Positions 1 through 64,000 of a stretch of 64,000 nucleotides of DNA are shown piece by piece. The DNA is from Sphingomonadaceae bacterium (GTDB lineage: Bacteria; Pseudomonadota; Alphaproteobacteria; Sphingomonadales; Sphingomonadaceae): the NCBI GenBank assembly GCA_027533105.1, contig JAPZTW010000008.1, positions 472,684-536,683 on the forward strand. The letters run 5' to 3'. Numbering within the stretch: position 1 is the first letter of the stretch; each line of letters begins with the position of its first letter. Under the pieces are notes generated by a model, which worked only from the letters and a program-made list of their open reading frames with translations, did not search any database and was not told the DNA's origin. Both the position numbers and the translations under genes were made by a program.

Positions 1-6
1 CAATGC

Positions 7-243
7 TTGGCCAATTCTCAAAGCAGCTATTCGGATCGGTGGAACGCTTCTTGCAAGCGCCTTAACAAAGCGGACCTTGAGCGACAGGCAGAGTGTCAAG
101 CTAATGGCTTCGGGTACTGCGACTCGATCAAGATCACGCCAGCGATCGATTGTGCACTGCCAACTGTCGTCGCGAATGACTACGACAACCGCAGAGAAGA
201 AGCAAACAAGCTCTGTTTGGAGGAGTTTAAGGCTTCGAGCTAG
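7..243 (+). CDS. Hypothetical Cys-rich protein, probably the 3' part of a gene entering from outside the window
   Basis: 78-aa ORF in the AT-richer segment with 5 Cys; no recognisable motif. Confidence 0.35.
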   Translation: MANSQSSYSDRWNASCKRLNKADLERQAECQANGFGYCDSIKITPAIDCALPTVVANDYDNRREEANKLCLEEFKASS

Positions 244-249
244 CCTGCG

Positions 250-474
250 CTACACTGACCACACCACCGCCCCAATACAACTGGCAGTCGCATTCGCTTC
301 TGCGGAGTAAGCCCCATTCCTGTGAGCGTTTCGGTTGCCTCTAGGTGCACCGGGATTCGTCCCGCCGCGCATCCTGCTTCGCCGCTTGCCCTTCACAGCT
401 GGAGATTGGCACAGCATTCCTGAGCGGGTCCGGGCCAGACAGCGGGGATCTTGCGATAATTGGGCTGGTTGCAT
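250..474 (-). pseudogene. Degenerate HGGxSTG-domain protein
   Basis: RCLARTRSGMLCQSPAVKGKRRSRMRGGTNPGAPRGNRNAHRNGAY matches the RC-x-ARTRSG-x-CQ-x-PA...RCRMHGG...GAP-x-GN-x-NA-x-KHG pattern, but CRMH has become SRMR; ATG at 474. Confidence 0.6.
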
Positions 475-476
475 CT

Positions 477-1073
477 CTAGTTTCCGTCTTGTGCGCTCAG
501 AGATTCGCAAACAATCTTGGTTGTGAAGAGAATGTTTGAAGTGATCTCATGATAAAAAATCGGATTAACACCCATCGCCTCTGGCAGCCCCAATCTACTA
601 GTTCGGGTCCATAACTCACCTCCTGGAGAGGACGCATGCTGAAACGTGCGAGCGAGATCGATCAATTCGCTGCACCGCGTGCTATCGGAGCGCGCGTTTA
701 GCGCCATTCCTGCAGAGTAAGCGCAGCTAGAGCCAAAACTGCTCACGGCATTCCGTGCAGAAAGCTTTGTCCGCGTCGAGGCAACAAAGTCCTTACGCAG
801 TTGCTCGTCGAATAGACGTCTTTCCTCCTCGCTCAACGGTTCGACGGAGTTTTTGACAGCAAGGCAGTAATTCTGAAGAGCGTGTAGTAGCGATTCGACT
901 TTGGATCTTCGGGCGATCGGGTCCGTTGGATTGCCCCGAATGAAAGCGTTGTTGAGCCTTTCTACTGTCGCATGGGGGCGCGGAAGCGCCTGTCCAGCCA
1001 CAGGAGTTGAATCTAAGGTCAAAGAAGCGATTACAACTGCAACAACGACATTTGATATAGCTGTGGTTTTCAT
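477..1073 (-). CDS. Hypothetical secreted protein (198 aa)
   Basis: N-terminal signal-like MKTTAISNVVVAVVIASLTL; 4 Cys; AT-richer codon usage than backbone. Confidence 0.6.
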   Translation of the reverse strand: MKTTAISNVVVAVVIASLTLDSTPVAGQALPRPHATVERLNNAFIRGNPTDPIARRSKVESLLHALQNYCLAVKNSVEPLSEEERRLFDEQLRKDFVASTRTKLSARNAVSSFGSSCAYSAGMALNARSDSTRCSELIDLARTFQHASSPGGELWTRTSRLGLPEAMGVNPIFYHEITSNILFTTKIVCESLSAQDGN

Positions 1074-1288
1074 AACTGCCTCACCCCCAATTCTCGCAAA
1101 AGCTATTGAGCTTCAACATCCGCCCTTGGTCGCGACAAGGTTCCTGCTGGTTTCCAGTTGCATGGGATTGTCTGCCTGAAATTGTTTCGCCCCACCGGCG
1201 TGGTTGTGGAATTGATCAGCAATGACCGCCTGCGCGCGCAGCGCGTGCCCTGTCCTGTCGGGTGCGCCAATCGCTTGGCGCTGCGGTT

Positions 1289-2044
1289 CTAGGCGAGGCC
1301 GTCCCACACCAGTTTGGCGCCCAGCAGCACCATCAGCGTGTAGATGATGGTATAGAACCGCGCCGTATCCAGCCGCCGGATCAGCCGGACCGCCACCAGC
1401 GTGCTGACCACCGCCAGCGGCATCAGCAGCACTGCGGCGGCGAGGGTCTGGTGGTTGAGCGCGCCCAGCATCACATAGCTTGGCACCTTCATCCAGTTGA
1501 TCGCGGCGAAGACGATCGAGCTGGTGCCGATATAGGCCTCATGCGGCAGGCGGCGCGGGGTGACCCAGATCTGGAACGGCGGGCCGCCGGCATGGGCGAC
1601 CTGGCTGGTAAAGCCGGTCGCCACGCCGAACAGGCTGCCGACCCAGCCCGGCGAGTTCGAGGCGGCGACGAACCGCCCGCCGCGCTCCACCCACAAGCGG
1701 TATAGTCCGAAGACCAGGGTAACGAGGCCCAGCACGAGCAGCAGCCGCTGCTCGGAAACTGCTGCCGCCAGGACCGTGCCCAGCGCCACCCCCACGGCCG
1801 CTCCCGGCAGCATCCAGGCGATCACCCAGCCGTTCCAGCTTTTGCGGAACGACCAGACGCTGACCACGTCCTGCACCAGCAGGACCGGCAGCAGCACGGC
1901 AACGGCAACCGTCGGCGGCATGGCCAGCGCCAGCAGCGGCGTGCCCAGCACCCCCAGCCCGGCGAACCCGCCCTTGGCCAGGCCCAGGATGCAGACAGCC
2001 AGTACGGCAAGGGCCAGCGTGGCAGGATCGGCAAGCAGTTCCAT
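1289..2044 (-). CDS. Sulfite exporter TauE/SafE family membrane protein
   Basis: Multi-TM protein with GLAKGGFAGLG and AHAGGPP motifs; ATG MELLADP at 2044. Confidence 0.85.
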   Translation of the reverse strand: MELLADPATLALAVLAVCILGLAKGGFAGLGVLGTPLLALAMPPTVAVAVLLPVLLVQDVVSVWSFRKSWNGWVIAWMLPGAAVGVALGTVLAAAVSEQRLLLVLGLVTLVFGLYRLWVERGGRFVAASNSPGWVGSLFGVATGFTSQVAHAGGPPFQIWVTPRRLPHEAYIGTSSIVFAAINWMKVPSYVMLGALNHQTLAAAVLLMPLAVVSTLVAVRLIRRLDTARFYTIIYTLMVLLGAKLVWDGLA

Positions 2045-2202
2045 CTCCCGCTGACCAGCATGCCCGGGGGCCGAACGCAAGCCCGGTCAGGACCCTGGAG
2101 GCACTGTGGCGCGAATGTACCGGTACATCCCTGGCGATTGCTCACGCCTGGCAGTCCGCCGATGGGAACGGGTTGTCGACTGCCCAGACCCGGAGTTTGC
2201 CC

Positions 2203-3048
2203 ATGTCCTACCATTTGCCCGCCCTGGCTCTGGCCGTCCTGGCCCTTGCCACCCCTTCGCTGGCCCATGCCGGCCAGTGCGAGGAGGGCTTCGTGAAGAA
2301 GGGCAGCATGATCTCGGGCCTGCGCTTCACCGCGACAGTCACTGTCCCCGATCTGCCGCCCGATGTGGCGATCAACCAGATCCGCGGCATTGTGGCCTCC
2401 CGCGGCTACGACATCATCGCAGCCGAGCCGACGGCCGGACAGTTGCTGATTGAGCAGAGCGTCACGCAGAATACGCGCGCCTTTCCGATCGAAATCAACG
2501 CCACAAGCGGCGGTGGGACCGGGACAGTGGTGATGGAAGCCAAGCTGCGCGCCGGGCAGAGCACCAAAACCGAGCTGGCCATGGCCGAGATGTGCGGCGT
2601 GCTCAACCAGGTCAAGGGCGGCAAGGCCGGCCGCTTGGCGGCGGCCAGCGGCGCTCGTGCCGAAACCCAGCAGGCGGCGCCGATCGCGATGACCGCCCAG
2701 GCCTTTTCCTCGCAGATATCGAAGGACGCCGAACGCAACCTGGCCAACATCGCCCAGCGCTACAAGAACAAGCAGTTCACGCTTTCGGGTGAGGTCGACT
2801 ATATTGCGCCGGACGGCAACCAGACCCGCGTTGCCTACAAGATCATGCAGCCGCACGAGATGGTGATTCGGCTTCCTGGCATGGCGCAATCGCTCTGGGC
2901 GGTCAGTTGCCTGATGGCGCCCGGCACCTCGGTCTTCACCGCCCAGCTCAAGCCCAAGAAGCAGGTCAAGCTGACCGGAACCTTTTACGAATTCTCGGAC
3001 ATCAAGGAAGTGGTCTGGTTGCAGAACTGCCGACCGGCAGCGAAGTAG
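2203..3048 (+). CDS. Secreted two-domain hypothetical protein with C-terminal OB-fold-like (tRNA_anti-like) domain
   Basis: GGAG RBS before ATG 2203; signal peptide; C-terminal N...A..RYKNKQFTLSGEVDYI pattern. Confidence 0.65.
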   Translation: MSYHLPALALAVLALATPSLAHAGQCEEGFVKKGSMISGLRFTATVTVPDLPPDVAINQIRGIVASRGYDIIAAEPTAGQLLIEQSVTQNTRAFPIEINATSGGGTGTVVMEAKLRAGQSTKTELAMAEMCGVLNQVKGGKAGRLAAASGARAETQQAAPIAMTAQAFSSQISKDAERNLANIAQRYKNKQFTLSGEVDYIAPDGNQTRVAYKIMQPHEMVIRLPGMAQSLWAVSCLMAPGTSVFTAQLKPKKQVKLTGTFYEFSDIKEVVWLQNCRPAAK

Positions 3049-3123
3049 CACGCCCGCGGGAGAGCTTGACTTGACGGCATGAATGGTCTGCCTTGCCCTA
3101 CCTGCTGCGGGAGCCGACTTGCC

Positions 3124-4395
3124 ATGCCGATCAGACCGTCCTTGTCACTCCTTGCCCTCGCTGCTCTGGCCGTGGCTCCCTCAGCGAGCGCCCAGAGCCC
3201 CGCGCCCGAGGCCGTGGCGGCCGCCGCGCTCAAGGCCGCGCCCGTGTGGGACGGCCACAACGACGTGCCCGACAAGCTGCGCGACATGCGCCGCAACGTG
3301 CTGGGCAGCTTCGATTTCAACGATACCCGGGCCGAGCGCGATGCGGCCGGCAAGGTGCCGCCGTTCCAGACCGACATCCAGCGGCTGCGCGCGGGCAAGG
3401 TCGGGGCGCAGTTCTGGTCGGTCTATGTCTCGGCATCGCTGAGCGAGCCGCAGGCGGTCCAGGCCACGCTCGAACAGATCGACGTGATGAAGCGGGTGAT
3501 CGCCCGTCACCCCGGCGACCTCGCCTATTGCGAGACATCCGATTGCGTGGCCCGGGCGATGAAGGCGGGCAAGGTCGCCTCGCTGCTGGGGATCGAGGGC
3601 GGCCATTCGATCGGCACCTCGCTGGCGGTGCTGCGCCAGATGCACGCGCTGGGCGTGCGCTACATGACACTGACCCACACCAAGAACAACGCCTGGGCCG
3701 ATGCCGGGACCGACACTCCCCGGCACGATGGCCTGAATGATCTGGGCCGCGACGTGATCCGCGAGATGAACCGGCTGGGCATGCTGGTCGACCTCAGCCA
3801 CGTCAGCGAGGCGACCATGCTCGACACGCTGGATGTCACCAGGACCCCGGTGATCTTCAGCCATTCGAACGCCACGGCGATCAATGCCCACGCCCGCAAC
3901 GTGCCCGACAGCGTGCTCGATCGGCTGAAGGCCAATGGCGGGATCGTGATGGTCAATTTCTACCCGCCCTTCGTCAGCGAGGAGCGCCGCCAGTGGAACG
4001 CCCGCCGCGCGGCCGAAAAGGCTCGGCTTGAGGCCCTGAACCTCGGCAATCCGAAGGCCAGCGAGGCCGGGCTGGAGGCCTGGGTGCGGGCCAACCCCGC
4101 GCCCACCGGCGCACTGGCCGATGTTGCCAACCACCTGGATTACATCAAGCGCCGGATCGGTGTGGCGCACGTGGGCATCGGCGGCGATTTCGATGGCATC
4201 GACGAGGCCGTGACCGGGCTGGAGGATGTCACCACCTATCCCGCGCTGTTCACCGAACTGGCCCGGCGCGGCTGGACCCAGGCCGATCTGGAAGCCCTCG
4301 CCAGCGGCAACATGATGCGGGTGATGAAGGCGACCGAGGCCTATGCCGCCAGCCGCCGCGCCGATCCGCCGGTGGAGAACCCGGTGCCGTTCTGA
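3124..4395 (+). CDS. Membrane dipeptidase (peptidase M19)
   Basis: DGHND, IEGGH, DLSH, FSHS and GGDFDG motifs; signal peptide. Confidence 0.92.
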   Translation: MPIRPSLSLLALAALAVAPSASAQSPAPEAVAAAALKAAPVWDGHNDVPDKLRDMRRNVLGSFDFNDTRAERDAAGKVPPFQTDIQRLRAGKVGAQFWSVYVSASLSEPQAVQATLEQIDVMKRVIARHPGDLAYCETSDCVARAMKAGKVASLLGIEGGHSIGTSLAVLRQMHALGVRYMTLTHTKNNAWADAGTDTPRHDGLNDLGRDVIREMNRLGMLVDLSHVSEATMLDTLDVTRTPVIFSHSNATAINAHARNVPDSVLDRLKANGGIVMVNFYPPFVSEERRQWNARRAAEKARLEALNLGNPKASEAGLEAWVRANPAPTGALADVANHLDYIKRRIGVAHVGIGGDFDGIDEAVTGLEDVTTYPALFTELARRGWTQADLEALASGNMMRVMKATEAYAASRRADPPVENPVPF

Positions 4396-4415
4396 GCGAA
4401 CGCCCGATCGCCCGC

Positions 4416-4853
4416 TCAGTGCGGGTCGATGCGGCCGATCATGCGGATGAAGAAGGCGGTCGACCAGCCAAGCAGGAAGATCCCCAGCACGCTTTCGAAG
4501 GCGCCCAGCAGGCGCCAATCCGCGGCGATGTGCAGATCGTTGTAGCCCACGGTCGAATAGCTGATGGTGGAGAAATAGAGCGCCGGTTCCAGCTGGGGAA
4601 TCGCCCCCAGCGCGACATAGACCAGCGCGAACAGCCAGATTTCGAGCCCGTGCAGCGCCAGCATGGCGATCACCACGCCCAGGGTGAACAGCCCGCCGCG
4701 CGGCGACAGCGGCGTGATGTGCTGCAATCGCTCGACCGCCGTCTCGGTCCGCATTGCGTGGTTGAGCCCGAACAGGCCCAGCCCGTGGATCGCCACGCAG
4801 GCCACCACCATCAGCGAGGAGACGATGAACTGGAGCAGCAGCTGCTCGTTCAT
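4416..4853 (-). CDS. Small 2-TM potassium-channel-like protein (Ion_trans_2)
   Basis: ALYFSTISYSTVGYNDL pore helix and filter; ATG at 4853 overlaps the racemase stop (ATGA). Confidence 0.8.
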   Translation of the reverse strand: MNEQLLLQFIVSSLMVVACVAIHGLGLFGLNHAMRTETAVERLQHITPLSPRGGLFTLGVVIAMLALHGLEIWLFALVYVALGAIPQLEPALYFSTISYSTVGYNDLHIAADWRLLGAFESVLGIFLLGWSTAFFIRMIGRIDPH

Positions 4854-5542
4854 GACGCGAGCACGTGATCGACCGCGGCGGCGGCGTGCAGCGCGGTGGT
4901 ATCGAGCAGGGGCACGCTGCAATCGCCATCGCGCAGCAGCAGGCCGATCTCGGTACAGCCCAGGATGATCGCGCCGGCCCCCTGCGCCGCCAGCCGCTCG
5001 GCAATCGCCCGATAGCTGGCGCGCGATGCTTCGGAAATGATCCCGGCGATCAGTTCCTCGTAGATGATGCGGTGCGCCTCGGCCCGGTCGGCGGCATCGG
5101 GCACGATCACCTCCAGCCCGGCGGCGGCCAGCCGTTCGCGGTAGAAGGCCTGCTCCATCGTGAAGGCCGTACCCATCAACCCAACCCGGGTGCAGCCCAG
5201 CGCCTGGGCCTGCCGGGCCGCCGGATCGGCGATGTGCAGCAGCGGAATGGCGACGGCGGCCTGCACCGCATCGGCCAGCTTGTGCATGGTGTTGGTGCAG
5301 ATCACCAGGGCGTCGCACCCGGCCGCCTCAAGCCGCCGGGCCGCATCGACCAGCAGCGCGGTCGCACCGTCCCAGTCGCCCGCCATCTGCAGCGCCTCGA
5401 CCTCGCTGAAATCGAACGACCACAGCAGGCAGCGGGCCGAAGCGCTGGGCCCTGCGCGGTCGCGCACGCCCTGATTGATCAGGCGATAGTATTCGGCCGA
5501 GCTTTCCCAGCTCATTCCGCCGATCAGGCCAAGCAGCTTCAT
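4850..5542 (-). CDS. Asp/Glu racemase family protein (RacX/YgeA-like)
   Basis: MKLLGLIGGMSWESS start; both catalytic Cys present (ICTNTMH, LGCTEI). Confidence 0.92.
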   Translation of the reverse strand: MKLLGLIGGMSWESSAEYYRLINQGVRDRAGPSASARCLLWSFDFSEVEALQMAGDWDGATALLVDAARRLEAAGCDALVICTNTMHKLADAVQAAVAIPLLHIADPAARQAQALGCTRVGLMGTAFTMEQAFYRERLAAAGLEVIVPDAADRAEAHRIIYEELIAGIISEASRASYRAIAERLAAQGAGAIILGCTEIGLLLRDGDCSVPLLDTTALHAAAAVDHVLAS

Positions 5543-5554
5543 GGCCTGGCGGGC

Positions 5555-6394
5555 TCAGTCACGCAGCAATTCGTTGATTGCGGTCTTGGCGCGGGTCTGG
5601 GCATCGACGGTCTTGACGATCACGGCGCAGTAGAGCGAGGGGCCGGGCGAACCGTCGGGCAGGGGCTTGCCCGGCATCGAACCGGGCACGACCACGCTGT
5701 AGGGCGGCACCCGGCCAATGTGGACTTCGCCGGTGGCCCGGTCGACGATCTTGGTCGAGGCGCCGATGAACACGCCCATCGACAGCACCGCGCCTTCGCA
5801 GACCCGCACGCCTTCGACCACTTCGCTGCGCGCACCGATGAAGCAGTTGTCCTCGATCACCACCGGTTCGGCCTGGAGCGGCTCGAGCACGCCGCCGATC
5901 CCGACCCCCCCCGAGAGATGGACGTTCTTGCCGATCTGCGCGCAGGAGCCGACCGTGGCCCAGGTATCGACCATCGTGCCATCACCCACGTGGGCACCGA
6001 TGTTGACGAAGCTGGGCATCACCACCACGCCCTTGCCGATATGCGCGCCGCGCCGCACCACGGCGCCGGGCACGATCCGGAAACCGGCTTCGCGGAAGCG
6101 ATTCTCGCCCCAGCCGGCGAACTTCGATGGCACCTTGTCGAACGCCGGGGCCCCGGCCGCACCGCCCGGCACAACTTCGTTGTCGTTGAGGCGGAAGCTC
6201 AGCAGCACGGCCTTCTTGAGCCACTGGTTGACCTGCCAGCCGCCCGCCCCGTCGGGTTCGGCCACGCGGGCCTGGCCGCCATCCAGCAGGGCCAGCGCGG
6301 CCTCGACCACATCGCGCACGTCGGCGCTGGCAGGGGTCACGGTATCGCGCCGCTCCCACGCGGCTTCGATGGCGGCGGCAAGATCGGCGCTCAT
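5555..6394 (-). CDS. dapD: Tetrahydrodipicolinate N-succinyltransferase
   Basis: [23 protein letters not shown], hexapeptide repeats, C-terminal [10 protein letters not shown]. Confidence 0.96.
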
Positions 6395-6536
6395 GGCAGG
6401 CTCCAGCAGAAGACGGGTTACGCCTCGCGCCTAGCGCCAGCGACGCTCTGGCGCAAAAGAAATTCCCGGTTAAGATGATCGCTGGCATGGAGGGGCCAAT
6501 TCGGCAGGTGGGGCCGATAAAGGAGAGTTCGGTCGC

Positions 6537-8954
6537 ATGAGCGCTTCGCCAAGCCATCGATCGCGCGGACCCATGGTCGCGGCGATGGTCTCGTTCGTCC
6601 TGGTCGCAGCCTGTGGAGGCAGCGGCGGATCGGTGGGCAGTACCCCGGCCCCCGCGCCGGCGCCCACCCCGACGCCCACGCCTACTCCAACTCCAACACC
6701 GACGCCCAGTCCGACCCCGGGCCCCACGCCGACGCCGACCGCCAGCTTCCTGACCAGCGAATACAACCGGTCGAGCGGGGCGGTCCAGCATGGCGCGCTG
6801 ACCCCCTGGGCGGCGGGCTATAGCGGCACCGGGGTGACGATCGGCATTGTCGATACCGGGATCGATACCGACAGCCCGGAATTTGCCGGTCGGATCCTGA
6901 CCGCCTCGGCCGACGTGGCGGGTAGTCGCGGGCTGGACAATCCCGATAGCGACCATGGCACCAACGTCGCGATGGTGGCCGCTGCCGCGCGCGACGGGAT
7001 CGGCGTGGTCGGCCTGGCGTTCAACGCCAGCATCGCCATGTTCCGTGCCGATTCGCCTGGCACCTGCGCTGTCAACGATCCCAATGATCCCAAGGACGGG
7101 TGCAAGCTGGCGGATTCGGCCATCGCCCAGGGGATCGATCGCGCCGTGGCGGCCGGGGCCAAGGTGATCAATCTCTCGCTGGGCGGATCGATCCCCAGCA
7201 CCGGGCTGCGCGCGGCGGTCTCGCGCGCGGCGGCCGCCGGGGTGGTGGTGATCGTGGCGGCTGGCAACGATGGCGATTCGACCGAGGCCGGGGTCGATCC
7301 CAATAATCCCGATCCCTTTGCCACCGGCCTGCGCCAGGCGGGCAATGGCAATGTCATCATCGTTGGCTCGGTTGACAAGGACAATGCCTTCTCGGTCTTC
7401 TCCAACCGAGCCGGGACCGAGGCCAGCTGGTTCCTCTCCGCCCGGGGCGAGCGGGTCTGCTGCGTCTACGAAGACGGCGTGCTGAAGATTACCACCGATT
7501 CCACCGGCGCGCGGTTCCAGTACGTCTTCTCGGGCACCAGCTTTGCCGCGCCGCAGGTGGCCGGTGCCGTCGCCCTGCTCCGCCAGGCTTTCCCCAACCT
7601 GACCGCCACGCAGGTGGTCGATCTGCTGCTGCGCACCGCCCGCGATGCCGGCGCGGCGGGGACCGACAGCACCTTCGGGCGCGGCCTGCTCGACCTGGCC
7701 GCCGCCTTTGCGCCGCAAGGGGTCACCAGCCTTGCCGGGACGGCCGTGCCGATCCCGGCCGGCGATACCACCGGCGTCACCTCGACCCCGATGGGCGATG
7801 CCGGCCCGCGCGCCGGTTCGATCGAGACGGTCGTGCTCGACAGCTACCAGCGCGCCTATGGGATGGACCTTGCCACCGGCCTGCGCGGTGCGCAGGTCCA
7901 GCCGCGGCTCGGCCCGGCGCTGGCCAGCAATCATCGCAATCTGTCGCTGGGCGGGGGCAAGCTGGCCCTGGCCTTCTCGGTCGATGCGACCGGGCGGGTG
8001 GCGAATCTGCCATGGACCGGCCAGCTGCGGCTGACCCGCGAACAGGCCGAACAGGCCCGGGTGCTCGCCGCCCGCGCGGTGCTGCAACTGGCCCCCGGCC
8101 GCCGGATCGGCTTTGCCTTCGAACAGGGCGCCGATGGCCTGGTCGCCCAGTTGCAGGGGCGGGACCAGCCGGCTTTCCTGATCGCGCGTTCACCGCTCGA
8201 TGACCTGGGTTTCGGCGCCACTGGGCAGGCCAGTTTTGCCTTCCGCGAAAGCCTTGGCCCCTGGGGCCTGACGATCAGCGCCGAGCGCGGCGCGGCCCAG
8301 GCCGGCGCGCAGGTCCGGCTGGCGGATTCGGCGGCCACCTGGCTGCCGGGGGTGCCCGCAACCCGCATCGGTGTGGCCTTCGACCGCCGCTTTGGTGCAC
8401 TCGATGCGGCGCTGGGGGCATCGTGGCTGGTTGAGCGCGATTCCGTCCTTGGCGCCCGGTTCCACCGCGCCTTTGGTGGCAGCGGGGCGGACAGCCTGTT
8501 CCTCGATGCCAGCGCCGGCTGGCAGGTGGCGCCGCAATGGCGGCTGGGCGCGGCCTGGCGCAGCGGCTTCACGGCTCCCCGCGCCGGGGGCCTGATCAGC
8601 AGTGCCTCGCGCCTGGTCACGTCGGCCTGGGCGCTCGACGCCGAACGGCAGGGGGTGTTTTCCGCCAGCGATCGTCTGGCCTTCCGGTTGTCCCAGCCGC
8701 TGCGGGTGGAAAGCGGCGGGCTTTCGCTCGACCTGCCGGTCGACTGGTCCTATGCCACGCTGACGCCGACCTATGGCCGCCGCCTGCTGTCGCTGCGGCC
8801 GAGCGGGCGCGAGCTCGATGCCGAACTGGCCTGGCGCGGCGCGCTGTGGGGCGGCACGGCCAGCGCCAGCCTGTTCTACCGCAAGGATCCGGGGCATTAC
8901 TCCGCCCTGCCGGATGACCAGGGCGCGGGCTTCAGCTGGACGCGCCAGTTCTAG
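6537..8954 (+). CDS. S8 subtilase lipoprotein with Pro-Thr linker and C-terminal beta-barrel-like region
   Basis: LVAAC lipobox; catalytic triad IVDTG, HGT, GTSFAAP; amphipathic beta-strand C-terminus ending in Phe. Confidence 0.88.
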   Translation: MSASPSHRSRGPMVAAMVSFVLVAACGGSGGSVGSTPAPAPAPTPTPTPTPTPTPTPSPTPGPTPTPTASFLTSEYNRSSGAVQHGALTPWAAGYSGTGVTIGIVDTGIDTDSPEFAGRILTASADVAGSRGLDNPDSDHGTNVAMVAAAARDGIGVVGLAFNASIAMFRADSPGTCAVNDPNDPKDGCKLADSAIAQGIDRAVAAGAKVINLSLGGSIPSTGLRAAVSRAAAAGVVVIVAAGNDGDSTEAGVDPNNPDPFATGLRQAGNGNVIIVGSVDKDNAFSVFSNRAGTEASWFLSARGERVCCVYEDGVLKITTDSTGARFQYVFSGTSFAAPQVAGAVALLRQAFPNLTATQVVDLLLRTARDAGAAGTDSTFGRGLLDLAAAFAPQGVTSLAGTAVPIPAGDTTGVTSTPMGDAGPRAGSIETVVLDSYQRAYGMDLATGLRGAQVQPRLGPALASNHRNLSLGGGKLALAFSVDATGRVANLPWTGQLRLTREQAEQARVLAARAVLQLAPGRRIGFAFEQGADGLVAQLQGRDQPAFLIARSPLDDLGFGATGQASFAFRESLGPWGLTISAERGAAQAGAQVRLADSAATWLPGVPATRIGVAFDRRFGALDAALGASWLVERDSVLGARFHRAFGGSGADSLFLDASAGWQVAPQWRLGAAWRSGFTAPRAGGLISSASRLVTSAWALDAERQGVFSASDRLAFRLSQPLRVESGGLSLDLPVDWSYATLTPTYGRRLLSLRPSGRELDAELAWRGALWGGTASASLFYRKDPGHYSALPDDQGAGFSWTRQF
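6642..6740 (+). repeat. Coding low-complexity (PA/PT)n linker repeat
   Basis: TPAPAPAPTPTPTPTPTPTPTPSPTPGPTPTPT with synonymous variation. Confidence 0.85.
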
Positions 8955-8987
8955 ACAGAACGCAGCGCGGCCTGCATGGCGGGTGGC

Positions 8988-10223
8988 ATGACAAGCAAGC
9001 CCATTCCGCGCGCGCTCGAAGGCGTGAAAGTGCTCGACCTGTCGCGCGTTCTCGCCGGTCCGTGGTGCACCCAGATCCTGGCCGATCTGGGCGCCGAGGT
9101 GCTCAAGGTGGAGCATCCCGGCCGCGGCGACGATACGCGCGCCTGGGGCCCGCCGTTCCTCAAGCGGCCCGATGGTTCGGACGATCCCCAGGAAAGCGCC
9201 TATTACCTGTGCACCAACCGCAACAAGCGCTCTGCCGCGATTGACCTGGCGACGCCGGAAGGGGCCGCGCTGATCCGGCGGCTGGCGGCCGAGGCCGACG
9301 TGCTGGTGGAGAACTTCAAGGTCGGCGGCCTCGCCAAGTATGGCCTCGACTATGCCAGCATCGCCGCGATCAACCCGCGGATCGTCTATTGCTCGATCAC
9401 CGGCTTCGGCCAGACCGGCCCCTATACCCAGCGCGGCGGCTATGATTTCGTCGCCCAGGGCATGGGCGGCTTCATGTCGGTAACGGGCGAGGCCGATGGC
9501 GGTCCCTTGCGTGCCGGGGTGGCCATGGCCGATCTTTCAACCGGCAACTTCGCCGCCATCTCGATCCTGGCGGCGCTGCGCCATGCCGAGCGGACCGGCG
9601 AAGGGCAGCAGATCGACATCTCGCTGCTCGATACGCAGATCACGATGATGGCCAACCAGGGCTCGAGCTATCTTGTCAGCGGGGTTGCGCCGGGGCGGCT
9701 GGGCAACCGCCATCCCACCGTGGTGCCCTATACCACCTTCAATGTGGCCGACGGGGTGCTGATCATCGCGGTTGGCAATGACCTGCAGTTCCGCGCCTTC
9801 TGCACCGAAATGGGCGTGCCGGAGCTGGGCACCGACCCGCGCTTTGCCCTCGCGCGGGACCGGCTGGTCAACCGTGACGCGATCGAGGCGATCGTGGCCG
9901 ACCTGGTGAAGGACCACACCCGCGACGCGCTGATCGCCCGGCTGGAAACGGCCGGGGTGCCGGTCGGCCCGGTCAATACGCTGGAAGACGTGTTCAACGA
10001 TCCCTTCGTCGCAGCGCGCGGCACGGTGCACCGGTTCGTGCGCGAGGATGGAGTGGAGATTCCCTCGGTCGCCTATCCCGGCAAGCTCTCGCGCACCCCC
10101 GCGCAGTTCGAACGGCGCCCGCCGCGCGTGGGCGAACACAGCCGCGAACTGCTGGAAGAATGGCTGGGGATGGACGAGGCCGAATTCACCGCCCTGGCCC
10201 AAGCCGGAGCGGTGAAGGGCTGA
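8988..10223 (+). CDS. CaiB/BaiF family III CoA-transferase
   Basis: LEGVKVLDLSRVLAGP, GDDTR, NRNKRS, ENFK motifs (alternative ATG at 8976). Confidence 0.94.
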   Translation: MTSKPIPRALEGVKVLDLSRVLAGPWCTQILADLGAEVLKVEHPGRGDDTRAWGPPFLKRPDGSDDPQESAYYLCTNRNKRSAAIDLATPEGAALIRRLAAEADVLVENFKVGGLAKYGLDYASIAAINPRIVYCSITGFGQTGPYTQRGGYDFVAQGMGGFMSVTGEADGGPLRAGVAMADLSTGNFAAISILAALRHAERTGEGQQIDISLLDTQITMMANQGSSYLVSGVAPGRLGNRHPTVVPYTTFNVADGVLIIAVGNDLQFRAFCTEMGVPELGTDPRFALARDRLVNRDAIEAIVADLVKDHTRDALIARLETAGVPVGPVNTLEDVFNDPFVAARGTVHRFVREDGVEIPSVAYPGKLSRTPAQFERRPPRVGEHSRELLEEWLGMDEAEFTALAQAGAVKG

Positions 10224-10235
10224 CGCCCAGGCCCG

Positions 10236-11309
10236 TTACATCCCGGCCAGCCTGGCGAATTCGGTGGCGCGGTCGACCAGCGGCTGGACCCGGTCCGACT
10301 GGGCCTTGGCATGGGCCGAGCTGGCCGTGCCGTCGATCACCCGCTTCTTGATGCCCTGGAGGATCCCCGCCAGGCGGAAGAAGTTGTAGGCGAACAGCCA
10401 GTTCATGTCGGGCAGGCTGTCACGGCCGGTCTTCGCGGCATAGTGCTCGACCACTTCGGCCAGCTCGGGGATGCCCAGCGCCTTGCGATCGAGGTCCTGC
10501 ACACCCGAGCGGCCGCCGTTATCCGTCACCCAGGCCATGCAGACATAGGAAAAGTCGCCCAGCGGATCGCCCAGGGTGGAAAGCTCCCAGTCGAGCACGG
10601 CCAGCACTTCGGGCTTGTCCTTGGCCCAGATCATGTTGTCGATCCGGTAATCGCCGTGGACCACGCTGGTGCGGGTCTGCTCGGGCAGGGTCTGCGGCAG
10701 CCACTCGATCAGCCGCTCCATGTCGGGCATGTGCTCGGTCTCGGACAGCTTGTACTGCTTGGTCCAGCGATCGACCTGGCGGCCGAAATAGTTCCCCGGC
10801 TTGCCATAGTCGGCAAGGCCAACCGCCTCGACATCGACCGTGTGCAGCGCCGCCAGGGTGTCGATCATCGCGAAATAGGTGTCGCGGCGGTACTGCGGCG
10901 TGGCACCGGGCATGGCCCCGTCCCAGATCGTTTTCCCGTCGACCATGTCCATGATGTAGAACCACGAGCCGACCACGGAGTCGTCCGTGCACAGGCCAAA
11001 CTGGCGCGCCGCCGGAAAGCCCGCCTGGTTGAGCGCGTTCTGGACCTTGTACTCGCGGTCGACCGCGTGCGCGCTGGGCAGCAGCGGGCCGAAGGGCTTG
11101 CGGCGCAGCACGTAATTGCCGCTCGCTGCCTCGATCTTGTAGGTCGGGTTGGATTGCCCGCCCTTGAACTTGGTCAGGTGCAGCGGCCCCTGGAAGCCCG
11201 CCACATTGGCTTGCATCCATTCGGTCAGGCGGGCCTCGTCCAGCTTGTCGGCCCCTTCCGGCTCGACAGTCCCGACAAAGGCTTCATCGGCGTTGATCGC
11301 TTCGCTCAT
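10236..11309 (-). CDS. APH-family phosphotransferase (LvaA / ACAD10-11 kinase-like)
   Basis: FKGGQSNPTY, SAHAVDREY, HGDYRIDN, LDWELSTLG. Confidence 0.92.
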   Translation of the reverse strand: MSEAINADEAFVGTVEPEGADKLDEARLTEWMQANVAGFQGPLHLTKFKGGQSNPTYKIEAASGNYVLRRKPFGPLLPSAHAVDREYKVQNALNQAGFPAARQFGLCTDDSVVGSWFYIMDMVDGKTIWDGAMPGATPQYRRDTYFAMIDTLAALHTVDVEAVGLADYGKPGNYFGRQVDRWTKQYKLSETEHMPDMERLIEWLPQTLPEQTRTSVVHGDYRIDNMIWAKDKPEVLAVLDWELSTLGDPLGDFSYVCMAWVTDNGGRSGVQDLDRKALGIPELAEVVEHYAAKTGRDSLPDMNWLFAYNFFRLAGILQGIKKRVIDGTASSAHAKAQSDRVQPLVDRATEFARLAGM

Positions 11310-11319
11310 GCTCTGGCCC

Positions 11320-12408
11320 TTACTGGTCGAAGACGATCACCGAGCGGGCGGAATGGCCGCCCTTCATCTTCTCGAAGCCCTCGTTGATCTGCGAGAGCGG
11401 GATGCGCTCGGCAATGATCGTGTCGAGATCGAGCAGCCCGCGCATGTAGAAATCAACGAGGCGCGGCATGTCGACCGGGAAGTGGTTCATCCCCATGATC
11501 GCGCCCTGCAGCTTCTTGCCCGAGAGCAGGTCCATGGCGCTGAGGCCGACCGAGTGGTTGAGCGGCATCATGCCCAGGATCGTGGCCGTGCCGCCGCGCC
11601 GCAGCGACTTGACCGCGAGCTCGCCCGAGGCCGGACGGCCGACGGCCTCGACCGCGTGATCGACCCCGCCCTTGGTCAGTTCGACAATCTGCGCGGCGGC
11701 ATCGTCGGCCAGGGCATCGACGGTGTGGGTCGCGCCCAGCTTCATCGCCAGCTCGCGCTTTTCCGGCATCGGATCGGCGGCGATGATCTTGCCCGCCCCG
11801 GCGATCTTGGCGGCATTGATTGCGGCCAGGCCCACCCCGCCGCAACCGACCACGGCCACGGTTTCGCCCGGCGTTACCTTGCAGGCGTTGAAGATCGTCC
11901 CGGCCCCGGTGGTCACCGCGCAGCCGATCACCGAAGCGCGATCGAGCGGCATTTCCGGATCGATCCGGGTGCAGGCATGTTCGTGGATCAGCATCATCTC
12001 GGCAAAGGCCGAGAGGTTGAGCATCTGGGCCACCGGGCTGCCATCGGGCCGCGACAGGCGCGGCTCGCTGCCCGGAGCGCGGCGGGTATCCGCGCCCAGG
12101 CACAGCGCCATGCGGCCGGTCACGCAGAATTCGCAGTGCCCGCAGAAGGCGGAGAGGCAGGTCACCACGGCATCGCCCACCTTCACGGTGCGCACTTCGC
12201 TGCCGACCGCCTCGACAATCCCGGCGGCTTCGTGGCCGGGCACGGCGGGGAGCGCGTGGGGATAGGTGCCTTCGATGAAGTGCAGGTCCGAATGGCACAA
12301 GCCGCAGGCGGCCGTGCGGATCAGCACTTCATGCGGGCCGGGCTTGCTGATCACCAGCTCCTCGATTTCGAGCGGCTGGTTGGGGGCGACGAGGACAGCG
12401 GCTTTCAT
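11320..12408 (-). CDS. Zn-dependent alcohol dehydrogenase
   Basis: GLCHSD, GHEAAG, CGHCEFC structural Zn site, GCGGVG. Confidence 0.93.
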   Translation of the reverse strand: MKAAVLVAPNQPLEIEELVISKPGPHEVLIRTAACGLCHSDLHFIEGTYPHALPAVPGHEAAGIVEAVGSEVRTVKVGDAVVTCLSAFCGHCEFCVTGRMALCLGADTRRAPGSEPRLSRPDGSPVAQMLNLSAFAEMMLIHEHACTRIDPEMPLDRASVIGCAVTTGAGTIFNACKVTPGETVAVVGCGGVGLAAINAAKIAGAGKIIAADPMPEKRELAMKLGATHTVDALADDAAAQIVELTKGGVDHAVEAVGRPASGELAVKSLRRGGTATILGMMPLNHSVGLSAMDLLSGKKLQGAIMGMNHFPVDMPRLVDFYMRGLLDLDTIIAERIPLSQINEGFEKMKGGHSARSVIVFDQ

Positions 12409-12425
12409 GTGCTTCTCCATTGGTT

Positions 12426-12518
12426 CCCCTCCCGCCGGCGGGAGGGGTTAGGGGAGGGTGTGTTATCCTTCGGCCAGATAACAGGCCCTCCCCCCGACCC
12501 CTCCCACGGGTGGGAGGG
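12426..12518. repeat. Palindromic REP/MITE-like element
   Basis: Terminal hairpins CCCCTCCCGCCGGCGGGAGGGG and CCCCTCCCACGGGTGGGAGGGG enclose GGGGAGGG/CCCTCCCC and TGTTATC/GATAACA inverted pairs. Confidence 0.8.
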
Positions 12519-12562
12519 GAGATTGTGGTGCGCCGGTTCGCGAACGAACGGCGCGAACTACG

Positions 12563-13855
12563 TCAACGCGCGACGCCCAGATCGCCCGAGCTGAACGAAT
12601 TGTCCTTCTTGGCGTTGTCCGAATGGCGGGCGAATTCGATCCGGGCGATGGCGCGGGCGTGGACTTCGTCCGGACCGTCCGCCAGGCGCAGGGTGCGCTG
12701 GTGCGCCCAGGCCGAAGCGAGGCCGAAATCGTCCGAAACGCCGCCGCCGCCGTGGGCCTGGATCGCATCGTCGATGATCCGCAGCGCCATGTTGGGGGCC
12801 TGGACCTTGATCATGGCGATTTCCAGCGCGGCGGCCTTGTTGCCGACCTTGTCCATCATGTCCGCCGCCTTGAGGCAGAGCAGGCGGGTCATTTCGATGT
12901 CGATCCGGGCCTGGGCGATGCGCTGTTCCCAGATCGAGTGTTCGGCTACGGTCTTGCCAAAGGCGACGCGCGACTGGAGCCGCTTGGCCATCTTGGCAAT
13001 CGCTTCCTCGGCCACGCCGATCGTGCGCATGCAGTGATGGATGCGACCCGGCCCGAGGCGGCCCTGCGCGATCTCGAACCCGCGGCCTTCGCCCAGCAGC
13101 ATGTTGGACACCGGCACGCGGACGTCCTTCATCACCACTTCCATGTGGCCATGCGGGGCATCGTCATAGCCGAACACCGGCAGGTGGCGGATCACTTCGA
13201 CGCCGGGGCGGTCCAGCTCCATCAGCACCATCGACTGCTGCTGGTGGCGCTTGGCCTCGAAATCGGTCTTGCCCATCACGATCGCGATCTTGCAGCGCGG
13301 ATCGCCCAGGCCCGACGACCACCACTTGCGGCCGTTGATCACATATTCGTCGCCCTCGCGGCGGATCGAGGTTTCGATATTGGTCGCGTCCGAGCTGGCC
13401 ACGGCCGGCTCGGTCATCAGGAAGGCCGAACGGATTTCGCCGTTCATCAGCGGCTTCAGCCACTGTTCCTTCTGTTCGCGGGTGCCATAGCGGTGCAGCA
13501 CTTCCATGTTGCCGGTATCCGGCGCGGAGCAGTTGAACACTTCCGACGACCAGCCGATCCGGCCCATTTCCTCGGCGCAGAGCGCATATTCGAGGTTGGT
13601 CAGCCCCGGACCTTCGAATTCGAAGGTTTCATCGACATGGTGATGGCCGGAATTGCGCGGCGGCATGAACAGGTTCCAGATGCCCTGTGCCTTGGCGCGG
13701 GCCTTTTCCTCCTCGACCACCTGCAGCACCTTCCAGCGCTCGCCGCTCTTGTCCTCGGCCTTGTAGTCGTCGTTGCGCGGGCGGACATGGTTCTCGATGA
13801 ACTGGCGGACACGATCGCGCCAGTAGCGCTGCCGTTCGGTGGGTTCGAAATCCAT
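12563..13855 (-). CDS. Acyl-CoA dehydrogenase (LvaC / ACAD11-like)
   Basis: [50 protein letters not shown]; ATG MDFEP at 13855. Confidence 0.93.
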
Positions 13856-13935
13856 GGGTGATCCTTTCCTGCGATGATGATCGAGTCTGTGTTTGATGTG
13901 ACTGTGGCAGAGCCGGAAGGCGCCGCCAAGGGGGT

Positions 13936-13951
13936 TTAATCGGTCGGTTAA
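13936..13951 (-). promoter_or_regulatory. Putative operator TTAACCGACCGATTAA upstream of the acyl-CoA dehydrogenase
   Basis: 13/16 identical to the site at 16391-16406, in the same orientation relative to its downstream gene. Confidence 0.5.
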
Positions 13952-13973
13952 GCGTGTGGGCGGCTGACGGGTG

Positions 13974-15395
13974 CTAGGGGTGCATGCCCTCCGCATCGGG
14001 GTTGGCGCGGGCGGCGGCCAGGGCAGCCAGGCGCGCCTCGTGATCGGCGCGGGTGATCGGGAAGCGGCGGATCACCAGGCTGACCGCGACGGCAAAGACC
14101 GCCACGACCGCGGCATAGGTCAGCGACAGCGTGTCGATGATCTCCATCGGCACTTCGCCGGGCGTCGCCTTCTGCGGCAGGCCGGAAAAGGCCAGCAGCT
14201 GCCCGGTCACGAAGATGCCAAGGCCGGTGGCGCATTTGGCCATGAACATGTTCCCGGCAAAGAACGCCCCTTCGCTGCGCCGCCCGGTCTGTTCCTCCGA
14301 GGCCTCGACCACGTCGGCCACCATCGAGCTGGCCGATATCATCGCCGAAACGCTGAACACGTTCGAGCAGAAGAACAGCAGGAACAGCGGAAAGGTTGAA
14401 GCGAGCGTCCCTTCCTGCGGCCAGAGCCCGGCCGCGCGGAGCAGGAACGGGGTGACCCAGAAGCCCGCACCAAGCAGGGCCGTCACCTTGGCCGTGTCGC
14501 GCTTGCCCCAGCGGGCGTGAAGGTGCGGCAACAGCATGAAGCAGGCCACCACGCTGGCGAACAGCACCCAGGGGAACAGCATCAGGTCGGACGGGCTGAA
14601 GCGCCAGATGAACAGGTAGAGGTAGTTGCTGATCGAGAAGGTGATGCCCTGGCTGGTATAGGCCAGCCCGCCACCGATCAGCAGGATCAGGAAGGCGCGG
14701 TGCGAAAAGCTTTCGCGCAGTTCGGCAAAGGCGGTCCCGAGGCTGAATTTCGAGCGGACCGGCGGCGGATAGCCCGCGGCGATCCTGTGCTGGGCCAGCG
14801 CGGAAAGCAGCACGGCGCCGGTGATCAGCACAGCGCCGGTCAGGCCATAGGCGCGGTAGCCTTCGGGCTTCAGCAGGCCATCGGCCAGGAACACGTTGTA
14901 GGCGAGGAACATCACCAGCAGCCCTCCGCCCCAGCCGAACAGGAAGCGATAACGCATCAGCCGGCTGCGCTCGTCATAGTCGCGGGTCAGTTCCGGGACG
15001 AGCGCGATCGAGGGCACTTCGCAGCAGGAAACCAGCACCCGGATCGCCACGACCAGGCCAACGAGGCCCCAGAAAGTGGGCTGCTGGGTTTCCGCCCAGA
15101 GCAGGTACCAGACCACGCCCAGCGGGATCGGCGCGAGGTACAGCCAGGGCAGGCGGCGGCCCCAGCGGGTGTGGGTCCGATCCGACAGGTAGCCGATCAC
15201 CGGATCGATCACCCCGTCGATCACCAGCGCCAGCATCAGCGCCAGGCTGACCAGCATGGCGTCCATCCCCAGCACCTGGTTGTAATAGAGCAGCAGGAAG
15301 GTGGAGAGGCCGTTGTCCTTCACGCCATAGGCGATCGAACCCAGGCCATGGAACAGGGCAAGCCGCGTCGGCACCTTGCCCTCGATCGGCGTCAC
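13974..15395 (-). CDS. MFS transporter (GPH/MelB-like)
   Basis: [33 protein letters not shown]; about 12 TM segments. Confidence 0.9.
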
Positions 15396-16249
15396 TGGGC
15401 CGAGGCTCCGCCCTGGCGGGCCTCGACAAAGGCCTGGATCGTGTCGAACAGCCCCGGCGCTTCGGGATCCCAGGAATGGCGCGGGCCCAGGGTAATGCCG
15501 CCATCGACGATCAGCGAGGCGCCGGTCATGAAGCTGGCGGCATCGCTGCTGAGGAAGGCCACGGCCTCGGCAATATCGCGCGGCTGGCCACCACGCGGGA
15601 CGGGCTGGGCATGGCTCGACATCTGGGCGATCATCGCGTTGACGGTCGCCTTGTCGTCACCGCTCACTTCCAGGCTTGCGGCAAAGATGTTGGTGTTGAT
15701 GAAACCGGGCTGCACCGCGTTCACGCGGATGCCGAACTTGGCCAGGTCGGTTGCCGCGCACTTGGTGAGGTGCAGCACCCCGGCCTTGGCCACGGCATAG
15801 GCGGTGGGTGAATAGCCCGGGCCGACAGCGGCGACCGAGCTGGTGTTGACGATCGCCGCGCCGGGGCGGCCCTTCATGTGCGGCACGGCGTGGTGAATGC
15901 CCATCGCGACCGAGCGCAGCACCAGGTTCATCGTCCAGTCCCAGCCGGCCTCGTCGCATTCGTCGATCCCGCCGCGCGCGCCGCCGGCGGCGGCGTTGTT
16001 GAACAGCACGTCGAACCCGCCGTTCTCGCTGCCGGCCTTGTCGAGCAGGGCCTTGATCTGGGCCACGTCACACACGTCGCAGGCCACCGGGACAATGCCC
16101 GGCAGTTCGGCCGCCAGCGCCTCGGCCCCGGCCAGATCGAGGTCGGCGGCATAGACTTTCGCGCCTTCCCGCGCGAACAGTCGCGCCGTTTCCTTGCCGA
16201 TGCCCGATGCCGCGCCGGTAATCACGGCGACCTTTCCTGCGAAGCGCAT
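15392..16249 (-). CDS. SDR oxidoreductase
   Basis: TGAASGIG, NNAA, YAVAK; ATG MRFAGK at 16249. Confidence 0.92.
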   Translation of the reverse strand: MRFAGKVAVITGAASGIGKETARLFAREGAKVYAADLDLAGAEALAAELPGIVPVACDVCDVAQIKALLDKAGSENGGFDVLFNNAAAGGARGGIDECDEAGWDWTMNLVLRSVAMGIHHAVPHMKGRPGAAIVNTSSVAAVGPGYSPTAYAVAKAGVLHLTKCAATDLAKFGIRVNAVQPGFINTNIFAASLEVSGDDKATVNAMIAQMSSHAQPVPRGGQPRDIAEAVAFLSSDAASFMTGASLIVDGGITLGPRHSWDPEAPGLFDTIQAFVEARQGGASAQ

Positions 16250-16390
16250 ATCCTCTTGTCCCTCGGTTCTGTTTGGTCGCCAGCTTAGGCCGGATGGGGG
16301 CGCGGTCAACGCCAAACCGGTTGACGTTACGGCAAGGCGGGCAGGCGCAGCGCCCGGAAATCCGCGCTTGCACGCGGTGCCCGAGTCGCC

Positions 16391-16406
16391 TTAACCTCTC
16401 GATTAA
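16391..16406 (+). promoter_or_regulatory. Putative operator TTAACCTCTCGATTAA upstream of the ACAD pair
   Basis: Near-palindrome next to the RBS; matches the site at 13936-13951. Confidence 0.5.
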
Positions 16407-16417
16407 GAGAGGAGCTC

Positions 16418-17584
16418 TTGACCATGTCTGACCTTGAAGCCTTCCGGGCCGAAATCCGCGCCTGGCTGGAAGAAAACTGCCCGCCCGAAATGCGCCAGCC
16501 CGCCCGCAGCGATGATGACATCTGCTGGGGCGGCCGCAAGTTTAAGTTCAAGAACGAGGCCCAGAAGCAGTGGCTCGAACGCTGCGCGGCCAAGGGCTAT
16601 ACCGTGCCCGACTGGCCCAAGCCCTATGGCGGCGCGGGGATGAGCCCGGCCGAAGCCAAGATCTGGCGCGAGGAAATGAACCGCATCGGCGCGCGTCCGC
16701 CGCTGTCCTCGTTCGGGATCTGGATGCTTGGCCCGGCGCTGCTCAAGTTCGGGACCGAGGAACAGAAGGTCCATTACCTCAACCAGATCGCCCGCGGCGA
16801 AATCCGCTGGTGCCAGGGCTATTCGGAGCCGGGTTCGGGTTCGGACCTTGTCAGCTTGCAGACCTATGGCGAAGACAAGGGCGATCACTGGGTGGTCAAC
16901 GGCCAGAAGATCTGGACCTCCTATGCCGACAAGGCTGACTGGATCTTCTGCCTGGTCCGCACCGACAAGACCAACAAGTACCAGGGCATTTCCTTCCTGC
17001 TGTTCGACATGGAAAGCCCCGGCGTCTCGACCAAGCCGATCCTGCTGATCAGCGGCAATTCGCCGTTCTGCGAAACCTTCTTCGACAATGTGAAGGTGCC
17101 CAAGTACCAGATCGTGGGCGAACTGAACCGCGGCTGGGACGTGGCCAAGTACCTGCTCGGCCACGAGCGCGAGATGATCTCGGGCGCGGGCGGCAATGAC
17201 CGGCTCAACACCATCGGCGCCTTTGCCAAGCGCAATGGCCTGGAAGACCCGCTGCTGCGCGCCGAACTGGCCATGTTCGATGTCGATGCCCTGGCTTTCA
17301 GCGCGATGGGCGAGAAGTTCCTGGATGAGATCAAGGTCGGCAAGGCGCACCCCGCCCAGCCGAACATGATGAAGTACGCCGGGACCGAGCTCAACAAGCG
17401 CCGTCACGAACTGCTGATGGCGGCGGGCGGATCGGCCGCGCTGGAGTGGGACAGCGAGGCGTCGGGCGGCGGCTCGAAGGCCCGCACCTGGCTGCGGACC
17501 AAGGCCAATTCGATCGAAGGCGGCACGAGCGAGGTCATGCTCAACGTGATCTCGAAGCGGATCCTGGATCTGCCTGGAGCCTAA
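16418..17584 (+). CDS. Acyl-CoA dehydrogenase (PimC/FadE large-subunit type)
   Basis: WCQGYSEPGSGSDL, NGQKIWTS, ANSIEGGTSE; start TTG 16418 or ATG 16424. Confidence 0.93.
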   Translation: MTMSDLEAFRAEIRAWLEENCPPEMRQPARSDDDICWGGRKFKFKNEAQKQWLERCAAKGYTVPDWPKPYGGAGMSPAEAKIWREEMNRIGARPPLSSFGIWMLGPALLKFGTEEQKVHYLNQIARGEIRWCQGYSEPGSGSDLVSLQTYGEDKGDHWVVNGQKIWTSYADKADWIFCLVRTDKTNKYQGISFLLFDMESPGVSTKPILLISGNSPFCETFFDNVKVPKYQIVGELNRGWDVAKYLLGHEREMISGAGGNDRLNTIGAFAKRNGLEDPLLRAELAMFDVDALAFSAMGEKFLDEIKVGKAHPAQPNMMKYAGTELNKRRHELLMAAGGSAALEWDSEASGGGSKARTWLRTKANSIEGGTSEVMLNVISKRILDLPGA

Positions 17585-17593
17585 CCCATTCCT

Positions 17594-17680
17594 CGTCACC
17601 CCGGGCTTGACCCGGGGTCCCGCTTCCTCCCTGCGGCGGGTCAGAAAAGAGCGGGACCCCGGATCAAGTCCGGGGTGACG
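17594..17680. repeat. Alphaproteobacterial REP-like inverted repeat (CCCGG-CTTGA-CCGGG family)
   Basis: CGTCACCCCGGGCTTGACCCGGGGTCCCGCT ... AGCGGGACCCCGGATCAAGTCCGGGGTGACG. Confidence 0.85.
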
Positions 17681-17704
17681 GAAAAAGTTTGAAGGAGGCA
17701 GGCT

Positions 17705-18844
17705 ATGCCGCTGTATCACACCGAAGACCAGGCCATGCTGGCCGACACCGCGCGCCAGTTCATGTCCGACGAAGGCACCATTGCCAAGCAGCTGCGCCAT
17801 TGGCGCGACAAGCAGTGCAAGGATGGGTTCGGCCACGCGCTGTGGAAGCAGTTCGCCGAACTGGGCTTTACCGGGATCCTGGTGGCCGAGGCCGATGGCG
17901 GCCTGGGCATGGGTCATGTCGAAGCCGGGATCGTGCTGGAGGAAATCGGCCGCAACCTGACGCCTTCGCCCTTCCTGACCAGCTCGGTCATGGCCGCAAC
18001 GGCGCTGGGCGGCGGCAGCGCCGACCTGCGCGGGCGCTACCTGCCCGGGCTGCTGGCGGGCGACAGCGTGTTCGCCGTAGCGATCGACGAAGGACCCAAG
18101 CACCGCCCCGAACGGATCGCCACCCGCGCCGAACGCGCCGGCAACGGCTTCCGCATCACTGGCGGCAAGGCCTTCGTGGTCCACGGTGGCAGCGCCGATA
18201 TGCTGGTCGTCGCCGCCCGCACCGCCGGTGCCGACGATGACAACGACGGGATCACCCTGTTCGCCGTGCCCAAGGACGCTGCCGGGCTCAGCCAGGACGC
18301 GGTCCGGCTGGTCGACAGTTCGATGGCGACCCATGTGAAGCTCGATGGGGTCCAGGTCGATGCCGATGCCGTGATCGGCGAAGTCGATGCCGGGCGCGAG
18401 CTGCTGAACCGGGTGCTCAATGCCGGGCGCGTCGGCGCGGCGGCGGAAAGCGTCGGCGTGGCGGGCGGGGCCTTCGACATGACCACCACCTACCTCAAGC
18501 AGCGCAAGCAGTTCGGCCAGCTGATCGGCGAGTTCCAGGCGCTGCAGCACCGCGCCGCGCACCTCTATTCGGAGCTGGAGATTGCCCGCGCCTCGGTCAT
18601 CAAGGCGCAGCAGCTGCTCGATGCCGGGTCGGACAAGGCCGAGCTGATGGTCTCGGTCGCCAAGGCCAAGGCCGGCAAGGCCGCCAGTCTCGCGGTCAAG
18701 GAAGGGGTGCAGATGCACGGTGGGATCGGCATGACCGACGAGTACGACATCGGCCTCTACATGAAGCGCGACCGTGCGCTGTCCGAATTCATGGGCGACA
18801 TGTATTACCACGCGGAGCGCGTGGCGCAGTTGAGCGGCTACTAG
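17705..18844 (+). CDS. Acyl-CoA dehydrogenase (PimD/small-subunit type)
   Basis: YLKQRKQFG, FQALQHR, VQMHGGIGMTDEYD; C-terminus lacks the usual catalytic-Glu motif. Confidence 0.92.
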   Translation: MPLYHTEDQAMLADTARQFMSDEGTIAKQLRHWRDKQCKDGFGHALWKQFAELGFTGILVAEADGGLGMGHVEAGIVLEEIGRNLTPSPFLTSSVMAATALGGGSADLRGRYLPGLLAGDSVFAVAIDEGPKHRPERIATRAERAGNGFRITGGKAFVVHGGSADMLVVAARTAGADDDNDGITLFAVPKDAAGLSQDAVRLVDSSMATHVKLDGVQVDADAVIGEVDAGRELLNRVLNAGRVGAAAESVGVAGGAFDMTTTYLKQRKQFGQLIGEFQALQHRAAHLYSELEIARASVIKAQQLLDAGSDKAELMVSVAKAKAGKAASLAVKEGVQMHGGIGMTDEYDIGLYMKRDRALSEFMGDMYYHAERVAQLSGY

Positions 18845-18937
18845 ATCGTCGTCCCGGGCTTGACCCGGGACCGCTGCCTGCCTGGCGCAGCGTCTATTGA
18901 TCAGGCCAGCGATCCCGGCTTGCGCCGGGATGACGAT
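18845..18937. repeat. REP-like inverted repeat, same family as 17594-17680
   Basis: ATCGTCGTCCCGGGCTTGACCCGGGACCGCTG ... CAGCGATCCCGGCTTGCGCCGGGATGACGAT. Confidence 0.85.
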
Positions 18938-18951
18938 TCGGGAGAAGACCA

Positions 18952-19770
18952 ATGGATTTTTCGAAACTGTTCAGCCTTGAAGGCAAGGTTGCCCTGATCA
19001 CCGGTGGCAGCCGCGGGATCGGCAAGATGATCCTCGAAGGCTATCTCGCCGCCGGGTGCGCGCGGGTCTACATCACCGCCCGCAAGCGCGAGCAGATCGC
19101 CGAGACGATTGCCGAGTTCGAGGCGCAGTACCCCGGCAAGGTGATCGGTATCCCCGGCGACCTCAGCCAGATGGAAGACCTCAAGCGCGTGGTGGCCGAT
19201 ATTTCGGCCCGCGAGACGAAGCTCGACATCCTGGTCAACAACGCCGGGGCGGCCTGGGGCGCGGAATTCGACCAGTTCCCCGAAGCCGGCTGGGACAAGG
19301 TGATGGACCTCAACGTCAAGAGCCTGTTCTTCCTGACCCAGCAGCTCCACGGCCTGCTCAAGGCGGCAGGCACCTTCCAGGCTCCGGCCAAGGTGATCAA
19401 CATCGCCTCGATCGACGGGTTGCGGCCGAACCCCTGGGAAACCTATTCCTACCAGGCCTCGAAGGCGGCGGTGATCCACCTGACCAAGCGCCTTGCCGCG
19501 CGCCTGATCAAGGACAACATCGTCTGCACCGGCATCGCGCCGGGGGCCTTCCCCAGCGAGATGAACAAGGCCGCGGCGAAGAACCCCGAAGGCAGCGCCA
19601 AGGGCATCCCCTACAAGCGGGTGGGCGTGGCCGAGGACATGGCAGCCGGCGCGATCTACCTCGCCAGCCGCGCGGGGGACTATGTGGTCGGTACGACTAT
19701 CCCGATCGACGGCGGGATCGTCAACGGCTGGATCCCGGAAGTGTTCAACGATCCGTCGGGCGGCCACTGA
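18952..19770 (+). CDS. SDR oxidoreductase (RhlG/LvaD-like ketoacyl reductase)
   Basis: TGGSRGIG, LVNNAG, YQASK. Confidence 0.92.
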   Translation: MDFSKLFSLEGKVALITGGSRGIGKMILEGYLAAGCARVYITARKREQIAETIAEFEAQYPGKVIGIPGDLSQMEDLKRVVADISARETKLDILVNNAGAAWGAEFDQFPEAGWDKVMDLNVKSLFFLTQQLHGLLKAAGTFQAPAKVINIASIDGLRPNPWETYSYQASKAAVIHLTKRLAARLIKDNIVCTGIAPGAFPSEMNKAAAKNPEGSAKGIPYKRVGVAEDMAAGAIYLASRAGDYVVGTTIPIDGGIVNGWIPEVFNDPSGGH

Positions 19771-19773
19771 GCC

Positions 19774-20658
19774 ATGAGCCGCGCGGTCCGCACACTCGCT
19801 GAAGGGATCTACTTTGGCGAGGGGCCGCGCTGGCATCAGGGCCGGTTGTGGCTGTCAGACTTCTATGCCAGCCGGGTCTGCTCGGTCTCGCTGGCGGGAG
19901 ACCTGCGGACCGAGCTGGAGCTTGAGGGGCGCCCCTCCGGCCTCGGCTGGCTGCCGGATGGTTCGCTGCTGGTGGTGCGGATGGAACTGCGCGAAGTCTG
20001 GCGGCGCTGGCCCGATGGCCGGTTCGAGCGCCATGCCGAGCTGACCGGCCATTCCGCTTTTCTCTGCAACGACATGGTCGTGGACGGCCAGGGCCGGGCC
20101 TATGTGGGCAACTTCGGCTTCGATCTGGATGCCGAACTGCGCACTCGCGGCCCGGAAAGCGTGATCGGCGATCATCCGCAGACCTGTCTGGCGCTGGTCC
20201 AGCCGGACGGCTCGGTCAGCAATGCCGCCCCCGGTGAAAAGTTCAGCTTTCCCAACGGCATGGTCATCACCCCCGACGGCGGCACGCTGATCGTGGGCGA
20301 GACACTGGGTGGTCGACTGACCGCGTTCGACATCGCGGCCGATGGCACTTTGGCTAACCGCCGCGATTGGGCGCCCACCTGGCCGCGCGTGCCGGACGGG
20401 ATCTGCCTTGATGCATCCGGCGCGGTCTGGATCGCCAACCCGCTCGCCCCGGAATGCGCGCTGATCACAGAGGGAGGCGAAGTGCTGGCGGTGATCGATA
20501 CCGGCCTGCCCTGCTTTGCCTGCATGCTCGGCGGGCCGGAGGGCAAACACCTGTTCATGCTCGTCGCGCCGAGTTCGGATGCGCACGAGGCGGCCAAGGC
20601 CCCGCTGGGCAAGGTACTGGTGGCCGAAGTGGAGGTCGGGCGGGCCGGCTTGCCCTAG
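19774..20658 (+). CDS. SMP-30/gluconolactonase family protein
   Basis: FGEGPRW, CNDMVVD, FPNGM, PDGICLD. Confidence 0.92.
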   Translation: MSRAVRTLAEGIYFGEGPRWHQGRLWLSDFYASRVCSVSLAGDLRTELELEGRPSGLGWLPDGSLLVVRMELREVWRRWPDGRFERHAELTGHSAFLCNDMVVDGQGRAYVGNFGFDLDAELRTRGPESVIGDHPQTCLALVQPDGSVSNAAPGEKFSFPNGMVITPDGGTLIVGETLGGRLTAFDIAADGTLANRRDWAPTWPRVPDGICLDASGAVWIANPLAPECALITEGGEVLAVIDTGLPCFACMLGGPEGKHLFMLVAPSSDAHEAAKAPLGKVLVAEVEVGRAGLP

Positions 20659-20668
20659 GATCCTGGCC

Positions 20669-21307
<639 letters not shown>

Positions 21308-21337
21308 GCGCTCCAATCGCGCAAGGCGGGCGGGCGA

Positions 21338-21643
21338 TCAAGTCTCGCCGGTGTCTTTTTGCCCTGTCGCTTGTGTCTTCGCCTGAGCCTGGGCCGCGCC
21401 CTTGCGGGCCTTGCGCCGGTCATAGAGCTTCTTGGCGATCAGGCCCGAGGTGACGACAATCGCGCCGGGGACCGAGCGGGTCGCCACCCGCATCGCCACC
21501 GCGCCGGCGATCCCGGACAGCAGGTTGCGCTTCTGCCCCGCCGGTTCGGGCGTGTCGGGCAGGGCTTTCGCAATCGCCGTGTTGAGCAGTCGCCCGCCGC
21601 CCTGCCGCGCCAGGCGCGCCAGCAGCCGGTCGGGCAGGGTCAT
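21338..21643 (-). CDS. Hypothetical membrane-associated protein (101 aa)
   Basis: ATGA-type overlap with sspB; RVATRSVPGAIVV hydrophobic segment. Confidence 0.65.
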   Translation of the reverse strand: MTLPDRLLARLARQGGGRLLNTAIAKALPDTPEPAGQKRNLLSGIAGAVAMRVATRSVPGAIVVTSGLIAKKLYDRRKARKGAAQAQAKTQATGQKDTGET

Positions 21644-22122
21644 TTCTTGCGCCCGAAATCGACCGTGACGACGTTGGAACCCGGCTCACCCTCGGTGGCG
21701 GGGGTGTCGTTGCCGGCTTCGTCGTGCGGTTCGGGTGCGGCGTCGGGGACCATGGCCTGGAACTGCAGCCCGAAATCGACCGCCGGATCGACAAAGGCGG
21801 TGATCGCCGAAAAGGGCACGTCGAGCTTGGCCGGCAGCTGGTTGAACGACAGGCCGACGGTGAAGCCATCCTCGGTGACGCCAAGATCCCAGAACTTGTT
21901 CTGCAGGACGATGGTCATCTCGTCGGGAAAGCGTTCCTTCAGGTGGGTCGGGATCGACACGCCCGGCGCCCCGGTCTTGAAGGTGATGTAGAAATGATGG
22001 GCGCCCGGCAGCACACCGCCGCCGGCCTCGACCTGGCCCAGCACCCGGCCCACCACCGCGCGCAGGGCCTCCTGCACGATCTCGTCATAGGGGATCAGGC
22101 TATCGGGGGCTTCATCGCTCAT
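21640..22122 (-). CDS. sspB: ClpXP adaptor SspB (alphaproteobacterial type)
   Basis: HHFYITFKT, FPDEMTIVLQNKFWDL, C-terminal VVTVDFGRKK. Confidence 0.9.
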   Translation of the reverse strand: MSDEAPDSLIPYDEIVQEALRAVVGRVLGQVEAGGGVLPGAHHFYITFKTGAPGVSIPTHLKERFPDEMTIVLQNKFWDLGVTEDGFTVGLSFNQLPAKLDVPFSAITAFVDPAVDFGLQFQAMVPDAAPEPHDEAGNDTPATEGEPGSNVVTVDFGRKK

Positions 22123-22204
22123 GGCCTTCAAGTGGCTTTGCCTGACGCCATGGTCAAGGGCAAAGCGCTTGCACAGGGCCATTTCGGGCCTATAGGCCAG
22201 CCCC

Positions 22205-22798
22205 ATGCGCACCGGACGGATCGCCCGCAAGACTCACGAAACCGACATTCTCGTCGAAGTGAACCTCGACGGGACGGGGGCCTATGACGTCTCCACCGGG
22301 ATCGGGTTCCTCGATCACATGATCGAGCAGTTCAGCCGCCATTCGCTGATCGACGTGACATGCCACGTGAAGGGCGACCTGCACGTGGACCAGCACCACA
22401 CCACCGAGGACAGCGCGATCGCGCTCGGCCAGGCGATTGCCCAGGCGCTCGGCGACAAGGCCGGGATCGGCCGTTATGGCACCGCCTACAGCCCGATGGA
22501 CGAGGCGCTGGCCCGCGTCGCGCTCGATATCTCGGGCCGCCCCTGGCTGGTCTGGAACGCAAAGTTCACCCAGGAACGGCTGGGCGAAATGGATACCGAG
22601 CTGTTCGAGCACTGGTTCCAGTCGATCGCCCAGGCGGTGGGGATCACGCTCCATATCGAGCTGCTTTACGGCACCAACAACCACCATATCTGCGAGGGCA
22701 TCTACAAGGGCTTTGCCCGGGCGATGCGCCAGGCGGTGGAACTGGATCCGCGCAAGGGCGGGGCGATCCCGTCAACCAAGGGTCAGCTCGGTGGCTGA
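22205..22798 (+). CDS. hisB: Imidazoleglycerol-phosphate dehydratase
   Basis: [23 protein letters not shown]. Confidence 0.96.
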
Positions 22799-23411
22799 GG
22801 TTCTCGCGCTGATCGATTACGGCGCGGGCAATCTTCACTCGGTGGCAAATGCGCTGAAGGCCGCCGGGGCCGAGGGCGTGCGGGTCACCGCCGACCCGGA
22901 CGTTGTCCGCGCCGCCGATCGCATCGTCCTGCCCGGTGTCGGCAGCTTCAAGGCCTGCGCCGAAGGGCTGCGGGCGATCCCCCACCTGGTCGAGGCAATG
23001 ACCGAGCGGGTGCTGGTCGGCGCCGCGCCGTTCCTTGGCATCTGTGTCGGCATGCAATTGCTCGCCTCGCGCGGGGTGGAGCATGGCGTCACCCCGGGGC
23101 TCGACTGGATCGGCGGCGAGGTGCGGCTGATCGAGCGGACCGATCCGGCGATCAAGGTGCCCCACATGGGCTGGAACGATGTGCTGGTGCGGCCCCACGC
23201 CCCGCTGCTGGAAGCGGGCGAGGCCTATTTCCTCCATTCCTACCACTTCGTCCCCGATGACGGGCACCATGCGCTCGCCATGACCGACCATGGCGGCGGG
23301 CTGGTGGCGGCGGTGGGCCGGGACACGATCCTGGGGGTGCAGTTCCACCCGGAAAAGAGCCAGGCCTATGGGCTGGCGCTGCTCCGGTCCTTCCTGGAGT
23401 GGAAGCCATGA
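22791..23411 (+). CDS. hisH: Imidazole glycerol phosphate synthase subunit HisH
   Basis: GTG start overlapping hisB; [22 protein letters not shown]. Confidence 0.95.
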
Positions 23412-24136
23412 TCGTTTTTCCCGCCATCGACCTCAAGGGCGGGCAGGTGGTCCGCCTGTCCGAAGGGGATATGGACCGCGCGACGGTCTATGGTGACAAT
23501 CCGGCCGCCCAGGCGCAGCTGTTCGCCGCTGCCGGGTCGCAGTTCCTCCACGTGGTCGATCTTGACGGCAGCTTCGCCGGCCGGGCCGAAAACCGCGCGG
23601 CGGTTGAGTCGATCCTCGAAGTGTTCGAAGGCCACGTCCAGCTGGGCGGCGGGATCCGCACGCGCGCGGCGGTGGAAGGCTGGTTCGATCTGGGCGTGTC
23701 GCGGGTCGTGATGGGCTCGGCCGCGCTCAAGGACCCGGAATTCGTCAAGGACATGGCGCGCGAGTTTCCCGGCGGGATCGTCGTCGCGGTCGATGCCCGC
23801 GACGGCATGGTCGCGACCGAGGGCTGGGCCGAGGTGTCCGACGTGCCGGTGGTCGATCTGGCCCGCCGATTCGAGGATGCCGGGGTGGCCAGCCTGCTGT
23901 TCACCGATATCGGCCGCGATGGCTTGCTCAAGGGCGTCAATATCGACGCCACCGTCGAACTCGCCCGCCAGGTCGATCTGCCGGTGATTGCCTCGGGCGG
24001 CGTGAAGGGCCTCGATGACATCCACATCCTCTCGCTCCACGCGGTGGACGGGATCGAAGGGGTGATCACAGGCCGCGCGCTCTACGAAGGTCGGCTCGAT
24101 CTGGCCGCCGCCATTGCCATGGCGAACCGGGCATGA
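23408..24136 (+). CDS. hisA: ProFAR isomerase
   Basis: [31 protein letters not shown]. Confidence 0.96.
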
Positions 24137-24894
24137 CCGTCCGCGTCCGCGTGATCCCCTGTCTCGACGTGGCCGATGGCCGCGTGGTCAAGGGCGTCAA
24201 TTTCGTCGACCTCAAGGACGCCGGCGATCCGGTCGAACAGGCGCGCGCCTATGACGCGGCCGGGGCGGACGAGCTGTGCTTCCTCGATATCAGCGCCAGC
24301 CACGAAGGGCGCGGCACGCTGCTCGATGTGGTGCGGCGCACCGCGGAAGTCTGCTTCATGCCGCTGACAGTGGGCGGGGGCGTGCGCGCGGTGGAGGATG
24401 CCCGGGCGCTGCTGCTGGCAGGCGCTGACAAGGTGGCGGTCAATTCCGCCGCTGTGAGCCGGCCCGAAGTGGTGGCCGACATTGCCGAACGCTTTGGCAG
24501 CCAATGCGTGGTCGCCTCGGTCGATGCGCGGCGGACCCCGCGCGGCAACTGGGAAATCTTCACCCACGGCGGCCGCAAGGCGACCGGGATCGATGCGGTG
24601 GAACATGCCGTGCGGCTGGCCCGGCTGGGCGCTGGCGAACTGCTGGTCACCTCGATGGACGGGGACGGCACCCAGCGCGGCTATGACCTCGACCTGACCG
24701 CGACCATTGCCGATGCGGTTTCGGTGCCAGTGATCGCCAGCGGCGGGGTCGGCACGCTCGACCACCTGGTTGAAGGGGTGACGAAGGGGCACGCCAGCGC
24801 GGTGCTGGCGGCCTCGATCTTCCACTTCGGCAAGCACACCATTGCCGAGGCTCATGCCGCCCTGCGCGCCGCCGGATTGCCCGCGCGCGGCTGA
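24133..24894 (+). CDS. hisF: Imidazole glycerol phosphate synthase cyclase
   Basis: [34 protein letters not shown]. Confidence 0.96.
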
Positions 24895-25011
24895 CGCCGG
24901 GAGTCGGCGCGATTTACATCTGTTAGCAAATTCACCTAACCCTTAACCATTATCTAGGCGCGACTCCGCGCCCCGGGCGGTGCTGGCATGGAGATTGCGT
25001 AAACCATTGCG

Positions 25012-25218
25012 ATGACGCATTTCCACTCCCTCCGGCGCGCCTGGCCCCAGCTGCTGCTGGCCCTGCTGCTGCTGGGTGCGGATGCGCCGGCCCTGGCCAG
25101 TTCGGCCGCGGGTTCGGGCACGCCGATCCCCGATCCCGGTGCGGCGACCCTGCTGGCGCTGGGCGTGCTGGGGGTGATTGTCGGTCGCTATGGCGGAAAG
25201 CGGCCTCCGCTGGATTGA
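25012..25218 (+). CDS. Minimal PEP-CTERM-like sorting-signal protein (68 aa)
   Basis: Signal peptide followed almost directly by IPDPGAATLLALGVLGVIVGR and a basic tail. Confidence 0.6.
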   Translation: MTHFHSLRRAWPQLLLALLLLGADAPALASSAAGSGTPIPDPGAATLLALGVLGVIVGRYGGKRPPLD

Positions 25219-25261
25219 ATTGCTTGACGGCTTGGGGCTGTCACCGCATTTCCTGCCGGTC

Positions 25262-25585
25262 ATGACCGCCCCCGATACCCTTGCCCGCCTGGCCGCGACG
25301 ATCGCCGCGCGCCGCCATGCCGATCCGGCCACCAGCTGGGTGGCGAAGCTCCATGCGCGCGGCTTGCCGGTGATCGCCCGCAAGCTGGGGGAAGAAGCAG
25401 TTGAAACCATCACCGCGGCCCTCGCCGGCACCCGTGAGGAGCTGGTTGGCGAAGCGGCCGACACGATCTTTCACCTGCTGGTGCTGCTCGATGCCAAGGG
25501 TGTCTCGCTCGACGAGGTCCTGGCCGAACTCGATCGCCGCGAAGGCACCAGCGGAATTGCCGAAAAAGCCAGCCGGAGCGAATGA
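25262..25585 (+). CDS. hisE: Phosphoribosyl-ATP diphosphatase
   Basis: KLGEEAVE, EAADTIFHLLVLL. Confidence 0.93.
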   Translation: MTAPDTLARLAATIAARRHADPATSWVAKLHARGLPVIARKLGEEAVETITAALAGTREELVGEAADTIFHLLVLLDAKGVSLDEVLAELDRREGTSGIAEKASRSE

Positions 25586-25968
25586 TGCCGATCGACCCGA
25601 CCCTGCCCTATGACAGCCAGAACGTCTTCGCGAAGATCCTGCGCGGGGAAATCCCGAACCGCACGGTCTATGAAGACGAATGGGCGCTGGCCTTCCACGA
25701 TATCAATCCCCAGGCGCCCACCCATGTGCTGGTGATCCCCAAGGGCGCCTATGTCAGCTGGGACGATTTCTCGGCCCGGGCGGCGGCCGAGGAGATCGCC
25801 GGGTTTGTCCGCGCGGTGGGCCATGTCGCCCGCTCGCTCGGGCTGGTCGAGCCGGGCTACCGGCTGCTCGCCAACATCGGCCATAACGGCCACCAGGAAG
25901 TGCCGCACCTGCACGTCCACCTGTTCGGCGGGAAACCGCTCGGCCCGATGCTGGCGCGGTTCGACTGA
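25582..25968 (+). CDS. hinT: HIT family nucleotide-binding protein
   Basis: VFAKILRGEIP, QEVPHLHVH. Confidence 0.92.
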   Translation: MMPIDPTLPYDSQNVFAKILRGEIPNRTVYEDEWALAFHDINPQAPTHVLVIPKGAYVSWDDFSARAAAEEIAGFVRAVGHVARSLGLVEPGYRLLANIGHNGHQEVPHLHVHLFGGKPLGPMLARFD

Positions 25969-26012
25969 TCCAGCGCTTGCCCTGCGACTCGCCCCCCGGC
26001 TAAGGCTGGGGC

Positions 26013-26482
26013 ATGGCATCAAATCCTGCCCCGCCCTCTGGCCTGATCGACGGCACGGTGCACCGCTTCGCCGTGCGCGCCTATTTCGAGGACACCGATC
26101 TGTCGGGCGTGGTCTATCATGCCAATTACCTGCGCTGGTTCGAACGCGCCCGCAGCGATTTCGTGCGGCTGCTGGGGATCGACCAGCGCGCGGTGAACGA
26201 GGCGGGCGAAGGGGCCTTTGCCGTGGCCGACCTTTCGATCCGCTATGCCGCCCCGGCGCGGCTCGACGATGCCGTGTTCATCGAGACGACCTGCGAGGAA
26301 CTGGGCGCGGCTTCGTGCCGGATGCACCAGATCGCCCGCCGCGAGGATGGCCTGCTGCTGGCCGAAGCGCGGCTGCGGGTCGGCTTTGTTGCTCCCGATG
26401 GCCGCCCGCGCCGGATGCCCGCGCCCTGGCGCGCGGCCTTTGCCACCATCATGCCCGCCACCCCATCCACCGAAGGATCCGC

Positions 26483-26486
<4 letters not shown>
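26013..26486 (+). CDS. ybgC: Tol-Pal-associated acyl-CoA thioesterase
   Basis: YFEDTDLSGVVYHANYLRWFERAR; precedes tolQ. Confidence 0.92.
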
Positions 26487-27720
<1,234 letters not shown>

Positions 27721-27724
27721 CGCC

Positions 27725-28597
27725 ATGGACCGGGCATTCATCAGGCGCGATGAAGGCGTGGCGCTGGCCCTTGCGCTGGCGGCCCATGTCGCGCTGGTGG
27801 CTGTCCTGGCGCTGCAACCGGGGCCAAAGCCGCTGCCCGTGCCCGAGCGGATGACCGTGACGCTGAGCGAGGATGTCGGCCTGACCTCGACCTCGCCCGA
27901 TCCCGCCGCTGCCGCCGCGCCCGACCAGGCACCCGAACTGGGCATGGACGCCACTCCGCCGCCGCCCGCGCCGGTTCCCGCGCCGGCACCTGCTCTGTCC
28001 CAGGCCCGACCGGAACCGGAACCGCGCCCGCTGCCCAAGGTGCAGCCCAGCCCGGCACCCAAGGCGCCGCCGGCCAAGGCCCAGCCTGCCAGGACGCCGC
28101 CGACCAAGGCTCCCGCCGCGAAAGCTCCAGCGACCAAGGCCCCGGTTACCAAGGCTCAGCCGCAGACGCCGCCCAAGGGTCCGGCCGGGGGCAGCCGGAT
28201 CGGCCCCGATTTCCTGAAGGGCACACCCGGCGCCACGGCCACCGGCCCTGCCACCGGCCAGCCCGCCGCCGCGATCGGCCCGGCGGTGCGTTCGGCCCTG
28301 GCCAGCGCGATCTCGCGCCAGTTGAAGCCGCGCTGGGTCGCACCGCAGGGGGCCGAGGCCGAACTGCTGGTCACCGTGCTGACCTGGGATCTCAATCCCG
28401 ATGGCACCCTGGCGGGCAATCCGCGCGTGATCCGGCAGGAAGGGATCACCGATGCCAACCGCGCCCAGGCCGCGCGCCACGCCGAACAGGCAATTCGCGC
28501 GGTCCGGCTGGCTGCGCCGTTCCAGCTGCCCGATGAATTCTACCCCGCCTGGAAGCGGGTTTCCTCGTTCCGTTTTGACAGGAAGTTGTCGCAATGA
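27725..28597 (+). CDS. tolA: TolA-like cell envelope protein
   Basis: N-terminal TM with His, Pro/Ala/Lys-rich stalk, TonB-C-like end; lies between tolR and tolB. Confidence 0.85.
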   Translation: MDRAFIRRDEGVALALALAAHVALVAVLALQPGPKPLPVPERMTVTLSEDVGLTSTSPDPAAAAAPDQAPELGMDATPPPPAPVPAPAPALSQARPEPEPRPLPKVQPSPAPKAPPAKAQPARTPPTKAPAAKAPATKAPVTKAQPQTPPKGPAGGSRIGPDFLKGTPGATATGPATGQPAAAIGPAVRSALASAISRQLKPRWVAPQGAEAELLVTVLTWDLNPDGTLAGNPRVIRQEGITDANRAQAARHAEQAIRAVRLAAPFQLPDEFYPAWKRVSSFRFDRKLSQ

Positions 28598-29979
28598 ACC
28601 GTCTTCGCCTGCTCCCCCTCGCCGTGCTGCTGGCGGCGCCCGCAATGGCGCAGCAATCGACTCCGACACCGCAGCCAACCGTCGCGGTACCGGCCGACGC
28701 CCCGGCCGAAGAAGGATTGACCGGCGAAGTCTCGGATGACAGCGACTGGCAGGACCTGGGCATCGCCATCCCGGCCTTTGCCACCAATGCCGACGTGCCG
28801 ACCGCGACCAGCGCCGGCTCGACCGCCGCGCTTGGCACCAGCCTCGCGCAGATCATCACCGCCAACCTCAAGAGCAATGGCTTGTTCAAGCCGGTCGGCC
28901 CCGAAACCCTGCCGCGCCCGGCCTATGAGGAAGTGCGCGCCCCGGCCTATCAGACCTGGTCGGGCCGCAGTGCGGAAATGCTGGTCCAGGGCTTTGTCCG
29001 TCCCGGCGAGGGCAACCAGCTGCTGGTCGGCTGCTATCTCTATGACGTCGCGCTGAAGCAGCAGCTGGCCAGCGCCGCCTGGCAGGTGGCCCCCACCGAC
29101 TGGCGCCGCGCCGCGCACAAGTGTGCCGACCTCGTCTATGCGCGCCTCTCGGGCGAAAACCCGTTCTTTGACAGCCGGATCGCCTATATCGCCGAAACCG
29201 GGCCGAAGGATCGCCGGATGAAGCGGCTGGCGATCATGGATTCGGACGGGGCGAACCACCGCTATCTGACCACCGGGCAGACGATCGCGCTGACCCCGCG
29301 CTATTCGCCCGATTACAAGTCGATCCTCTATCTCAGCTATTTCAACGGCCAGCCGCGGATCTACATCTACGATCTTGAGCGCAACAGCCAGCGGCTGCTG
29401 CTGCAGACCAGCAATCCACTGTTCGCGCCGCGCTGGTCGCCCGATGGCAAGTGGGTGCTCTATTCGATGGCCTCGGGCGGCAATACCGACATCTACAAGA
29501 TGCCGTCGAGCGGCGGCGCGGCGGTGCGGCTGACCGATGCGCCGGGGATCGACATCGGCGGCAGCTTCTCGCCCGACGGCAAGCGGATCGTCTTCGAAAG
29601 CGACCGGTCGGGTAGCCAGCAGGTCTATGTGATGAACATCGATGGCACCGACCAGCGCCGGATCAGCTTCTTCGGCGGCCGCTCGGCCACGCCCGAATGG
29701 AGCCCGCGCGGCGATCAGATCGCTTTCACCCACATTGCCGGCAACCTGCGCATCGCGGTGATGGACCCCAGCGGCAAAGGCATGCGCTATCTGACCGATT
29801 CGTGGCAGGACGAGGCGCCGACCTGGGCCCCCAATGGCCGGATCGTGCAATTCTTCCGCACGGCGCGCGGCAGCGGCAAGGCCTCGCTGTGGCAGGTCGA
29901 CCTGACCGGGCGCAACGAACGCCGCCTGCCAACCCCGGTCGATGGCTCCGACCCCGCCTGGGGACCGCTGCGGCCCTGA
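28594..29979 (+). CDS. tolB: TolB
   Basis: AHKCADLVY, FDSRIAYI, PD40 repeats (PRWSPDG, FSPDG, WAPNG). Confidence 0.95.
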   Translation: MNRLRLLPLAVLLAAPAMAQQSTPTPQPTVAVPADAPAEEGLTGEVSDDSDWQDLGIAIPAFATNADVPTATSAGSTAALGTSLAQIITANLKSNGLFKPVGPETLPRPAYEEVRAPAYQTWSGRSAEMLVQGFVRPGEGNQLLVGCYLYDVALKQQLASAAWQVAPTDWRRAAHKCADLVYARLSGENPFFDSRIAYIAETGPKDRRMKRLAIMDSDGANHRYLTTGQTIALTPRYSPDYKSILYLSYFNGQPRIYIYDLERNSQRLLLQTSNPLFAPRWSPDGKWVLYSMASGGNTDIYKMPSSGGAAVRLTDAPGIDIGGSFSPDGKRIVFESDRSGSQQVYVMNIDGTDQRRISFFGGRSATPEWSPRGDQIAFTHIAGNLRIAVMDPSGKGMRYLTDSWQDEAPTWAPNGRIVQFFRTARGSGKASLWQVDLTGRNERRLPTPVDGSDPAWGPLRP

Positions 29980-30106
29980 GGTGCCCGTTTGGTGACCCTG
30001 GTGTGCCTGCCGAGGGTTGACCGTGTGTACCTTAAAGGCCAGTTCAAGGACCGTTCAGGCGCTGGTGCCGACAGTTTTCCCGTCAGGGATGCAACAGGAG
30101 ACAACG

Positions 30107-30622
30107 ATGACTGACAAGCGCATTTCCGTTGCCGCCGTGCTGGCGGTCAGCCTCGTCCTTGGCGCTTGCGCGGGCAAGGCCCCCAAGACCCTGCCGCCAG
30201 ATCCGGGCGGTGCCGTTTCCACCGCCGCCACTGACGGTGGCAGCACCGGCCCCGTACCCGGCAGCCAGGCCGATTTCGTGGCCCAGATGATGGGTCAGGA
30301 TTCGATCTACTTCGACACCGACCGCTTCAACATCGACAGCGCCGACATGGCCGCGCTGCAGGCCCAGGCCACCTGGCTGGCCCGCTATCCGGCCAAACGC
30401 GCGACGATCGAGGGCCACGCCGACGAACGCGGCACCCGTGAATACAACCTGGCCCTGGGCGAACGCCGCGCCAATGCCGCCAAGAACTACATGGTGAGCC
30501 TGGGCATCGATGCGGCCCGGCTCAACACCATCAGCTATGGCAAGGAACGCCCCGTCGCGCTCGGCTCGGACGAGGCAAGCTGGGCCAAGAACCGCCGCGC
30601 GGTAACCGTTACGATTGACTGA
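30107..30622 (+). CDS. pal: Peptidoglycan-associated lipoprotein
   Basis: LGAC lipobox; IEGHADERGTREYNLALGERRA; KNRRA. Confidence 0.96.
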   Translation: MTDKRISVAAVLAVSLVLGACAGKAPKTLPPDPGGAVSTAATDGGSTGPVPGSQADFVAQMMGQDSIYFDTDRFNIDSADMAALQAQATWLARYPAKRATIEGHADERGTREYNLALGERRANAAKNYMVSLGIDAARLNTISYGKERPVALGSDEASWAKNRRAVTVTID

Positions 30623-30631
30623 GTGATCCGG

Positions 30632-30651
30632 CCCGGGCCACCTGGCCCGGG
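30632..30651. terminator. Hairpin between convergent pal and small ORF
   Basis: CCCGGGCCA-CC-TGGCCCGGG. Confidence 0.55.
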
Positions 30652-30654
30652 TCC

Positions 30655-30831
30655 TTACTGCAGGGCCGGGAGAAGCTGGCCGAGCGAAGGCAGCGGAGCG
30701 ACTTCGGTCTGAGCCGACCAGCGCGGGCCATCGCGCTCGACCCCACCGGTCCGCGCATTACCGCCAAACAGCGCAAAAGTAGCCATGGCCAGCACCGAGG
30801 CGGCGATCGACAGGGCCAGTTGCTTGCTCAT
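30655..30831 (-). CDS. Small single-TM hypothetical protein (58 aa, below the ORF-track cutoff)
   Basis: MSKQLALSIAASVLAMATFALFGGNARTGG...LLPALQ*; GC3-rich codons. Confidence 0.6.
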   Translation of the reverse strand: MSKQLALSIAASVLAMATFALFGGNARTGGVERDGPRWSAQTEVAPLPSLGQLLPALQ

Positions 30832-30982
30832 CGCGGGAAAACTCCGTGCGGAAACAGCACATCGCTACAATGATATGGCGCATGCTGCATTGCAATACGG
30901 TCTTTTGACCGGAGAACCTTAATCGCTGATGTATGGCGCTTTTGCTTGCACGCACCGGTACCCCGGGCCTATCCGCCACCAA

Positions 30983-31516
30983 ATGAGCAGGGCCCGCCGA
31001 TCCGATAGCTGGGGCTTCCCGCGCTGGGGAGGCTATGGTGGTGCGCGCGACACCGTGCAGGTCCGCCTGTGCGACCGGGTGGGCTGCACCGAACCCGGCA
31101 CCTGCCCGGCGCCGAAATCGCCCAACAGTCCGGAACGCTGGATGTTTTGCCAGCCCCATGCCGCCGAATACAACGCCGGCTGGGACTACTTCGCCGGTCT
31201 CACGGCCGAAGAGGCCGCCGAGCGCGAGGCGAGCGAGCGCCAGACCCATGAAGGCTACAAGGAATCGGCCCATTATGGCTGGGCCGGATCGGGCGATGGC
31301 AGCCGCAGCCGCGACGAGCTGCGCGCGCTCGACCTGCTGGAACTGACCCCGGACGCCGATTTCGAGGCGATCAAGAAGAGCTATCGGACCAAGGCCAAGG
31401 CCGTGCACCCCGACCTGCGCCCCGGTGACGAGGATGCCGCGAAGGCTTTTCAAGCGCTGCAATTGGCTTATGAAGTGCTCCGGGCGGCTGAAGAGCGAAG
31501 GGAATGGAAGGGATGA
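30983..31516 (+). CDS. Cys-motif plus C-terminal J-domain protein
   Basis: CDRVGC...C...CQPHA, then IKKSYRTKAKAVHPD J-domain. Confidence 0.88.
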   Translation: MSRARRSDSWGFPRWGGYGGARDTVQVRLCDRVGCTEPGTCPAPKSPNSPERWMFCQPHAAEYNAGWDYFAGLTAEEAAEREASERQTHEGYKESAHYGWAGSGDGSRSRDELRALDLLELTPDADFEAIKKSYRTKAKAVHPDLRPGDEDAAKAFQALQLAYEVLRAAEERREWKG

Positions 31517-32124
31517 AGGTTCGCCCTTTCCTGTTTTTATCTGCAATTTTATCAACAATTTACTGGACATCACCGGCAGCGGCCGACACCGGTGCGGCGA
31601 CGGTGCGCGATTGTCGAACGGCCGGGGCCAGCATGGCCGACAATCCCCGGATGGCGGCCATATTCGAGGCTGACCAGGCCGACCGCCGCGAAACCGCCGA
31701 CACCGACTGGCAGGCAGTCAATCGCCGCGACCTTGAGCGGTTAAGCGAAACCGAAGCCCTGATTGCAGCCAATGCCTTGGTGACAGGCCAGGATTTCCTG
31801 CGCGCGGCATTCGTGTTCCAGCATGGGAAGGAACCGCGTTCCTATCTCAAGGCGCACAGCATTGCGCTGGTGGCCATGGCCTGTGGCAACCGCGACGCTG
31901 TCTGGATCGCGACGGCGGCGCTCGATCGCTATCTCCAGGCGATCGGGCAGCCGCAGGTATTCGGCACGCAGTTCCGGTTTCCCGACCAGGCACCGGTTAC
32001 CCAAGAACCCTATGACAGGTCGCTGATCCCCGACACGCTGCGCCGACAGCTGGGGGTTCCCCCGCTGGCCGATCAGGAGCGCCAGCGCCTGCGGATGCAG
32101 GCCGAGGTCGAGCAGGGGCAATGA
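31513..32124 (+). CDS. Secreted hypothetical protein (DUF6624-like)
   Basis: Signal peptide; DQADR...FQHG...DRYL..IGQPQVFGTQF. Confidence 0.65.
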   Translation: MKVRPFLFLSAILSTIYWTSPAAADTGAATVRDCRTAGASMADNPRMAAIFEADQADRRETADTDWQAVNRRDLERLSETEALIAANALVTGQDFLRAAFVFQHGKEPRSYLKAHSIALVAMACGNRDAVWIATAALDRYLQAIGQPQVFGTQFRFPDQAPVTQEPYDRSLIPDTLRRQLGVPPLADQERQRLRMQAEVEQGQ

Positions 32125-32666
32125 TCGCCCATTCGGGCGGGCAGGCGTTAGATCCGGCTGCCCGGCGCGATCGGATCGAGGCCGGCCGGGTCGTCCTGCG
32201 CCGCGCCTGCGACGACGATCTGGCGATGTTTCATGCGGCGATGAGCGACCCCGGGGTGATGCGTTACTGGTCGACCCCGCCGCACGAGGATCTGGCAACC
32301 AGCCGCGACTGGGTGGCAGCGATGATTGCGGCCGATCCGCAGATCAGCGACGATTTCGTGATCGAAGTCGGCGGTCGGCCGATCGGCAAGCTGGGCTGCT
32401 GGCGGATTCCCGAGCTGGGCTATCTGCTGCACCCCGATTTCCACGGACAGGGCTATGCCAGCGAGGCCTTGGCCGCTTTCGTGGACTATATGCGCAGGCG
32501 CGGCCTGGCGGCGCTCAAGGCCGATGTCGATCCGCGCAATCTGGCCTCGCTCCGCCTGCTGGAGCGGGCCGGTTTCGTCGAAACCGCGCACGTTGCCGGA
32601 ACCTGGCTGGTGGCCGGGGAGCTGTGCGACAGCGTCTATCTGGAGCTGTCGCTCACCCCTTCCTGA
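32121..32666 (+). CDS. GNAT N-acetyltransferase (RimJ/RimL-like)
   Basis: ELGYLLHPDFHGQGYASEA, NLASLRLLERAGF. Confidence 0.88.
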   Translation: MIAHSGGQALDPAARRDRIEAGRVVLRRACDDDLAMFHAAMSDPGVMRYWSTPPHEDLATSRDWVAAMIAADPQISDDFVIEVGGRPIGKLGCWRIPELGYLLHPDFHGQGYASEALAAFVDYMRRRGLAALKADVDPRNLASLRLLERAGFVETAHVAGTWLVAGELCDSVYLELSLTPS

Positions 32667-33144
32667 ACCGCTTGATCGTGGCCGAAAAGGCCAGGACATT
32701 GCGCCCGGCATCATCGATGATCCCGCGTACGAAGACCACACTGCCGCCTGCGCGCACCACTTCGCCCCGTGCAGTCAGCAATCGACCCGGCTCGGCCGCG
32801 CCGACAAATTCGCAGTTCATCGTCATGGTCACCCCGTGAACCGAGGTGTCCATGCCGCCCCCGATCATGAACAGGGCATAGTCGGCAAAGGTCATCAGTG
32901 CCCCGCCGTGGATATTGCCGCCGCCGTTGCGGTTCTTGGCTTCGGGGATGAAGCCGCAGACCACCGGCGCATCGGGGCCTTCACCTTCTGGCCGGCAATA
33001 GAACGGGCCGACATGCTCTTCGAAGTCGTCGACCGGTTCCCAGTGGTACCAGCCCTGCCAGGCCCCCTCGGTAACCGGCCGGAGCCGCCACAGGCCGGGC
33101 TCTGGCGAGTCGGTCGCGAGCTTGTCGTGGGTGTGTTCGCTCAT
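32653..33144 (-). CDS. PaaI family thioesterase
   Basis: NGGGNIHGGALMTFAD. Confidence 0.88.
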   Translation of the reverse strand: MSEHTHDKLATDSPEPGLWRLRPVTEGAWQGWYHWEPVDDFEEHVGPFYCRPEGEGPDAPVVCGFIPEAKNRNGGGNIHGGALMTFADYALFMIGGGMDTSVHGVTMTMNCEFVGAAEPGRLLTARGEVVRAGGSVVFVRGIIDDAGRNVLAFSATIKRFRKG

Positions 33145-33300
33145 GGTCCCAGCCTTGAGCAGAAGCCGCCGTTGCTATCAAGCCTTGCCACGCTCCCGGA
33201 TGCCGCATAGCCTCTTAAAACACCGTGCGGTCAGAGGGGTGGGCTGGCCAGAGCACGGAACAATCGGGTTGCGCTCATTCCCCGCCCGGGGGAGAGACCG

Positions 33301-34611
33301 ATGACCGAGGCCACAGCCGGTATTGCGCCGGTGATCAAGGCCGCCCGCGTCGAATCGCTCGACGTGCTGCGCGGAATTGCCGTGTTCGGCATTCTGATGA
33401 TGAACATTACTGCCTTCGGCCTGCTGTTCCAGGCCTATGGCAACCCGACCGTCGATGGCGGGGCCGAAGGGATCAACCTGACGGTCTACAAGATCATCAA
33501 CGTCGGCTTCGAAGGCACCATGCGCGGTATCTTCTCGCTGCTGTTCGGGGCCGGGATCGTGCTGCTGACCCGGCGGATGGAGCAGGCCGGCGCGGGGATC
33601 ATGGCTGCCGAAATCCATTTCAGGCGCATGCTGTGGATGATGCTGTTCGGGGTGATTCACTGGACGCTGATGCTGTGGACCGGGGAAATCCTGTTCGCCT
33701 ATTCGCTGTGCGGGCTGGTGCTGTTCTCGTTCCGCAAGCTCGCCCCGCGCAGCCTGCTGACCATCGGTGGTGCGCTGCTGCTGATGGCCATGGCCATGTT
33801 CTATGGCGGCTATCACAGCCTGGTCGAGACGCGAGACAAGGCGGTTGCCGCCCAGGCCGCGACGGCGGCGGGCACAACGCTGACAGCCGACCAGAACAAG
33901 GCGATCGAAGCCTGGAAGAAGGCCGAGGGCGCCTGGCGGGCAACTCCGGAGAACGCCGCCGAACAGCGGGCCTGGCACAGCGGCTCCTATGGCCAGGCGG
34001 TGGCGGGACAACTACCCGGCAGTTTCGAATTCCAGTGGGTTGGCCTGCCGATCTTCTTCTTCTTCGACATGGTGCCGTTCATGCTGATCGGCATGGCGCT
34101 GCTCAAGCTGGGGGTGCTGGGGGGCGAACGATCCTTGCGGTTCTACCTGGGGATGATGGTGGCGGGTTATGCCATCGGCATTCCGCTGGGGCTTTACGAG
34201 ATGAACATCATCGTCAGCTCCGGCTTCGACCTGATTGCGGCCAAGCGGGCCGACACGACCTATGAACTGAGCCGGTTTGCCATGGTGGTCGGCCACCTTG
34301 GACTGTTCCTGACGATGATCCGGGCAGGCCTGTTCAAGGCGCTGCAGCGGGGGCTGGCGGCGGTCGGCACCATGGCGCTCACCAATTACCTGATGCAGAC
34401 AATCATCTGTACCTGGCTGTTTTATGGCTTCGGCCCCGGGCTGGGCCTGTACGGCCAGCTCGAACGGCATGAACTCTACTATGTGGTGGGGGCGATCTGG
34501 CTGGCGGAACTGGCCTGGAGCGTGGTCTGGCTGCGCCATTTCCGGTTCGGATCCTTCGAGTGGCTATGGCGCTCGCTGACCTATTGGCAGCGCCAGCCGC
34601 TCAGGCTCTGA
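33301..34611 (+). CDS. DUF418 (YeiB-like) membrane protein
   Basis: RVESLDVLRGIAVFGILMMN, VGTMALTNYLMQT, GSFEWLWRSLTY. Confidence 0.88.
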   Translation: MTEATAGIAPVIKAARVESLDVLRGIAVFGILMMNITAFGLLFQAYGNPTVDGGAEGINLTVYKIINVGFEGTMRGIFSLLFGAGIVLLTRRMEQAGAGIMAAEIHFRRMLWMMLFGVIHWTLMLWTGEILFAYSLCGLVLFSFRKLAPRSLLTIGGALLLMAMAMFYGGYHSLVETRDKAVAAQAATAAGTTLTADQNKAIEAWKKAEGAWRATPENAAEQRAWHSGSYGQAVAGQLPGSFEFQWVGLPIFFFFDMVPFMLIGMALLKLGVLGGERSLRFYLGMMVAGYAIGIPLGLYEMNIIVSSGFDLIAAKRADTTYELSRFAMVVGHLGLFLTMIRAGLFKALQRGLAAVGTMALTNYLMQTIICTWLFYGFGPGLGLYGQLERHELYYVVGAIWLAELAWSVVWLRHFRFGSFEWLWRSLTYWQRQPLRL

Positions 34612-34667
34612 CAGGGCAGAGTGATCTGGCGCGGGCGGTATTGCTTACCGTCCGCGCCAGGCACTGA

Positions 34668-35951
34668 TCACACTGCTTCGAGGGCCTGTTCGAAGTCGGC
34701 GATAAGGTCGTCCGCCGCTTCGATCCCGATCGAGATGCGCACCAGGTTGTCGGTAATCCCCAGCGCCGCCTTGCGCTCGTCCGGCACCGACAGGTGCGTC
34801 ATGCTGGCCGGGTGGCTGGCCAGCGTCTCGGTCCCGCCAAGGCTAACCGCCAGCTTGGCGATCTGCAGGGCGTCGAGAAAGCGAAAGCTTTCCGCCTCGC
34901 CGCCCTTGATGAACAGGCTGAAGGTGCTGCCTGCTCCGGTGCAGTGGCGGTTATAGATGTCCTGCTGGCGCGGGTCGACGATCATGCCGAGATAGCCGAG
35001 GCCCTCGACCTTCGGGTGATCCTTCAGCCATGCGCAGACCTTGGCCGCGTTCTCGCCCGCGCGGCTCATCCGCAGTTCGACCGTTTCGAGGCTGCGCATC
35101 AGCATCCAGGCGGTGTTGGGATCGGCGATCGTGCCCATGGTGTTGCGCAGCATCCGGATCGGATCCATCCACTTCCTGGCCCCTGACAGGCCACCCGCGA
35201 CCAGGTCGGAATGGCCACCGACATATTTGGTCAGCGAATAGACCACGATGTCCGCGCCCTGCCTGATCGGCTGCTGCCACAGGGGGCCAAGGAACGTGTT
35301 GTCGATGGCGATCGGCGCGCTGGGACACAGTGCATCGCGCGCGGCCGCCACGGCCTCCACATCGACCAGGGCATTGGTCGGGTTGGCCGGACTTTCCAGG
35401 TACAGCATGGCCACCTTGCCGCCCTGCTTGGCGGCCAGGGCCTGGCCTTCTTCCAGCTTGGCCTCGATCTCCGCGCGGGTCGCCCCGGCCGGAAAATCGA
35501 CATAGCCCACGCCGAAGCGCGACAGGGTCTTGGCGATGAAGCCTTCGGTCGCGGCATAGAGCGGCCCCGAATGGACGATCACGTCGCCCTGGTTGCAATG
35601 TGCCAGGAACAGCGTGGCAATCGCCGACATGCCGCTGGAAAAGACCAGTGCCTCCTCGGCCCCGTCCCACAGCGCGAGGCGGCCTTCCAGGATCTGCTGG
35701 TTGGGGCCGTTGAAACGCGAGTAGACCAGGCCATCGGTGCCGCCGGGGCGTTTGCCGGTGATCCCCTCGAAGAAGCGCTTGCCATCGGCGGCGCTTGGGA
35801 AGGCAAAGGTGCTGGTCAGGAAGATCGGGGCCTTGAGGCTGCCCTCGGACAACACGGGATCATAGCCATGTCCCATCATCAGCGTGGCGGGCGAGAGTTC
35901 GTGATTGCCGATGCGGGTTACGGCGGGCTTGGGCTTGCGGGTGTCGGCCAT
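34668..35951 (-). CDS. Cys/Met metabolism PLP enzyme (cystathionine gamma-synthase / Met gamma-lyase family)
   Basis: YSRFNGP, FSSGMSAI, ESPANPT, DNTF, SLTKYVGGHSD, VSLGGTETL. Confidence 0.92.
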   Translation of the reverse strand: MADTRKPKPAVTRIGNHELSPATLMMGHGYDPVLSEGSLKAPIFLTSTFAFPSAADGKRFFEGITGKRPGGTDGLVYSRFNGPNQQILEGRLALWDGAEEALVFSSGMSAIATLFLAHCNQGDVIVHSGPLYAATEGFIAKTLSRFGVGYVDFPAGATRAEIEAKLEEGQALAAKQGGKVAMLYLESPANPTNALVDVEAVAAARDALCPSAPIAIDNTFLGPLWQQPIRQGADIVVYSLTKYVGGHSDLVAGGLSGARKWMDPIRMLRNTMGTIADPNTAWMLMRSLETVELRMSRAGENAAKVCAWLKDHPKVEGLGYLGMIVDPRQQDIYNRHCTGAGSTFSLFIKGGEAESFRFLDALQIAKLAVSLGGTETLASHPASMTHLSVPDERKAALGITDNLVRISIGIEAADDLIADFEQALEAV

Positions 35952-35977
35952 GCTTGGCGTCCTTCCTGTCTCGGCCT

Positions 35978-36088
35978 TGGCATCAAGGCGCGGTCGCTCC
36001 CAGGAAGGCGGGAGCGGGATGAGGCGTGCGGGGGCGCTGGCGCACCTAACCTCCGCAGGTGCGCATCTCCTCCCGAACCCTGATGCCA
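35978..36088 (-). ncRNA. Candidate structured 5' leader (riboswitch-like)
   Basis: 11-bp closing stem UGGCAUCAGGG/CCUUGAUGCCA plus internal 8-bp and 7-bp hairpins; ends 26 nt before the ATG. Confidence 0.35.
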
Positions 36089-36110
36089 GCCTGTCTATCG
36101 GCGGTGAAAA

Positions 36111-36944
36111 ATGATTTCAACTGCAACCGGAATCGGTTGTGGATGGCGATTGCCGAGGTCCCGCGACCGGGCTAGCCTGCCCCCCTTGTTGCGCGCCACG
36201 GCCCTTGTCCCGCTTGTTTTTGCCGCCCTTGGCCAGGCCGCGCCGGCTGCCGCGCGGCAGGCGATCGAGCTGCCCCGGATCGATCAGCGCGTGGCCGTGC
36301 CGGATCCCCTGCCGCTGAGCCGGACAAGCTGCCATGGCCTGATCGGATGGCTGGATCGCAGCGATCCCGGCGCGCGGATCGTGCGGGCTGCTCCCTCGTT
36401 CGATGCCCCCGAACTGGGCCGCATTCCGCAACCGGTGGAAATGGGCGAGGAGATTGTCCCGCCGGAAGTGCGGATCATCGGCAGCCAGGATGGCTGGCTG
36501 GAGATTGAAGGCGCGGCGTTCGATGCCACCTGGCTCGATCGACCCGCCCCGGCAACCTATTCCGGACGCGGCTGGATCATGGGCGAGGGGCTGAGGGTTA
36601 CCGTCCAGGCCGAGTTTGGCTTTGCCCGCCCGTCGCACAGCGCACCCGTGGTGATCGATGCGCGGCCCGGTGGCGGCGTGCTGGAAGAGTTCGGGCCGAC
36701 TCAGGTGATCGCCTGCCAGGGCCGCTGGATCCTGGGCGAATTCGTTCCGGTCTGGCTTGGCGTGAGTGAGGTCCGGGAGCTGGCCTATCGCCGCGAAGCC
36801 GTGGTCAAGACCAGCCAGAAGGGCAAGCCGCAGGCCCTGCGGGCCTGGGTGGCGGGCATCTGCAACAATCTTGAGACCACCTGTGACGGTCTGGACGGCA
36901 ACCGCGCCGAAACAAGCCGGCTCGGGCTGGAACTGGATCGCTAG
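36111..36944 (+). CDS. Secreted hypothetical protein with two SH3b-like repeats
   Basis: IVRAAPSFDAP...IIGSQDGWLEI and FARPSHSAPV...VIACQGRW; start uncertain. Confidence 0.6.
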   Translation: MISTATGIGCGWRLPRSRDRASLPPLLRATALVPLVFAALGQAAPAAARQAIELPRIDQRVAVPDPLPLSRTSCHGLIGWLDRSDPGARIVRAAPSFDAPELGRIPQPVEMGEEIVPPEVRIIGSQDGWLEIEGAAFDATWLDRPAPATYSGRGWIMGEGLRVTVQAEFGFARPSHSAPVVIDARPGGGVLEEFGPTQVIACQGRWILGEFVPVWLGVSEVRELAYRREAVVKTSQKGKPQALRAWVAGICNNLETTCDGLDGNRAETSRLGLELDR

Positions 36945-38347
36945 CCGGCCAGCGCGGCCACGCCCCAGATCACTCCCACCAGCAGGAACACGCCCGCCAG
37001 GTCCAGCAGCAGCCCGGCCTTGAGTACGCGCGGCAAGGCGATGTGGCCCGTGGCCCAGGCAATCGCATTGGGGCCGGTCCCCGATGGCAGCATGAAGCCC
37101 CAGCTTGCGGCGAGCGCCGCGGGCAGGGCCAGCAGGATCGGATCGGCCCCAAGCGCCACGACCAGCGCGGCCACCACCGGCATGATCCCGCTGGCCGCCG
37201 CCACGTTGCTGGCGAATTCGGTGATAACGATCACGAAGGCCACCAGCACCAGGGCAACGATCGGCAGCGGCACGGCTTTGAGCGGCAGCAGCATCTGCCC
37301 CAGCCAGTCGGCCAGGCCCGAGGCGCTCATCCCCATGGCCAGCGCCAGGCCGCCGCCAAACATCAGTACCACATCCCAGGGGGCGCGGTTGGCTTCTGCC
37401 CAGGTCAGCATCGGCCGGCCGGTGCCATCGGGCAGCACGAACAGCGTGAGGCCGGCGATCACCGCGATGGTTCCGTCCGTCAGCCCGCCCTTGGGAAACA
37501 GCGGCTCGGTCCAGTACTGGGTCAGCCAGGCCAGCACGGTCAGGATGAAAACCGGCAGCAGGCGTTTTTCGGCAATGCTCCAGGCCGCATTCGAGCGGAT
37601 CGCCTGGCGGGCGGCGGCTGGATCGAAATTGTCATCACCGATCCGCTGGACCCGAGCGATGATCAGCGCGGCGAGCGGCACTGCGAGTAACACGACCGGC
37701 AAGCCATAAAGGCTCCATTCGGCAAAGCTCAGCTCGATCCCCAGGCTTTTCTCGAGCAGTCCGGCCGAGATCGCGTTGGTGGGCGATCCCACCATCGTTC
37801 CCAGCCCGCCAATCGAGGCGGCAAAGGCGATCCCCATGGGCAGGGCTCCGGCGATGCCGCCGGTCTCGCCGGGCCGCACGCCGCCCGAGGCCAGCATCGC
37901 CAGCGCCATCGGCATCATGATCAGTGCCGTCGACGTATTGGAAATGAACATCGACAGCACGGCGGTGGCGGCCATCACCGCCAGCAGCAGTTGCCAGTTC
38001 GATCCGCCCGCGCGGCTCAGGATCGCCAGCGCGAGGCGGCGGTGCAGCCCGGTCCGCTCGATCGCCAGGGCCAGGAAGGCCCCGCCCAGAAACAGGAACA
38101 TGATCGGCGAGTAATAGGCCGCAGCGGTCTTGGTCGCATCGGCCACGCCCAGCAACGGCAGGACCACGAATGGCAGGAAGGCCGTGGCGTAAAGCGGCAG
38201 GGCCTCAGCCATCCACCAGACCGCCATCCACCAGACCAGGCCCGCCACTGGCCAGGCCAGCGGCGGCATGCCCGCCGGGGCGGCGGTCAGCAGGGTGGCA
38301 AGCAAGCCCAGCGGGCCAAGCCAGAGGGCGATGCGCTGGATCGTCAT
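36941..38347 (-). CDS. SLC13/DASS family anion transporter
   Basis: SMFISNTST, GTMVGSPTN, FMLPSGTGPNAI. Confidence 0.92.
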   Translation of the reverse strand: MTIQRIALWLGPLGLLATLLTAAPAGMPPLAWPVAGLVWWMAVWWMAEALPLYATAFLPFVVLPLLGVADATKTAAAYYSPIMFLFLGGAFLALAIERTGLHRRLALAILSRAGGSNWQLLLAVMAATAVLSMFISNTSTALIMMPMALAMLASGGVRPGETGGIAGALPMGIAFAASIGGLGTMVGSPTNAISAGLLEKSLGIELSFAEWSLYGLPVVLLAVPLAALIIARVQRIGDDNFDPAAARQAIRSNAAWSIAEKRLLPVFILTVLAWLTQYWTEPLFPKGGLTDGTIAVIAGLTLFVLPDGTGRPMLTWAEANRAPWDVVLMFGGGLALAMGMSASGLADWLGQMLLPLKAVPLPIVALVLVAFVIVITEFASNVAAASGIMPVVAALVVALGADPILLALPAALAASWGFMLPSGTGPNAIAWATGHIALPRVLKAGLLLDLAGVFLLVGVIWGVAALAG

Positions 38348-38374
38348 CGGCCCTCTCCCGGCCTGGCGTGGAAC

Positions 38375-38917
38375 TTACTTGGGCGCCAGCACCATCAGCA
38401 TCTGGCGGCCTTCCATGCGGGGATAGGCCTCGATCTTGGCGTCCTCGGCGGTGTCTTCCTGAACGCGCTTCAAGAGGTTCATGCCCAGCTGCTGGTGCGA
38501 CAACTCGCGACCGCGGAAGCGCAGGGTCACCTTGACCTTGTCACCTTCACCGATGAACTTGTGGATCGCGCGCATCTTCACGTCATAGTCGTGATCGTCG
38601 ATGTTCGGACGCATCTTGATCTCCTTGATCTCCTGCGTCTTCTGGTTCTTGCGCGCCAGGTTGGCCTTTTTCTGGGCCTCGTAGCGGAACTTGCCGACAT
38701 CAAGGAACTTCGCCACCGGCGGATCGGCGTTGGGAGAGATCTCAACCAGGTCCAGCCCTACTTCGGCCGCCTGCTCGATCGCCTCGCGGGTATACATGAC
38801 GCCAAGGTTCTCACCATTCTCGTCAATGACGCGGACCTTGTCCGAGGTGATCATCTGGTTGTAGCGCGGCCCGCTCTTTACGGGGGGCGCCAACATGCGC
38901 CGGGGTGGGGGTGCTAT
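38375..38917 (-). CDS. infC: Translation initiation factor IF-3, predicted ATA start
   Basis: [36 protein letters not shown]; AAGGAG lies 8 nt before the in-frame ATA at 38917. Confidence 0.93.
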
Positions 38918-39002
38918 AGGTCCTGCTCCTTGAGGCAATGAATTGATGCGCGCGTCCTTAATCGGAATCTGCGCGCGGTGGAAGCGGCGAATTTACGTCA
39001 CT

Positions 39003-39674
39003 TCACAAGGGTGCTTCACGCCAGACCGGCACCTGAACCAGCTGGCCCCGCACCGGTAGCACGGCATGGACTGCGCGGGCCGGCTGCATCGCGGCGATGA
39101 TTGCCGGATCGGCCACGTCCATTCCGCCGGTAAAGGCGCCGAAGGCCGGCAGGATCAGCTTGCGTTCGCTGGCCGCCCAGCAGGGCCGCGCGACCGACCG
39201 ACCCCGCGCCGCGATCCGCAGCTTGGGATGAAAATGGCCGGAAAGCTCGGCTTTTTCCTCGCCCGGCAGCGCCTCGTGCCGCAGCACCAGCGCACCGATC
39301 GCAAGTTCATCCAGCATGGTGCCGGGCGCGCCCCCCGCATCATGGTTCCCGCCGATCCACACCCAGTCGACCACCCGGGTCAGTGCGGCCAGCATCCCCG
39401 CGGCGTGCGGCTCCAGCCGGTTGGCGCCTGCGCCGTCGTGGAAATTGTCACCCAGGGTAAAGACCCGCCGCGCCCCGCTGGCGCGAATCGCCGTGGCCAC
39501 CCGTTCCAGCGTCTCGCGGCTGTCATAGGGCGGCAGCATCTGCCCGAAGCGGGCATAGAAGCTGGCCTTTTCGAGGTGCAGGTCCGCCACCAACAAGGCC
39601 TGTTCGCGCGGCCAGTACAGCGCGCCGCCATCCAGCAGCGCCATCTCCTCACCGGCGAACGAAAAGGGAACCAT
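39003..39674 (-). CDS. pdeM: Ligase-associated DNA damage response endonuclease (metallophosphoesterase)
   Basis: VADLHLEK, LGDNFHD, GNHD, SGHFHPK, PAFGAFTGG. Confidence 0.88.
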   Translation of the reverse strand: MVPFSFAGEEMALLDGGALYWPREQALLVADLHLEKASFYARFGQMLPPYDSRETLERVATAIRASGARRVFTLGDNFHDGAGANRLEPHAAGMLAALTRVVDWVWIGGNHDAGGAPGTMLDELAIGALVLRHEALPGEEKAELSGHFHPKLRIAARGRSVARPCWAASERKLILPAFGAFTGGMDVADPAIIAAMQPARAVHAVLPVRGQLVQVPVWREAPL

Positions 39675-39733
39675 GGCTTTTCCTTGCCGGAACGCTTCCG
39701 CCTTGGCAAGGGCCCCAAAAGCCGAGGATAAGC

Positions 39734-40591
39734 ATGACCGACTGGACCCCCCACACCGCCCGCGCCAAGGCCTGGTTTGAAAGCCTGCGCGACCGGATCT
39801 GCGCCGAATTCGAGAGCATCGAGGCCGAGGCCGGCAGCCCGGCGCGGTTCGAATACACCTCGTGGCAGCGCGAAGAGGAAGGCAACCCCAATCCCGGCGG
39901 TGGCACCTGCGGGGTGATGAAGGGCCAGGTGTTCGAAAAGGTCGGCGTCAACGTCTCTACCGTCCATGGCAGCTTCGCGCCGCAATTCGCTGCCAGCATC
40001 AATGGCGCCAGTGTGGAGAACCCGCATTTCACCGCCACCGGGATCAGCCTCGTCGCGCACATGGCGAACCCGCACGTGCCCGCCGTGCACATGAACACCC
40101 GCTTCCTGACCACGACCAAGGCCTGGTTCGGCGGCGGCGGCGATCTCAACCCGCCGATCCCCTATGCGGAGGATACCGCCGAGTTCCATGCAGCCTTCCA
40201 GGCCGCCTGCGACGCCCACGATCCGGCGTATTATCCCAAGTTCAAGGCCTGGGCGGACGAGTACTTCTTCATCCCCCACCGGGGTGTCCACCGCGGCGTG
40301 GGCGGGATCTTCTACGATCACCTGGAATGCCCCGACGATGCCGGGTTCGAGGCCAATTTCGCCTTCACCCGCGATGTGGGCGAGGCCTTCCTGGCGGTGT
40401 TCCCCAAGCTGGTCCGCCGCCGCATGGGCATGGCCTTTACCGATGCGGACAAGCGCCAGCAGCTCGAATGGCGCGGGCGCTATGCCGAATTCAACCTGGT
40501 CTATGACCGCGGCACCCTGTTCGGCCTCAAGACCGGCGGCAATATCGACGCGATCCTGATGAGCCTGCCCCCCGAAGCGACCTGGAGCTGA
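39734..40591 (+). CDS. hemF: Oxygen-dependent coproporphyrinogen III oxidase
   Basis: FEKVGVNVS, HMNTR, WFGGGGDL, RGRYAEFNLVYDRGT. Confidence 0.96.
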   Translation: MTDWTPHTARAKAWFESLRDRICAEFESIEAEAGSPARFEYTSWQREEEGNPNPGGGTCGVMKGQVFEKVGVNVSTVHGSFAPQFAASINGASVENPHFTATGISLVAHMANPHVPAVHMNTRFLTTTKAWFGGGGDLNPPIPYAEDTAEFHAAFQAACDAHDPAYYPKFKAWADEYFFIPHRGVHRGVGGIFYDHLECPDDAGFEANFAFTRDVGEAFLAVFPKLVRRRMGMAFTDADKRQQLEWRGRYAEFNLVYDRGTLFGLKTGGNIDAILMSLPPEATWS

Positions 40592-40641
40592 ACGGACGCA
40601 ATAAGCCTTGCTCAAAGGGGGCTTCCGCCCCCATTTAGGGC

Positions 40642-42735
40642 GTGATGCTGCGCCAGTATGAACTTGTCGAGCGGGTGCTCGCCTATGACCCGGACGCCGA
40701 TGAGGCGATGCTCAACCGGGCCTATGTCTATACGGTGCAGAAACACGGCACGCAGAAGCGCGCCAGCGGCGATCCCTATTTCAGCCATCCGGTCGAAGTT
40801 GCGGGGCTGATGACCGAGCTCAAGCTCGATCAGGAAACCATCGTTACCGCGCTGCTGCACGATACGGTGGAGGACACCCTCGCCACCACCGAGGAGATCG
40901 AGCGGCTGTTCGGGCCAGACGTCGCCCGGCTGGTGGATGGCGTGACCAAGCTGTCGAAGATCGAGGCGATGGGCGAGAACGAGCGCGCCGCCGAGAACCT
41001 CAGGAAGTTCCTCCTTGCGATGAGCGAGGACATTCGCGTGCTGCTGGTCAAGCTGGCCGACCGGCTGCACAACATGCGCACGCTGCACTTCATCAAGAAC
41101 CCGGACAAGCGCCGCCGCATCGCCCGTGAAACGATGGATATCTATGCCCCGCTGGCCGAGCGCGTGGGGATGTACGAATACATGCGCGAAATGCAGCTGC
41201 TGGCCTTCGAGCAGCTGGAACCCGAAGCCTATGCCACGATCACCGGGCGGCTGGCCCAGATCCGCGAGACCGATGGCGGCCAGGTCGATGCCATTGCGCT
41301 GGCGATTAAGCAGGCCCTGGCCGAAGCTGGGCTGAAGGTGGAGGTTTCGGGCCGCGAGAAGCACCCCTATTCGATCTGGAAGAAGATGGCCGAACGGCAC
41401 GTCTCGTTCGAACAGATCACCGATATCATGGCCTTCCGGGTGCTGACCGAAAGCGCCCAAGACTGTTATCGCGCACTGGGTGTGCTGCACACGACCTGGC
41501 AGATGATCCCTGGCCGGTTCAAGGACTACATCTCGACGCCCAAGTCGAACGGCTATCGCTCGCTCCATACCAGCCTGATCTATGAGAACTCGATGCGGAT
41601 GGAGGTGCAGATCCGCACCCGCGAGATGCACCGCACCAACGAGTTCGGCCTCTCCGCCCACTGGGCTTACAAGCAGGGTGACAAGCCCGATGGCCAGGTC
41701 GGCTGGCTGCGCGACCTGATCGAGATCGTCGACGCCAGCCACGATGCCGAAGAGCTGCTCGAGCATACCCGCATGGCGATCTACCAGGATCGCATCTTTG
41801 CCTTCACCCCCAAGGGCGCGCTGCACCAGTTGCCCAAGGGCTCGACCCCGGTGGACTTTGCCTATGCGGTCCACTCGGACCTCGGCAACTTTGCCGTCGG
41901 GGCCAAGATCAACGGGCGGCACATGCCGCTGCGCACACCGCTGAACAACGGCGATGTGGTGGAAATCATCAAAAGCCGCTCCGCCTCGCCGCAGCTGGCC
42001 TGGCTGGGCTTCGTCGTGACCGGCAAGGCCCGCGCCGCGATCCGTCGCGCCGTGCGCGCCAAGGAACGCCAGGAAGTCGCCGCGATCGGCCGCAAGCTGC
42101 TGGAGGAGATCTCTGACCGGCTGCCGGCGAAGATCGGCAAGAAGGCCGTGCGCGATGCGGTGAAGCGGCTGGGCCTGGCCAGCGAGGAAGACCTGCTGGT
42201 CGCCATCGGCACAGCCAAGCTGGATGACCGCACGGTGATGGAAGCCCTGGTGCCGGGCAGCACCAAGCACCTGCCCGATCCCGATCACTGGCCGCGGCAG
42301 GAACGCGCGATCTCGATCCGCGGGCTGACGGCGGGCGTGGCCTTCCACCTGGGCGAATGCTGCCATCCGGTTCCGGGCGACCGGATCGTGGGCGTGCGCG
42401 TGCCGGGCAAGGGGGTGGAAGTCCACGCGATTGACTGCATGGCGCTGGCCAGCGGGGTCGATGCCGATTGGCTCGACCTGTCATGGGGCGAACGCACCAC
42501 CGGCGCGGTCGGGCGGATCCGCATGGTGCTGCACAATCGGCCGGGCACCCTGGCCGAAGCGGCCGGCATCTTTGCCGGCAACCGGGCGAACATCGCCGCG
42601 CTGGAAAACTCCAATCGCGACGAGCTGTTCAGCACTTACGAGGCGGAAATCGAGGTGACCGACCTCGCGCACCTGACCCGCATCGTTTCCGCCCTGCGCG
42701 CCAGCGATGCCGTGGCCCAGGCCGAGCGGATCTAG
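40642..42735 (+). CDS. spoT: Bifunctional RelA/SpoT (p)ppGpp synthetase/hydrolase
   Basis: HxxQKRASGDPY, LLHDTVED, GYRSLH, EVQIRT, TGS and ACT domains. Confidence 0.96.
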   Translation: MMLRQYELVERVLAYDPDADEAMLNRAYVYTVQKHGTQKRASGDPYFSHPVEVAGLMTELKLDQETIVTALLHDTVEDTLATTEEIERLFGPDVARLVDGVTKLSKIEAMGENERAAENLRKFLLAMSEDIRVLLVKLADRLHNMRTLHFIKNPDKRRRIARETMDIYAPLAERVGMYEYMREMQLLAFEQLEPEAYATITGRLAQIRETDGGQVDAIALAIKQALAEAGLKVEVSGREKHPYSIWKKMAERHVSFEQITDIMAFRVLTESAQDCYRALGVLHTTWQMIPGRFKDYISTPKSNGYRSLHTSLIYENSMRMEVQIRTREMHRTNEFGLSAHWAYKQGDKPDGQVGWLRDLIEIVDASHDAEELLEHTRMAIYQDRIFAFTPKGALHQLPKGSTPVDFAYAVHSDLGNFAVGAKINGRHMPLRTPLNNGDVVEIIKSRSASPQLAWLGFVVTGKARAAIRRAVRAKERQEVAAIGRKLLEEISDRLPAKIGKKAVRDAVKRLGLASEEDLLVAIGTAKLDDRTVMEALVPGSTKHLPDPDHWPRQERAISIRGLTAGVAFHLGECCHPVPGDRIVGVRVPGKGVEVHAIDCMALASGVDADWLDLSWGERTTGAVGRIRMVLHNRPGTLAEAAGIFAGNRANIAALENSNRDELFSTYEAEIEVTDLAHLTRIVSALRASDAVAQAERI

Positions 42736-43043
42736 ACTTCCAGCGTCACGTCCACTGCATCGCCTTCGCCGATCCCTTCGGCCTTGCGGACGCTGGCCTT
42801 GACCGGCAGCAGCCAGCCCAGTTCCCGTGACGGGAACAGCGAGGTCTTGAAGGTGCTGTCACCGATCGTGGCGGTCACTTTCAGCGAGCCAAACCCGCCG
42901 ATGGTCTTTTCCATCCGCCACATCAGCGCCGTACCCGAAAGGACGTCACCAGCCTCGCCGTCAATCGTCAGGAAATGCCAAGAACCGCCAGAGCCGCCTT
43001 GCCAGCGCCACAGGGTGCCGGTGTGGGTGATTGTTTCGGTCAT
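42732..43043 (-). CDS. DUF1905 domain protein
   Basis: GFGSLKVTATIG..FKTSLFP...LLPVKASVRKAEG. Confidence 0.8.
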   Translation of the reverse strand: MTETITHTGTLWRWQGGSGGSWHFLTIDGEAGDVLSGTALMWRMEKTIGGFGSLKVTATIGDSTFKTSLFPSRELGWLLPVKASVRKAEGIGEGDAVDVTLEV

Positions 43044-43055
43044 GGCCAGGAATAA

Positions 43056-43195
43056 CTCACGCAAAGACGCAAAGACGCGAAGATGTCTATTTGGGCCGAA
43101 GGCCCTTTCAAAGCCGAAAGCAGCGCTGCAGCCTCAGGTTGGGAATTGTGAAGCGGCTTCGCCGATAGCACAGCGTCTTTGCGTCTTTGCGTGAG
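43056..43195. mobile_element. 140-bp MITE-like element with perfect 23-bp terminal inverted repeats
   Basis: CTCACGCAAAGACGCAAAGACGC (43056-43078) and its exact reverse complement (43173-43195). Confidence 0.75.
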
Positions 43196-43203
43196 CCCCC
43201 AAT

Positions 43204-44247
43204 TTACTTCACCCGCCGCACCGGCACCGGAATGTTGCACACGTCCGCCCCGCCGGCCGGGCGGATGAAGAAGGCATCGCGGCGGTTGGCGCGGGCATCG
43301 GCGTAGCGCGCGAAGCTCTCAGTCTCGGTTGAGAGGTATTCGTAAGCCGGCAGGCCACTCACCTCGGTGCCAATCCGCACTGAGACGATTGGCGTGCGCT
43401 CTTCCGCCGTTTCATAGAAGCCCAGCGCCCCGGTCCCGCGCGGCAGGCTGGACAGGTGCTCGATCCCTTCGATCACCCGGCCGACCAGCGCGATATTGCG
43501 ATCGAGATGGCGCGGGGCATGGCCGATCACGGTGTAGAGTTCCGCCCCGGTGCCAGTGTTGGGCGGCATGTCGCGTCCGACGCCAACCATGCCGTAGCAG
43601 TGGACGGGCCAGACTGTGCTGGGCTCATTCCGGTCGCCCGGGATGATGCTTACGGTCGGCATTTCGGCGGCGACAGGCCAGCCACGCCAAAAGCCGTCAT
43701 TTCCGCGGTACGGATCGTGCATTGAGCCATTTCGGAAATTGATCGTGTCGTGGTTGATAGCTCCCGGCTGACGGCAAACTGCAAGGTCGCCAGAGCGACA
43801 GAAAGCTGGGCGGCTGACGGGCAATTCGTAAGCGCTTTCCGGCACCACCGCCAATCCCTCCGGCAGCTTGCGCGCCTTGACCTGGTCCTCGCCATTCGCA
43901 TCGCCCCACTGCACGACATAATTGTCCTGCACCCGGTTGATGCTCAGCCCGTCCCAGAACCGCGCCGCCGCCAGCTTGCGGATGTTGCTCACCCAGCCCT
44001 CGCTGAACGGCGCGGGCATCAGCTGGATCACCACGCGGCGTGGCTTGCCCTTGGCGGAAGCCTGCCCCGGACCCCGATCCGGGGGCGCCAGGTCTATCAC
44101 CATGAGGTCGGAGGCGGCAATCGCCACCCAGTCCGCCTTGGGCGCGGCGTTGACGATCTCGGGCGGGGATGGGACGGCGGCCTTCTCCTGCGCGGTCAGC
44201 GCGGTGGCGGAAAGCAGGGCGGCGAGGGGGAGCAGGTGTTTGCGCAT
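43204..44247 (-). CDS. Periplasmic cyclophilin-type peptidylprolyl isomerase
   Basis: Signal peptide; INRVQDNYVVQWGD, HCYGMVGVGR, HAPRHLDRN. Confidence 0.85.
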   Translation of the reverse strand: MRKHLLPLAALLSATALTAQEKAAVPSPPEIVNAAPKADWVAIAASDLMVIDLAPPDRGPGQASAKGKPRRVVIQLMPAPFSEGWVSNIRKLAAARFWDGLSINRVQDNYVVQWGDANGEDQVKARKLPEGLAVVPESAYELPVSRPAFCRSGDLAVCRQPGAINHDTINFRNGSMHDPYRGNDGFWRGWPVAAEMPTVSIIPGDRNEPSTVWPVHCYGMVGVGRDMPPNTGTGAELYTVIGHAPRHLDRNIALVGRVIEGIEHLSSLPRGTGALGFYETAEERTPIVSVRIGTEVSGLPAYEYLSTETESFARYADARANRRDAFFIRPAGGADVCNIPVPVRRVK

Positions 44248-44287
44248 GGGCGCAGACTTTGCCAGCAAATCGCTTTGCTGCAAGCCG

Positions 44288-44692
44288 TTAGTCCGCCGCC
44301 TCCTCCAGCGCCTCGATATCGGCATCGCTCAGGCCGAAATGGTGGCCAACCTCGTGGATCACCACGTGCGACACCAGGTGTTCCAGCGTCTCATCCCCGC
44401 GCGCGGCCCATTCATCGAGGATCGGCGCGCGAAACAGCCGGATCCGGTCGGGCAGTGCGCCGCTCGGCGCGGAGTGCTTGTCACCCACTGGTACACCCTC
44501 ATAGATCCCGGTCAGCTCGAACGGCTCGTCCAGCCCGACACTGGCCAGGGTCTCGGCATCGGCGAACTCCTCCACCTGCAGCACCACGCCTTCGAGGTGC
44601 GCGGCGAAGGGTTCGGGCAGGCTGGCCAGGGCCGCCAGGGCCAGGGCTTCAATCTCGGCTGCGGAGGGGGCAAGGCCAAAGGTGCGGGTCAT
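44288..44692 (-). CDS. Zincin-like metallopeptidase family protein
   Basis: LTGIYEG, IRLFRAPI, VVIHEVGHHFG. Confidence 0.88.
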   Translation of the reverse strand: MTRTFGLAPSAAEIEALALAALASLPEPFAAHLEGVVLQVEEFADAETLASVGLDEPFELTGIYEGVPVGDKHSAPSGALPDRIRLFRAPILDEWAARGDETLEHLVSHVVIHEVGHHFGLSDADIEALEEAAD

Positions 44693-44836
44693 GCCGGGAG
44701 AGATAGGCATTTGTCCCCGCACCGCCAATGCTTGCGCCCGCCGCCCACCGCCGCTAGGGCGCAGTCCATCCAGGCCGATTGAGTTGGTCGCCTGATTCAC
44801 GGCCCGCACTTCGTGCGATCCGATCAGGCTTAGTGC

Positions 44837-44927
44837 GGAGCGGTGGCCGAGTGGTCGAAGGCGCTCGCCTGGAAAGTGAGTATACGTCAAAAGCGTATCG
44901 AGGGTTCGAATCCCTCCCGCTCCGCCA
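44837..44927 (+). tRNA. tRNA-Ser(GGA)
   Basis: Acceptor GGAGCGG/CCGCTCC, anticodon loop CTGGAAA, long variable arm, GGTTCGAATCC T-arm, G discriminator, encoded CCA. Confidence 0.96.
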
Positions 44928-45302
44928 ATAGCCAATTGAAAATAAATAATAATCCTTTTTATGGGGCCCAAAATGGCGCAGTTCTGCGCCGTTTTCGCTT
45001 GTCGGACCGAACCTCTCAGACTGCCTAAGACATCCAAACCAGTCTCAGAACCTCGTTTGTCTCTTTTCGCCCGAACCTCGGTCCAAAAGGTACGATCGAA
45101 AAATACTGCATATTTCCAATGATATGAAGATGTGAACTGTCCGAACTGTTTGGGTAGATTTTCGCTGGGCGATTGGGCTTAAACCGGCGGTACGGCCTAC
45201 TTTAATCCGCCATGACGCGTAGCTGCCGCCAGGCTGGCATGAGCGGCAGTTCTAAGCGGAAGCCACCAGCAGGCTTTTAACCCGTCGGCGGCAGTCGCTT
45301 AC

Positions 45303-45578
45303 TTAGCCATTCAAGCGATCCTTCACCGCTTTGGCAGCAGCGAAGGTCAGTTTCTTCGAAGCCTTGATCTTGATCGTTTCGCCAGTTGACGGATTGCGGC
45401 CTTCCCGAGCTGGGCTCGCCTTAACCTTGAATTTGCCAAAGCCGTTGAGTGAGATCTCTTCACCCTTGGCGGCCGCGCGAGCGATGGCTTCGCAGATATC
45501 GCCAACCAGCTTGCGTGCGGCAACCTTCGTCAGGCTGTTGGCTTCAGCGATTGCGTCAGCGAGGTCATTATTGTTCAT
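45303..45578 (-). CDS. hup: HU family DNA-binding protein
   Basis: MNNNDLADAIA, GFGKF, REGRNPSTGETI. Confidence 0.93.
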   Translation of the reverse strand: MNNNDLADAIAEANSLTKVAARKLVGDICEAIARAAAKGEEISLNGFGKFKVKASPAREGRNPSTGETIKIKASKKLTFAAAKAVKDRLNG

Positions 45579-45825
45579 TTTGTCTCTCCACGTTTTTTAA
45601 TAAATTGAATGATCGCAGTTGATGTTTAAAATATATCGTGTCATTTCGCAATCTGGTTAAATCAAAATTTAATTAATTATAATATCACGGGGAAATAATA
45701 TGATTTAAAAATTTCTGTATGGATCACCACTACAGTGTTGGTGCTGTAAGTATTTATATCAAGTTCAAAAACGACAAAATTGTGAATGGTATGAGCGTTG
45801 GGTTCGAACAAGATTGATAACCCAG

Positions 45826-46278
45826 CTATTCAGCCGTGCCGTAATTCGCAATACGGGCGAATAGGTAACGATACATTTGTTCATCGCTTACAATGATCTC
45901 GGCTTTGGTCGTGCCGAGTGGGCCTGTCTGGATAATTTGGACGATTTTTGCGCGAACTTCACTTTGGTTGCCATCTGGCAGCACAAGAACATAGATCTTT
46001 AGGTCCTTATCTGAGCTTGCCCCTTTGTCGCCCGTCGCTCCTCTCCTCCCACTGATTTGCCCAGTCGCGCGGTCCACCACATCAAGACGGTACCCTGCCT
46101 CCTTAAACACGCTTGTCGTACGCTCAAAACTTTCTTCGATGCTAAATGGAACGCTGAAGCGCTTGTAGTTATCGTCGAGATTGAAGATTGCCCGATCGGG
46201 TTGCAGTGCGGCAGATCCAGCACACCCAAACAGTAAGAAGGAAACGCCTATTAATGCGATTAAATTGTTGTACTTCAT
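45826..46278 (-). CDS. Hypothetical lipoprotein (150 aa)
   Basis: MKYNNLIALIGVSFLLFG-C lipobox. Confidence 0.8.
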   Translation of the reverse strand: MKYNNLIALIGVSFLLFGCAGSAALQPDRAIFNLDDNYKRFSVPFSIEESFERTTSVFKEAGYRLDVVDRATGQISGRRGATGDKGASSDKDLKIYVLVLPDGNQSEVRAKIVQIIQTGPLGTTKAEIIVSDEQMYRYLFARIANYGTAE

Positions 46279-46305
46279 AGTTCAGCACTCTCAGCTTTGT
46301 ATAAA

Positions 46306-46791
46306 TTACACCTGACTCACTTTATTATTGTCGTTTTCATTCAAGATGTTGAATGGCTCTGAATCAAGTTCAACGAAATATTTGTATATAAACAACGATG
46401 AGACTGAAGTTAAAATTAAAAAAATAAGAGCCCAAGTAATTAAAAATATATAAATTAATTTATTTAATCTCGACAGTCCTTTTTGAATGAATGAAATGTC
46501 ATTTTTTTGACCGTGTAGCAGGGAAAATAACTGCCTGGCCAGTAACTCGTGATCGCGTTGAGTATCTTCTTTGTAGCATTCAATCGAAGAATTAAGTGAG
46601 TCAATGGCTCCAATTGCCACTTTTAAATCCTGAATTATTGCATCATTTTGCGAAATGATGGCCCCATTTGTGATAGTCAGGGACGGATCGCCGCCAGCCA
46701 TTGCTACAAACTCCTTGAGTTGCTCTATGCGCTTGTCCATCATTAGGGAATTCTCTTCGATATCAAAATCTAATTCTAATAAAATTGCCAA
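46306..46791 (-). CDS. Hypothetical protein with C-terminal TM helix
   Basis: Helical N-part plus LIYIFLITWALIFLILTSVSSLFIY; start may be ATG 46743. Confidence 0.65.
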   Translation of the reverse strand: MAILLELDFDIEENSLMMDKRIEQLKEFVAMAGGDPSLTITNGAIISQNDAIIQDLKVAIGAIDSLNSSIECYKEDTQRDHELLARQLFSLLHGQKNDISFIQKGLSRLNKLIYIFLITWALIFLILTSVSSLFIYKYFVELDSEPFNILNENDNNKVSQV

Positions 46792-46792
46792 G

Positions 46793-47596
46793 TTATAGGC
46801 AAGTTAATCTGTATTTTCCGTCTGGTCCTGTCTCGATAATGTAGTTTTGTTTAATCTTGCGCCTGATATGGTGTACGGCTACATGCAGAGCCTTCTTGCT
46901 CATCGGTTGACTGTGCATTGACCCTGCGACCTGTAGCGTCCTTGGCGTGATGAAATTATTCATTGAATTCCATAGCACTTTTAGTATTGCAAATTGCTGA
47001 TCAGTAACGTTATTTTCTAAGCAGGCGCGGATCTTCTGCTCTGTTAATAGCGCTAATTCTTTATTTTTGGCGTGTTTGTAATCAGCTTCTTGCCGCCAAT
47101 TAAGTCTACGATTCAAAGCGTTCAAGCGCGCTTCCGCCTCTTGCTTTGACATGCCCAAATGAAACACATCATCAGCACCAGAGTTTAGTAGATGGGCGGA
47201 ATTTCCAGGAACACAGCACGATACTACCGGTATCAGAATCTTGTTTGGAAGTGATTGCCTGATATCTCTAATAACTCGTAGAACTCGAGAGATGTCATCG
47301 CCACTGATGAGCATCATCTTAAAAGGCTTACTTGCCTGAGCGTAGTGGACTTCATTGCTTGATGAAATCTTATGGACCTGTGCTACGAGCAGGACTTGGT
47401 CCAGCCACATGCGTCGCGCAGCGCAGGTGCGATCCGGGAACTCAAGAAGGCGAATTATTGCTTTATAAGCCTTGCTGCGTTCCTCGAACGTAGATTTCTC
47501 CTCCGCGCCATTTTCATAAACAACTTGAGGATCAGAGTCGCCAAATCTGCTAAAATTAGTGCGAGCGATTTGTAGTTTGGCATAGGAGATCGGCAC
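46793..47596 (-). CDS. Atypical OmpR/PhoB-type regulator (pseudo-receiver plus winged helix)
   Basis: GADDVF...EAEARLNALNRR receiver end; VTDQQFAILKVL...LHVAVHHIRRKI wHTH; phospho-Asp and KP absent. Confidence 0.7.
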   Translation of the reverse strand: MPISYAKLQIARTNFSRFGDSDPQVVYENGAEEKSTFEERSKAYKAIIRLLEFPDRTCAARRMWLDQVLLVAQVHKISSSNEVHYAQASKPFKMMLISGDDISRVLRVIRDIRQSLPNKILIPVVSCCVPGNSAHLLNSGADDVFHLGMSKQEAEARLNALNRRLNWRQEADYKHAKNKELALLTEQKIRACLENNVTDQQFAILKVLWNSMNNFITPRTLQVAGSMHSQPMSKKALHVAVHHIRRKIKQNYIIETGPDGKYRLTCL

Positions 47597-47600
47597 CGCG

Positions 47601-48911
47601 TCAGCCCCTCCTCGCTTCGAGTGAGCGCAAGGTGTGCAGTGAACTTACTGTGTCAGCGATAACCCATTCTGAATGTCTGTTACTAGCTACTGGGTTTTCG
47701 GGCTCGCTTAACGATTGTTCTGTTATCACCATTGGACAGAAAGCGCTGGTCAACGCGACGAGTCCATCTTGAGCTTTGCGCCAATTGGCTTCGCTTTGAC
47801 TTCGACGGGTGAAAAGCTCCGAAATCTTAACGGCGTCAGGCAATAGGGTGTAAATTGTGGATAGATTGGATCCTTTTCCGCCAAAGTCGGCTATAACAAT
47901 CTTTACCCCCAGTGCCTTCAATATTTCGCACAAAGCAATTGCGCGTTGTAGTTGTTCGGTTTTAAGGGCTGCGGGGATCTCTATATAAAGCCGCGTCGCG
48001 AGCGCAGGGTCATTTTTCAATACTTCCGAATGCAACCCCCACCATACGTCTATCTGACAGCTGTTGGCCATCAAGGAGATGCCGAGTCTAAGATCCGGGT
48101 CATTCTTTAACTTAGCGAGCGCCCATTCAACGGTCTCGACATCGTATGCGCGGCCGACACCCATGCGCTCCAATGCTTCAAGCTCTGTGTCAATGGCTTG
48201 GTATCTGCCGCGATCACTAATCCTAAATCGTTTCGCACTTTGATAAAGGGTTTTATCAACAAGCTCTTTAGATACAATGCGACGGGCTCCCCAGACCAAA
48301 TTTTCCATCTGCAAGTCAGCCAGAAGTGCGGCGACATAAATGCTATCCAATTTGTATTGTTCAACCGTGACTTCAAACGCTTTAGCTGCAGCAGCAGAGC
48401 GATCATCCCATCGCGACTCACCAAGAGCGTGATCGACGGTAGAACTGTGGGAGTTTGACTCGGTGCTCTCAGCAATCTCTGTGTGTAATTCGGGTAATAC
48501 GCAAAACGCTCCTGAATCTAATGGTTGGAAAGATAAGCTAAGAAGTAATGGCTTGATAGTGTTGAGCACTTTCCAAAAGCTATCGCGTTGTGAAGTCCAC
48601 ACCGTCCAATGGCCAATCGCATCGCGCTCTATCCTAAGCTGACCACCTAGCTCGCGAACAAGACTTTCAAATTGATGAGCGACCGACTGCTCAATTTTGA
48701 AAGCGACATCACCTCCAAACGCGCATTTGATCCGATCTAAGTTACGCAATTCTATTGTAATTGCCTCGGCCCTCGAGTGCCCCGCATCATGTAACGTTTT
48801 TCCTGCTAACCACCGGCACTCTTCAATGATGTCCCCGCCGTTCAACGGTTGAGTTCTAAGGGGGAAACTTGGAGACGGCACAGTCAATTGCCCCGATGAA
48901 TGGCCTAGCAA
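47601..48911 (-). CDS. Degenerate GGDEF-EAL protein
   Basis: ITIELRNLDRIKCAFGGDV (GGDEF-fold start); LYIEIP, IADFGGKGSNL, PDAVKI, VITE (EAL-fold motifs). Confidence 0.75.
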   Translation of the reverse strand: MLGHSSGQLTVPSPSFPLRTQPLNGGDIIEECRWLAGKTLHDAGHSRAEAITIELRNLDRIKCAFGGDVAFKIEQSVAHQFESLVRELGGQLRIERDAIGHWTVWTSQRDSFWKVLNTIKPLLLSLSFQPLDSGAFCVLPELHTEIAESTESNSHSSTVDHALGESRWDDRSAAAAKAFEVTVEQYKLDSIYVAALLADLQMENLVWGARRIVSKELVDKTLYQSAKRFRISDRGRYQAIDTELEALERMGVGRAYDVETVEWALAKLKNDPDLRLGISLMANSCQIDVWWGLHSEVLKNDPALATRLYIEIPAALKTEQLQRAIALCEILKALGVKIVIADFGGKGSNLSTIYTLLPDAVKISELFTRRSQSEANWRKAQDGLVALTSAFCPMVITEQSLSEPENPVASNRHSEWVIADTVSSLHTLRSLEARRG

Positions 48912-49310
48912 TGATACCTTTTATATAATTTCGTATCATGAGGCAACAGCCCGCTCATTAGCCCCATCATGGATAAATTAACACTTTAATTCAATATTTT
49001 AATGGATCGATCGACTTCAGCTGATGTTGACCCTCCTTGAAGGGCAAAGGCATTTTTGCACACCACGCGGTTCTGCCGCCATTTCTAGCAAATCCAAGGC
49101 TGAAACGGTCTGCCATGCCGACTCAAGCCTTCTGCCCTTGGCTCTGAACGAGCCTGAACCCCAATTTACCTGAGCATGGACGACCGAGGCCGGTCAGATT
49201 GGAGCCAGTCGAGATCGAGCCGAGCCGCCACAAACCCCCAGCACCCGTCTCAGCTATCAGGCGCCGCCCGCAATGCGGCGGTGTTGGCTGCGTTGACCTC
49301 GCCAATCCGT

Positions 49311-49630
49311 AACAGGCGGCCTGAACGGGCTGGTCTCCAGGCGCCATTCCGGCTGCTTCGACCGCTCTGTCTCTGCCCGTTTCATAATCGGTGCGGTTTC
49401 ACTGTTTTTAGGGCGGAACAGGGAAAATCATCAATTTCGCACCCTAAACAGGCCTGATTGGGGCCTGAATCGGCATAGTGCAGCCGGCTGGGCGTGATAA
49501 AGTGCCCTAATTACGGTAGGTTAGATGGAGCAAAATTGCCCTTCCCTGTTATTCGCCGGAACAGGGTACTTTTTCGGCCGTAACAGGGGCTTTAATCGAC
49601 AGGAACAGGCTGTTTGATCGCCAAAACAGG
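49311..49630. repeat. Array of eight AACAGG hexamers
   Basis: Forward at 49311, 49417, 49447, 49560, 49582, 49604, 49625; reverse at 49545. Confidence 0.6.
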
Positions 49631-49631
49631 C

Positions 49632-49930
49632 TCATTCGCTCCAGCGCAAAGCGGGGCCTTGTTCGGCCCACGCAAGCGGGATTTCGCTGCGCACGAGGAA
49701 CTCGAGATTGACGTGGCAGGGTTGGGTTCCTGCGATGATCGCTTGTTGGAACCTGGGGGCGAGGAAGGCGAGGCGCAGCACGCGCCGGTCGTACCACGAG
49801 GTGGGTGCAGCGCCGACCGTGGGACCACCATCGGGCGCTTTCCCGAGCATGGCATGCGCGCGGCGCAGCGCGCTGACCAGGCTGGCATCGGGCTGCGGGG
49901 TCTTCAGTCCTGCAGTGATGGCGCGGGTCT
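49632..49930 (-). pseudogene. C-terminal fragment of a large serine recombinase
   Basis: PDASLVSALRRAHAM...RRVLRLAFLAPRFQQAIIAGTQP...PLAWAEQ; no catalytic N-terminus. Confidence 0.65.
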
Positions 49931-50376
49931 GCGTGTGGAACAAGAGCAATGCCGGGATGGGCTCGCTCTACCGCTCCAAGCACGAGATGGTGTTCGTCTA
50001 CAGGGTGCCCGGTGCCAGTCACTACAACGCGGTCGAACTTGGCAAGCATGGGCGCAACCGCACCAATGTCTGGGACTATGCTTCGGTCAACTCGATGCGT
50101 GGCAGCCGCCGCGAGGACCTGGCGCTCCATCCCACGGTCAAACCCGTGGCGATGGTGGCCGATGCGATCTGCGATGTCACCCGCCAGGGTGAGCTCGTCC
50201 TCGACATCTTCCTGGGATCCGGAACTAGCCTGATTGCAGCCGAGCGGGTGGGGCGCCGGTTCCGCGGGGTCGAGCTCGACCCGCTCTATGTCGATGTTGC
50301 GCTGGAGCGCTGGCGCAATCTGACGGGGCGCGAGCCTGAGCTGGTCTACCGCCAGGACGAGGAGCGCAAGGCTTGA
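49930..50376 (+). pseudogene. C-terminal fragment of an N6/N4 DNA methyltransferase (ParB-MTase type)
   Basis: CVWNKSNAGMGSLYRSKHE, HPTVKP, VLDIFLGSGTSLIAAE, GVELDPLY; DPPY-containing N-part absent. Confidence 0.85.
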
Positions 50377-50912
50377 GCCGCGGCGGCGACACCCGCTTCC
50401 GCAAGGGCCAGTCAGGCAACCCGGCCGGCCGGCCAAGGCAGCGGCGCCCGCATGTCTCCGCATTCGACATCATCTTTGACCAGACCCTGACCGTGACCCA
50501 GAACGGTATTGAGCGCGAACTGTCGGTCGACGAGGCGCTGCAACTGCAGACTTACCAGGCTGCTCTGAAGGGCAGCAAGCTTGCGATCCGCTCGGTGCTC
50601 AAGATGATCGAGAAGCGTGAGGTGGCGCTTGCCAAACTTGATCCCGCACCAATGAAACCAGTCCGGATGGTCCACGAGTACGACAGCGACAATGCCAATC
50701 GGGCCATGGAAATCCTGGGTATCGGCGCGCTTGGGGATGCCCCCCATGGTGGTGGTCCTGCAACCCGGCCGTTCCGGCTGGCCCGCTGGGCAACTCAAGC
50801 CGCGATCTCCCGTCCCGGCCGCAAGAGATTGACCGAGAAGCAGGTCGAAGAGGTGAAACGGCTTACACTTGAAGCCGAAAAGCTGCGCTGGCCAAGGAGA
50901 CGCGGAGAATGA
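50373..50912 (+). CDS. DUF5681 domain protein
   Basis: TRFRKGQSGNPAGRP; TTGA overlap with the MTase stop. Confidence 0.8.
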   Translation: MSRGGDTRFRKGQSGNPAGRPRQRRPHVSAFDIIFDQTLTVTQNGIERELSVDEALQLQTYQAALKGSKLAIRSVLKMIEKREVALAKLDPAPMKPVRMVHEYDSDNANRAMEILGIGALGDAPHGGGPATRPFRLARWATQAAISRPGRKRLTEKQVEEVKRLTLEAEKLRWPRRRGE

Positions 50913-51481
50913 CCGGGCACGAGGCCGACACAGAGCCTGCGGCGACCGGCTATCGCAGGCCGCCTGAGGCGACCCGATTCCGGAAAGGCCAGAGCGGCAA
51001 TCCGAAAGGCCGCCCGAGGAACCGCCGTAAGGAAATCCCATACGATACGGTGCTCGGGCAAATGGTAACGATCCGTGAGGAGGGCCGAGAGCGCCGCGTG
51101 ACCGCTGCCGAAGCGTTCCTGCTACACCTGACCCGCAAAGGGCTAGCCGGCGACAATGCCGCGGCGCGGGCTTCACTTGCGGCCATCGAAGCGGCGCGCG
51201 AGAAGCGCGGGGCTCCCGAGGCAAAACTGATCACCGAGATCCGCCTCGTCATGATGGGGTTCGGTGTAGGATCGGTGCTCGCACCGCTCGGTATCGGGCG
51301 CAAGCTGCACCCGCTCGACGAAGAGCGGGTACGCTGGCAGCTTCAACCGTGGATCGTCGAGGCAGCGCTCAAGCGGTTGGGGAACCGAAAGCTGTCCATC
51401 GATGAGCAACGAGACGTATGGGCCGTGACAAGGACACCTGAAACGGTGAACTGGCCAGAATGGTGGACCGAGCGAGCATAA
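50909..51481 (+). CDS. DUF5681 domain protein
   Basis: GYRRPPEATRFRKGQSGNPKGRP; ATGA overlap. Confidence 0.82.
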   Translation: MTGHEADTEPAATGYRRPPEATRFRKGQSGNPKGRPRNRRKEIPYDTVLGQMVTIREEGRERRVTAAEAFLLHLTRKGLAGDNAAARASLAAIEAAREKRGAPEAKLITEIRLVMMGFGVGSVLAPLGIGRKLHPLDEERVRWQLQPWIVEAALKRLGNRKLSIDEQRDVWAVTRTPETVNWPEWWTERA

Positions 51482-51545
51482 TGGCAGCTTTGTTGGACAT
51501 TCCGGAACGGCCGATCCTCAGCGCAGAACGCAGATAGCTGCCATT
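51480..51545. terminator. Inverted repeat between convergent DUF5681 and thiolase genes
   Basis: AATGGCAGCT (51480-51489) / AGCTGCCATT (51536-51545). Confidence 0.45.
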
Positions 51546-52782
51546 ACCGGCAAAGGACAGACACTACACAAACGGCTTCCTCGACGCCCCATAGCCCGCC
51601 GCCATTTTCGGCGACTGCCACTCTGGCGTTCTCTACCTGCCTCAGCCCGGCCTCACCGCGCAACTGTGTGACCAGTTCGAATATCTGGGCCAGTCCGGTC
51701 GCTCCGATCGGATGGCCCTTGCTTTCCAGGCCGCCGGAGGGGTTGACCGGGGTGCGGCCGCCAAGCGCGGTGTGTCCTTGTAGTGCGGCCAGTCCACCCT
51801 CTCCGCGCGACGCAAGGCCCAGGTTCTCGACCTGAATGACTTCGCCAACTGCGGTGGCATCGTGAACTTCGGCCAGATCGATGTCGTCAGGGCCGAGCGA
51901 AGCGGCCTCGAATGCCTTGAGCGCGGTGACCCGGCCGATGTGCCGCTCAAGATCGTCGGGGTCGCGGTCCACAGAGGTGCCAAGGACGCAAGCGCGCAGC
52001 TCCACCGCGCGAGCCGTGGCGCCGAGCCGACGCAAACCGGCTTCGGTGCATAGCACGGCTGCTGCTGCCCCGTCGCTGACCGGGGCGCACATCGGCAAGG
52101 TCAGCGGCCAGACGATTGAACGATCGGCCATGATCTCCTCGACCGAATAGGCTCGGCGATACTGCGCGCGTTCGTTGTGGACCGAATGGGCGTGGTTCTT
52201 GGCCGCGACGGCGGCGAACTGTTCCTGCGTCGAGCCGTAGAGCCGCATGTGCTGACGGGCGAAGGCGGCGTAGATGTCCATGAACACGCTGCGCCGTTCT
52301 GCCGGAGGGGGCAGCGCCGCGTCATCCATGCCGCCAAGAGCCAACAGCGCTTCGCGGCTTTGGTCCACCACGGCCACGTCCCAGCCGGCATCGAAAATGC
52401 CGAGCGAACGCGCCCGGTCGGGATGCGATAGCTTTTCCGCGCCAACCGCCAGCACGATATCGGCCGCGCCTGACTTCAGATAGTTCGCGGCTTCGTACAG
52501 CGCGGTCGATGCGCTGGCACAAGCGTTGTCCACATTGGCGATGGGAATACCCGCGAATCCAAGCGGCCGGAGCGCCACTTGCCCGCGGATCATGTGCTGG
52601 CCCTCCAGCGCACCCTGGCTGGTATTGGCAAACCACGCGGCCTCAATCTGCGAGGCCGCGCAATTCGCATCCGCCAGCGCATCGCCCACCGCCCGGCGCG
52701 TCAGGTCCTTGACCGAACGCGTCAGGTCGATCCCGAACGCCGTCATGCCGACGCCGGCGATATAGACCGCCTTGGCGGGCAT
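51544..52782 (-). CDS. Thiolase, SCP-x/lipid-transfer type
   Basis: NVDNACASAS, AEVHDAT, NPSGGLESKGHPIGATG. Confidence 0.92.
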   Translation of the reverse strand: MPAKAVYIAGVGMTAFGIDLTRSVKDLTRRAVGDALADANCAASQIEAAWFANTSQGALEGQHMIRGQVALRPLGFAGIPIANVDNACASASTALYEAANYLKSGAADIVLAVGAEKLSHPDRARSLGIFDAGWDVAVVDQSREALLALGGMDDAALPPPAERRSVFMDIYAAFARQHMRLYGSTQEQFAAVAAKNHAHSVHNERAQYRRAYSVEEIMADRSIVWPLTLPMCAPVSDGAAAAVLCTEAGLRRLGATARAVELRACVLGTSVDRDPDDLERHIGRVTALKAFEAASLGPDDIDLAEVHDATAVGEVIQVENLGLASRGEGGLAALQGHTALGGRTPVNPSGGLESKGHPIGATGLAQIFELVTQLRGEAGLRQVENARVAVAENGGGLWGVEEAVCVVSVLCR

Positions 52783-52785
52783 GGC

Positions 52786-53265
52786 TTAGAGGATCTGATC
52801 GAGGGCGTAGAACGGTGACCAGAGGTCCTCGATCGGCGTACGGTCGTGCACTAGCTTCTGCAGATTGAAGCCCGAAAAGACAGGATCGTTGGGCTTGCGG
52901 CCACCGCGGTGCGCGCGGTTGTTGTCGCTTGCAGGTGCGCCTTCGCCCATGAACGAGCGCATGTCCTTGGTCCGCAGCAACCGGTCCATATCATTGACAA
53001 TGGTCCGGCACAGGATCCGCCATTCACCGCCGCGTTTCTCGAAGATGTCGAGGTAGCGGCCCTGGTGCCAAAAATCGAGGAAGTCCCCGTCCGGCTTCTT
53101 CAGGCGGTGGACCACTGACCACTGGCTTTCGCAAAAGGCCCGGTCACCCTTGAGGTCGATGATCGTGTTGGTGATCGCGTGGATGCTTGAATCGACCTGC
53201 TTGAGAATGGGGATCACGTAATCGGCAAAGCCCTGGCCATCACCCCCATAGAAGCCGTGATCATC
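52786..53265 (-). pseudogene. 5'-truncated SnoaL/NTF2-like protein
   Basis: DDHGFYGGDG...SIHAITN...GRYLDIFEKRGGEWRI; N-terminal helices missing. Confidence 0.7.
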
Positions 53266-53974
53266 ATATGGCTCCGCCGCCATGCCGGAGCCCTTGTTGA
53301 GGGAGTTCATGGCAGCCCTCCCATCGGTCCGCATGCTCCAATCTTACGGTATGACCGAACTCTCGCCGGTGGTCACTATCCTGGGCTGGCGCGACCACTT
53401 GCCCGAAGCCGCAGCAAACGGCCGCCTGCGCTCAGCCGGTCGGCCAGCAATGCTGGCCGAGGTTGCGGTAGTCGGCCCCGAAGACAAGCCAGTGCCAGCA
53501 GGTTGCCACGGGGAGATCGTGGCGCGAGGGCCCATGGTCATGCAGGGCTACTGGAACCGGCCGGACCTTACAGCGGAAGTCCTGCGCGGTGGCTGGATGC
53601 ACACTGGTGACGTTGGCTACCTCGATGGAGATGGGTACCTTTTCGTCGTCGATCGCCTCAAAGATATGATTATCACCGGCGGGGAGAACGTCTGGTCCCA
53701 GGAGGTCGAGAACGCGCTCGCCTCGCATCCCGCCGTTTCCCTTTGCGCGGTTATCGGCAGGCCCGATCCCCTCTGGGGTGAAACAGTCCATGCAATCGTA
53801 AACTTGCGCGAAGGCGCCAGCACCAACGAAGCAGAATTGATCGCGCACTGCCGCAACCTGATCGCACACTACAAATGTCCGCGCAGCGTCGACATCCGGG
53901 CAACACCACTGCCGCTTAGCGGTGCCAACAAGGTCTTGAAGGCCGATCTGCGTGCCGAGTACTCCGGCCCGTGA
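53261..53974 (+). pseudogene. 3' fragment of a long-chain acyl-CoA ligase
   Basis: SYGSAAMP, QSYGMTE, GWMHTGDVG, VDRLKDMIITGGENV, NKVLK; AMP-binding P-loop half absent. Confidence 0.88.
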
Positions 53975-54036
53975 ATGGAAATGTGTCAACTAGTGCAGGC
54001 TGGTGGTCAACGCTCTGGCAAGAATGCTGCTGACTT

Positions 54037-54877
54037 GGGGCTGTCAGAGCAAATGCACCGCCTGATATGAGCTAAGTCGCAGGGTAGGGCCGGTCGATGC
54101 CTCGTCCCCGCAAACCTGCCAGCCCGTTCCGCTATTTCAACTCCTCGCCCGAGGTGATCCGCCTTGTGGTGATGATGTATGTCAGGTTTCCCCTGAGCTT
54201 GCGGAACGTCGAGGACCTGCTGTTTGAGCGCGGGATCGACATCTGCCATGAGACCGTGCGCATGTGGTGGAACCGGTTCGGCCCGCTGTTCGCTGGTGAC
54301 ATCCGTCGGCAGCGAGTGAGCCGGGTGCGCGGCTTCCGGCAGTGGCGCTGGCATCTTGACGAGATGTACGTGAAGCTTGGTGGCGAGATGGTTTACCTGT
54401 GGCGCGCGGTCGATCAGGAGGGCGAGATCCTGGAGAGTTTCGTGACGACGTCACGTGACAAGGCGGCTGCGTTGGCCTTCATGAAGAAGGCGCTAAAGCG
54501 TCATGGATCACCCGAGAGGATCACAACCGATGGCCTGCGCTCGTACAAGGCGGCGATGACTGAGCTTGGCAACGCGGACAAACAGGAGATCGGCCGCTGG
54601 GCCAATAATAGGGTCGAGAACAGCCACCTCTCGTTCCGACGACGTGAGCGAGCGATGCTCCGCTTCAGGCGGATGAAGTCGCTACAGAAGTTCGCCTCAG
54701 TCCACGCCAACGTGCACAATCACTTCAACCAGGAACGTCATCTCGTAGATCGACAGACTTACAAAGAACGCCGCTCGGTCGCTCTGGCCGAGTGGCAGAG
54801 CCTTATGGCCTGATCCCGCCTTCGCAAAGGCGGAGCTCCGCCAATCTGAGACTAATTGCGATTAGACTGACAGCACC
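54037..54877 (+). mobile_element. IS6-family insertion sequence
   Basis: Imperfect IRs GGGGCTGTCAG / GGTGCTGTCAG; no target duplication. Confidence 0.85.
54097..54813 (+). CDS. tnp: IS6-family transposase
   Basis: WHLDEMY, YLWRAVD, TTDGLRSY, NNRVENSH DDE motifs. Confidence 0.93.
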   Translation: MPRPRKPASPFRYFNSSPEVIRLVVMMYVRFPLSLRNVEDLLFERGIDICHETVRMWWNRFGPLFAGDIRRQRVSRVRGFRQWRWHLDEMYVKLGGEMVYLWRAVDQEGEILESFVTTSRDKAAALAFMKKALKRHGSPERITTDGLRSYKAAMTELGNADKQEIGRWANNRVENSHLSFRRRERAMLRFRRMKSLQKFASVHANVHNHFNQERHLVDRQTYKERRSVALAEWQSLMA

Positions 54878-54944
54878 GATGTACGCCGCCGAAGATGTCG
54901 TCGCGGCCACCCGGGCGGTCCAGCGGAGCCTGACCGATGCATGA
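54878..54944 (+). pseudogene. 3' stub of a gene cut by the IS6 right end
   Basis: GC3-rich frame YAAEDVVAATRAVQRSLTDA* whose stop overlaps the gtdA start. Confidence 0.45.
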
Positions 54945-56004
54945 AGCCCAGCCCCATCCGCCGCTGGCGAACGACCAGCGCGCCCAGCTCGAAACCCTCT
55001 ATGACGAGATGCGGCCGCGGCACCTCTATCCCTTGTGGGAGGTGCTGAGCGCCCTCGTCACGCCCGAACCGCAGACCCGGGCGGTGCCCGCCAAGTGGGC
55101 CTATGACGACGTGCGCGGTTACCTGCTGCGCGCCGGCGATCTGATCAGCGCCGAACAGGCTGAGCGCCGGGTGGTGATCCTGGAGAATCCCGGCTTGCCC
55201 GGCGAATCCGCGATCACGCCGCGGCTCTATGCCGGCCTGCAGCTGGTCCTGCCGGGCGAGATCGCGCCTTGCCACCGCCACAGCCAGTCGGCCCTGCGCT
55301 TCATCATGGAAGGTGACGGCGCCTATACCGCGGTCGATGGCGAAAAGGCCTTCATGAAGCAGTTCGACCTGATCCTGACGCCCAACTGGCGCTGGCACGA
55401 TCACGGCAACCCCTCGAACAATCCGATCATCTGGCTCGACGGGCTGGATATCCCGACGATCCGCGCGCTGGATGCCCAGTTTGCCGAGCGGCTGGACGAG
55501 TTGAGCCATCCCGAGACCGAACCGGCTGGCAGCAACCGCGCCAAGTTCGGCCGGGGGCTGCGTCCGCTGCGGGCGGGATCGCAGCGCCACGAAGTCCCGC
55601 GCGAGCCGCTGTTCCACTATCCCTATGCCGAATGGTCCGCCTCGCTCGAGGCGCTGGCCGCCAGCGAAGCCCCCGATCCGCACATCGGCCATGCGCTGGA
55701 ATTCCTCAACCCGGCCACCGGCGGATCGGTGATGCCGACCATTTCGGCCCATGTCCGCCTGCTGCCGGCCGGGTTCGAGACCCGCCCGCGCCGCTCGACC
55801 GAAAGCGCGGTCTTCACCGTGATCGAGGGCGAGGGCGAAGTGCAGATCGGCACGGAAACCTATCGGCTGGCCCCGCGCGACATGGTCGTCGTGCCGAGCT
55901 GGGCCGAGACCCGCTGGCGGGCGGACAGCAAGCTGGTGCTGTTTGCCTATACCGATCGCGTCATTCAGGAAAAACTCTGCCTCTACCGGGAGCACTGCGC
56001 ATGA
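54937..56004 (+). CDS. gtdA: Gentisate 1,2-dioxygenase
   Basis: AERRVVILENPG, LYAGLQL, CHRHSQSALRF, WHDHGN, WLDGLD bicupin. Confidence 0.9.
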   Translation: MHEAQPHPPLANDQRAQLETLYDEMRPRHLYPLWEVLSALVTPEPQTRAVPAKWAYDDVRGYLLRAGDLISAEQAERRVVILENPGLPGESAITPRLYAGLQLVLPGEIAPCHRHSQSALRFIMEGDGAYTAVDGEKAFMKQFDLILTPNWRWHDHGNPSNNPIIWLDGLDIPTIRALDAQFAERLDELSHPETEPAGSNRAKFGRGLRPLRAGSQRHEVPREPLFHYPYAEWSASLEALAASEAPDPHIGHALEFLNPATGGSVMPTISAHVRLLPAGFETRPRRSTESAVFTVIEGEGEVQIGTETYRLAPRDMVVVPSWAETRWRADSKLVLFAYTDRVIQEKLCLYREHCA

Positions 56005-56696
56005 ACCTGCTGTTTGAACCTGCCGCCCCTGTCATCGCTCCAACCGCCACCGGCGCCGGGTTCCCGGTGCGGCGGATCTTCTGCATCGGCCGCAATTACG
56101 AGGAACACGCCAAGGAGATGGGCATGCAGGCCGATCCCGAGGCCCCGTTCTTCTTCACCAAGTGGGCCGAAACGCTGGTCGGCGATGGCGCGACCATCGC
56201 CTATCCCCAGGGCACCGAGAATTTCCATTACGAGGCCGAACTGGTCGTCGCGATCGGCCGGGGCGGGCGCAATATCCCGGCCAGCGAAGCCATGGACCAC
56301 GTCTGGGGCTATGCCTGCGGGCTCGACATGACCCGCCGCGATCTGCAGGCCGAAGCGCGCGCCAAGGGCCGCCCGTGGGATTCCGGCAAGAACGTGGAGC
56401 AATCATCGCCGCTCGGCCTGATCCATCCGGTCGAAGTGCTGGGCGATGCCACCAGGGGCGCGATCACCCTGACCGTCAACGGCGCGGTCAGGCAGCAGGG
56501 CGATCTGGCCGATCTGATCACCCCGGTCGACCGCCTGATCGCCTATCTCTCCAGCCTCTATCGGCTGGAGGCGGGGGACCTCATCTATACTGGCACCCCG
56601 GCCGGGGTTGGCGCCGTCGTGCCGGGCGACGTGATGGTGGTGGCAATCGATGGCCTATCCCCGCTCACGATCACGGTCGGACCGCTGGCGGAATGA
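56001..56696 (+). CDS. Fumarylpyruvate hydrolase (FAH family, NagK-like)
   Basis: RRIFCIGRNYEEH, HYEAEL, DMTRRD, GDLIYTGTPAGVG; ATGA overlap. Confidence 0.88.
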   Translation: MNLLFEPAAPVIAPTATGAGFPVRRIFCIGRNYEEHAKEMGMQADPEAPFFFTKWAETLVGDGATIAYPQGTENFHYEAELVVAIGRGGRNIPASEAMDHVWGYACGLDMTRRDLQAEARAKGRPWDSGKNVEQSSPLGLIHPVEVLGDATRGAITLTVNGAVRQQGDLADLITPVDRLIAYLSSLYRLEAGDLIYTGTPAGVGAVVPGDVMVVAIDGLSPLTITVGPLAE

Positions 56697-57328
56697 TTGC
56701 CCACCTCCACGGCTTCTTCCGCTCCAGCGCCTCGTGGCGGGTGCGGATTGCCCTGGCGCTGAAAGGGATCGACTACGCCCAGTCGACCTACAAGCTGCGC
56801 GCGGGGGAACAGCGGAGCGCAGCCTTCCTGCGGCTCAACCCGCAGGGGCTGGTTCCCGCGCTGGAGATCGACGGCGCGGTGCTGACCCAGTCGCTGGCGA
56901 TCATCGAATACCTGGACGAAACAGTGGCCGAACCGCCGCTGTGCGGCACCACGCCGCTGGAACGGGCGCGGATCAGGGCCTTTGCCCTGGCCATCGCCTG
57001 CGAAACGCACCCGCTGCAGAACCTGCGGGTGCTGAACCGGATCGCTGCCCTGACCGGCCGCGAGGAAGCCGGGCAGGACTGGGCGCGGGAGGTCAATCAC
57101 GAGGGGCTTGCCGCCTGCGCCGCCCTGCTGCCTGATGCCGACACGCCATTCTGCTTTGGCGACCGACCGACGCTGACGGATATCTGCCTGGTGCCGCAGC
57201 TGGCCAATGCGCGGCGCTTTGGCGTGGCGATCGCGTGGCCTCGGCTGGCCGCGATAGAGGCCAATTGCCTGGCCTTGCCCGCCTTTGCCGATACCGCCCC
57301 GCAAACCCAGCCCGATTACGCCGCCTGA
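56693..57328 (+). CDS. maiA: GSH-dependent maleylpyruvate/maleylacetoacetate isomerase (GST zeta)
   Basis: FRSSASWRVRIAL, NPQGLVP, QSLAIIEYL, HPLQNL. Confidence 0.9.
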   Translation: MIAHLHGFFRSSASWRVRIALALKGIDYAQSTYKLRAGEQRSAAFLRLNPQGLVPALEIDGAVLTQSLAIIEYLDETVAEPPLCGTTPLERARIRAFALAIACETHPLQNLRVLNRIAALTGREEAGQDWAREVNHEGLAACAALLPDADTPFCFGDRPTLTDICLVPQLANARRFGVAIAWPRLAAIEANCLALPAFADTAPQTQPDYAA

Positions 57329-57405
57329 CAGCATCCAGTCGCGCTGCCGCTGCTTCCTGCCTGTCTTGATTGCGCCGCAAGCCTCGCGGTGTTGCTATCG
57401 CCCGG

Positions 57406-58098
57406 CTAACCGCCGCCGGGCATGGTCATCCGATAGCCGACCCCTGGCTCAGTGATGATGATCCGGGGGTTCGACGGGTCGACTTCGATCTTCTGCCGCA
57501 GCATGCTGATGTAGATCCGCAGATACTGCATGTCCGCATTCTCGCTGCCCCAGACCTTGGCCAGCAGGCTCTTGTGGGTGGTAACCCGCCCGACGTTGCT
57601 CGACAGCTCTCTGATCAGGGCGAACTCCTTGGGGGAGGTATTCACCCTCTCGCCCATGAACATGATTTCGCGGTCGGCGAGATTGATCGAGAGGTTGTCG
57701 TAACTGAGAATGCCGTGGCCGCGACCGATGTTCTGGGATCGCCGGATCGCGGCCCGGACCCGGGCGAGCAGTTCGCCAATTTCGAAGGGCTTGTCGACGT
57801 AGTCATCAGCTCCCGCGTCGAGGGCAGCGATCTTCTCGTTTTCCTGATGCCGGGCAGAGATCACGATGATCGGCACATTGCTGGACAGCCGGATTTCGTG
57901 GATGGCCTGTTTCCCATCCATGTCGGGCAAGCCCAGGTCGAGCAGCACCAGGTCATGCGCCGCCGTTCGTGCCGCCGTAATCGCAGAGGAACCGTCGCCG
58001 ACGACAGTGACCGCAAACCCCGCCGCCTCAAGGGTGGGTGTCAAGGCTGCGACCAGGGCCGGCTCATCATCAACCAGGAGCACCGCATTGCCCACCAT
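57406..58098 (-). CDS. KdpE-like response regulator
   Basis: LVLLDLGLPDMDG, SAR, GADDYVDKPF, YLRIYISMLRQKIE, TEPGVGY. Confidence 0.92.
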   Translation of the reverse strand: MVGNAVLLVDDEPALVAALTPTLEAAGFAVTVVGDGSSAITAARTAAHDLVLLDLGLPDMDGKQAIHEIRLSSNVPIIVISARHQENEKIAALDAGADDYVDKPFEIGELLARVRAAIRRSQNIGRGHGILSYDNLSINLADREIMFMGERVNTSPKEFALIRELSSNVGRVTTHKSLLAKVWGSENADMQYLRIYISMLRQKIEVDPSNPRIIITEPGVGYRMTMPGGG

Positions 58099-58101
58099 GG
58101 T

Positions 58102-59583
58102 TCAGCCTAGTGGGAGCGCGGGCAGATTGATCGTGACGGCCGTGCCCCTGTTGCCGATGACAGGGGACTGAACATCGATCGAGCCGCCGGACACTTCCAC
58201 AAATCCCTTCGCAATGGCGAGGCCCAGGCCGCTGCCTCTGGGCGATTTCTCGGTTCGCTTGACCCGGTAGAAGCGCTCAAAAACCTTTGCCTGTTCGTTT
58301 AAGGGGATGCCAATCCCCTGGTCAATCACGGACACGACGCAAAGCCTCTCCACCAGCGACACGTCAATATCGACCCGCGTTCCGGGCTCGCTGTAATTGC
58401 AGGCATTTTCGAGCAGGTTCAGCAAGGCGAGCTCGAGCAGGTAGAAATCGACTTTCACAAAGACATCTTCGCTGAAGATGTTGACGTTGATGCGCCGGTC
58501 AGGCTCGCGAGAGCGGAACCGGTCCGCAACCGAATTGACCACATCGAGGATGGAAACGGCCTCGATGTTCAGGTGGCGCGAGGCCGACTGCATGCGGCTG
58601 AGTTCAAGAATGTTGGTGGTCAGCCGGTTGAGCCGGTCACATTCGCTGACAATCCCGGACAGCAGTTTCTGCGACGTGGCGGGGTCAAAGCTGTCGCCAT
58701 ATTCGATCAGACTGGAGGCCGAGGTCCTGATGGTTGTGATCGGCGTTCGAATGTCGTGGCTTACCGATGCCAGCAGGGTGGATTTCAGTTCTTCGGCATG
58801 AACCCGTGCCTTGGCTTCATAGACTTCGCTCGATAGCCTGATCCGTTCGAAGGCGAGGCCCACAATCTGCGCCAGCGCCAGCAGGAAATTCTCGGCAACG
58901 GGGCCATCAACGGTCTTGTCGATGACCATGATGCCCACGGTCGAATCCAGGCCAGGCAAGCGAAAGGCGGTCATGCCCGGCCGTGCCACGCTTTCCTGGG
59001 CTGACGCGCGTGCGGCTTGCGCCGCCTCGGCCAAGACGGTCTCCGCGCCGGCCTCGCCGATCGCCACCAGAGCGTCGTTCTCGACCTTGAAGAGCCTGAT
59101 GCGTGCGCCCTGCAGGATGGGTACGCCGCTATCGATGCTGGCGCACAATTCGTCCTCGCTCGCGGCGCGTTGCAGGCTGCGGCTGGTGGCCAGCAGGCTT
59201 TGCAGTTGCAGATTGGCCTCGCTCAATCGAACGGCGCGGTCGTGCAGGCGGCCGGACAGGAGGCCTGATACCAGGGCCGCGGCGGCGAAGATCGCCGGTG
59301 GGGCCAGATCATCGCCGGTCGCCAGGCGGAAGGCCAGCGGCGGATCGGCAATAAAGAAGTTGAAGATCAGCGACGATACCACGGCGCAGGCCAGCGCGGG
59401 CAGCAGTCCGGAATTTGCGCCAACCAGCATGATGCCGATGACGAAGAACAGGCCGCCTGACACTTCGCCGTAAAGGAGCGACTTGAGATTTGCCGCCAGC
59501 ACCGTTGAGGCCAGCACGACGATGATCGACAGCTGCCAGGCACCCGATTGCTGTGACGAGGCTGCTTTCGAATTCTTCAACAA
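58102..59583 (-). CDS. KdpD-like sensor kinase (DUF4118-GAF-like-HisKA-HATPase) lacking the KdpD N-terminal domains
   Basis: FNFFIADP TM block; SVSHDIRTP H-box; NLLENA, DQGIG, GSGLGLA; TTG start. Confidence 0.88.
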   Translation of the reverse strand: MLKNSKAASSQQSGAWQLSIIVVLASTVLAANLKSLLYGEVSGGLFFVIGIMLVGANSGLLPALACAVVSSLIFNFFIADPPLAFRLATGDDLAPPAIFAAAALVSGLLSGRLHDRAVRLSEANLQLQSLLATSRSLQRAASEDELCASIDSGVPILQGARIRLFKVENDALVAIGEAGAETVLAEAAQAARASAQESVARPGMTAFRLPGLDSTVGIMVIDKTVDGPVAENFLLALAQIVGLAFERIRLSSEVYEAKARVHAEELKSTLLASVSHDIRTPITTIRTSASSLIEYGDSFDPATSQKLLSGIVSECDRLNRLTTNILELSRMQSASRHLNIEAVSILDVVNSVADRFRSREPDRRINVNIFSEDVFVKVDFYLLELALLNLLENACNYSEPGTRVDIDVSLVERLCVVSVIDQGIGIPLNEQAKVFERFYRVKRTEKSPRGSGLGLAIAKGFVEVSGGSIDVQSPVIGNRGTAVTINLPALPLG

Positions 59584-59613
59584 GTCGGCTGTCCCGGATC
59601 CAGTCGAATCACG

Positions 59614-59823
59614 TCATTTCTTTTGCTGGGTGGATGTTTTCACCTGCTCGCCAAGCGAAGTGTAAGTCGAGGACACCATATCCCCGAGGTCCTGCAGGAT
59701 GAAGAAAATGGCCATGCAGATGAGACCGAGAACCAATCCGTACTCGATCGTTGCCGTGCCGCGATTGTTGCGGGCCAGCTTCGTGGCTGCATTCTTTAAT
59801 ACGTGCTTGGCGTGTCGCAGCAT
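59614..59823 (-). CDS. flp: Flp family type IVb pilin
   Basis: Basic leader, G|TATIEYGL cleavage/Flp motif, hydrophobic helix, 69 aa. Confidence 0.85.
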   Translation of the reverse strand: MLRHAKHVLKNAATKLARNNRGTATIEYGLVLGLICMAIFFILQDLGDMVSSTYTSLGEQVKTSTQQKK

Positions 59824-60305
59824 CGCAAGAGCCTTTTTCCATCCTTCTTAATGCACGAACCCCTTTTTCGGGACACGTACGAACATAAACGTACATTAGA
59901 TAGTGCAGGGAATGAAAAACGCTATTCCCAGAAAGCTCCATTACAGAATATGTGCCCGCAATGTCCATGGATATAAAAACTATAAAAATCCCATACTCCA
60001 ATCCAATACATAAGTATTTTAGCTTATTACGTACTTTTGATCTGTGCTCATCAGATCAATCCGTAAAATGCTTTATACTTGGTGATTTGGGCGGGGTGGG
60101 GCGGCATGGGGCGCCAGCAGGAGGAGGTTATCGGCAGCTGCACCCTGCACGGTCCGGCCTGACGCCGGGCGCGCCGTTGTTGCAAAAGGGTGACATGGCG
60201 CAGCTTCCCGGCCCTGCGCACAGCCGGCGCGACTGCTGCCCGCGGTATCGGAATCGCTACCGCGAAGCGGTGCCGACCGACTCCTGTATCGGCAGGGTCA
60301 GCCGC

Positions 60306-61232
60306 TCAGTTCAAACGACCGTTCCGCGCCTTGGTCATTTCGTGGAGCTGCGCGAAGCCGGGTGTGGCGATGGCGCTTTCCTTCGCCAGGCGCAGAACCG
60401 CTCCCGGCAGGTAGTCGTATTCGGAGCCCGCGTTCGAGAGAGCGTCGCGCTGGAGCGAGGTCGTTGCCGTTCGCGGGAAGCTGGCTGCAAATGCCAGCGC
60501 TCCGGCGATATCCGCCGATGCGATCTGAATGCCTCGGGCTTGGGCAACCGCCTGCACTTCCTGCATGGCCACCTTGAGCATCGTGCCGGCTTCGCTGTGA
60601 TGGGCCACCTCTCCGGCCGGAATGCCATAAGCGAGGGCAACCGTGCCGAGGGAAGCTGCGAGGAGAAACTTCTGCCACAGGCTGGTCTCGATGCTTGCAG
60701 AAACCCTTGCCTGGATCCCTGCCCGTTTGAGCAGATCGGCAACCGCAGCAGCGCTTTCGCGGGGATCGGGGCCAATCGCGCCAAGTTCCAGTGACGGTTC
60801 AACGCCAACGTGCCGAACTTCGTCGCCCGCCAGCTCAAAGAACCCGTGGACCCGGCTGGCAAGGATCGCTGCATCCGGAAAGCGCGCCGCCGCCATGGCT
60901 GGCGCGTCGACCCCATTCTGGACGGTAAGCAGCACGGTTCGTGGCCCGATGGCGGGTGCGGCAAGCTCAAGCGCCTCGGCAAAGCTGGACATCTTCGTGC
61001 AGATGATGACCAGGCCGGCTTCAACGCCTGCAACCGGAGCGGCGGCTACCGGCACATTCTTCTGGACGACCGATTGTCCTATCGACACCCGCAGGCCCTG
61101 CGTTTGCAGGTTGAGCAGGCGAGCGCCCCGCGCCAGCAACAGCATCGGATTGTCGAGCGAACTCAGCCTGAGGGCAAGGAACGAGCCGATCGCCCCGGCG
61201 CCAATTACCAGTATGGGGTCGGTATCATTCAT
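60306..61232 (-). CDS. panE: 2-dehydropantoate 2-reductase (PanE/ApbA family)
   Basis: VIGAGAIG, CTK, QNGV, LWQKF, SLQRD, SEYD. Confidence 0.85.
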   Translation of the reverse strand: MNDTDPILVIGAGAIGSFLALRLSSLDNPMLLLARGARLLNLQTQGLRVSIGQSVVQKNVPVAAAPVAGVEAGLVIICTKMSSFAEALELAAPAIGPRTVLLTVQNGVDAPAMAAARFPDAAILASRVHGFFELAGDEVRHVGVEPSLELGAIGPDPRESAAAVADLLKRAGIQARVSASIETSLWQKFLLAASLGTVALAYGIPAGEVAHHSEAGTMLKVAMQEVQAVAQARGIQIASADIAGALAFAASFPRTATTSLQRDALSNAGSEYDYLPGAVLRLAKESAIATPGFAQLHEMTKARNGRLN

Positions 61233-61668
61233 GGCGAACCCTGCTTCCAATCCGGATGCTTGCGCCTTGCATTAGCCTAACCCGGGCCTGCAGGCATCGG
61301 GCAATTGCAGCTTCAGGCGCCGATAACGCCATCGCCGGTAGCCGAAGCGGCGCGCGGCAAGGCGATCGCGCCGGGTCCGCTCCCGTCCTTACTGCCACAT
61401 CGCGCATGGGCTGCTTATAACAAAAGTTGCTTTATCAAAACTGACGGCAAGGGCTGGCGATCAAGGTGATCCAATATACGGAGTTTCCGATAAAATATGT
61501 TCCTTTTTCCAACATTTCAAGGCCGAGCTTGACCAGAACATGGTGCTTATTTAAGAAAACAAATGACATAAAAGCCGTGACGGCTGGCTTCCGGTGCAGC
61601 GGCGGCGTGACGCGTCACGCGGCCACTACCGCGCAGGTTTCGGGCACGGGGCGCAAAGGAGTGACGAA

Positions 61669-62991
61669 GTGGCGGGAATGGCAACGAAGCGCGGCGGGTT
61701 CTGGCAGCGGCTTGGCGCGGCGGCGCTGCTTTCGTCCGCGTTGAGCACCCCGGTTCAGGCCCAATCGGCCGACACCTGCCGGCGGACCGGTCCGCAGGCA
61801 GTGGCCAGCTACAACTACATTCTCGGCACCCAGGCGATCGGCGGGCGCTATCGCTTCACCAAGGACAGTCCGCTGCTGGAGGAGGCCGAGGTGATCCGCA
61901 CGATGGGCTCCAACCTGCTGAAGCTGTCCTTCGCGAAGGGGGCGGCGGCGCGGTACGGTAGCGTTGCGGCGGCAGGCAAGGCGCGCTCGACCCTCGAATA
62001 TGTCAAGGCCGCGCCCGAGGTGCAGCGCGCCCTCGACATGGATTTCAAGTACTATCAGGCCTGGGTGCACTCCTACACCGAGGCCAACTGGCGCGACGGG
62101 GTCACCAAGGCGGAAGCGCGGCTGTACTATGATGAAATGTATCAGCTTTCCGCCTGGCTGCTGGCCCGCTACTCGGGGTCGGGCAAGGTCTTCATGCTGG
62201 GCAACTGGGAGGGTGACTGGCTGCTCCATGGCTCGCAAGGGCGAGATTCCACGCCCAGCCCGGTCGCGATCCAGGGCATGATCGACTGGCTGAACATTCG
62301 CCAGAAGGCGATCGATGATGCCAAGGCTGCGGTAAAGCACCGCGATGTCGGGCTGTATCACTATGTCGAGGTCAACCTGGTCAAGAAGGCGATGGCGGGC
62401 AAGCCGAGCATTGCCTTCAGCGTCCTGCCCGAGACCAACGTCGATCTGGTGTCCTATTCCAGCTATGAAGCGATCAAGAAGTCGCAAGTGCCCGATCTTG
62501 CCTCGATCAGGCAGCCGCTGACCGAGATCATGCAATACCTTGAGGGGCAGTTGCGGCCCAAGCCGGGTCTGCCGTTCAGTCGGCGCGTGTTCATCGGCGA
62601 ATATGGCTATCACGCGAACCGGGCCAAGCCGGAGACCATCAGTCAACAGTACCTGAAGAGCCGCTACGTGATGCAGGTGGCAATCGAACTCGACCTGCCC
62701 TTCGCCCTGATCTGGCAGGTGTACAACAACGAGTATACGCCCGACGGAACATCGAAGGAGATGTCGCTGATCGACGAGAGCGGCCAGAAGCGCGAACTGT
62801 ACTATCTCAACCAGCAATACCTGCGCGAGATGAAGGCATTCGTCGCCGACAGCTGCCAGCGCGCCGGCACCCTGCCCACGCGCGAGGCGTTCAAGGGCAA
62901 GGCCCTGGAGGTGCTGGAGTCGCTGACCTTCGAACGGATGCAGCAGGCTGCGCTGAACGGCGGCGTGGCGGCGGGGGCAACCCGGCCATAG
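61669..62991 (+). CDS. Secreted hypothetical protein, GH-A clan TIM-barrel-like
   Basis: AAGGAG then GTG; signal peptide; LGNWEGD and FIGEYG candidate catalytic Glu; next to a TBDR. Confidence 0.75.
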   Translation: MAGMATKRGGFWQRLGAAALLSSALSTPVQAQSADTCRRTGPQAVASYNYILGTQAIGGRYRFTKDSPLLEEAEVIRTMGSNLLKLSFAKGAAARYGSVAAAGKARSTLEYVKAAPEVQRALDMDFKYYQAWVHSYTEANWRDGVTKAEARLYYDEMYQLSAWLLARYSGSGKVFMLGNWEGDWLLHGSQGRDSTPSPVAIQGMIDWLNIRQKAIDDAKAAVKHRDVGLYHYVEVNLVKKAMAGKPSIAFSVLPETNVDLVSYSSYEAIKKSQVPDLASIRQPLTEIMQYLEGQLRPKPGLPFSRRVFIGEYGYHANRAKPETISQQYLKSRYVMQVAIELDLPFALIWQVYNNEYTPDGTSKEMSLIDESGQKRELYYLNQQYLREMKAFVADSCQRAGTLPTREAFKGKALEVLESLTFERMQQAALNGGVAAGATRP

Positions 62992-63045
62992 CTGCCGGGG
63001 CCTGACCCGACGGCACCCGGATCCCGAGCGAACGCGCAAACAATC

Positions 63046-63078
63046 GGCGCCCGCAGTCTAACACAGACTGCGGGCGCC
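63046..63078. terminator. Bidirectional terminator hairpin
   Basis: Perfect 14-bp stem GGCGCCCGCAGTCT/AGACTGCGGGCGCC; second hairpin at 63102-63127. Confidence 0.7.
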
Positions 63079-63133
63079 ATTGCTTTGTCCCATGATCCGA
63101 AGTCCGCCCGGCCGGGGCCGGGCGGACCGCAGG

Positions 63134-64000
63134 TCAGAAGCTGACCGAGGCTCCCAGCGTGTACTTGCGCCCGGCAACCGAGAGGTAGTTCACGAGGATC
63201 GGGTACTTCAGGTACCGGACCGTGCCGGTATTGGTCAGGTTGATCGCATTGAACGAGAAGCGGACATTGCGGTTCAGCGTGAAGCGCGCCGCCAGGTCCA
63301 GCTGCCCGCGCGCCGCTTCGGTTTCGGGCAGGCTCTCCAGCCGGGCAAAGCCGAGCGGAGCCGTTTCGCGGCGGGTAAAGGCCGATCGCCAGTTGTAGGC
63401 CAGCCGCAGGCTGAACCGGCCATCATCGTAGTACCCGCTCAGGTTGTAATTGTACTTCGACAGGCCCTTGCGGCTGATCGGATCGCCTTCTTGATCGCGC
63501 AGCGAGCTGTTTTCGTCGATGTAGGTGAAGTTCCCCGTCACCCCGAGATGGCGCAGCACCCCCGGCAGATACTTGAAGGCATGGGCCATGCCCAGCTCCA
63601 CGCCCTTCAGCTTGGTGCCGCCGAAGTTCTGGTACTGGACGACGCTGAACAACTCGCCGTTGAGATCATAGTCAACCGGCGTCGGGCTGAGGAAGATCGT
63701 CGTGTCGATGTTCTTCGCGAACGCCGCCACCGACAGATAGCTGCCCTTGGCATAGTACCATTCCAGCGACAGGTCGAAGTTGTCGGAATGGACCGGCTTC
63801 AGGAACGGATTGCCCGCCTTGCCGCTGCCGGCATAGACCGGGTCGGTATCCGTGCGGGTAACATCGAGACCGGTCGAGATCTGGACCAGGCTCGGCCGGC
63901 CCAGCGTGCGCGAATAGGCCAGGCGCGCGATCAGGTCCTTCGAGAACCCGAAGTTGAAGTTGGCCGACGGCAGCCAGTCATCGTACTGATTCTTGACCGT
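63134..64000 (-). CDS. TonB-dependent receptor, C-terminal part (5' end outside the window)
   Basis: Open to the window edge: WLPSANF, ARLAYSRTLGRP, GNPFLKP, LSLEWY, GRKYTLGASVSF. Confidence 0.93.
   Translation of the reverse strand, partial: TVKNQYDDWLPSANFNFGFSKDLIARLAYSRTLGRPSLVQISTGLDVTRTDTDPVYAGSGKAGNPFLKPVHSDNFDLSLEWYYAKGSYLSVAAFAKNIDTTIFLSPTPVDYDLNGELFSVVQYQNFGGTKLKGVELGMAHAFKYLPGVLRHLGVTGNFTYIDENSSLRDQEGDPISRKGLSKYNYNLSGYYDDGRFSLRLAYNWRSAFTRRETAPLGFARLESLPETEAARGQLDLAARFTLNRNVRFSFNAINLTNTGTVRYLKYPILVNYLSVAGRKYTLGASVSF

Follow-up and report, generated by a model that had tools for sequence, protein, structure and literature searches.

A four-gene operon of a sphingomonad, with a degenerate EAL protein and a pseudo-receiver regulator, is probably the cargo of a mostly lost recombinase inversion switch

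Phase variation through DNA inversion has been studied in detail in enteric bacteria, Bacteroides and Clostridia. In Escherichia coli the short tyrosine recombinases FimB and FimE, approximately 200 aa in length and encoded outside fimS, invert this promoter-bearing element and phase-vary a surface structure. In the H segment of Salmonella, with its hix sites, both an outward promoter and the gene of the recombinase are located inside the invertible segment, and the recombinase, Hin, is a serine recombinase. It is also known that degenerate EAL proteins can act as anti-activators by direct contact, as in the pairs YdiV-FlhD4C2 and BluF-BluR. When the EAL motif of the trigger phosphodiesterase PdeR is mutated, the protein is blind to c-di-GMP and inhibits the transcription factor MlrA constitutively (PMC5052742). 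In Clostridioides difficile, CmrT, a pseudo-receiver regulator of the OmpR type, is the product of a phase-variable operon (PMC6837544), and the EAL gene pdcB encodes a phase-variable phosphodiesterase (PMC9286219).

The window analyzed here is a 64,000-nucleotide stretch of a Sphingomonadaceae genome (GCA_027533105.1 JAPZTW010000008.1:472684-536683). The locus of interest is a cassette of four intact ORFs on its minus strand (45826-48911), encoding, in operon order, a GGDEF-like and EAL two-domain protein, an orphan OmpR/PhoB-type regulator, a small membrane protein and a lipoprotein. ORF calls bore out the minus-strand, four-gene layout that a sequence-only reading of the window had described, with intergenic gaps of 4, 1 and 27 bp in the 5' to 3' direction of the operon. 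The 1-bp gap is a consequence of the TTG start chosen for the third gene; in near-identical metagenome contigs the callers pick an ATG at 46743 (145 aa), which leaves a gap of 49 bp. The cassette was also said to be of uniform foreign composition, of which the low GC content stood (41-50%, or 0.41-0.48 by per-kb composition, compared to about 65% in the surroundings) and the uniformity did not: the value falls to 0.26-0.37 in the gene of the membrane protein and rises to as much as 0.55 in that of the lipoprotein. No pseudogene signatures were detected: all four frames are open and, compared to the sister copy L018, 19 codon differences are synonymous and 11 non-synonymous. The cassette in the window contains no kinase or cyclase gene, as had been stated, and no cognate histidine kinase is found next to the regulator in any of the cassette versions examined (window, L016, L018-type and L028). 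The four genes should not be annotated as if they were a standard two-component system or a unit of c-di-GMP turnover.

Four metagenome contigs (L018-L021) carry the cassette at 98.7% identity, and in all of them a gene for a 216-aa tyrosine recombinase (PF00589) is situated approximately 380 bp upstream of the EAL gene. Two diverged cassettes, L016 and L028, each have a recombinase gene between two sites, and the recombinases of the three diverged cassettes are orthologous (49-54% identity). The intact segment is about 1.1 kb long, carries the 216-aa recombinase gene alone and is bordered by two inverted 27-bp core sites, composed of 10-bp arms of the TGTTAC type and a 7-bp spacer. Within each element the two spacers are exact reverse complements of one another (TATATAA/TTATATA, TAACCAA/TTGGTTA and TAGCCAG/CTGGCTA). 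Since the sites bracket the recombinase gene only and are inverted, inversion is indicated rather than excision. The recombinase and EAL genes are codirectional in L018 and L016 and oppositely directed in L028, and the same site-pair layout is present in about 24 of the 80 closest metagenome relatives. When L081 and L085 are compared with L091, the recombinase segment aligns forward and both flanks are swapped and reversed. L018-L021 are all in one and the same orientation state, and the flipped form was observed only among related elements.

A TTGCC sequence resembling a -35 element is conserved 8 nt inside one end of the segment and is directed outward. TTGNN at this offset (-8 from the site) is present at the recombinase-3' end in 18 of 23 elements, compared to 2 of 23 at the other end. 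Because the conserved -35 is accompanied by a TAnnnT element, formed by the crossover spacer and the outer arm, at one end, transcription would exit the segment from the recombinase-3' end only. With the promoter end toward the EAL gene the switch would be ON, and with the segment flipped it would be OFF. This split promoter was detected solely through comparison between elements, and a generic promoter and terminator scan of the region from 45.2 to 49.6 kb gave nothing better than shuffled sequences. We also considered a toggle between two flanking operons and rejected it; once the segment is flipped, the promoter is not consistently faced by any one gene, and for this reason a simple ON/OFF switch is preferred.

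The window retains only one end of such a segment. The operon-proximal recombination core site (48912..48938, minus strand) has the 10-7-10 arrangement of 27 bp and reads TGATACGAAA-TTATATA-AAAGGTATCA on the minus strand. The strict core-site motif has this single match in the 2.87-Mb genome, and the distal core site is missing from the window. The split outward promoter predicted from comparison of elements (48918..48946, minus strand) consists of a -35 TTGCCT (48946-48941), a spacer of 17 nt and a weak -10-like TAAAAG (48923-48918) that straddles the crossover spacer end and the outer arm. Upstream of the core site is a 287-bp stump of the invertible segment (48939..49225, minus strand), which homology to the intact copies identifies as having flanked the lost recombinase gene on its 3' side. 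Homology of the stump to L018-L021 (98.7% identity) stops at 49225, which is position 1343 of L018 and lies 66 bp past the recombinase stop, and the region with the -35 and the proximal site differs from the sister copy at 2 positions in 314 nt. At 49225 a deletion or replacement removed the recombinase gene and the distal site, and no recombinase ortholog was found in the window or the genome, where only distant recombinases are present (26-48% identity over partial lengths). With a single site and no cognate recombinase, the window holds a remnant of a switch and not a working switch. The upstream control element that the sequence-only reading overlooked is the predicted promoter-bearing stump of a recombinase inversion switch. 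The operon is still connected to the proximal site and the promoter end, which point in the ON orientation, and since the recombinase and the distal site are lost, the operon is most likely locked ON and unable to switch.

The sphingomonad switch is similar to fimS in its short tyrosine recombinases, although the recombinase genes are outside the segment in the case of fimS. It is similar to the Hin system in having the recombinase gene and the predicted promoter within the segment, although the recombinase class is different. Compared to both, its sites are of the 10-7-10 type with TGTTAC arms and its first downstream gene encodes an EAL protein, not a pilin or flagellin. The RecV-inverted cmr switch of C. 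difficile is likewise an invertible element in front of a signalling operon, cmrRST, which includes a regulator without the acceptor Asp (CmrT; PMC6837544). The cmrRST system is c-di-GMP-linked and governs surface behaviour, as may also apply to the operon in the window. However, RecV is encoded elsewhere and serves many switches, whereas here the recombinase gene is inside the invertible segment. Moreover, cmrRST has a kinase and a c-di-GMP riboswitch, while the cassette in the window has no kinase, a dead EAL protein and a lost recombinase, and the predicted promoter split across the crossover site is also a difference from the C. difficile systems. Literature searches found no published account of this switch family and no paper describing DNA-inversion phase variation in sphingomonads.

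Homologs of the GGDEF-like/EAL gene adjoin a switch site in at least 15 loci, and several of them are the first gene of an operon whose products are pili, a BapA-like adhesin, CsgG-type fibres or exopolysaccharide. Among the cargo of sister switches are SCPU pilins together with a PapD chaperone, an adhesin with a BapA prefix, CsgG accompanied by a Ser/Thr-rich secreted protein, and a sugar transferase paired with UDP-glucose dehydrogenase, which is in agreement with the role in surface behaviour previously suggested for the four genes. Part of the cassette recurs as a unit elsewhere: the EAL and regulator genes co-occur in four diverged lineages, in two of which a membrane protein of the same layout follows. 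The downstream cargo differs among these EAL-regulator lineages.

The EAL gene (47601..48911, minus strand; 436 aa) is annotated with a TTG start that adjoins the recombination site, and a GTG at 48881, which has GGGG 9 nt upstream and would give 426 aa, is probably the likelier start. Pfam, motifs and the structural model describe its product as a cytoplasmic protein of a GGDEF-like and an EAL domain, both with degenerate active sites. Residues 234-398 match PF00563 (54.6 bits, cut-off 31.3, E 1.3e-14), and within this match EALxR is replaced by SAKRF, the Asn by Ser, ExTE by EIPA, DDFG by ADFG and KxD by KIS; the EGVE position reads TEQS and the QG loop is missing. The only catalytic or metal residues that survive are the first Glu of ExxE, one Asp of DD, the Lys of KxD and the Glu aligned with EGVE. 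For the N-terminal part there is no GGDEF Pfam match at E<=1 and no GG(D/E)EF motif, and a stretch of the protein aligns to the GGDEF domain of PA0575 non-significantly (i-Evalue 42). In the model (overall pLDDT 56), residues 49-147 form a beta-alpha-alpha-beta-beta-alpha-beta core with pLDDT of 63-82, and the top Foldseek matches are tandem GGDEF-EAL chains (PA0575, LapD), aligned over 395-435 columns with high rmsd. The replaced motifs support the earlier description of a dead EAL domain and the predicted structure suggests a GGDEF-like N-terminal fold, and the protein is a member of the EAL family by fold and not an enzyme. The degenerate EAL receptors LapD and FimX are both among its structural neighbours in Foldseek. 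The protein does not conform to a LapD-type c-di-GMP receptor, which carries a transmembrane/periplasmic output domain and HAMP upstream of its degenerate GGDEF-EAL part: it has no TM or HAMP segment (the first 47 or so residues are modelled with pLDDT below 50) and scores 28.5 bits against the NCBIfam LapD model, the cut-off of which is 1020.

Decay of the EAL protein tracks its linkage to the regulator: in the L018-type cassettes and L016 it is fully degenerate and in L028 partly, and most EAL relatives without a regulator retain every catalytic motif. A word-index search for close homologs of the EAL protein or the regulator returned the cassette itself only, and a full HMMER scan was required to reach beyond it.

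The regulator gene (46793..47596, minus strand; 267 aa) was characterized by model and profile. Its product begins with an N-terminal part specific to the family, followed by a pseudo-receiver (residues 48-165), a long alpha5 helix (151-191) and a winged helix, and is modelled as a (beta-alpha)5 fold with wHTH at pLDDT 88. The acceptor position at the end of beta3 is Ser98 (MMLIS-GDD) and the conserved Lys is replaced by Leu147, and because both are changed the receiver is a pseudo-receiver. Together with the EAL motifs, this bears out the loss of catalytic or phospho-accepting residues that had been noticed in both signalling proteins. OmpR-family sequence models match only from the beta4 strand on; the family profile finds PmrA in the PDB (4.5e-18), from beta4 through the whole wHTH, and Pfam Trans_reg_C scores 21.1 bits, under its threshold of 26.2. 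Foldseek matches of the model are KdpE, CosR, DrrB, PmrA and HP1043, full-length in the case of KdpE, CosR and DrrB, and support a pseudo-receiver wHTH regulator without partner kinase, as previously proposed. HP1043 of Helicobacter and CosR of Campylobacter, both top structural matches, are like the regulator in receiver and winged helix. They are phosphorylation-independent and have no cognate kinase, and the same is suggested for the regulator in the window. Compared to them, its family has an N-terminus longer by approximately 45 residues, a conserved SGDD loop following beta3 and a very long alpha5. In the HMMER scan the family comprised 192 cluster representatives in 1.8 billion proteins. 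Most of its members elsewhere have no EAL neighbour, and it rides on acquired DNA, namely invertible-switch cassettes and ICE-like regions. A related-locus search with an alignment of six regulator sequences found a single genome locus, and tblastn against 72,556 plasmids found none carrying the regulator, so a plasmid origin of the cassette was rejected.

The third gene (46306..46791, minus strand) encodes a small single-pass membrane protein, translated as 161 aa from TTG or alternatively from the ATG at 46743. The N-terminal part is helical and cytoplasmic, and a single TM helix leads to a short acidic tail. A membrane protein of similar size and arrangement is present at the same position in L016; its similarity is non-significant (E 0.42) and homology of the two is unproven. 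The fourth gene (45826..46278, minus strand) encodes a 150-aa lipoprotein with an LFGC lipobox, which belongs to a conserved unnamed family with the motifs QPDR and DRATGQISGRRG. The family contains more than 145 clusters at 46-69% identity, and the copy in the window keeps all invariant residues. Relatives are stand-alone chromosomal genes, never situated beside EAL or regulator genes elsewhere, and the gene is present in a single copy in this genome and missing from 24 genomes of the same genus. The family profile had no match to solved structures or to Pfam and NCBIfam families.

Homology to other cassette copies ends at 49225 on one side and at 45754 or 45293 on the other, and a shared island with a pilin and two-component unit (57.4-59.8 kb), assumed by the sequence-only reading, was accordingly not confirmed. 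The region is mosaic accessory DNA with an IS6 transposase and gene fragments. A tRNA-Ser(GGA) gene (44837-44927) is 0.9 kb from the cassette, and a tRNA-linked island was rejected, as an integrase is lacking and the stretch from 44.7 to 51.6 kb contains no att-like direct repeats. A defence system was also rejected, as none of the four proteins had a PADLOC match. L018 shares the HU-gene flank of the window. Among the metagenome contigs a 4.5-kb unit at 99.9% identity is found with two left flanks, one in L018 and L020 and the other in L019 and L021, so the unit has moved or been rearranged. By eye, the left flank of L019 and L021 resembles the plug end of a TonB-dependent receptor; its 66-aa fragment has no Pfam match.

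We consider it probable that a recombinase inversion switch, mostly lost here, once had the four genes as its cargo, and that the regulator is tuned by contact with the dead EAL protein. The sequence-only reading was of a phosphorylation-independent relay from envelope to DNA, in which envelope sensing falls to the lipoprotein and the membrane protein, c-di-GMP is read by the EAL protein and contact controls the winged-helix factor. A dead EAL protein beside a pseudo-receiver in the absence of a kinase, the tight gene spacing, the order of EAL, regulator and small membrane protein repeated in L016, and the resemblance to the degenerate receptors LapD and FimX are all in accordance with it. Binding of c-di-GMP by the EAL protein is doubtful, however, because the Arg of EALxR, the Asn, one Asp of DDFG, the Asp of KxD and the QG loop are gone, and residues contacting the nucleotide and metals are mostly replaced. 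The envelope-sensing part is not supported either, with a lipoprotein family that is otherwise stand-alone and unlinked to signalling genes, membrane proteins without significant similarity between the window and L016, and downstream cargo that varies between lineages. We therefore regard the relay as unlikely.

Distinctly unlikely, in our view, is a silent and decaying remnant, whose AT-rich genes would be unexpressed after the loss of the recombinase and promoter region and en route to pseudogenes. Such an end would suit foreign DNA left in a mosaic region without its recombinase and distal site, and as AT-rich acquired DNA the cassette may be silenced by a xenogeneic silencer. It is harder to reconcile with four intact frames that differ from the sister copy preferentially at synonymous sites, with an untouched -35 and proximal site, and with a lipoprotein that has kept every invariant residue of its family. 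The paired 27-bp sites could also be read as operators of a dimeric repressor, or as attachment sites of a small integrative element whose recombinase serves mobility only. This is suggested by the palindromic outer half-sites and by the two left flanks of the 4.5-kb unit, but we find it very improbable, since related elements carry the segment flipped between the same flanks and the spacers vary between elements, yet are exact reverse complements within each. Reverse-complement spacers are needed by recombination partners and not by operators, and operators were ruled out for this reason.

As cargo of a locked switch, the operon would be transcribed constitutively from the predicted split promoter. 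The orphan pseudo-receiver regulator would act without phosphorylation, and the dead GGDEF-like/EAL protein, encoded 4 bp upstream, would probably tune it through direct contact, as a c-di-GMP-blind partner or inhibitor similar to the EAL-motif mutant of PdeR. What suggests this contact is the conserved adjacency and tight spacing of the two genes; in PdeR-MlrA, YdiV and BluF systems an EAL protein is likewise in control of a transcription factor by contact. The partner would here be an OmpR-type pseudo-receiver, as opposed to a MerR-type factor or FlhDC, and the N-terminal domain of the EAL protein is GGDEF-like, as opposed to BLUF or PAS. The membrane protein and the lipoprotein would be co-expressed envelope components, and the net effect would likely be altered surface or biofilm behaviour, as for the cargo of sister switches.

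More tentatively, these elements may represent an undescribed and widespread phase-variation system of Sphingomonadales, in which a self-inverting cassette with a crossover-split promoter places a GGDEF-like/EAL gene at the head of surface operons. In the regulator branch the EAL protein would have turned into a c-di-GMP-blind partner and one flip would switch a regulon, in a phasevarion-like manner, with the window as a natural locked-ON mutant. The compact switch of a recombinase gene, two 10-7-10 sites and a predicted split promoter is tied to EAL-led operons for pili, adhesin, curli-like fibres and exopolysaccharide, and one branch shows EAL degeneration beside an orphan pseudo-receiver regulator. 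This provides a testable case of how a c-di-GMP enzyme may become a pure protein-contact regulator, for which the genome of the window, as a probable natural locked variant, is a convenient genetic starting point.

The four minus-strand genes at 45826-48911 lie head to tail with gaps of 4, 1 (or 49) and 27 bp and encode an EAL protein (47601-48911, 436 aa), an OmpR-type regulator (46793-47596, 267 aa), a membrane protein (46306-46791, 161 aa with a TTG start or 145 aa with the ATG at 46743) and a lipoprotein (45826-46278, 150 aa). GC content per kb drops from about 0.65 in the surroundings to 0.41-0.48 in the cassette, where it ranges from 0.26 to 0.55 at fine scale, which confirms the four-gene AT-rich operon noticed in the sequence-only reading. 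Our main result concerns the context of this cassette, which is probably what remains, in a locked state, of a recombinase switch that inverts itself. The source genome (2.87 Mb, the window being on its contig 8) was grouped by genome search in the same genus as Novosphingobium hassiacum.

Four near-identical metagenome contigs (L018-L021) contain the cassette at 98.7% identity, the match reaching from window position 49225 to either 45754 or 45293. All four also have a gene for a 216-aa tyrosine recombinase (PF00589) on the upstream side of the EAL gene, about 380 bp from it. There is no trace of the recombinase gene in the window and no ortholog in the source genome. L018 and the window have a common HU flank, which indicates that L018 represents this locus as it stands in a close relative still carrying the recombinase. 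The L018 recombinase gene is flanked by two 27-bp sites, TGTTACAAAA-TATATAA-TATCGTAACA and TGATACGAAA-TTATATA-AAAGGTATCA, the second of which terminates exactly at the annotated EAL start, and two diverged cassettes, L016 and L028, have 10-7-10 sites at the same places. The 7-bp spacers vary among elements (TAACCAA, TAGCCAG), while paired spacers within each element are, in every element, exact reverse complements, the pattern of tyrosine-recombinase partner sites in inverted orientation. We also considered the sites as operators and rejected this reading, since reverse-complement spacers within an element are not expected of operators.

Scanning metagenomes with the recombinase alignment gave at least 557 relatives, 80 of which were fetched; about 24 of these, those above approximately 46% identity, carry paired sites of this kind. 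In L018 and L016 the recombinase and EAL genes are co-directional, and in L028 they run in opposite directions. In alignments of related elements the recombinase segment matches in the forward direction, but its flanks have traded places and are reversed: the flank of L081 past the site downstream of the recombinase gene is the reversed flank of L091 past its upstream site, and the adhesin flank of L085 is the far flank of L091, reversed. These swapped and reversed flanks are comparative evidence suggesting that the segment inverts.

Both segment ends of 23 elements were then read outward and compared for promoters. TTGCC-like -35 hexamers at offset -8 from the site are present at the recombinase 3' end in 18 of the 23 and at the other end in two, and the TAnnnT lying 17 nt beyond the -35 consists of the final two crossover-spacer bases and the outer arm, so that the predicted promoter is split across the recombination site. 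The predicted promoter would fire outward at one segment end only. At least 15 loci have a GGDEF-like/EAL homolog that starts directly at a site. The recombinase gene is directed away from the EAL gene in 14 element types, in which the promoter therefore faces away from it, and no consistent gene faces the promoter in the flipped-state loci checked; three other types, namely L091, L016 and the window type, have the promoter directed at the EAL gene. We read this as an ON/OFF switch that is OFF in most assemblies. Cargo behind the EAL gene in sister loci comprises SCPU pilins with a PapD-type chaperone, a giant adhesin with a BapA prefix, a CsgG-family protein with a secreted Ser/Thr-rich protein, and a sugar transferase with a UDP-glucose dehydrogenase. 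A further member of the switch family (L086, 5756-10561) is ON toward a 246-aa ORF whose C-terminus matches the winged-helix region of the regulator profile (E 2e-8), followed by a DUF4402 protein and two large ORFs without family assignment; the EAL gene is absent, so the switch family is not restricted to EAL genes.

The window keeps the proximal core site (48912-48938) and 287 bp of the invertible segment in the ON orientation, with a predicted -35 TTGCCT at 48946-48941 and a predicted -10-like TAAAAG at 48923-48918. Site and segment differ from L018 at two of 314 nt. Homology to the intact copies stops at 49225, 66 bp past the expected recombinase stop codon, and beyond it lies unrelated accessory DNA, sporadic among relatives. 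With one site and no recombinase the window switch cannot turn, and the operon is most likely locked ON. All four frames are intact, with 19 synonymous and 11 non-synonymous codon differences from L018 (dN/dS roughly 0.2, on small numbers). Since the predicted transcription start falls approximately at the annotated TTG, the GTG at 48881 is the likelier start codon of the EAL gene.

The EAL domain match of the 436-aa protein is significant in Pfam. Aligned with 15 relatives that retain canonical motifs, it shows EALxR changed to SAKRF, Asn to Ser, ExTE to EIPA, DDFG to ADFG and KxD to KIS, and the QG loop is missing. Its N-terminal half has zero matches in the Pfam search; the predicted structure of this half has a beta-alpha-alpha-beta-beta-alpha-beta core, and the top structural matches of the whole model, over approximately 400 columns, are the tandem GGDEF-EAL proteins PA0575, LapD, PA0861, DosP and MorA (pLDDT 56, moderate). 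In the regulator model (pLDDT 88, high) the receiver is a full (beta-alpha)5 fold (48-165), and a long alpha5 helix (151-191) and a winged helix are also present. The model matches full-length KdpE, CosR, DrrB, PmrA and HP1043, the last an atypical orphan regulator; sequence likeness to OmpR-family proteins is confined to beta4 onward. The acceptor position is occupied by Ser98 (MMLIS-GDD) and Leu147 replaces the conserved Lys. The phosphorylation-independent envelope-to-DNA relay proposed from the sequence is partly supported. A pseudo-receiver regulator without a kinase agrees with the model and these residues, and "dead GGDEF-EAL" is right for the EAL half, given the motif losses, and probable for the GGDEF half, given the moderate-confidence fold. 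That the EAL protein reads c-di-GMP is doubtful, as it has lost the Arg of EALxR together with most of the other contacts.

The EAL and regulator genes occur together in L018-L021, L016, L028 and N. hassiacum. L016 has the same gene order (recombinase, EAL, regulator, 161-aa membrane protein), its EAL being 30% identical, its regulator 38% and its recombinase 54%; in L028, from a Sphingomonadaceae MAG, recombinase, EAL and regulator are followed by a secreted Ser/Thr-rich protein. The N. hassiacum locus (L011, G018:C21, 3-5529) is without a recombinase and encodes an EAL protein with every catalytic motif intact, the regulator, a Ser/Thr/Asn-rich 191-aa protein with a signal-peptide-like N-terminus (the same secreted protein as in L028), a 476-aa CsgG-family lipoprotein and a last Ser/Thr-rich ORF, also with a signal-peptide-like N-terminus. 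The arrangement resembles a secretion locus for curli-like fibres under control of the EAL-regulator pair. The same cargo is found in L096 behind an intact switch, there without the regulator.

The regulator family is distinct, with 192 cluster representatives among 1.8 billion proteins and full-length members in eight of 401 Sphingomonadaceae genomes; further homologs are solitary or within ICE-like regions. In L059 (G209:C13) and L025 regulator-family genes lie, without an EAL gene, with a DUF7007 gene on one side and a gene for a large AAA_34-type helicase on the other (Pfam check for L025 only), which is an ICE- or plasmid-like context; nearby ORFs in L059 resemble a ParB-type protein and ArdC by eye, and the L025 locus continues with a 515-aa integrase. 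Genome G389 has two tandem copies on a small contig (L061, G389:C100:2880-4668), one with an in-frame TGA, and a third on a separate contig. The third protein of the window operon begins with a helical N-terminal part and ends in a short acidic tail, with a single hydrophobic helix between them. The lipoprotein belongs to a large, well conserved, nameless family (over 145 clusters, 46-69% identical, in which the motifs QPDR and DRATGQISG are invariant), whose homologs elsewhere are solitary genes amid unrelated chromosomal genes. The window gene is single-copy in the source genome, and the 24 same-genus genomes searched lack it. It has the appearance of a gene ordinary in other sphingomonads that was captured here.

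Immediately downstream of the cassette, past a 247-bp spacer of about 28-38% GC (45579-45825), is a minus-strand gene for an HU-type DNA-binding protein (45303-45578; PF00216, 8.5e-29; about 55% GC), and in L018 the same gene follows the cassette. The source genome has three further HU/IHF-like genes, the nearest 50% identical in product. This HU-type gene may be part of the acquired DNA and a potential binder of the AT-rich islet. Also near the cassette is tRNA-Ser(GGA) (44837-44927, plus strand), overlapped by a 249-aa minus-strand ORF (44288-45037); its Zincin_1 match covers the C-terminal 100 residues only, so the true gene is far shorter and the ORF an ORF-listing artefact. On the other side, 49226-54813 is a mosaic accessory stretch with a 304-aa ORF without family, two neighbouring DUF5681 genes (50373-51481), a truncated AMP-binding enzyme fragment (53282-53974) and an IS6/IS240-type transposase (54097-54813); portions of 49230-50470 are sporadic in relatives and occur once more in the source genome (contig 4). 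In L019 the 4.5-kb unit, 99.9% identical, has a second genomic context, which indicates that the islet recently moved or was rearranged; an IS3-family transposase gene follows directly (L019, 4544-5263), and the left flank in L019 and L021 resembles, on reading, the plug end of a gene for a TonB-dependent receptor.

The window genes for the dead EAL protein and the kinase-less pseudo-receiver are 4 bp apart, those called in L016 overlap by one boundary base (L016:2597), and this adjacency is conserved across 30-38% identity. Most switch-linked EALs without the regulator retain every catalytic motif, while degeneration, partial or complete, affects three of the four that are linked to the regulator. 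The EAL protein would have passed from an enzyme to a protein-contact partner of the regulator. YdiV with FlhDC and BluF with BluR are precedents for EAL proteins partnering transcription factors. In the PdeR/MlrA pair, mutation of the PdeR EAL motif gives a c-di-GMP-blind constitutive inhibitor (PMC5052742). No description of such a self-inverting recombinase switch was found in the literature searched. The nearest overall analogue is the cmr switch of C. difficile, which makes an operon for the OmpR-type pseudo-receiver regulator CmrT phase-variable and governs colony morphology as well as motility (PMC6837544); in that species pdcB is a phase-variable EAL gene (PMC9286219). The system represents known kinds of regulation, namely invertible promoter switches, degenerate EAL partners of transcription factors and orphan pseudo-receiver regulators.

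Follow-up and report, generated by a model that had tools for sequence, protein, structure and literature searches.

It is moderately probable that the flp gene described here belongs to a mobile, self-regulated cassette in which a two-component system of the KdpDE type, without Kdp, drives an accessory Flp pilin. Since a predicted docking site for the regulator lies just 5' of flp, the pilin is most likely under the control of the sensor and would be switched on by the sensor and regulator, i.e. it would be their output. The original prediction had instead cast the pilin as the ligand or input of the kinase. The positive evidence, namely the element 5' of flp and the KdpE contact residues kept by the regulator, points to output.

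Gene layout and genomic setting

The window analysed is a stretch of 64,000 nt from a 2.87-Mb Novosphingobium genome that is 99.8% complete. It contains flp, a sensor histidine kinase gene and a response regulator gene, all intact and in the same orientation on the minus strand. The features considered below are as follows, with positions given in the window:

59614 to 59823, minus strand: flp, encoding a Flp-type (type IVc) prepilin of 69 aa (Pfam)
59584 to 59613, minus strand: flp-kinase spacer of 30 nt, in frame with both genes and containing a single TGA
58102 to 59583, minus strand: sensor histidine kinase of 493 aa with a TTG start (Pfam, NCBIfam, AlphaFold)
57406 to 58098, minus strand: KdpE-like response regulator of the OmpR family, 230 aa (Pfam, NCBIfam, 4kny alignment)
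60010 to 60027, minus strand: conserved island 1, ATAAGCTAAAATACTTAT, with the inverted repeat ATAAG-N8-CTTAT (alignment A1)
59963 to 59989, minus strand: AT-rich element of 27 nt, ATTTTTATAGTTTTTATATCCATGGAC, read as a candidate operator of the regulator
57397 to 60027, no strand assigned: extent of the mobile cassette, comprising the elements, flp, kinase and regulator

The layout originally described from the sequence (flp, kinase and regulator, co-oriented, with gaps of 30 bp and 3 bp) was confirmed from the open reading frames and Pfam matches, and the spacer between kinase and regulator is indeed 3 nt. The AT-rich upstream region was also recovered, with a G+C content of 41% at 59800-60099 against ~65% around it. 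A consensus scan detected no terminator-like site on the minus strand in the flp-kinase spacer, and the fold z-score of this spacer (+0.94) indicates no stable hairpin. The sigma-70 consensus scan returned no promoter-like site, and terminator-like sites were present on the wrong strand only. An Rfam scan of 57000-60600 gave no match. The parts follow each other in the order 27-nt element, 139 nt, flp, 30 nt and kinase; since flp is placed between the predicted operator/promoter and the kinase, it would be the first cistron of a self-regulated operon, predicted to be co-transcribed.

As had been proposed, no tad, cpa or prepilin peptidase genes are found within the window, and the description of this flp as an orphan was upheld. 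The Tad locus of the genome is located at C8:75.7-87.2 kb, 445 kb from this flp, and encodes Flp, RcpC/CpaB, secretin, a TadG-like protein, TadE, a ParA-like protein, CpaF (T2SSE ATPase) and an A24 peptidase. Judged by this gene content, a complete Tad machine with its prepilin peptidase is encoded in the genome, not adjoining this flp. The reported lack of kdpFABC extends further than the neighbourhood, as no KdpA match was found across the whole genome. A second DUF4118 kinase and a full KdpD are likewise absent from it.

The Flp pilin

The flp product is a prepilin made up of a leader of 22 aa, the last of which is Gly, and 47 mature residues (TATIEYGL...); a hydrophobic helix comes after the prepilin motif RG/TATIEYGL. 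The cleavage context (...NNRG/TATIEYGLVLGLICMAIFFILQ...) conforms to the expected pattern of a leader Gly, xxxxEY, a helix of ~20 aa and a mature size of 40-60 aa. The Pfam Flp_Fap match scored 26.7 bits (E 4.9e-6), which is below the gathering score of 32.2. Two other Flp genes in the genome gave similar Flp_Fap scores, likewise under the cut-off.

In a comparison with an orthologue of 70% identity, the mature part has a dN/dS of 0.06 and the leader one of 0.74, and by this measure flp is a real gene under selection. Together with the A24 peptidase and the full Tad locus of the genome, the value for the mature part argues for a functional pilin that can be processed. Orphan flp genes are common in this genome (four of its five). 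The Flp studied here is of an unusual subtype (LVLGLICMAIFFILQ..., with a basic tail) and differs from the products of the four other flp genes. Homologues were found in five clusters only, all from one narrow lineage, by a word-based search that is insensitive for a protein of 69 aa.

The kinase and regulator in relation to KdpD and KdpE

Pfam assigned DUF4118 (residues 18-121), HisKA and HATPase_c to the kinase. Its architecture consists of a 4-TM DUF4118 bundle, a GAF-like alpha/beta domain, a DHp domain (H-box SHDIRTP) and a catalytic domain, and both this architecture and the secondary structure were confirmed by the AlphaFold model. Alignment A3 shows almost no variation in the catalytic motifs. 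The kinase aligns solely to residues 406-881 of the 895-position KdpD model, i.e. to its C-terminal half, and scored 147 bits against the NCBIfam KdpD equivalog, for which the cut-off is 1123. Neither the KdpD N-terminal sensor domain (PF02702) nor a Usp domain was found in it with Pfam, in agreement with the original prediction. The 4-TM input proposed there was borne out as far as the bundle is concerned; it is not the sole input, since the membrane part is separated from the DHp domain by a cytoplasmic alpha/beta domain of ~140 aa with homology to the GAF region of KdpD.

The regulator carries Response_reg and Trans_reg_C domains (Pfam). It scored 207 bits against the NCBIfam KdpE equivalog (cut-off 325) and could be aligned over its full length with the E. 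coli KdpE structure 4kny (E 2.5e-53), KdpE being its best match in both NCBIfam and PDB. The phospho-acceptor Asp is kept, together with R193, R200 and T215 of KdpE, which are DNA-contact residues (PMC3264566).

The pair thus resembles KdpD/KdpE of E. coli in that the kinase matches the C-terminal half of KdpD (DUF4118, GAF region, HisKA, HATPase) and in that the predicted operator is AT-rich, with TTTATA-type half-sites at 11-bp spacing. It differs in that both proteins fall far under the equivalog cut-offs, and in that the KdpD N-terminal and Usp domains are missing. The E. coli system controls kdpFABC, a K+ pump, whereas no kdpA is present in this genome; the probable target here is a pilin, and in relatives a Pal-like lipoprotein, not a K+ pump. 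Going by these matches, the kinase-regulator pair is a Kdp-less descendant of the KdpD/KdpE potassium-sensing system.

Recurrence among relatives

The survey covered Sphingomonadales and comprised 31 species-level loci. According to it, pairs of a short KdpD-like kinase and a KdpE-like regulator are a Sphingomonadaceae-wide family. The family norm is a KdpE-box-like predicted operator just 5' of the kinase, and the usual neighbour is a gene for a Pal-like peptidoglycan-binding lipoprotein, beside which the pair is found in most other Sphingomonadaceae. Antiporter genes are also among the neighbouring genes of relatives. A kinase-only scan of related contigs yielded one true relative.

Adjacency to flp is not unique to this genome, the case in which the original prediction would have been refuted, and recurs in both gene orders. 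The order flp-kinase-regulator was found again in relatives that share 98% and 87% kinase identity with this genome, and the order kinase-regulator-flp in five other Novosphingobium species. In the sister clade, flp follows the regulator gene in 5/8 members and belongs to two different Flp subtypes; no flp remnants were detected in the three sister-clade loci without flp. At a further locus (L031), tadG-tadE-tadE follows the regulator gene.

Conserved upstream elements and a candidate operator

Between the two flp-first lineages, in which Flp is 70% identical, the upstream DNA has diverged save for two perfectly conserved islands (alignment A1). Island 1 marks the upstream limit of the similarity, and the other island is the 27-nt element. 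This element is AT-rich and KdpE-box-like, with half-sites 11 bp apart; the published KdpE box is TTTATA-N5-TTTACA (PMC3264566). The second half-site is imperfect as a KdpE box, reading TATATC at 11-bp spacing or TTTATA at 9 bp.

The same element (21/27 positions, colinear) is present in the same orientation 5' of the kinase gene at L030, L031, L032, L069, L073, L074 and L076. Its distance from the start of the kinase gene is 64-134 nt in relatives; no close Pal-type locus lacks it in front of this gene, and it has been kept across kinases that are just 40-53% identical. It was also recovered in 4/4 held-out loci (L090-L093), which had been left out of the matrix. When the element matrix was run against the 2.87-Mb genome, it gave a single match (score 46, next best 16), and a regulon scan of the genome with this matrix revealed no site beyond the one at flp. 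A weak half-site (score 16.4) located ~100 nt 5' of the tandem flp pair on contig C13 was too weak to use.

The relatives with the opposite gene order were variable in this respect. In two species with the order kinase-regulator-flp (L067, L068), the DNA separating regulator gene and flp contains exact TTTATA-N5-TTTATA boxes. The 4.8-Mb genome G224 contains one occurrence of this box, between regulator and flp, and the reversed-pattern control gave 0. The remaining 3/5 loci of this order (L062, L065, L075) have no such box before flp. We read the 27-nt element as the predicted operator of the regulator, overlapping or adjoining the operon promoter. Alternatively, it may serve as a promoter or be bound by a different factor.

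Mobility of the cassette

DNA similarity to a related genome (G423) amounts to 86.8% over 2385 bp, corresponding to 57397-59777 of the window. At the regulator side the similarity ends 9 nt beyond the stop codon, and its upper end is the end of the G423 contig, inside flp. The flank in G423 matches this genome elsewhere (C8:265.9-271.8 kb, 94% identity), and the two flanks of the window were not found adjoining each other in G423. Because the block sits at different chromosomal sites in two related species, the cassette moves as a unit. With the upstream edge taken from alignment A1, the elements, flp, kinase and regulator are, on these alignments, a mobile cassette of ~2.6 kb.

A search for an empty site in related genomes gave no clean site, the gentisate-pathway and panE flanks being missing or diverged in them. 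The region is accessory DNA with an IS6 transposase 2.6 kb away, and an IS3-type ORF is found 5' of flp in the other flp-first lineage.

Proposed mechanism

In our preferred model, the 4-TM bundle and the GAF-like domain of the kinase would respond to a cue from the membrane or the cytoplasm. Because of the KdpD ancestry and the antiporter genes neighbouring the relatives, an ionic, K+ or envelope cue would be likeliest. The kinase would phosphorylate the regulator, which would then bind the 27-nt element and alter transcription of flp, kinase and regulator. The A24 peptidase would cut the prepilin and the distant Tad machine would take up the subunit, by which a pilus subunit would be added or swapped. 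It counts against the preferred model that cells normally make far more of a major pilin than of a kinase; a bulk structural subunit would be unusual in an operon that has no attenuator before the kinase gene.

Relation to known systems and significance

The original prediction knew of no described system with this layout. This has to be qualified, as OmpR-type systems beside flp/tad that activate flp are published. In Pectobacterium, the OmpR-type two-component system ECA0785/ECA0786 is encoded beside flp/tad and activates flp (PMC3767616), and in Pseudomonas aeruginosa the two-component system PprA/PprB flanks flp/tad and switches on pilin expression (PMC6821963). The present locus shares with them a kinase-regulator pair encoded beside flp, activation being here a prediction from the operator. 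Those systems flank a complete tad machine, whereas 445 kb separate this orphan flp from the machine. It also differs from them in lying inside the operon of the regulator itself, 3' of the predicted operator, and in being combined with a KdpD-like DUF4118 kinase in a mobile unit. Our literature search returned no paper joining DUF4118, a histidine kinase and a pilin, none mentioning KdpD among the papers listed for Sphingomonadaceae, Novosphingobium and Sphingomonas, and no account of a pump-less family derived from KdpDE.

A pilin gene is also genetically tied to a membrane kinase in the PilS-PilR system of P. aeruginosa and with PleC in Caulobacter. PilS has a 6-TM sensor, and PilR is of the NtrC type. 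With PilS and PleC, the pilin N-terminal helix binds a TM helix of the kinase, and the Caulobacter PilA is Flp-type; the tie seen here is one of genes. PleC has a periplasmic sensor domain, and PleD/DivK act below it (PMC7196804). In contrast to the 6-TM and periplasmic sensors, the sensor here is a 4-TM DUF4118 bundle and the regulator is OmpR/KdpE-like, and with Pfam and NCBIfam neither homology to the PilS or PleC sensor domains nor a PilR-type regulator was found. The small single-helix membrane proteins MgrB and SafA, both acting with PhoQ, belong to the regulon of the kinase that each could modulate. They are neither pilins nor substrates of a prepilin peptidase, and a feedback role for this Flp is hypothetical.

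The results define a KdpDE-derived family in Sphingomonadaceae that lacks the K+ pump and appears to be wired to envelope and surface genes (Pal-like lipoprotein, Flp), and the sharply defined candidate operator makes the regulon of this family directly testable. They suggest that an accessory pilin gene can move in a self-regulating cassette of its own, apart from the pilus machine, which would be one way in which bacteria could alter pilus composition in response to signals. The locus also offers a compact three-gene system for testing Flp feedback on the kinase and sensing by DUF4118.

Alternative explanations

The alternative closest to the original prediction is that the membrane pool of Flp (pre)pilin binds the 4-TM DUF4118 bundle and tunes the kinase/phosphatase activity. 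We consider this unlikely. Such a system would signal how much pilin is present or how active Tad is, in the manner of PilA with PilS or PleC. Regulation of flp transcription could exist alongside it, and the two would then form a feedback loop. Functional coupling of flp and kinase is suggested because the link recurs regardless of gene order and the cassette moves as one. The kinase has almost no periplasmic loop, so that its sensing surfaces would be intramembrane, and with no attenuator between flp and kinase, Flp looks more like a regulatory partner co-expressed with the kinase than like a bulk subunit. The unusual Flp subtype, set apart from the other four in the genome, is likewise consistent with a ligand, and binding between the helix of a Flp-type pilin and a TM helix of a kinase has been published (PMC7196804). 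However, most members of the family occur without flp and are paired with the Pal-like lipoprotein, and the kinase therefore does not need a pilin. In addition, the divergence of the kinase membrane domain tracks that of the remainder of the protein (in the comparison with the nearest Pal-type relative, identity is 57% for this domain and 54-67% for the catalytic parts), and no acceleration specific to the membrane domain was seen in flp-linked kinases. An AlphaFold model of the read-through Flp-W-linker-kinase chain, used as a stand-in for the complex, gave a pLDDT of 51-61 for the Flp helix and <50 for the linker, with a pTM of 0.46, a low confidence for the Flp part that weighs neither for nor against binding.

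A combination, in which Flp is both the output and an intramembrane ligand of the kinase and the DUF4118 bundle binds the pilin N-terminal helix, seems similarly doubtful. To our knowledge, the ligand of the 4-TM DUF4118 bundle is not known even for KdpD. If true, the cassette would act as the type IVc equivalent of PilA-PilS-PilR, a self-contained and portable "pilin homeostat / surface sensor" that serves Tad pili and is transferable from genome to genome, and DUF4118 would gain its first defined ligand class.

It is less likely still that flp is a passenger with no functional tie to its neighbours, an orphan gene that happened to insert into the leader of a two-component operon for envelope or ion sensing, a view in keeping with the accessory character of the region, the nearby IS6 transposase, the IS3-type ORF in the other lineage and the frequency of orphan flp genes in this genome. 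Moreover, the kinase and regulator genes are less AT-rich than flp and the DNA 5' of it, for which dS is also higher. Yet the arrangement has persisted through divergence and relocation, with the mature Flp under strong purifying selection, and at least two further independent links to flp or tad exist in related systems. With ~5 flp genes per ~3000 genes, adjacency would be expected in ~0.3% of cases; it was observed at 5/31 species-level loci and in this lineage. KdpE-type boxes stand directly before flp at L067 and L068, and the box is unique in the G224 genome, which also argues for the preferred model of a pilin driven by the regulator.

Type IV pilins have a periplasmic C-terminus, and the N-terminus of DUF4118 is cytoplasmic. 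That the in-frame UGA-C between flp and kinase is sometimes read through to give a pilin-kinase fusion is extremely improbable: both lineages do share the frame and a single stop, with no other stop in spacers of 30 and 33 nt that differ in sequence, but the chance of two related lineages sharing the frame is ~0.2, the spacer peptide is not conserved, the topology is wrong for a fusion, and the relatives with the order kinase-regulator-flp are unable to make one.

Genes of the cassette

The cassette comprises three co-oriented genes, with gaps of 30 nt between flp and the kinase gene and 3 nt between the kinase and regulator genes, behind AT-rich DNA (G+C of 41% in the 300 nt 5' of flp, compared with ~65% nearby). 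Coordinates, Pfam assignments and base composition confirmed this layout as it had originally been described.

Features of the cassette (window positions)
60010-60027: upstream island 1, ATAAGyTAmAATACTTAT, from the alignment of the flp-first lineages
59962-59986: upstream island 2 (the element), TTTATAGTTTTTATATCCATGGACA, from the alignment of the flp-first lineages
59823..59614, minus strand: flp, 69 aa; Flp_Fap match
59583..58102, minus strand: histidine kinase gene, 493 aa, TTG start; DUF4118, HisKA and HATPase_c (Pfam)
58098..57406, minus strand: response regulator gene, 230 aa; Response_reg and Trans_reg_C (Pfam)

The flp product carries a canonical G/xxxxEY processing motif (RG/TATIEYGL) and a hydrophobic helix, and its Flp_Fap match in Pfam (26.7 bits, E 4.9e-6) lies below the gathering score of 32.2 bits. 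The kinase matched only positions 406-881 of the 895 in the KdpD model (147 bits, cut-off 1123), and KdpE was the top family of the regulator (207 bits, cut-off 325). The pair is a KdpDE descendant, yet it is not KdpDE. AlphaFold modelled the kinase with four TM helices, a small alpha/beta (GAF-like) domain, a DHp domain and a catalytic domain. The four-TM part of the input proposed for this kinase was recovered, but the membrane bundle is not the sole input, given the GAF-like domain. No terminator-like sites were found on the cassette coding strand, the flp-kinase spacer folded no better than shuffled sequence (z-score +0.94), and Rfam gave no matches at the locus. Judged from the sequence, the three genes are likely co-transcribed.

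Genome setting

The host genome (2.87 Mb, 99.8% complete), in which the window spans C8:472684-536683, has Novosphingobium as its closest named relatives and contains five Flp-type genes. Its one complete Tad locus (contig C8, 75.7-87.2 kb), encoding Flp, RcpC/CpaB, secretin, TadG-like, TadE, ParA-like, CpaF, TadB and A24 prepilin peptidase, lies 445 kb away from the cassette flp. The original observation that kdpFABC is not nearby holds more widely, as a whole-genome search found no KdpA; a second DUF4118 kinase was likewise not found in the host genome. Another orphan flp (MMIWKNCCG/TTAIEYGF...) was observed at a contig end outside the window (C11, 182.5-187.6 kb), with neighbours encoding an H-NOX (haem-NO-binding) protein, a hybrid histidine kinase, a LuxR-type regulator and a receiver-MarR protein; two of the five host flp genes therefore adjoin signalling modules. 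The window also contains a 465-aa ORF with no Pfam match (61594-62991).

A conserved upstream element as candidate operator

Upstream regions were aligned between the two lineages with flp-HK-RR order (flp-first lineages; 70% identity between their Flp proteins). This DNA has diverged apart from the two perfect islands. Island 2 is colinear with GTTAyTATAGGTTTTTTATGCATGGAC (21 of 27 positions equal), which occurs in the same orientation 5' of the kinase gene in all Pal-divergent loci examined. A matrix built on nine sites placed the element where expected in all four held-out loci (L090-L093), and its single match in the host genome lay before flp (score 46; runner-up 16). In relatives, 64-134 nt separate the element end from the kinase start; in the host, 139 nt lie between the element end and the flp ATG, and another 30 nt between the end of flp and the kinase start, which puts flp in the leader of the kinase operon.

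KdpE contacts DNA through R193, R200 and T215 (PMC3264566). The alignment of the regulator with KdpE (4kny, E 2.5e-53) spans the whole protein, and these residues and the phospho-acceptor Asp are all kept. The element has TTATAG/TTTAT-type half-sites with 11-bp spacing. In two loci with HK-RR-flp order (L067, L068), the regulator gene and flp are separated by DNA carrying exact TTTATA-N5-TTTATA boxes, and similar repeats lie 5' of the kinase gene. The exact box occurs once in genome G224 (4.8 Mb), between the regulator gene and flp, and three times in G218, one of them in that position; a reversed-pattern control gave zero matches. Because the KdpE contact residues are kept, the half-sites are spaced by 11 bp and boxes precede flp in relatives, we infer that the element is the predicted operator of the regulator. 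The data support functional coupling of flp to the two-component system, and the best-supported direction of this coupling is from regulator to flp. Neighbouring OmpR-type systems that simply control flp transcription have precedent (PMC3767616).

The second-best matrix match in the host genome is a weak GATTTTTTTGCA half-site (C13:160441-160461; 16.4), ~100 nt 5' of a tandem orphan flp pair (C13, 160.5-161.0 kb), and could be a chance match. In locus L069 (genome G084; 7310-7336), a second element copy (score 30.8) lies ~30 nt 5' of a gene for a 561-aa CPA2/Kef-like cation antiporter, directly after the regulator gene; in L090 and L093, NhaA genes are found close to the system. These neighbours hint at an ion-homeostasis regulon and, with the KdpD ancestry, at an ionic or envelope cue for the kinase.

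Conservation of the flp link

A neighbourhood survey showed that the flp-kinase adjacency is not limited to one genome. The flp-HK-RR order is also present in L029 (kinase 98% identical), in Novosphingobium sp. LE17-10A (G423; kinase 87% identical) and on several metagenome contigs. Kinases of 40-53% identity are scattered across Sphingomonadaceae (8 of 151 genomes in a family sample, 17 of 401 in an order sample). Among 31 species-level loci outside the cassette's own lineage, 17 have a gene for a Pal-like OmpA lipoprotein (~170 aa; TIGR02802, 139 bits) divergent upstream or downstream of the HK-RR pair, five have a co-oriented flp directly 3' of the regulator gene (L062, L065, L067, L068, L075), and nine have neither. 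Chance adjacency of the operon to flp would be ~0.3% (~5 flp genes per ~3000 genes). The kinase tree contains a well-supported Novosphingobium clade split into two groups: Pal-type L030 and L031 with the flp-first lineage on a long stem, and eight members, five with HK-RR-flp. The linked flp genes fall into three subtypes (the cassette's own, L062/L065/L075 and L067/L068), which means that the flp link arose, or was re-formed, more than once.

In L031, a Novosphingobium MAG locus, tadG-tadE-tadE lie 3' of the regulator gene: at 7312-10958, the Pal-type pair has after it one 116-aa ORF, then a TadG-like gene (PF13400) and two TadE-like genes, whose host homologues (C13, 75.5-78.6 kb) are not near any such system. 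The Pal-like paralogue accompanying the family elsewhere was not found in the host genome, and a true tol-pal cluster (TolR, TolA, TolB, Pal) lies inside the window at 27202-30622.

Between the flp-first lineages, dN/dS of flp was 0.06 in the 46 mature codons and 0.74 in the leader, as is usual for a processed prepilin; values were 0.19 for the kinase and 0.10 for the regulator. In this small sample of two lineages, dS of flp (1.2-1.8) was ~3-4 times that of the kinase and regulator genes (0.36-0.41); weaker codon bias, or a history of its own for the cassette's 5' part, may explain this.

The pilin as a possible kinase ligand

The original hypothesis was that the pilin is a membrane ligand of the kinase or reports the activity of the host Tad machine to it. 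Pilin helices binding kinase TM helices have precedent (PMC7196804), but we consider this reading unlikely. Most members of the HK-RR family lack flp. Compared with the nearest Pal-type kinase, identity was 57% in the membrane domain, a value comparable to those of the DHp (67%) and catalytic (54%) domains; variability was greatest in the GAF-like domain (34%). An AlphaFold model of the natural flp-kinase read-through chain (shared frame, one TGA; 61-row alignment) gave pLDDT of 51-61 for the Flp helix, below 50 for the tail and linker, and a pTM of 0.46, confidence too low to bear on the ligand reading either way. The shared frame (59584-59616) holds one TGA, with C next, and 10 sense codons, and the second flp-first lineage also has it, with a spacer that differs (11 codons) and contains no further stop. 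The two lineages do not share the spacer peptide, and the membrane topology of a flp-kinase fusion would be wrong.

Mobility of the cassette

Similarity to G423 DNA (86.8% over 2385 bp, covering window 57397-59777) ends 9 nt beyond the regulator stop codon and, on the other side, within flp, where the G423 contig ends. The G423 flank of the cassette has 94% identity with the host genome elsewhere (C8, 265.9-271.8 kb), and the window's own cassette flanks were not found together in G423. From these boundaries and different flanks, the block from elements to regulator moved or was gained as one unit, and this favours a joint function of its parts. An IS3-type ORF lies 5' of flp in the other flp-first lineage; in the window, an IS6 transposase is located 2.6 kb downstream of the cassette. 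KdpDE-type signalling and two-component control of Flp pilins are known kinds of system; the Kdp-less family with its predicted operator and the mobile flp-first cassette were not found in the literature searched and appear new.

The IS6-family (DDE_Tnp_IS240) transposase gene adjoins a gentisate-type catabolic set (54097-57328), convergent with the regulator gene and encoding a bicupin dioxygenase, an FAA hydrolase and a zeta-class GST/maleylpyruvate-type isomerase. Related genomes lack these flanks or carry diverged versions of them, which places the cassette in accessory DNA.
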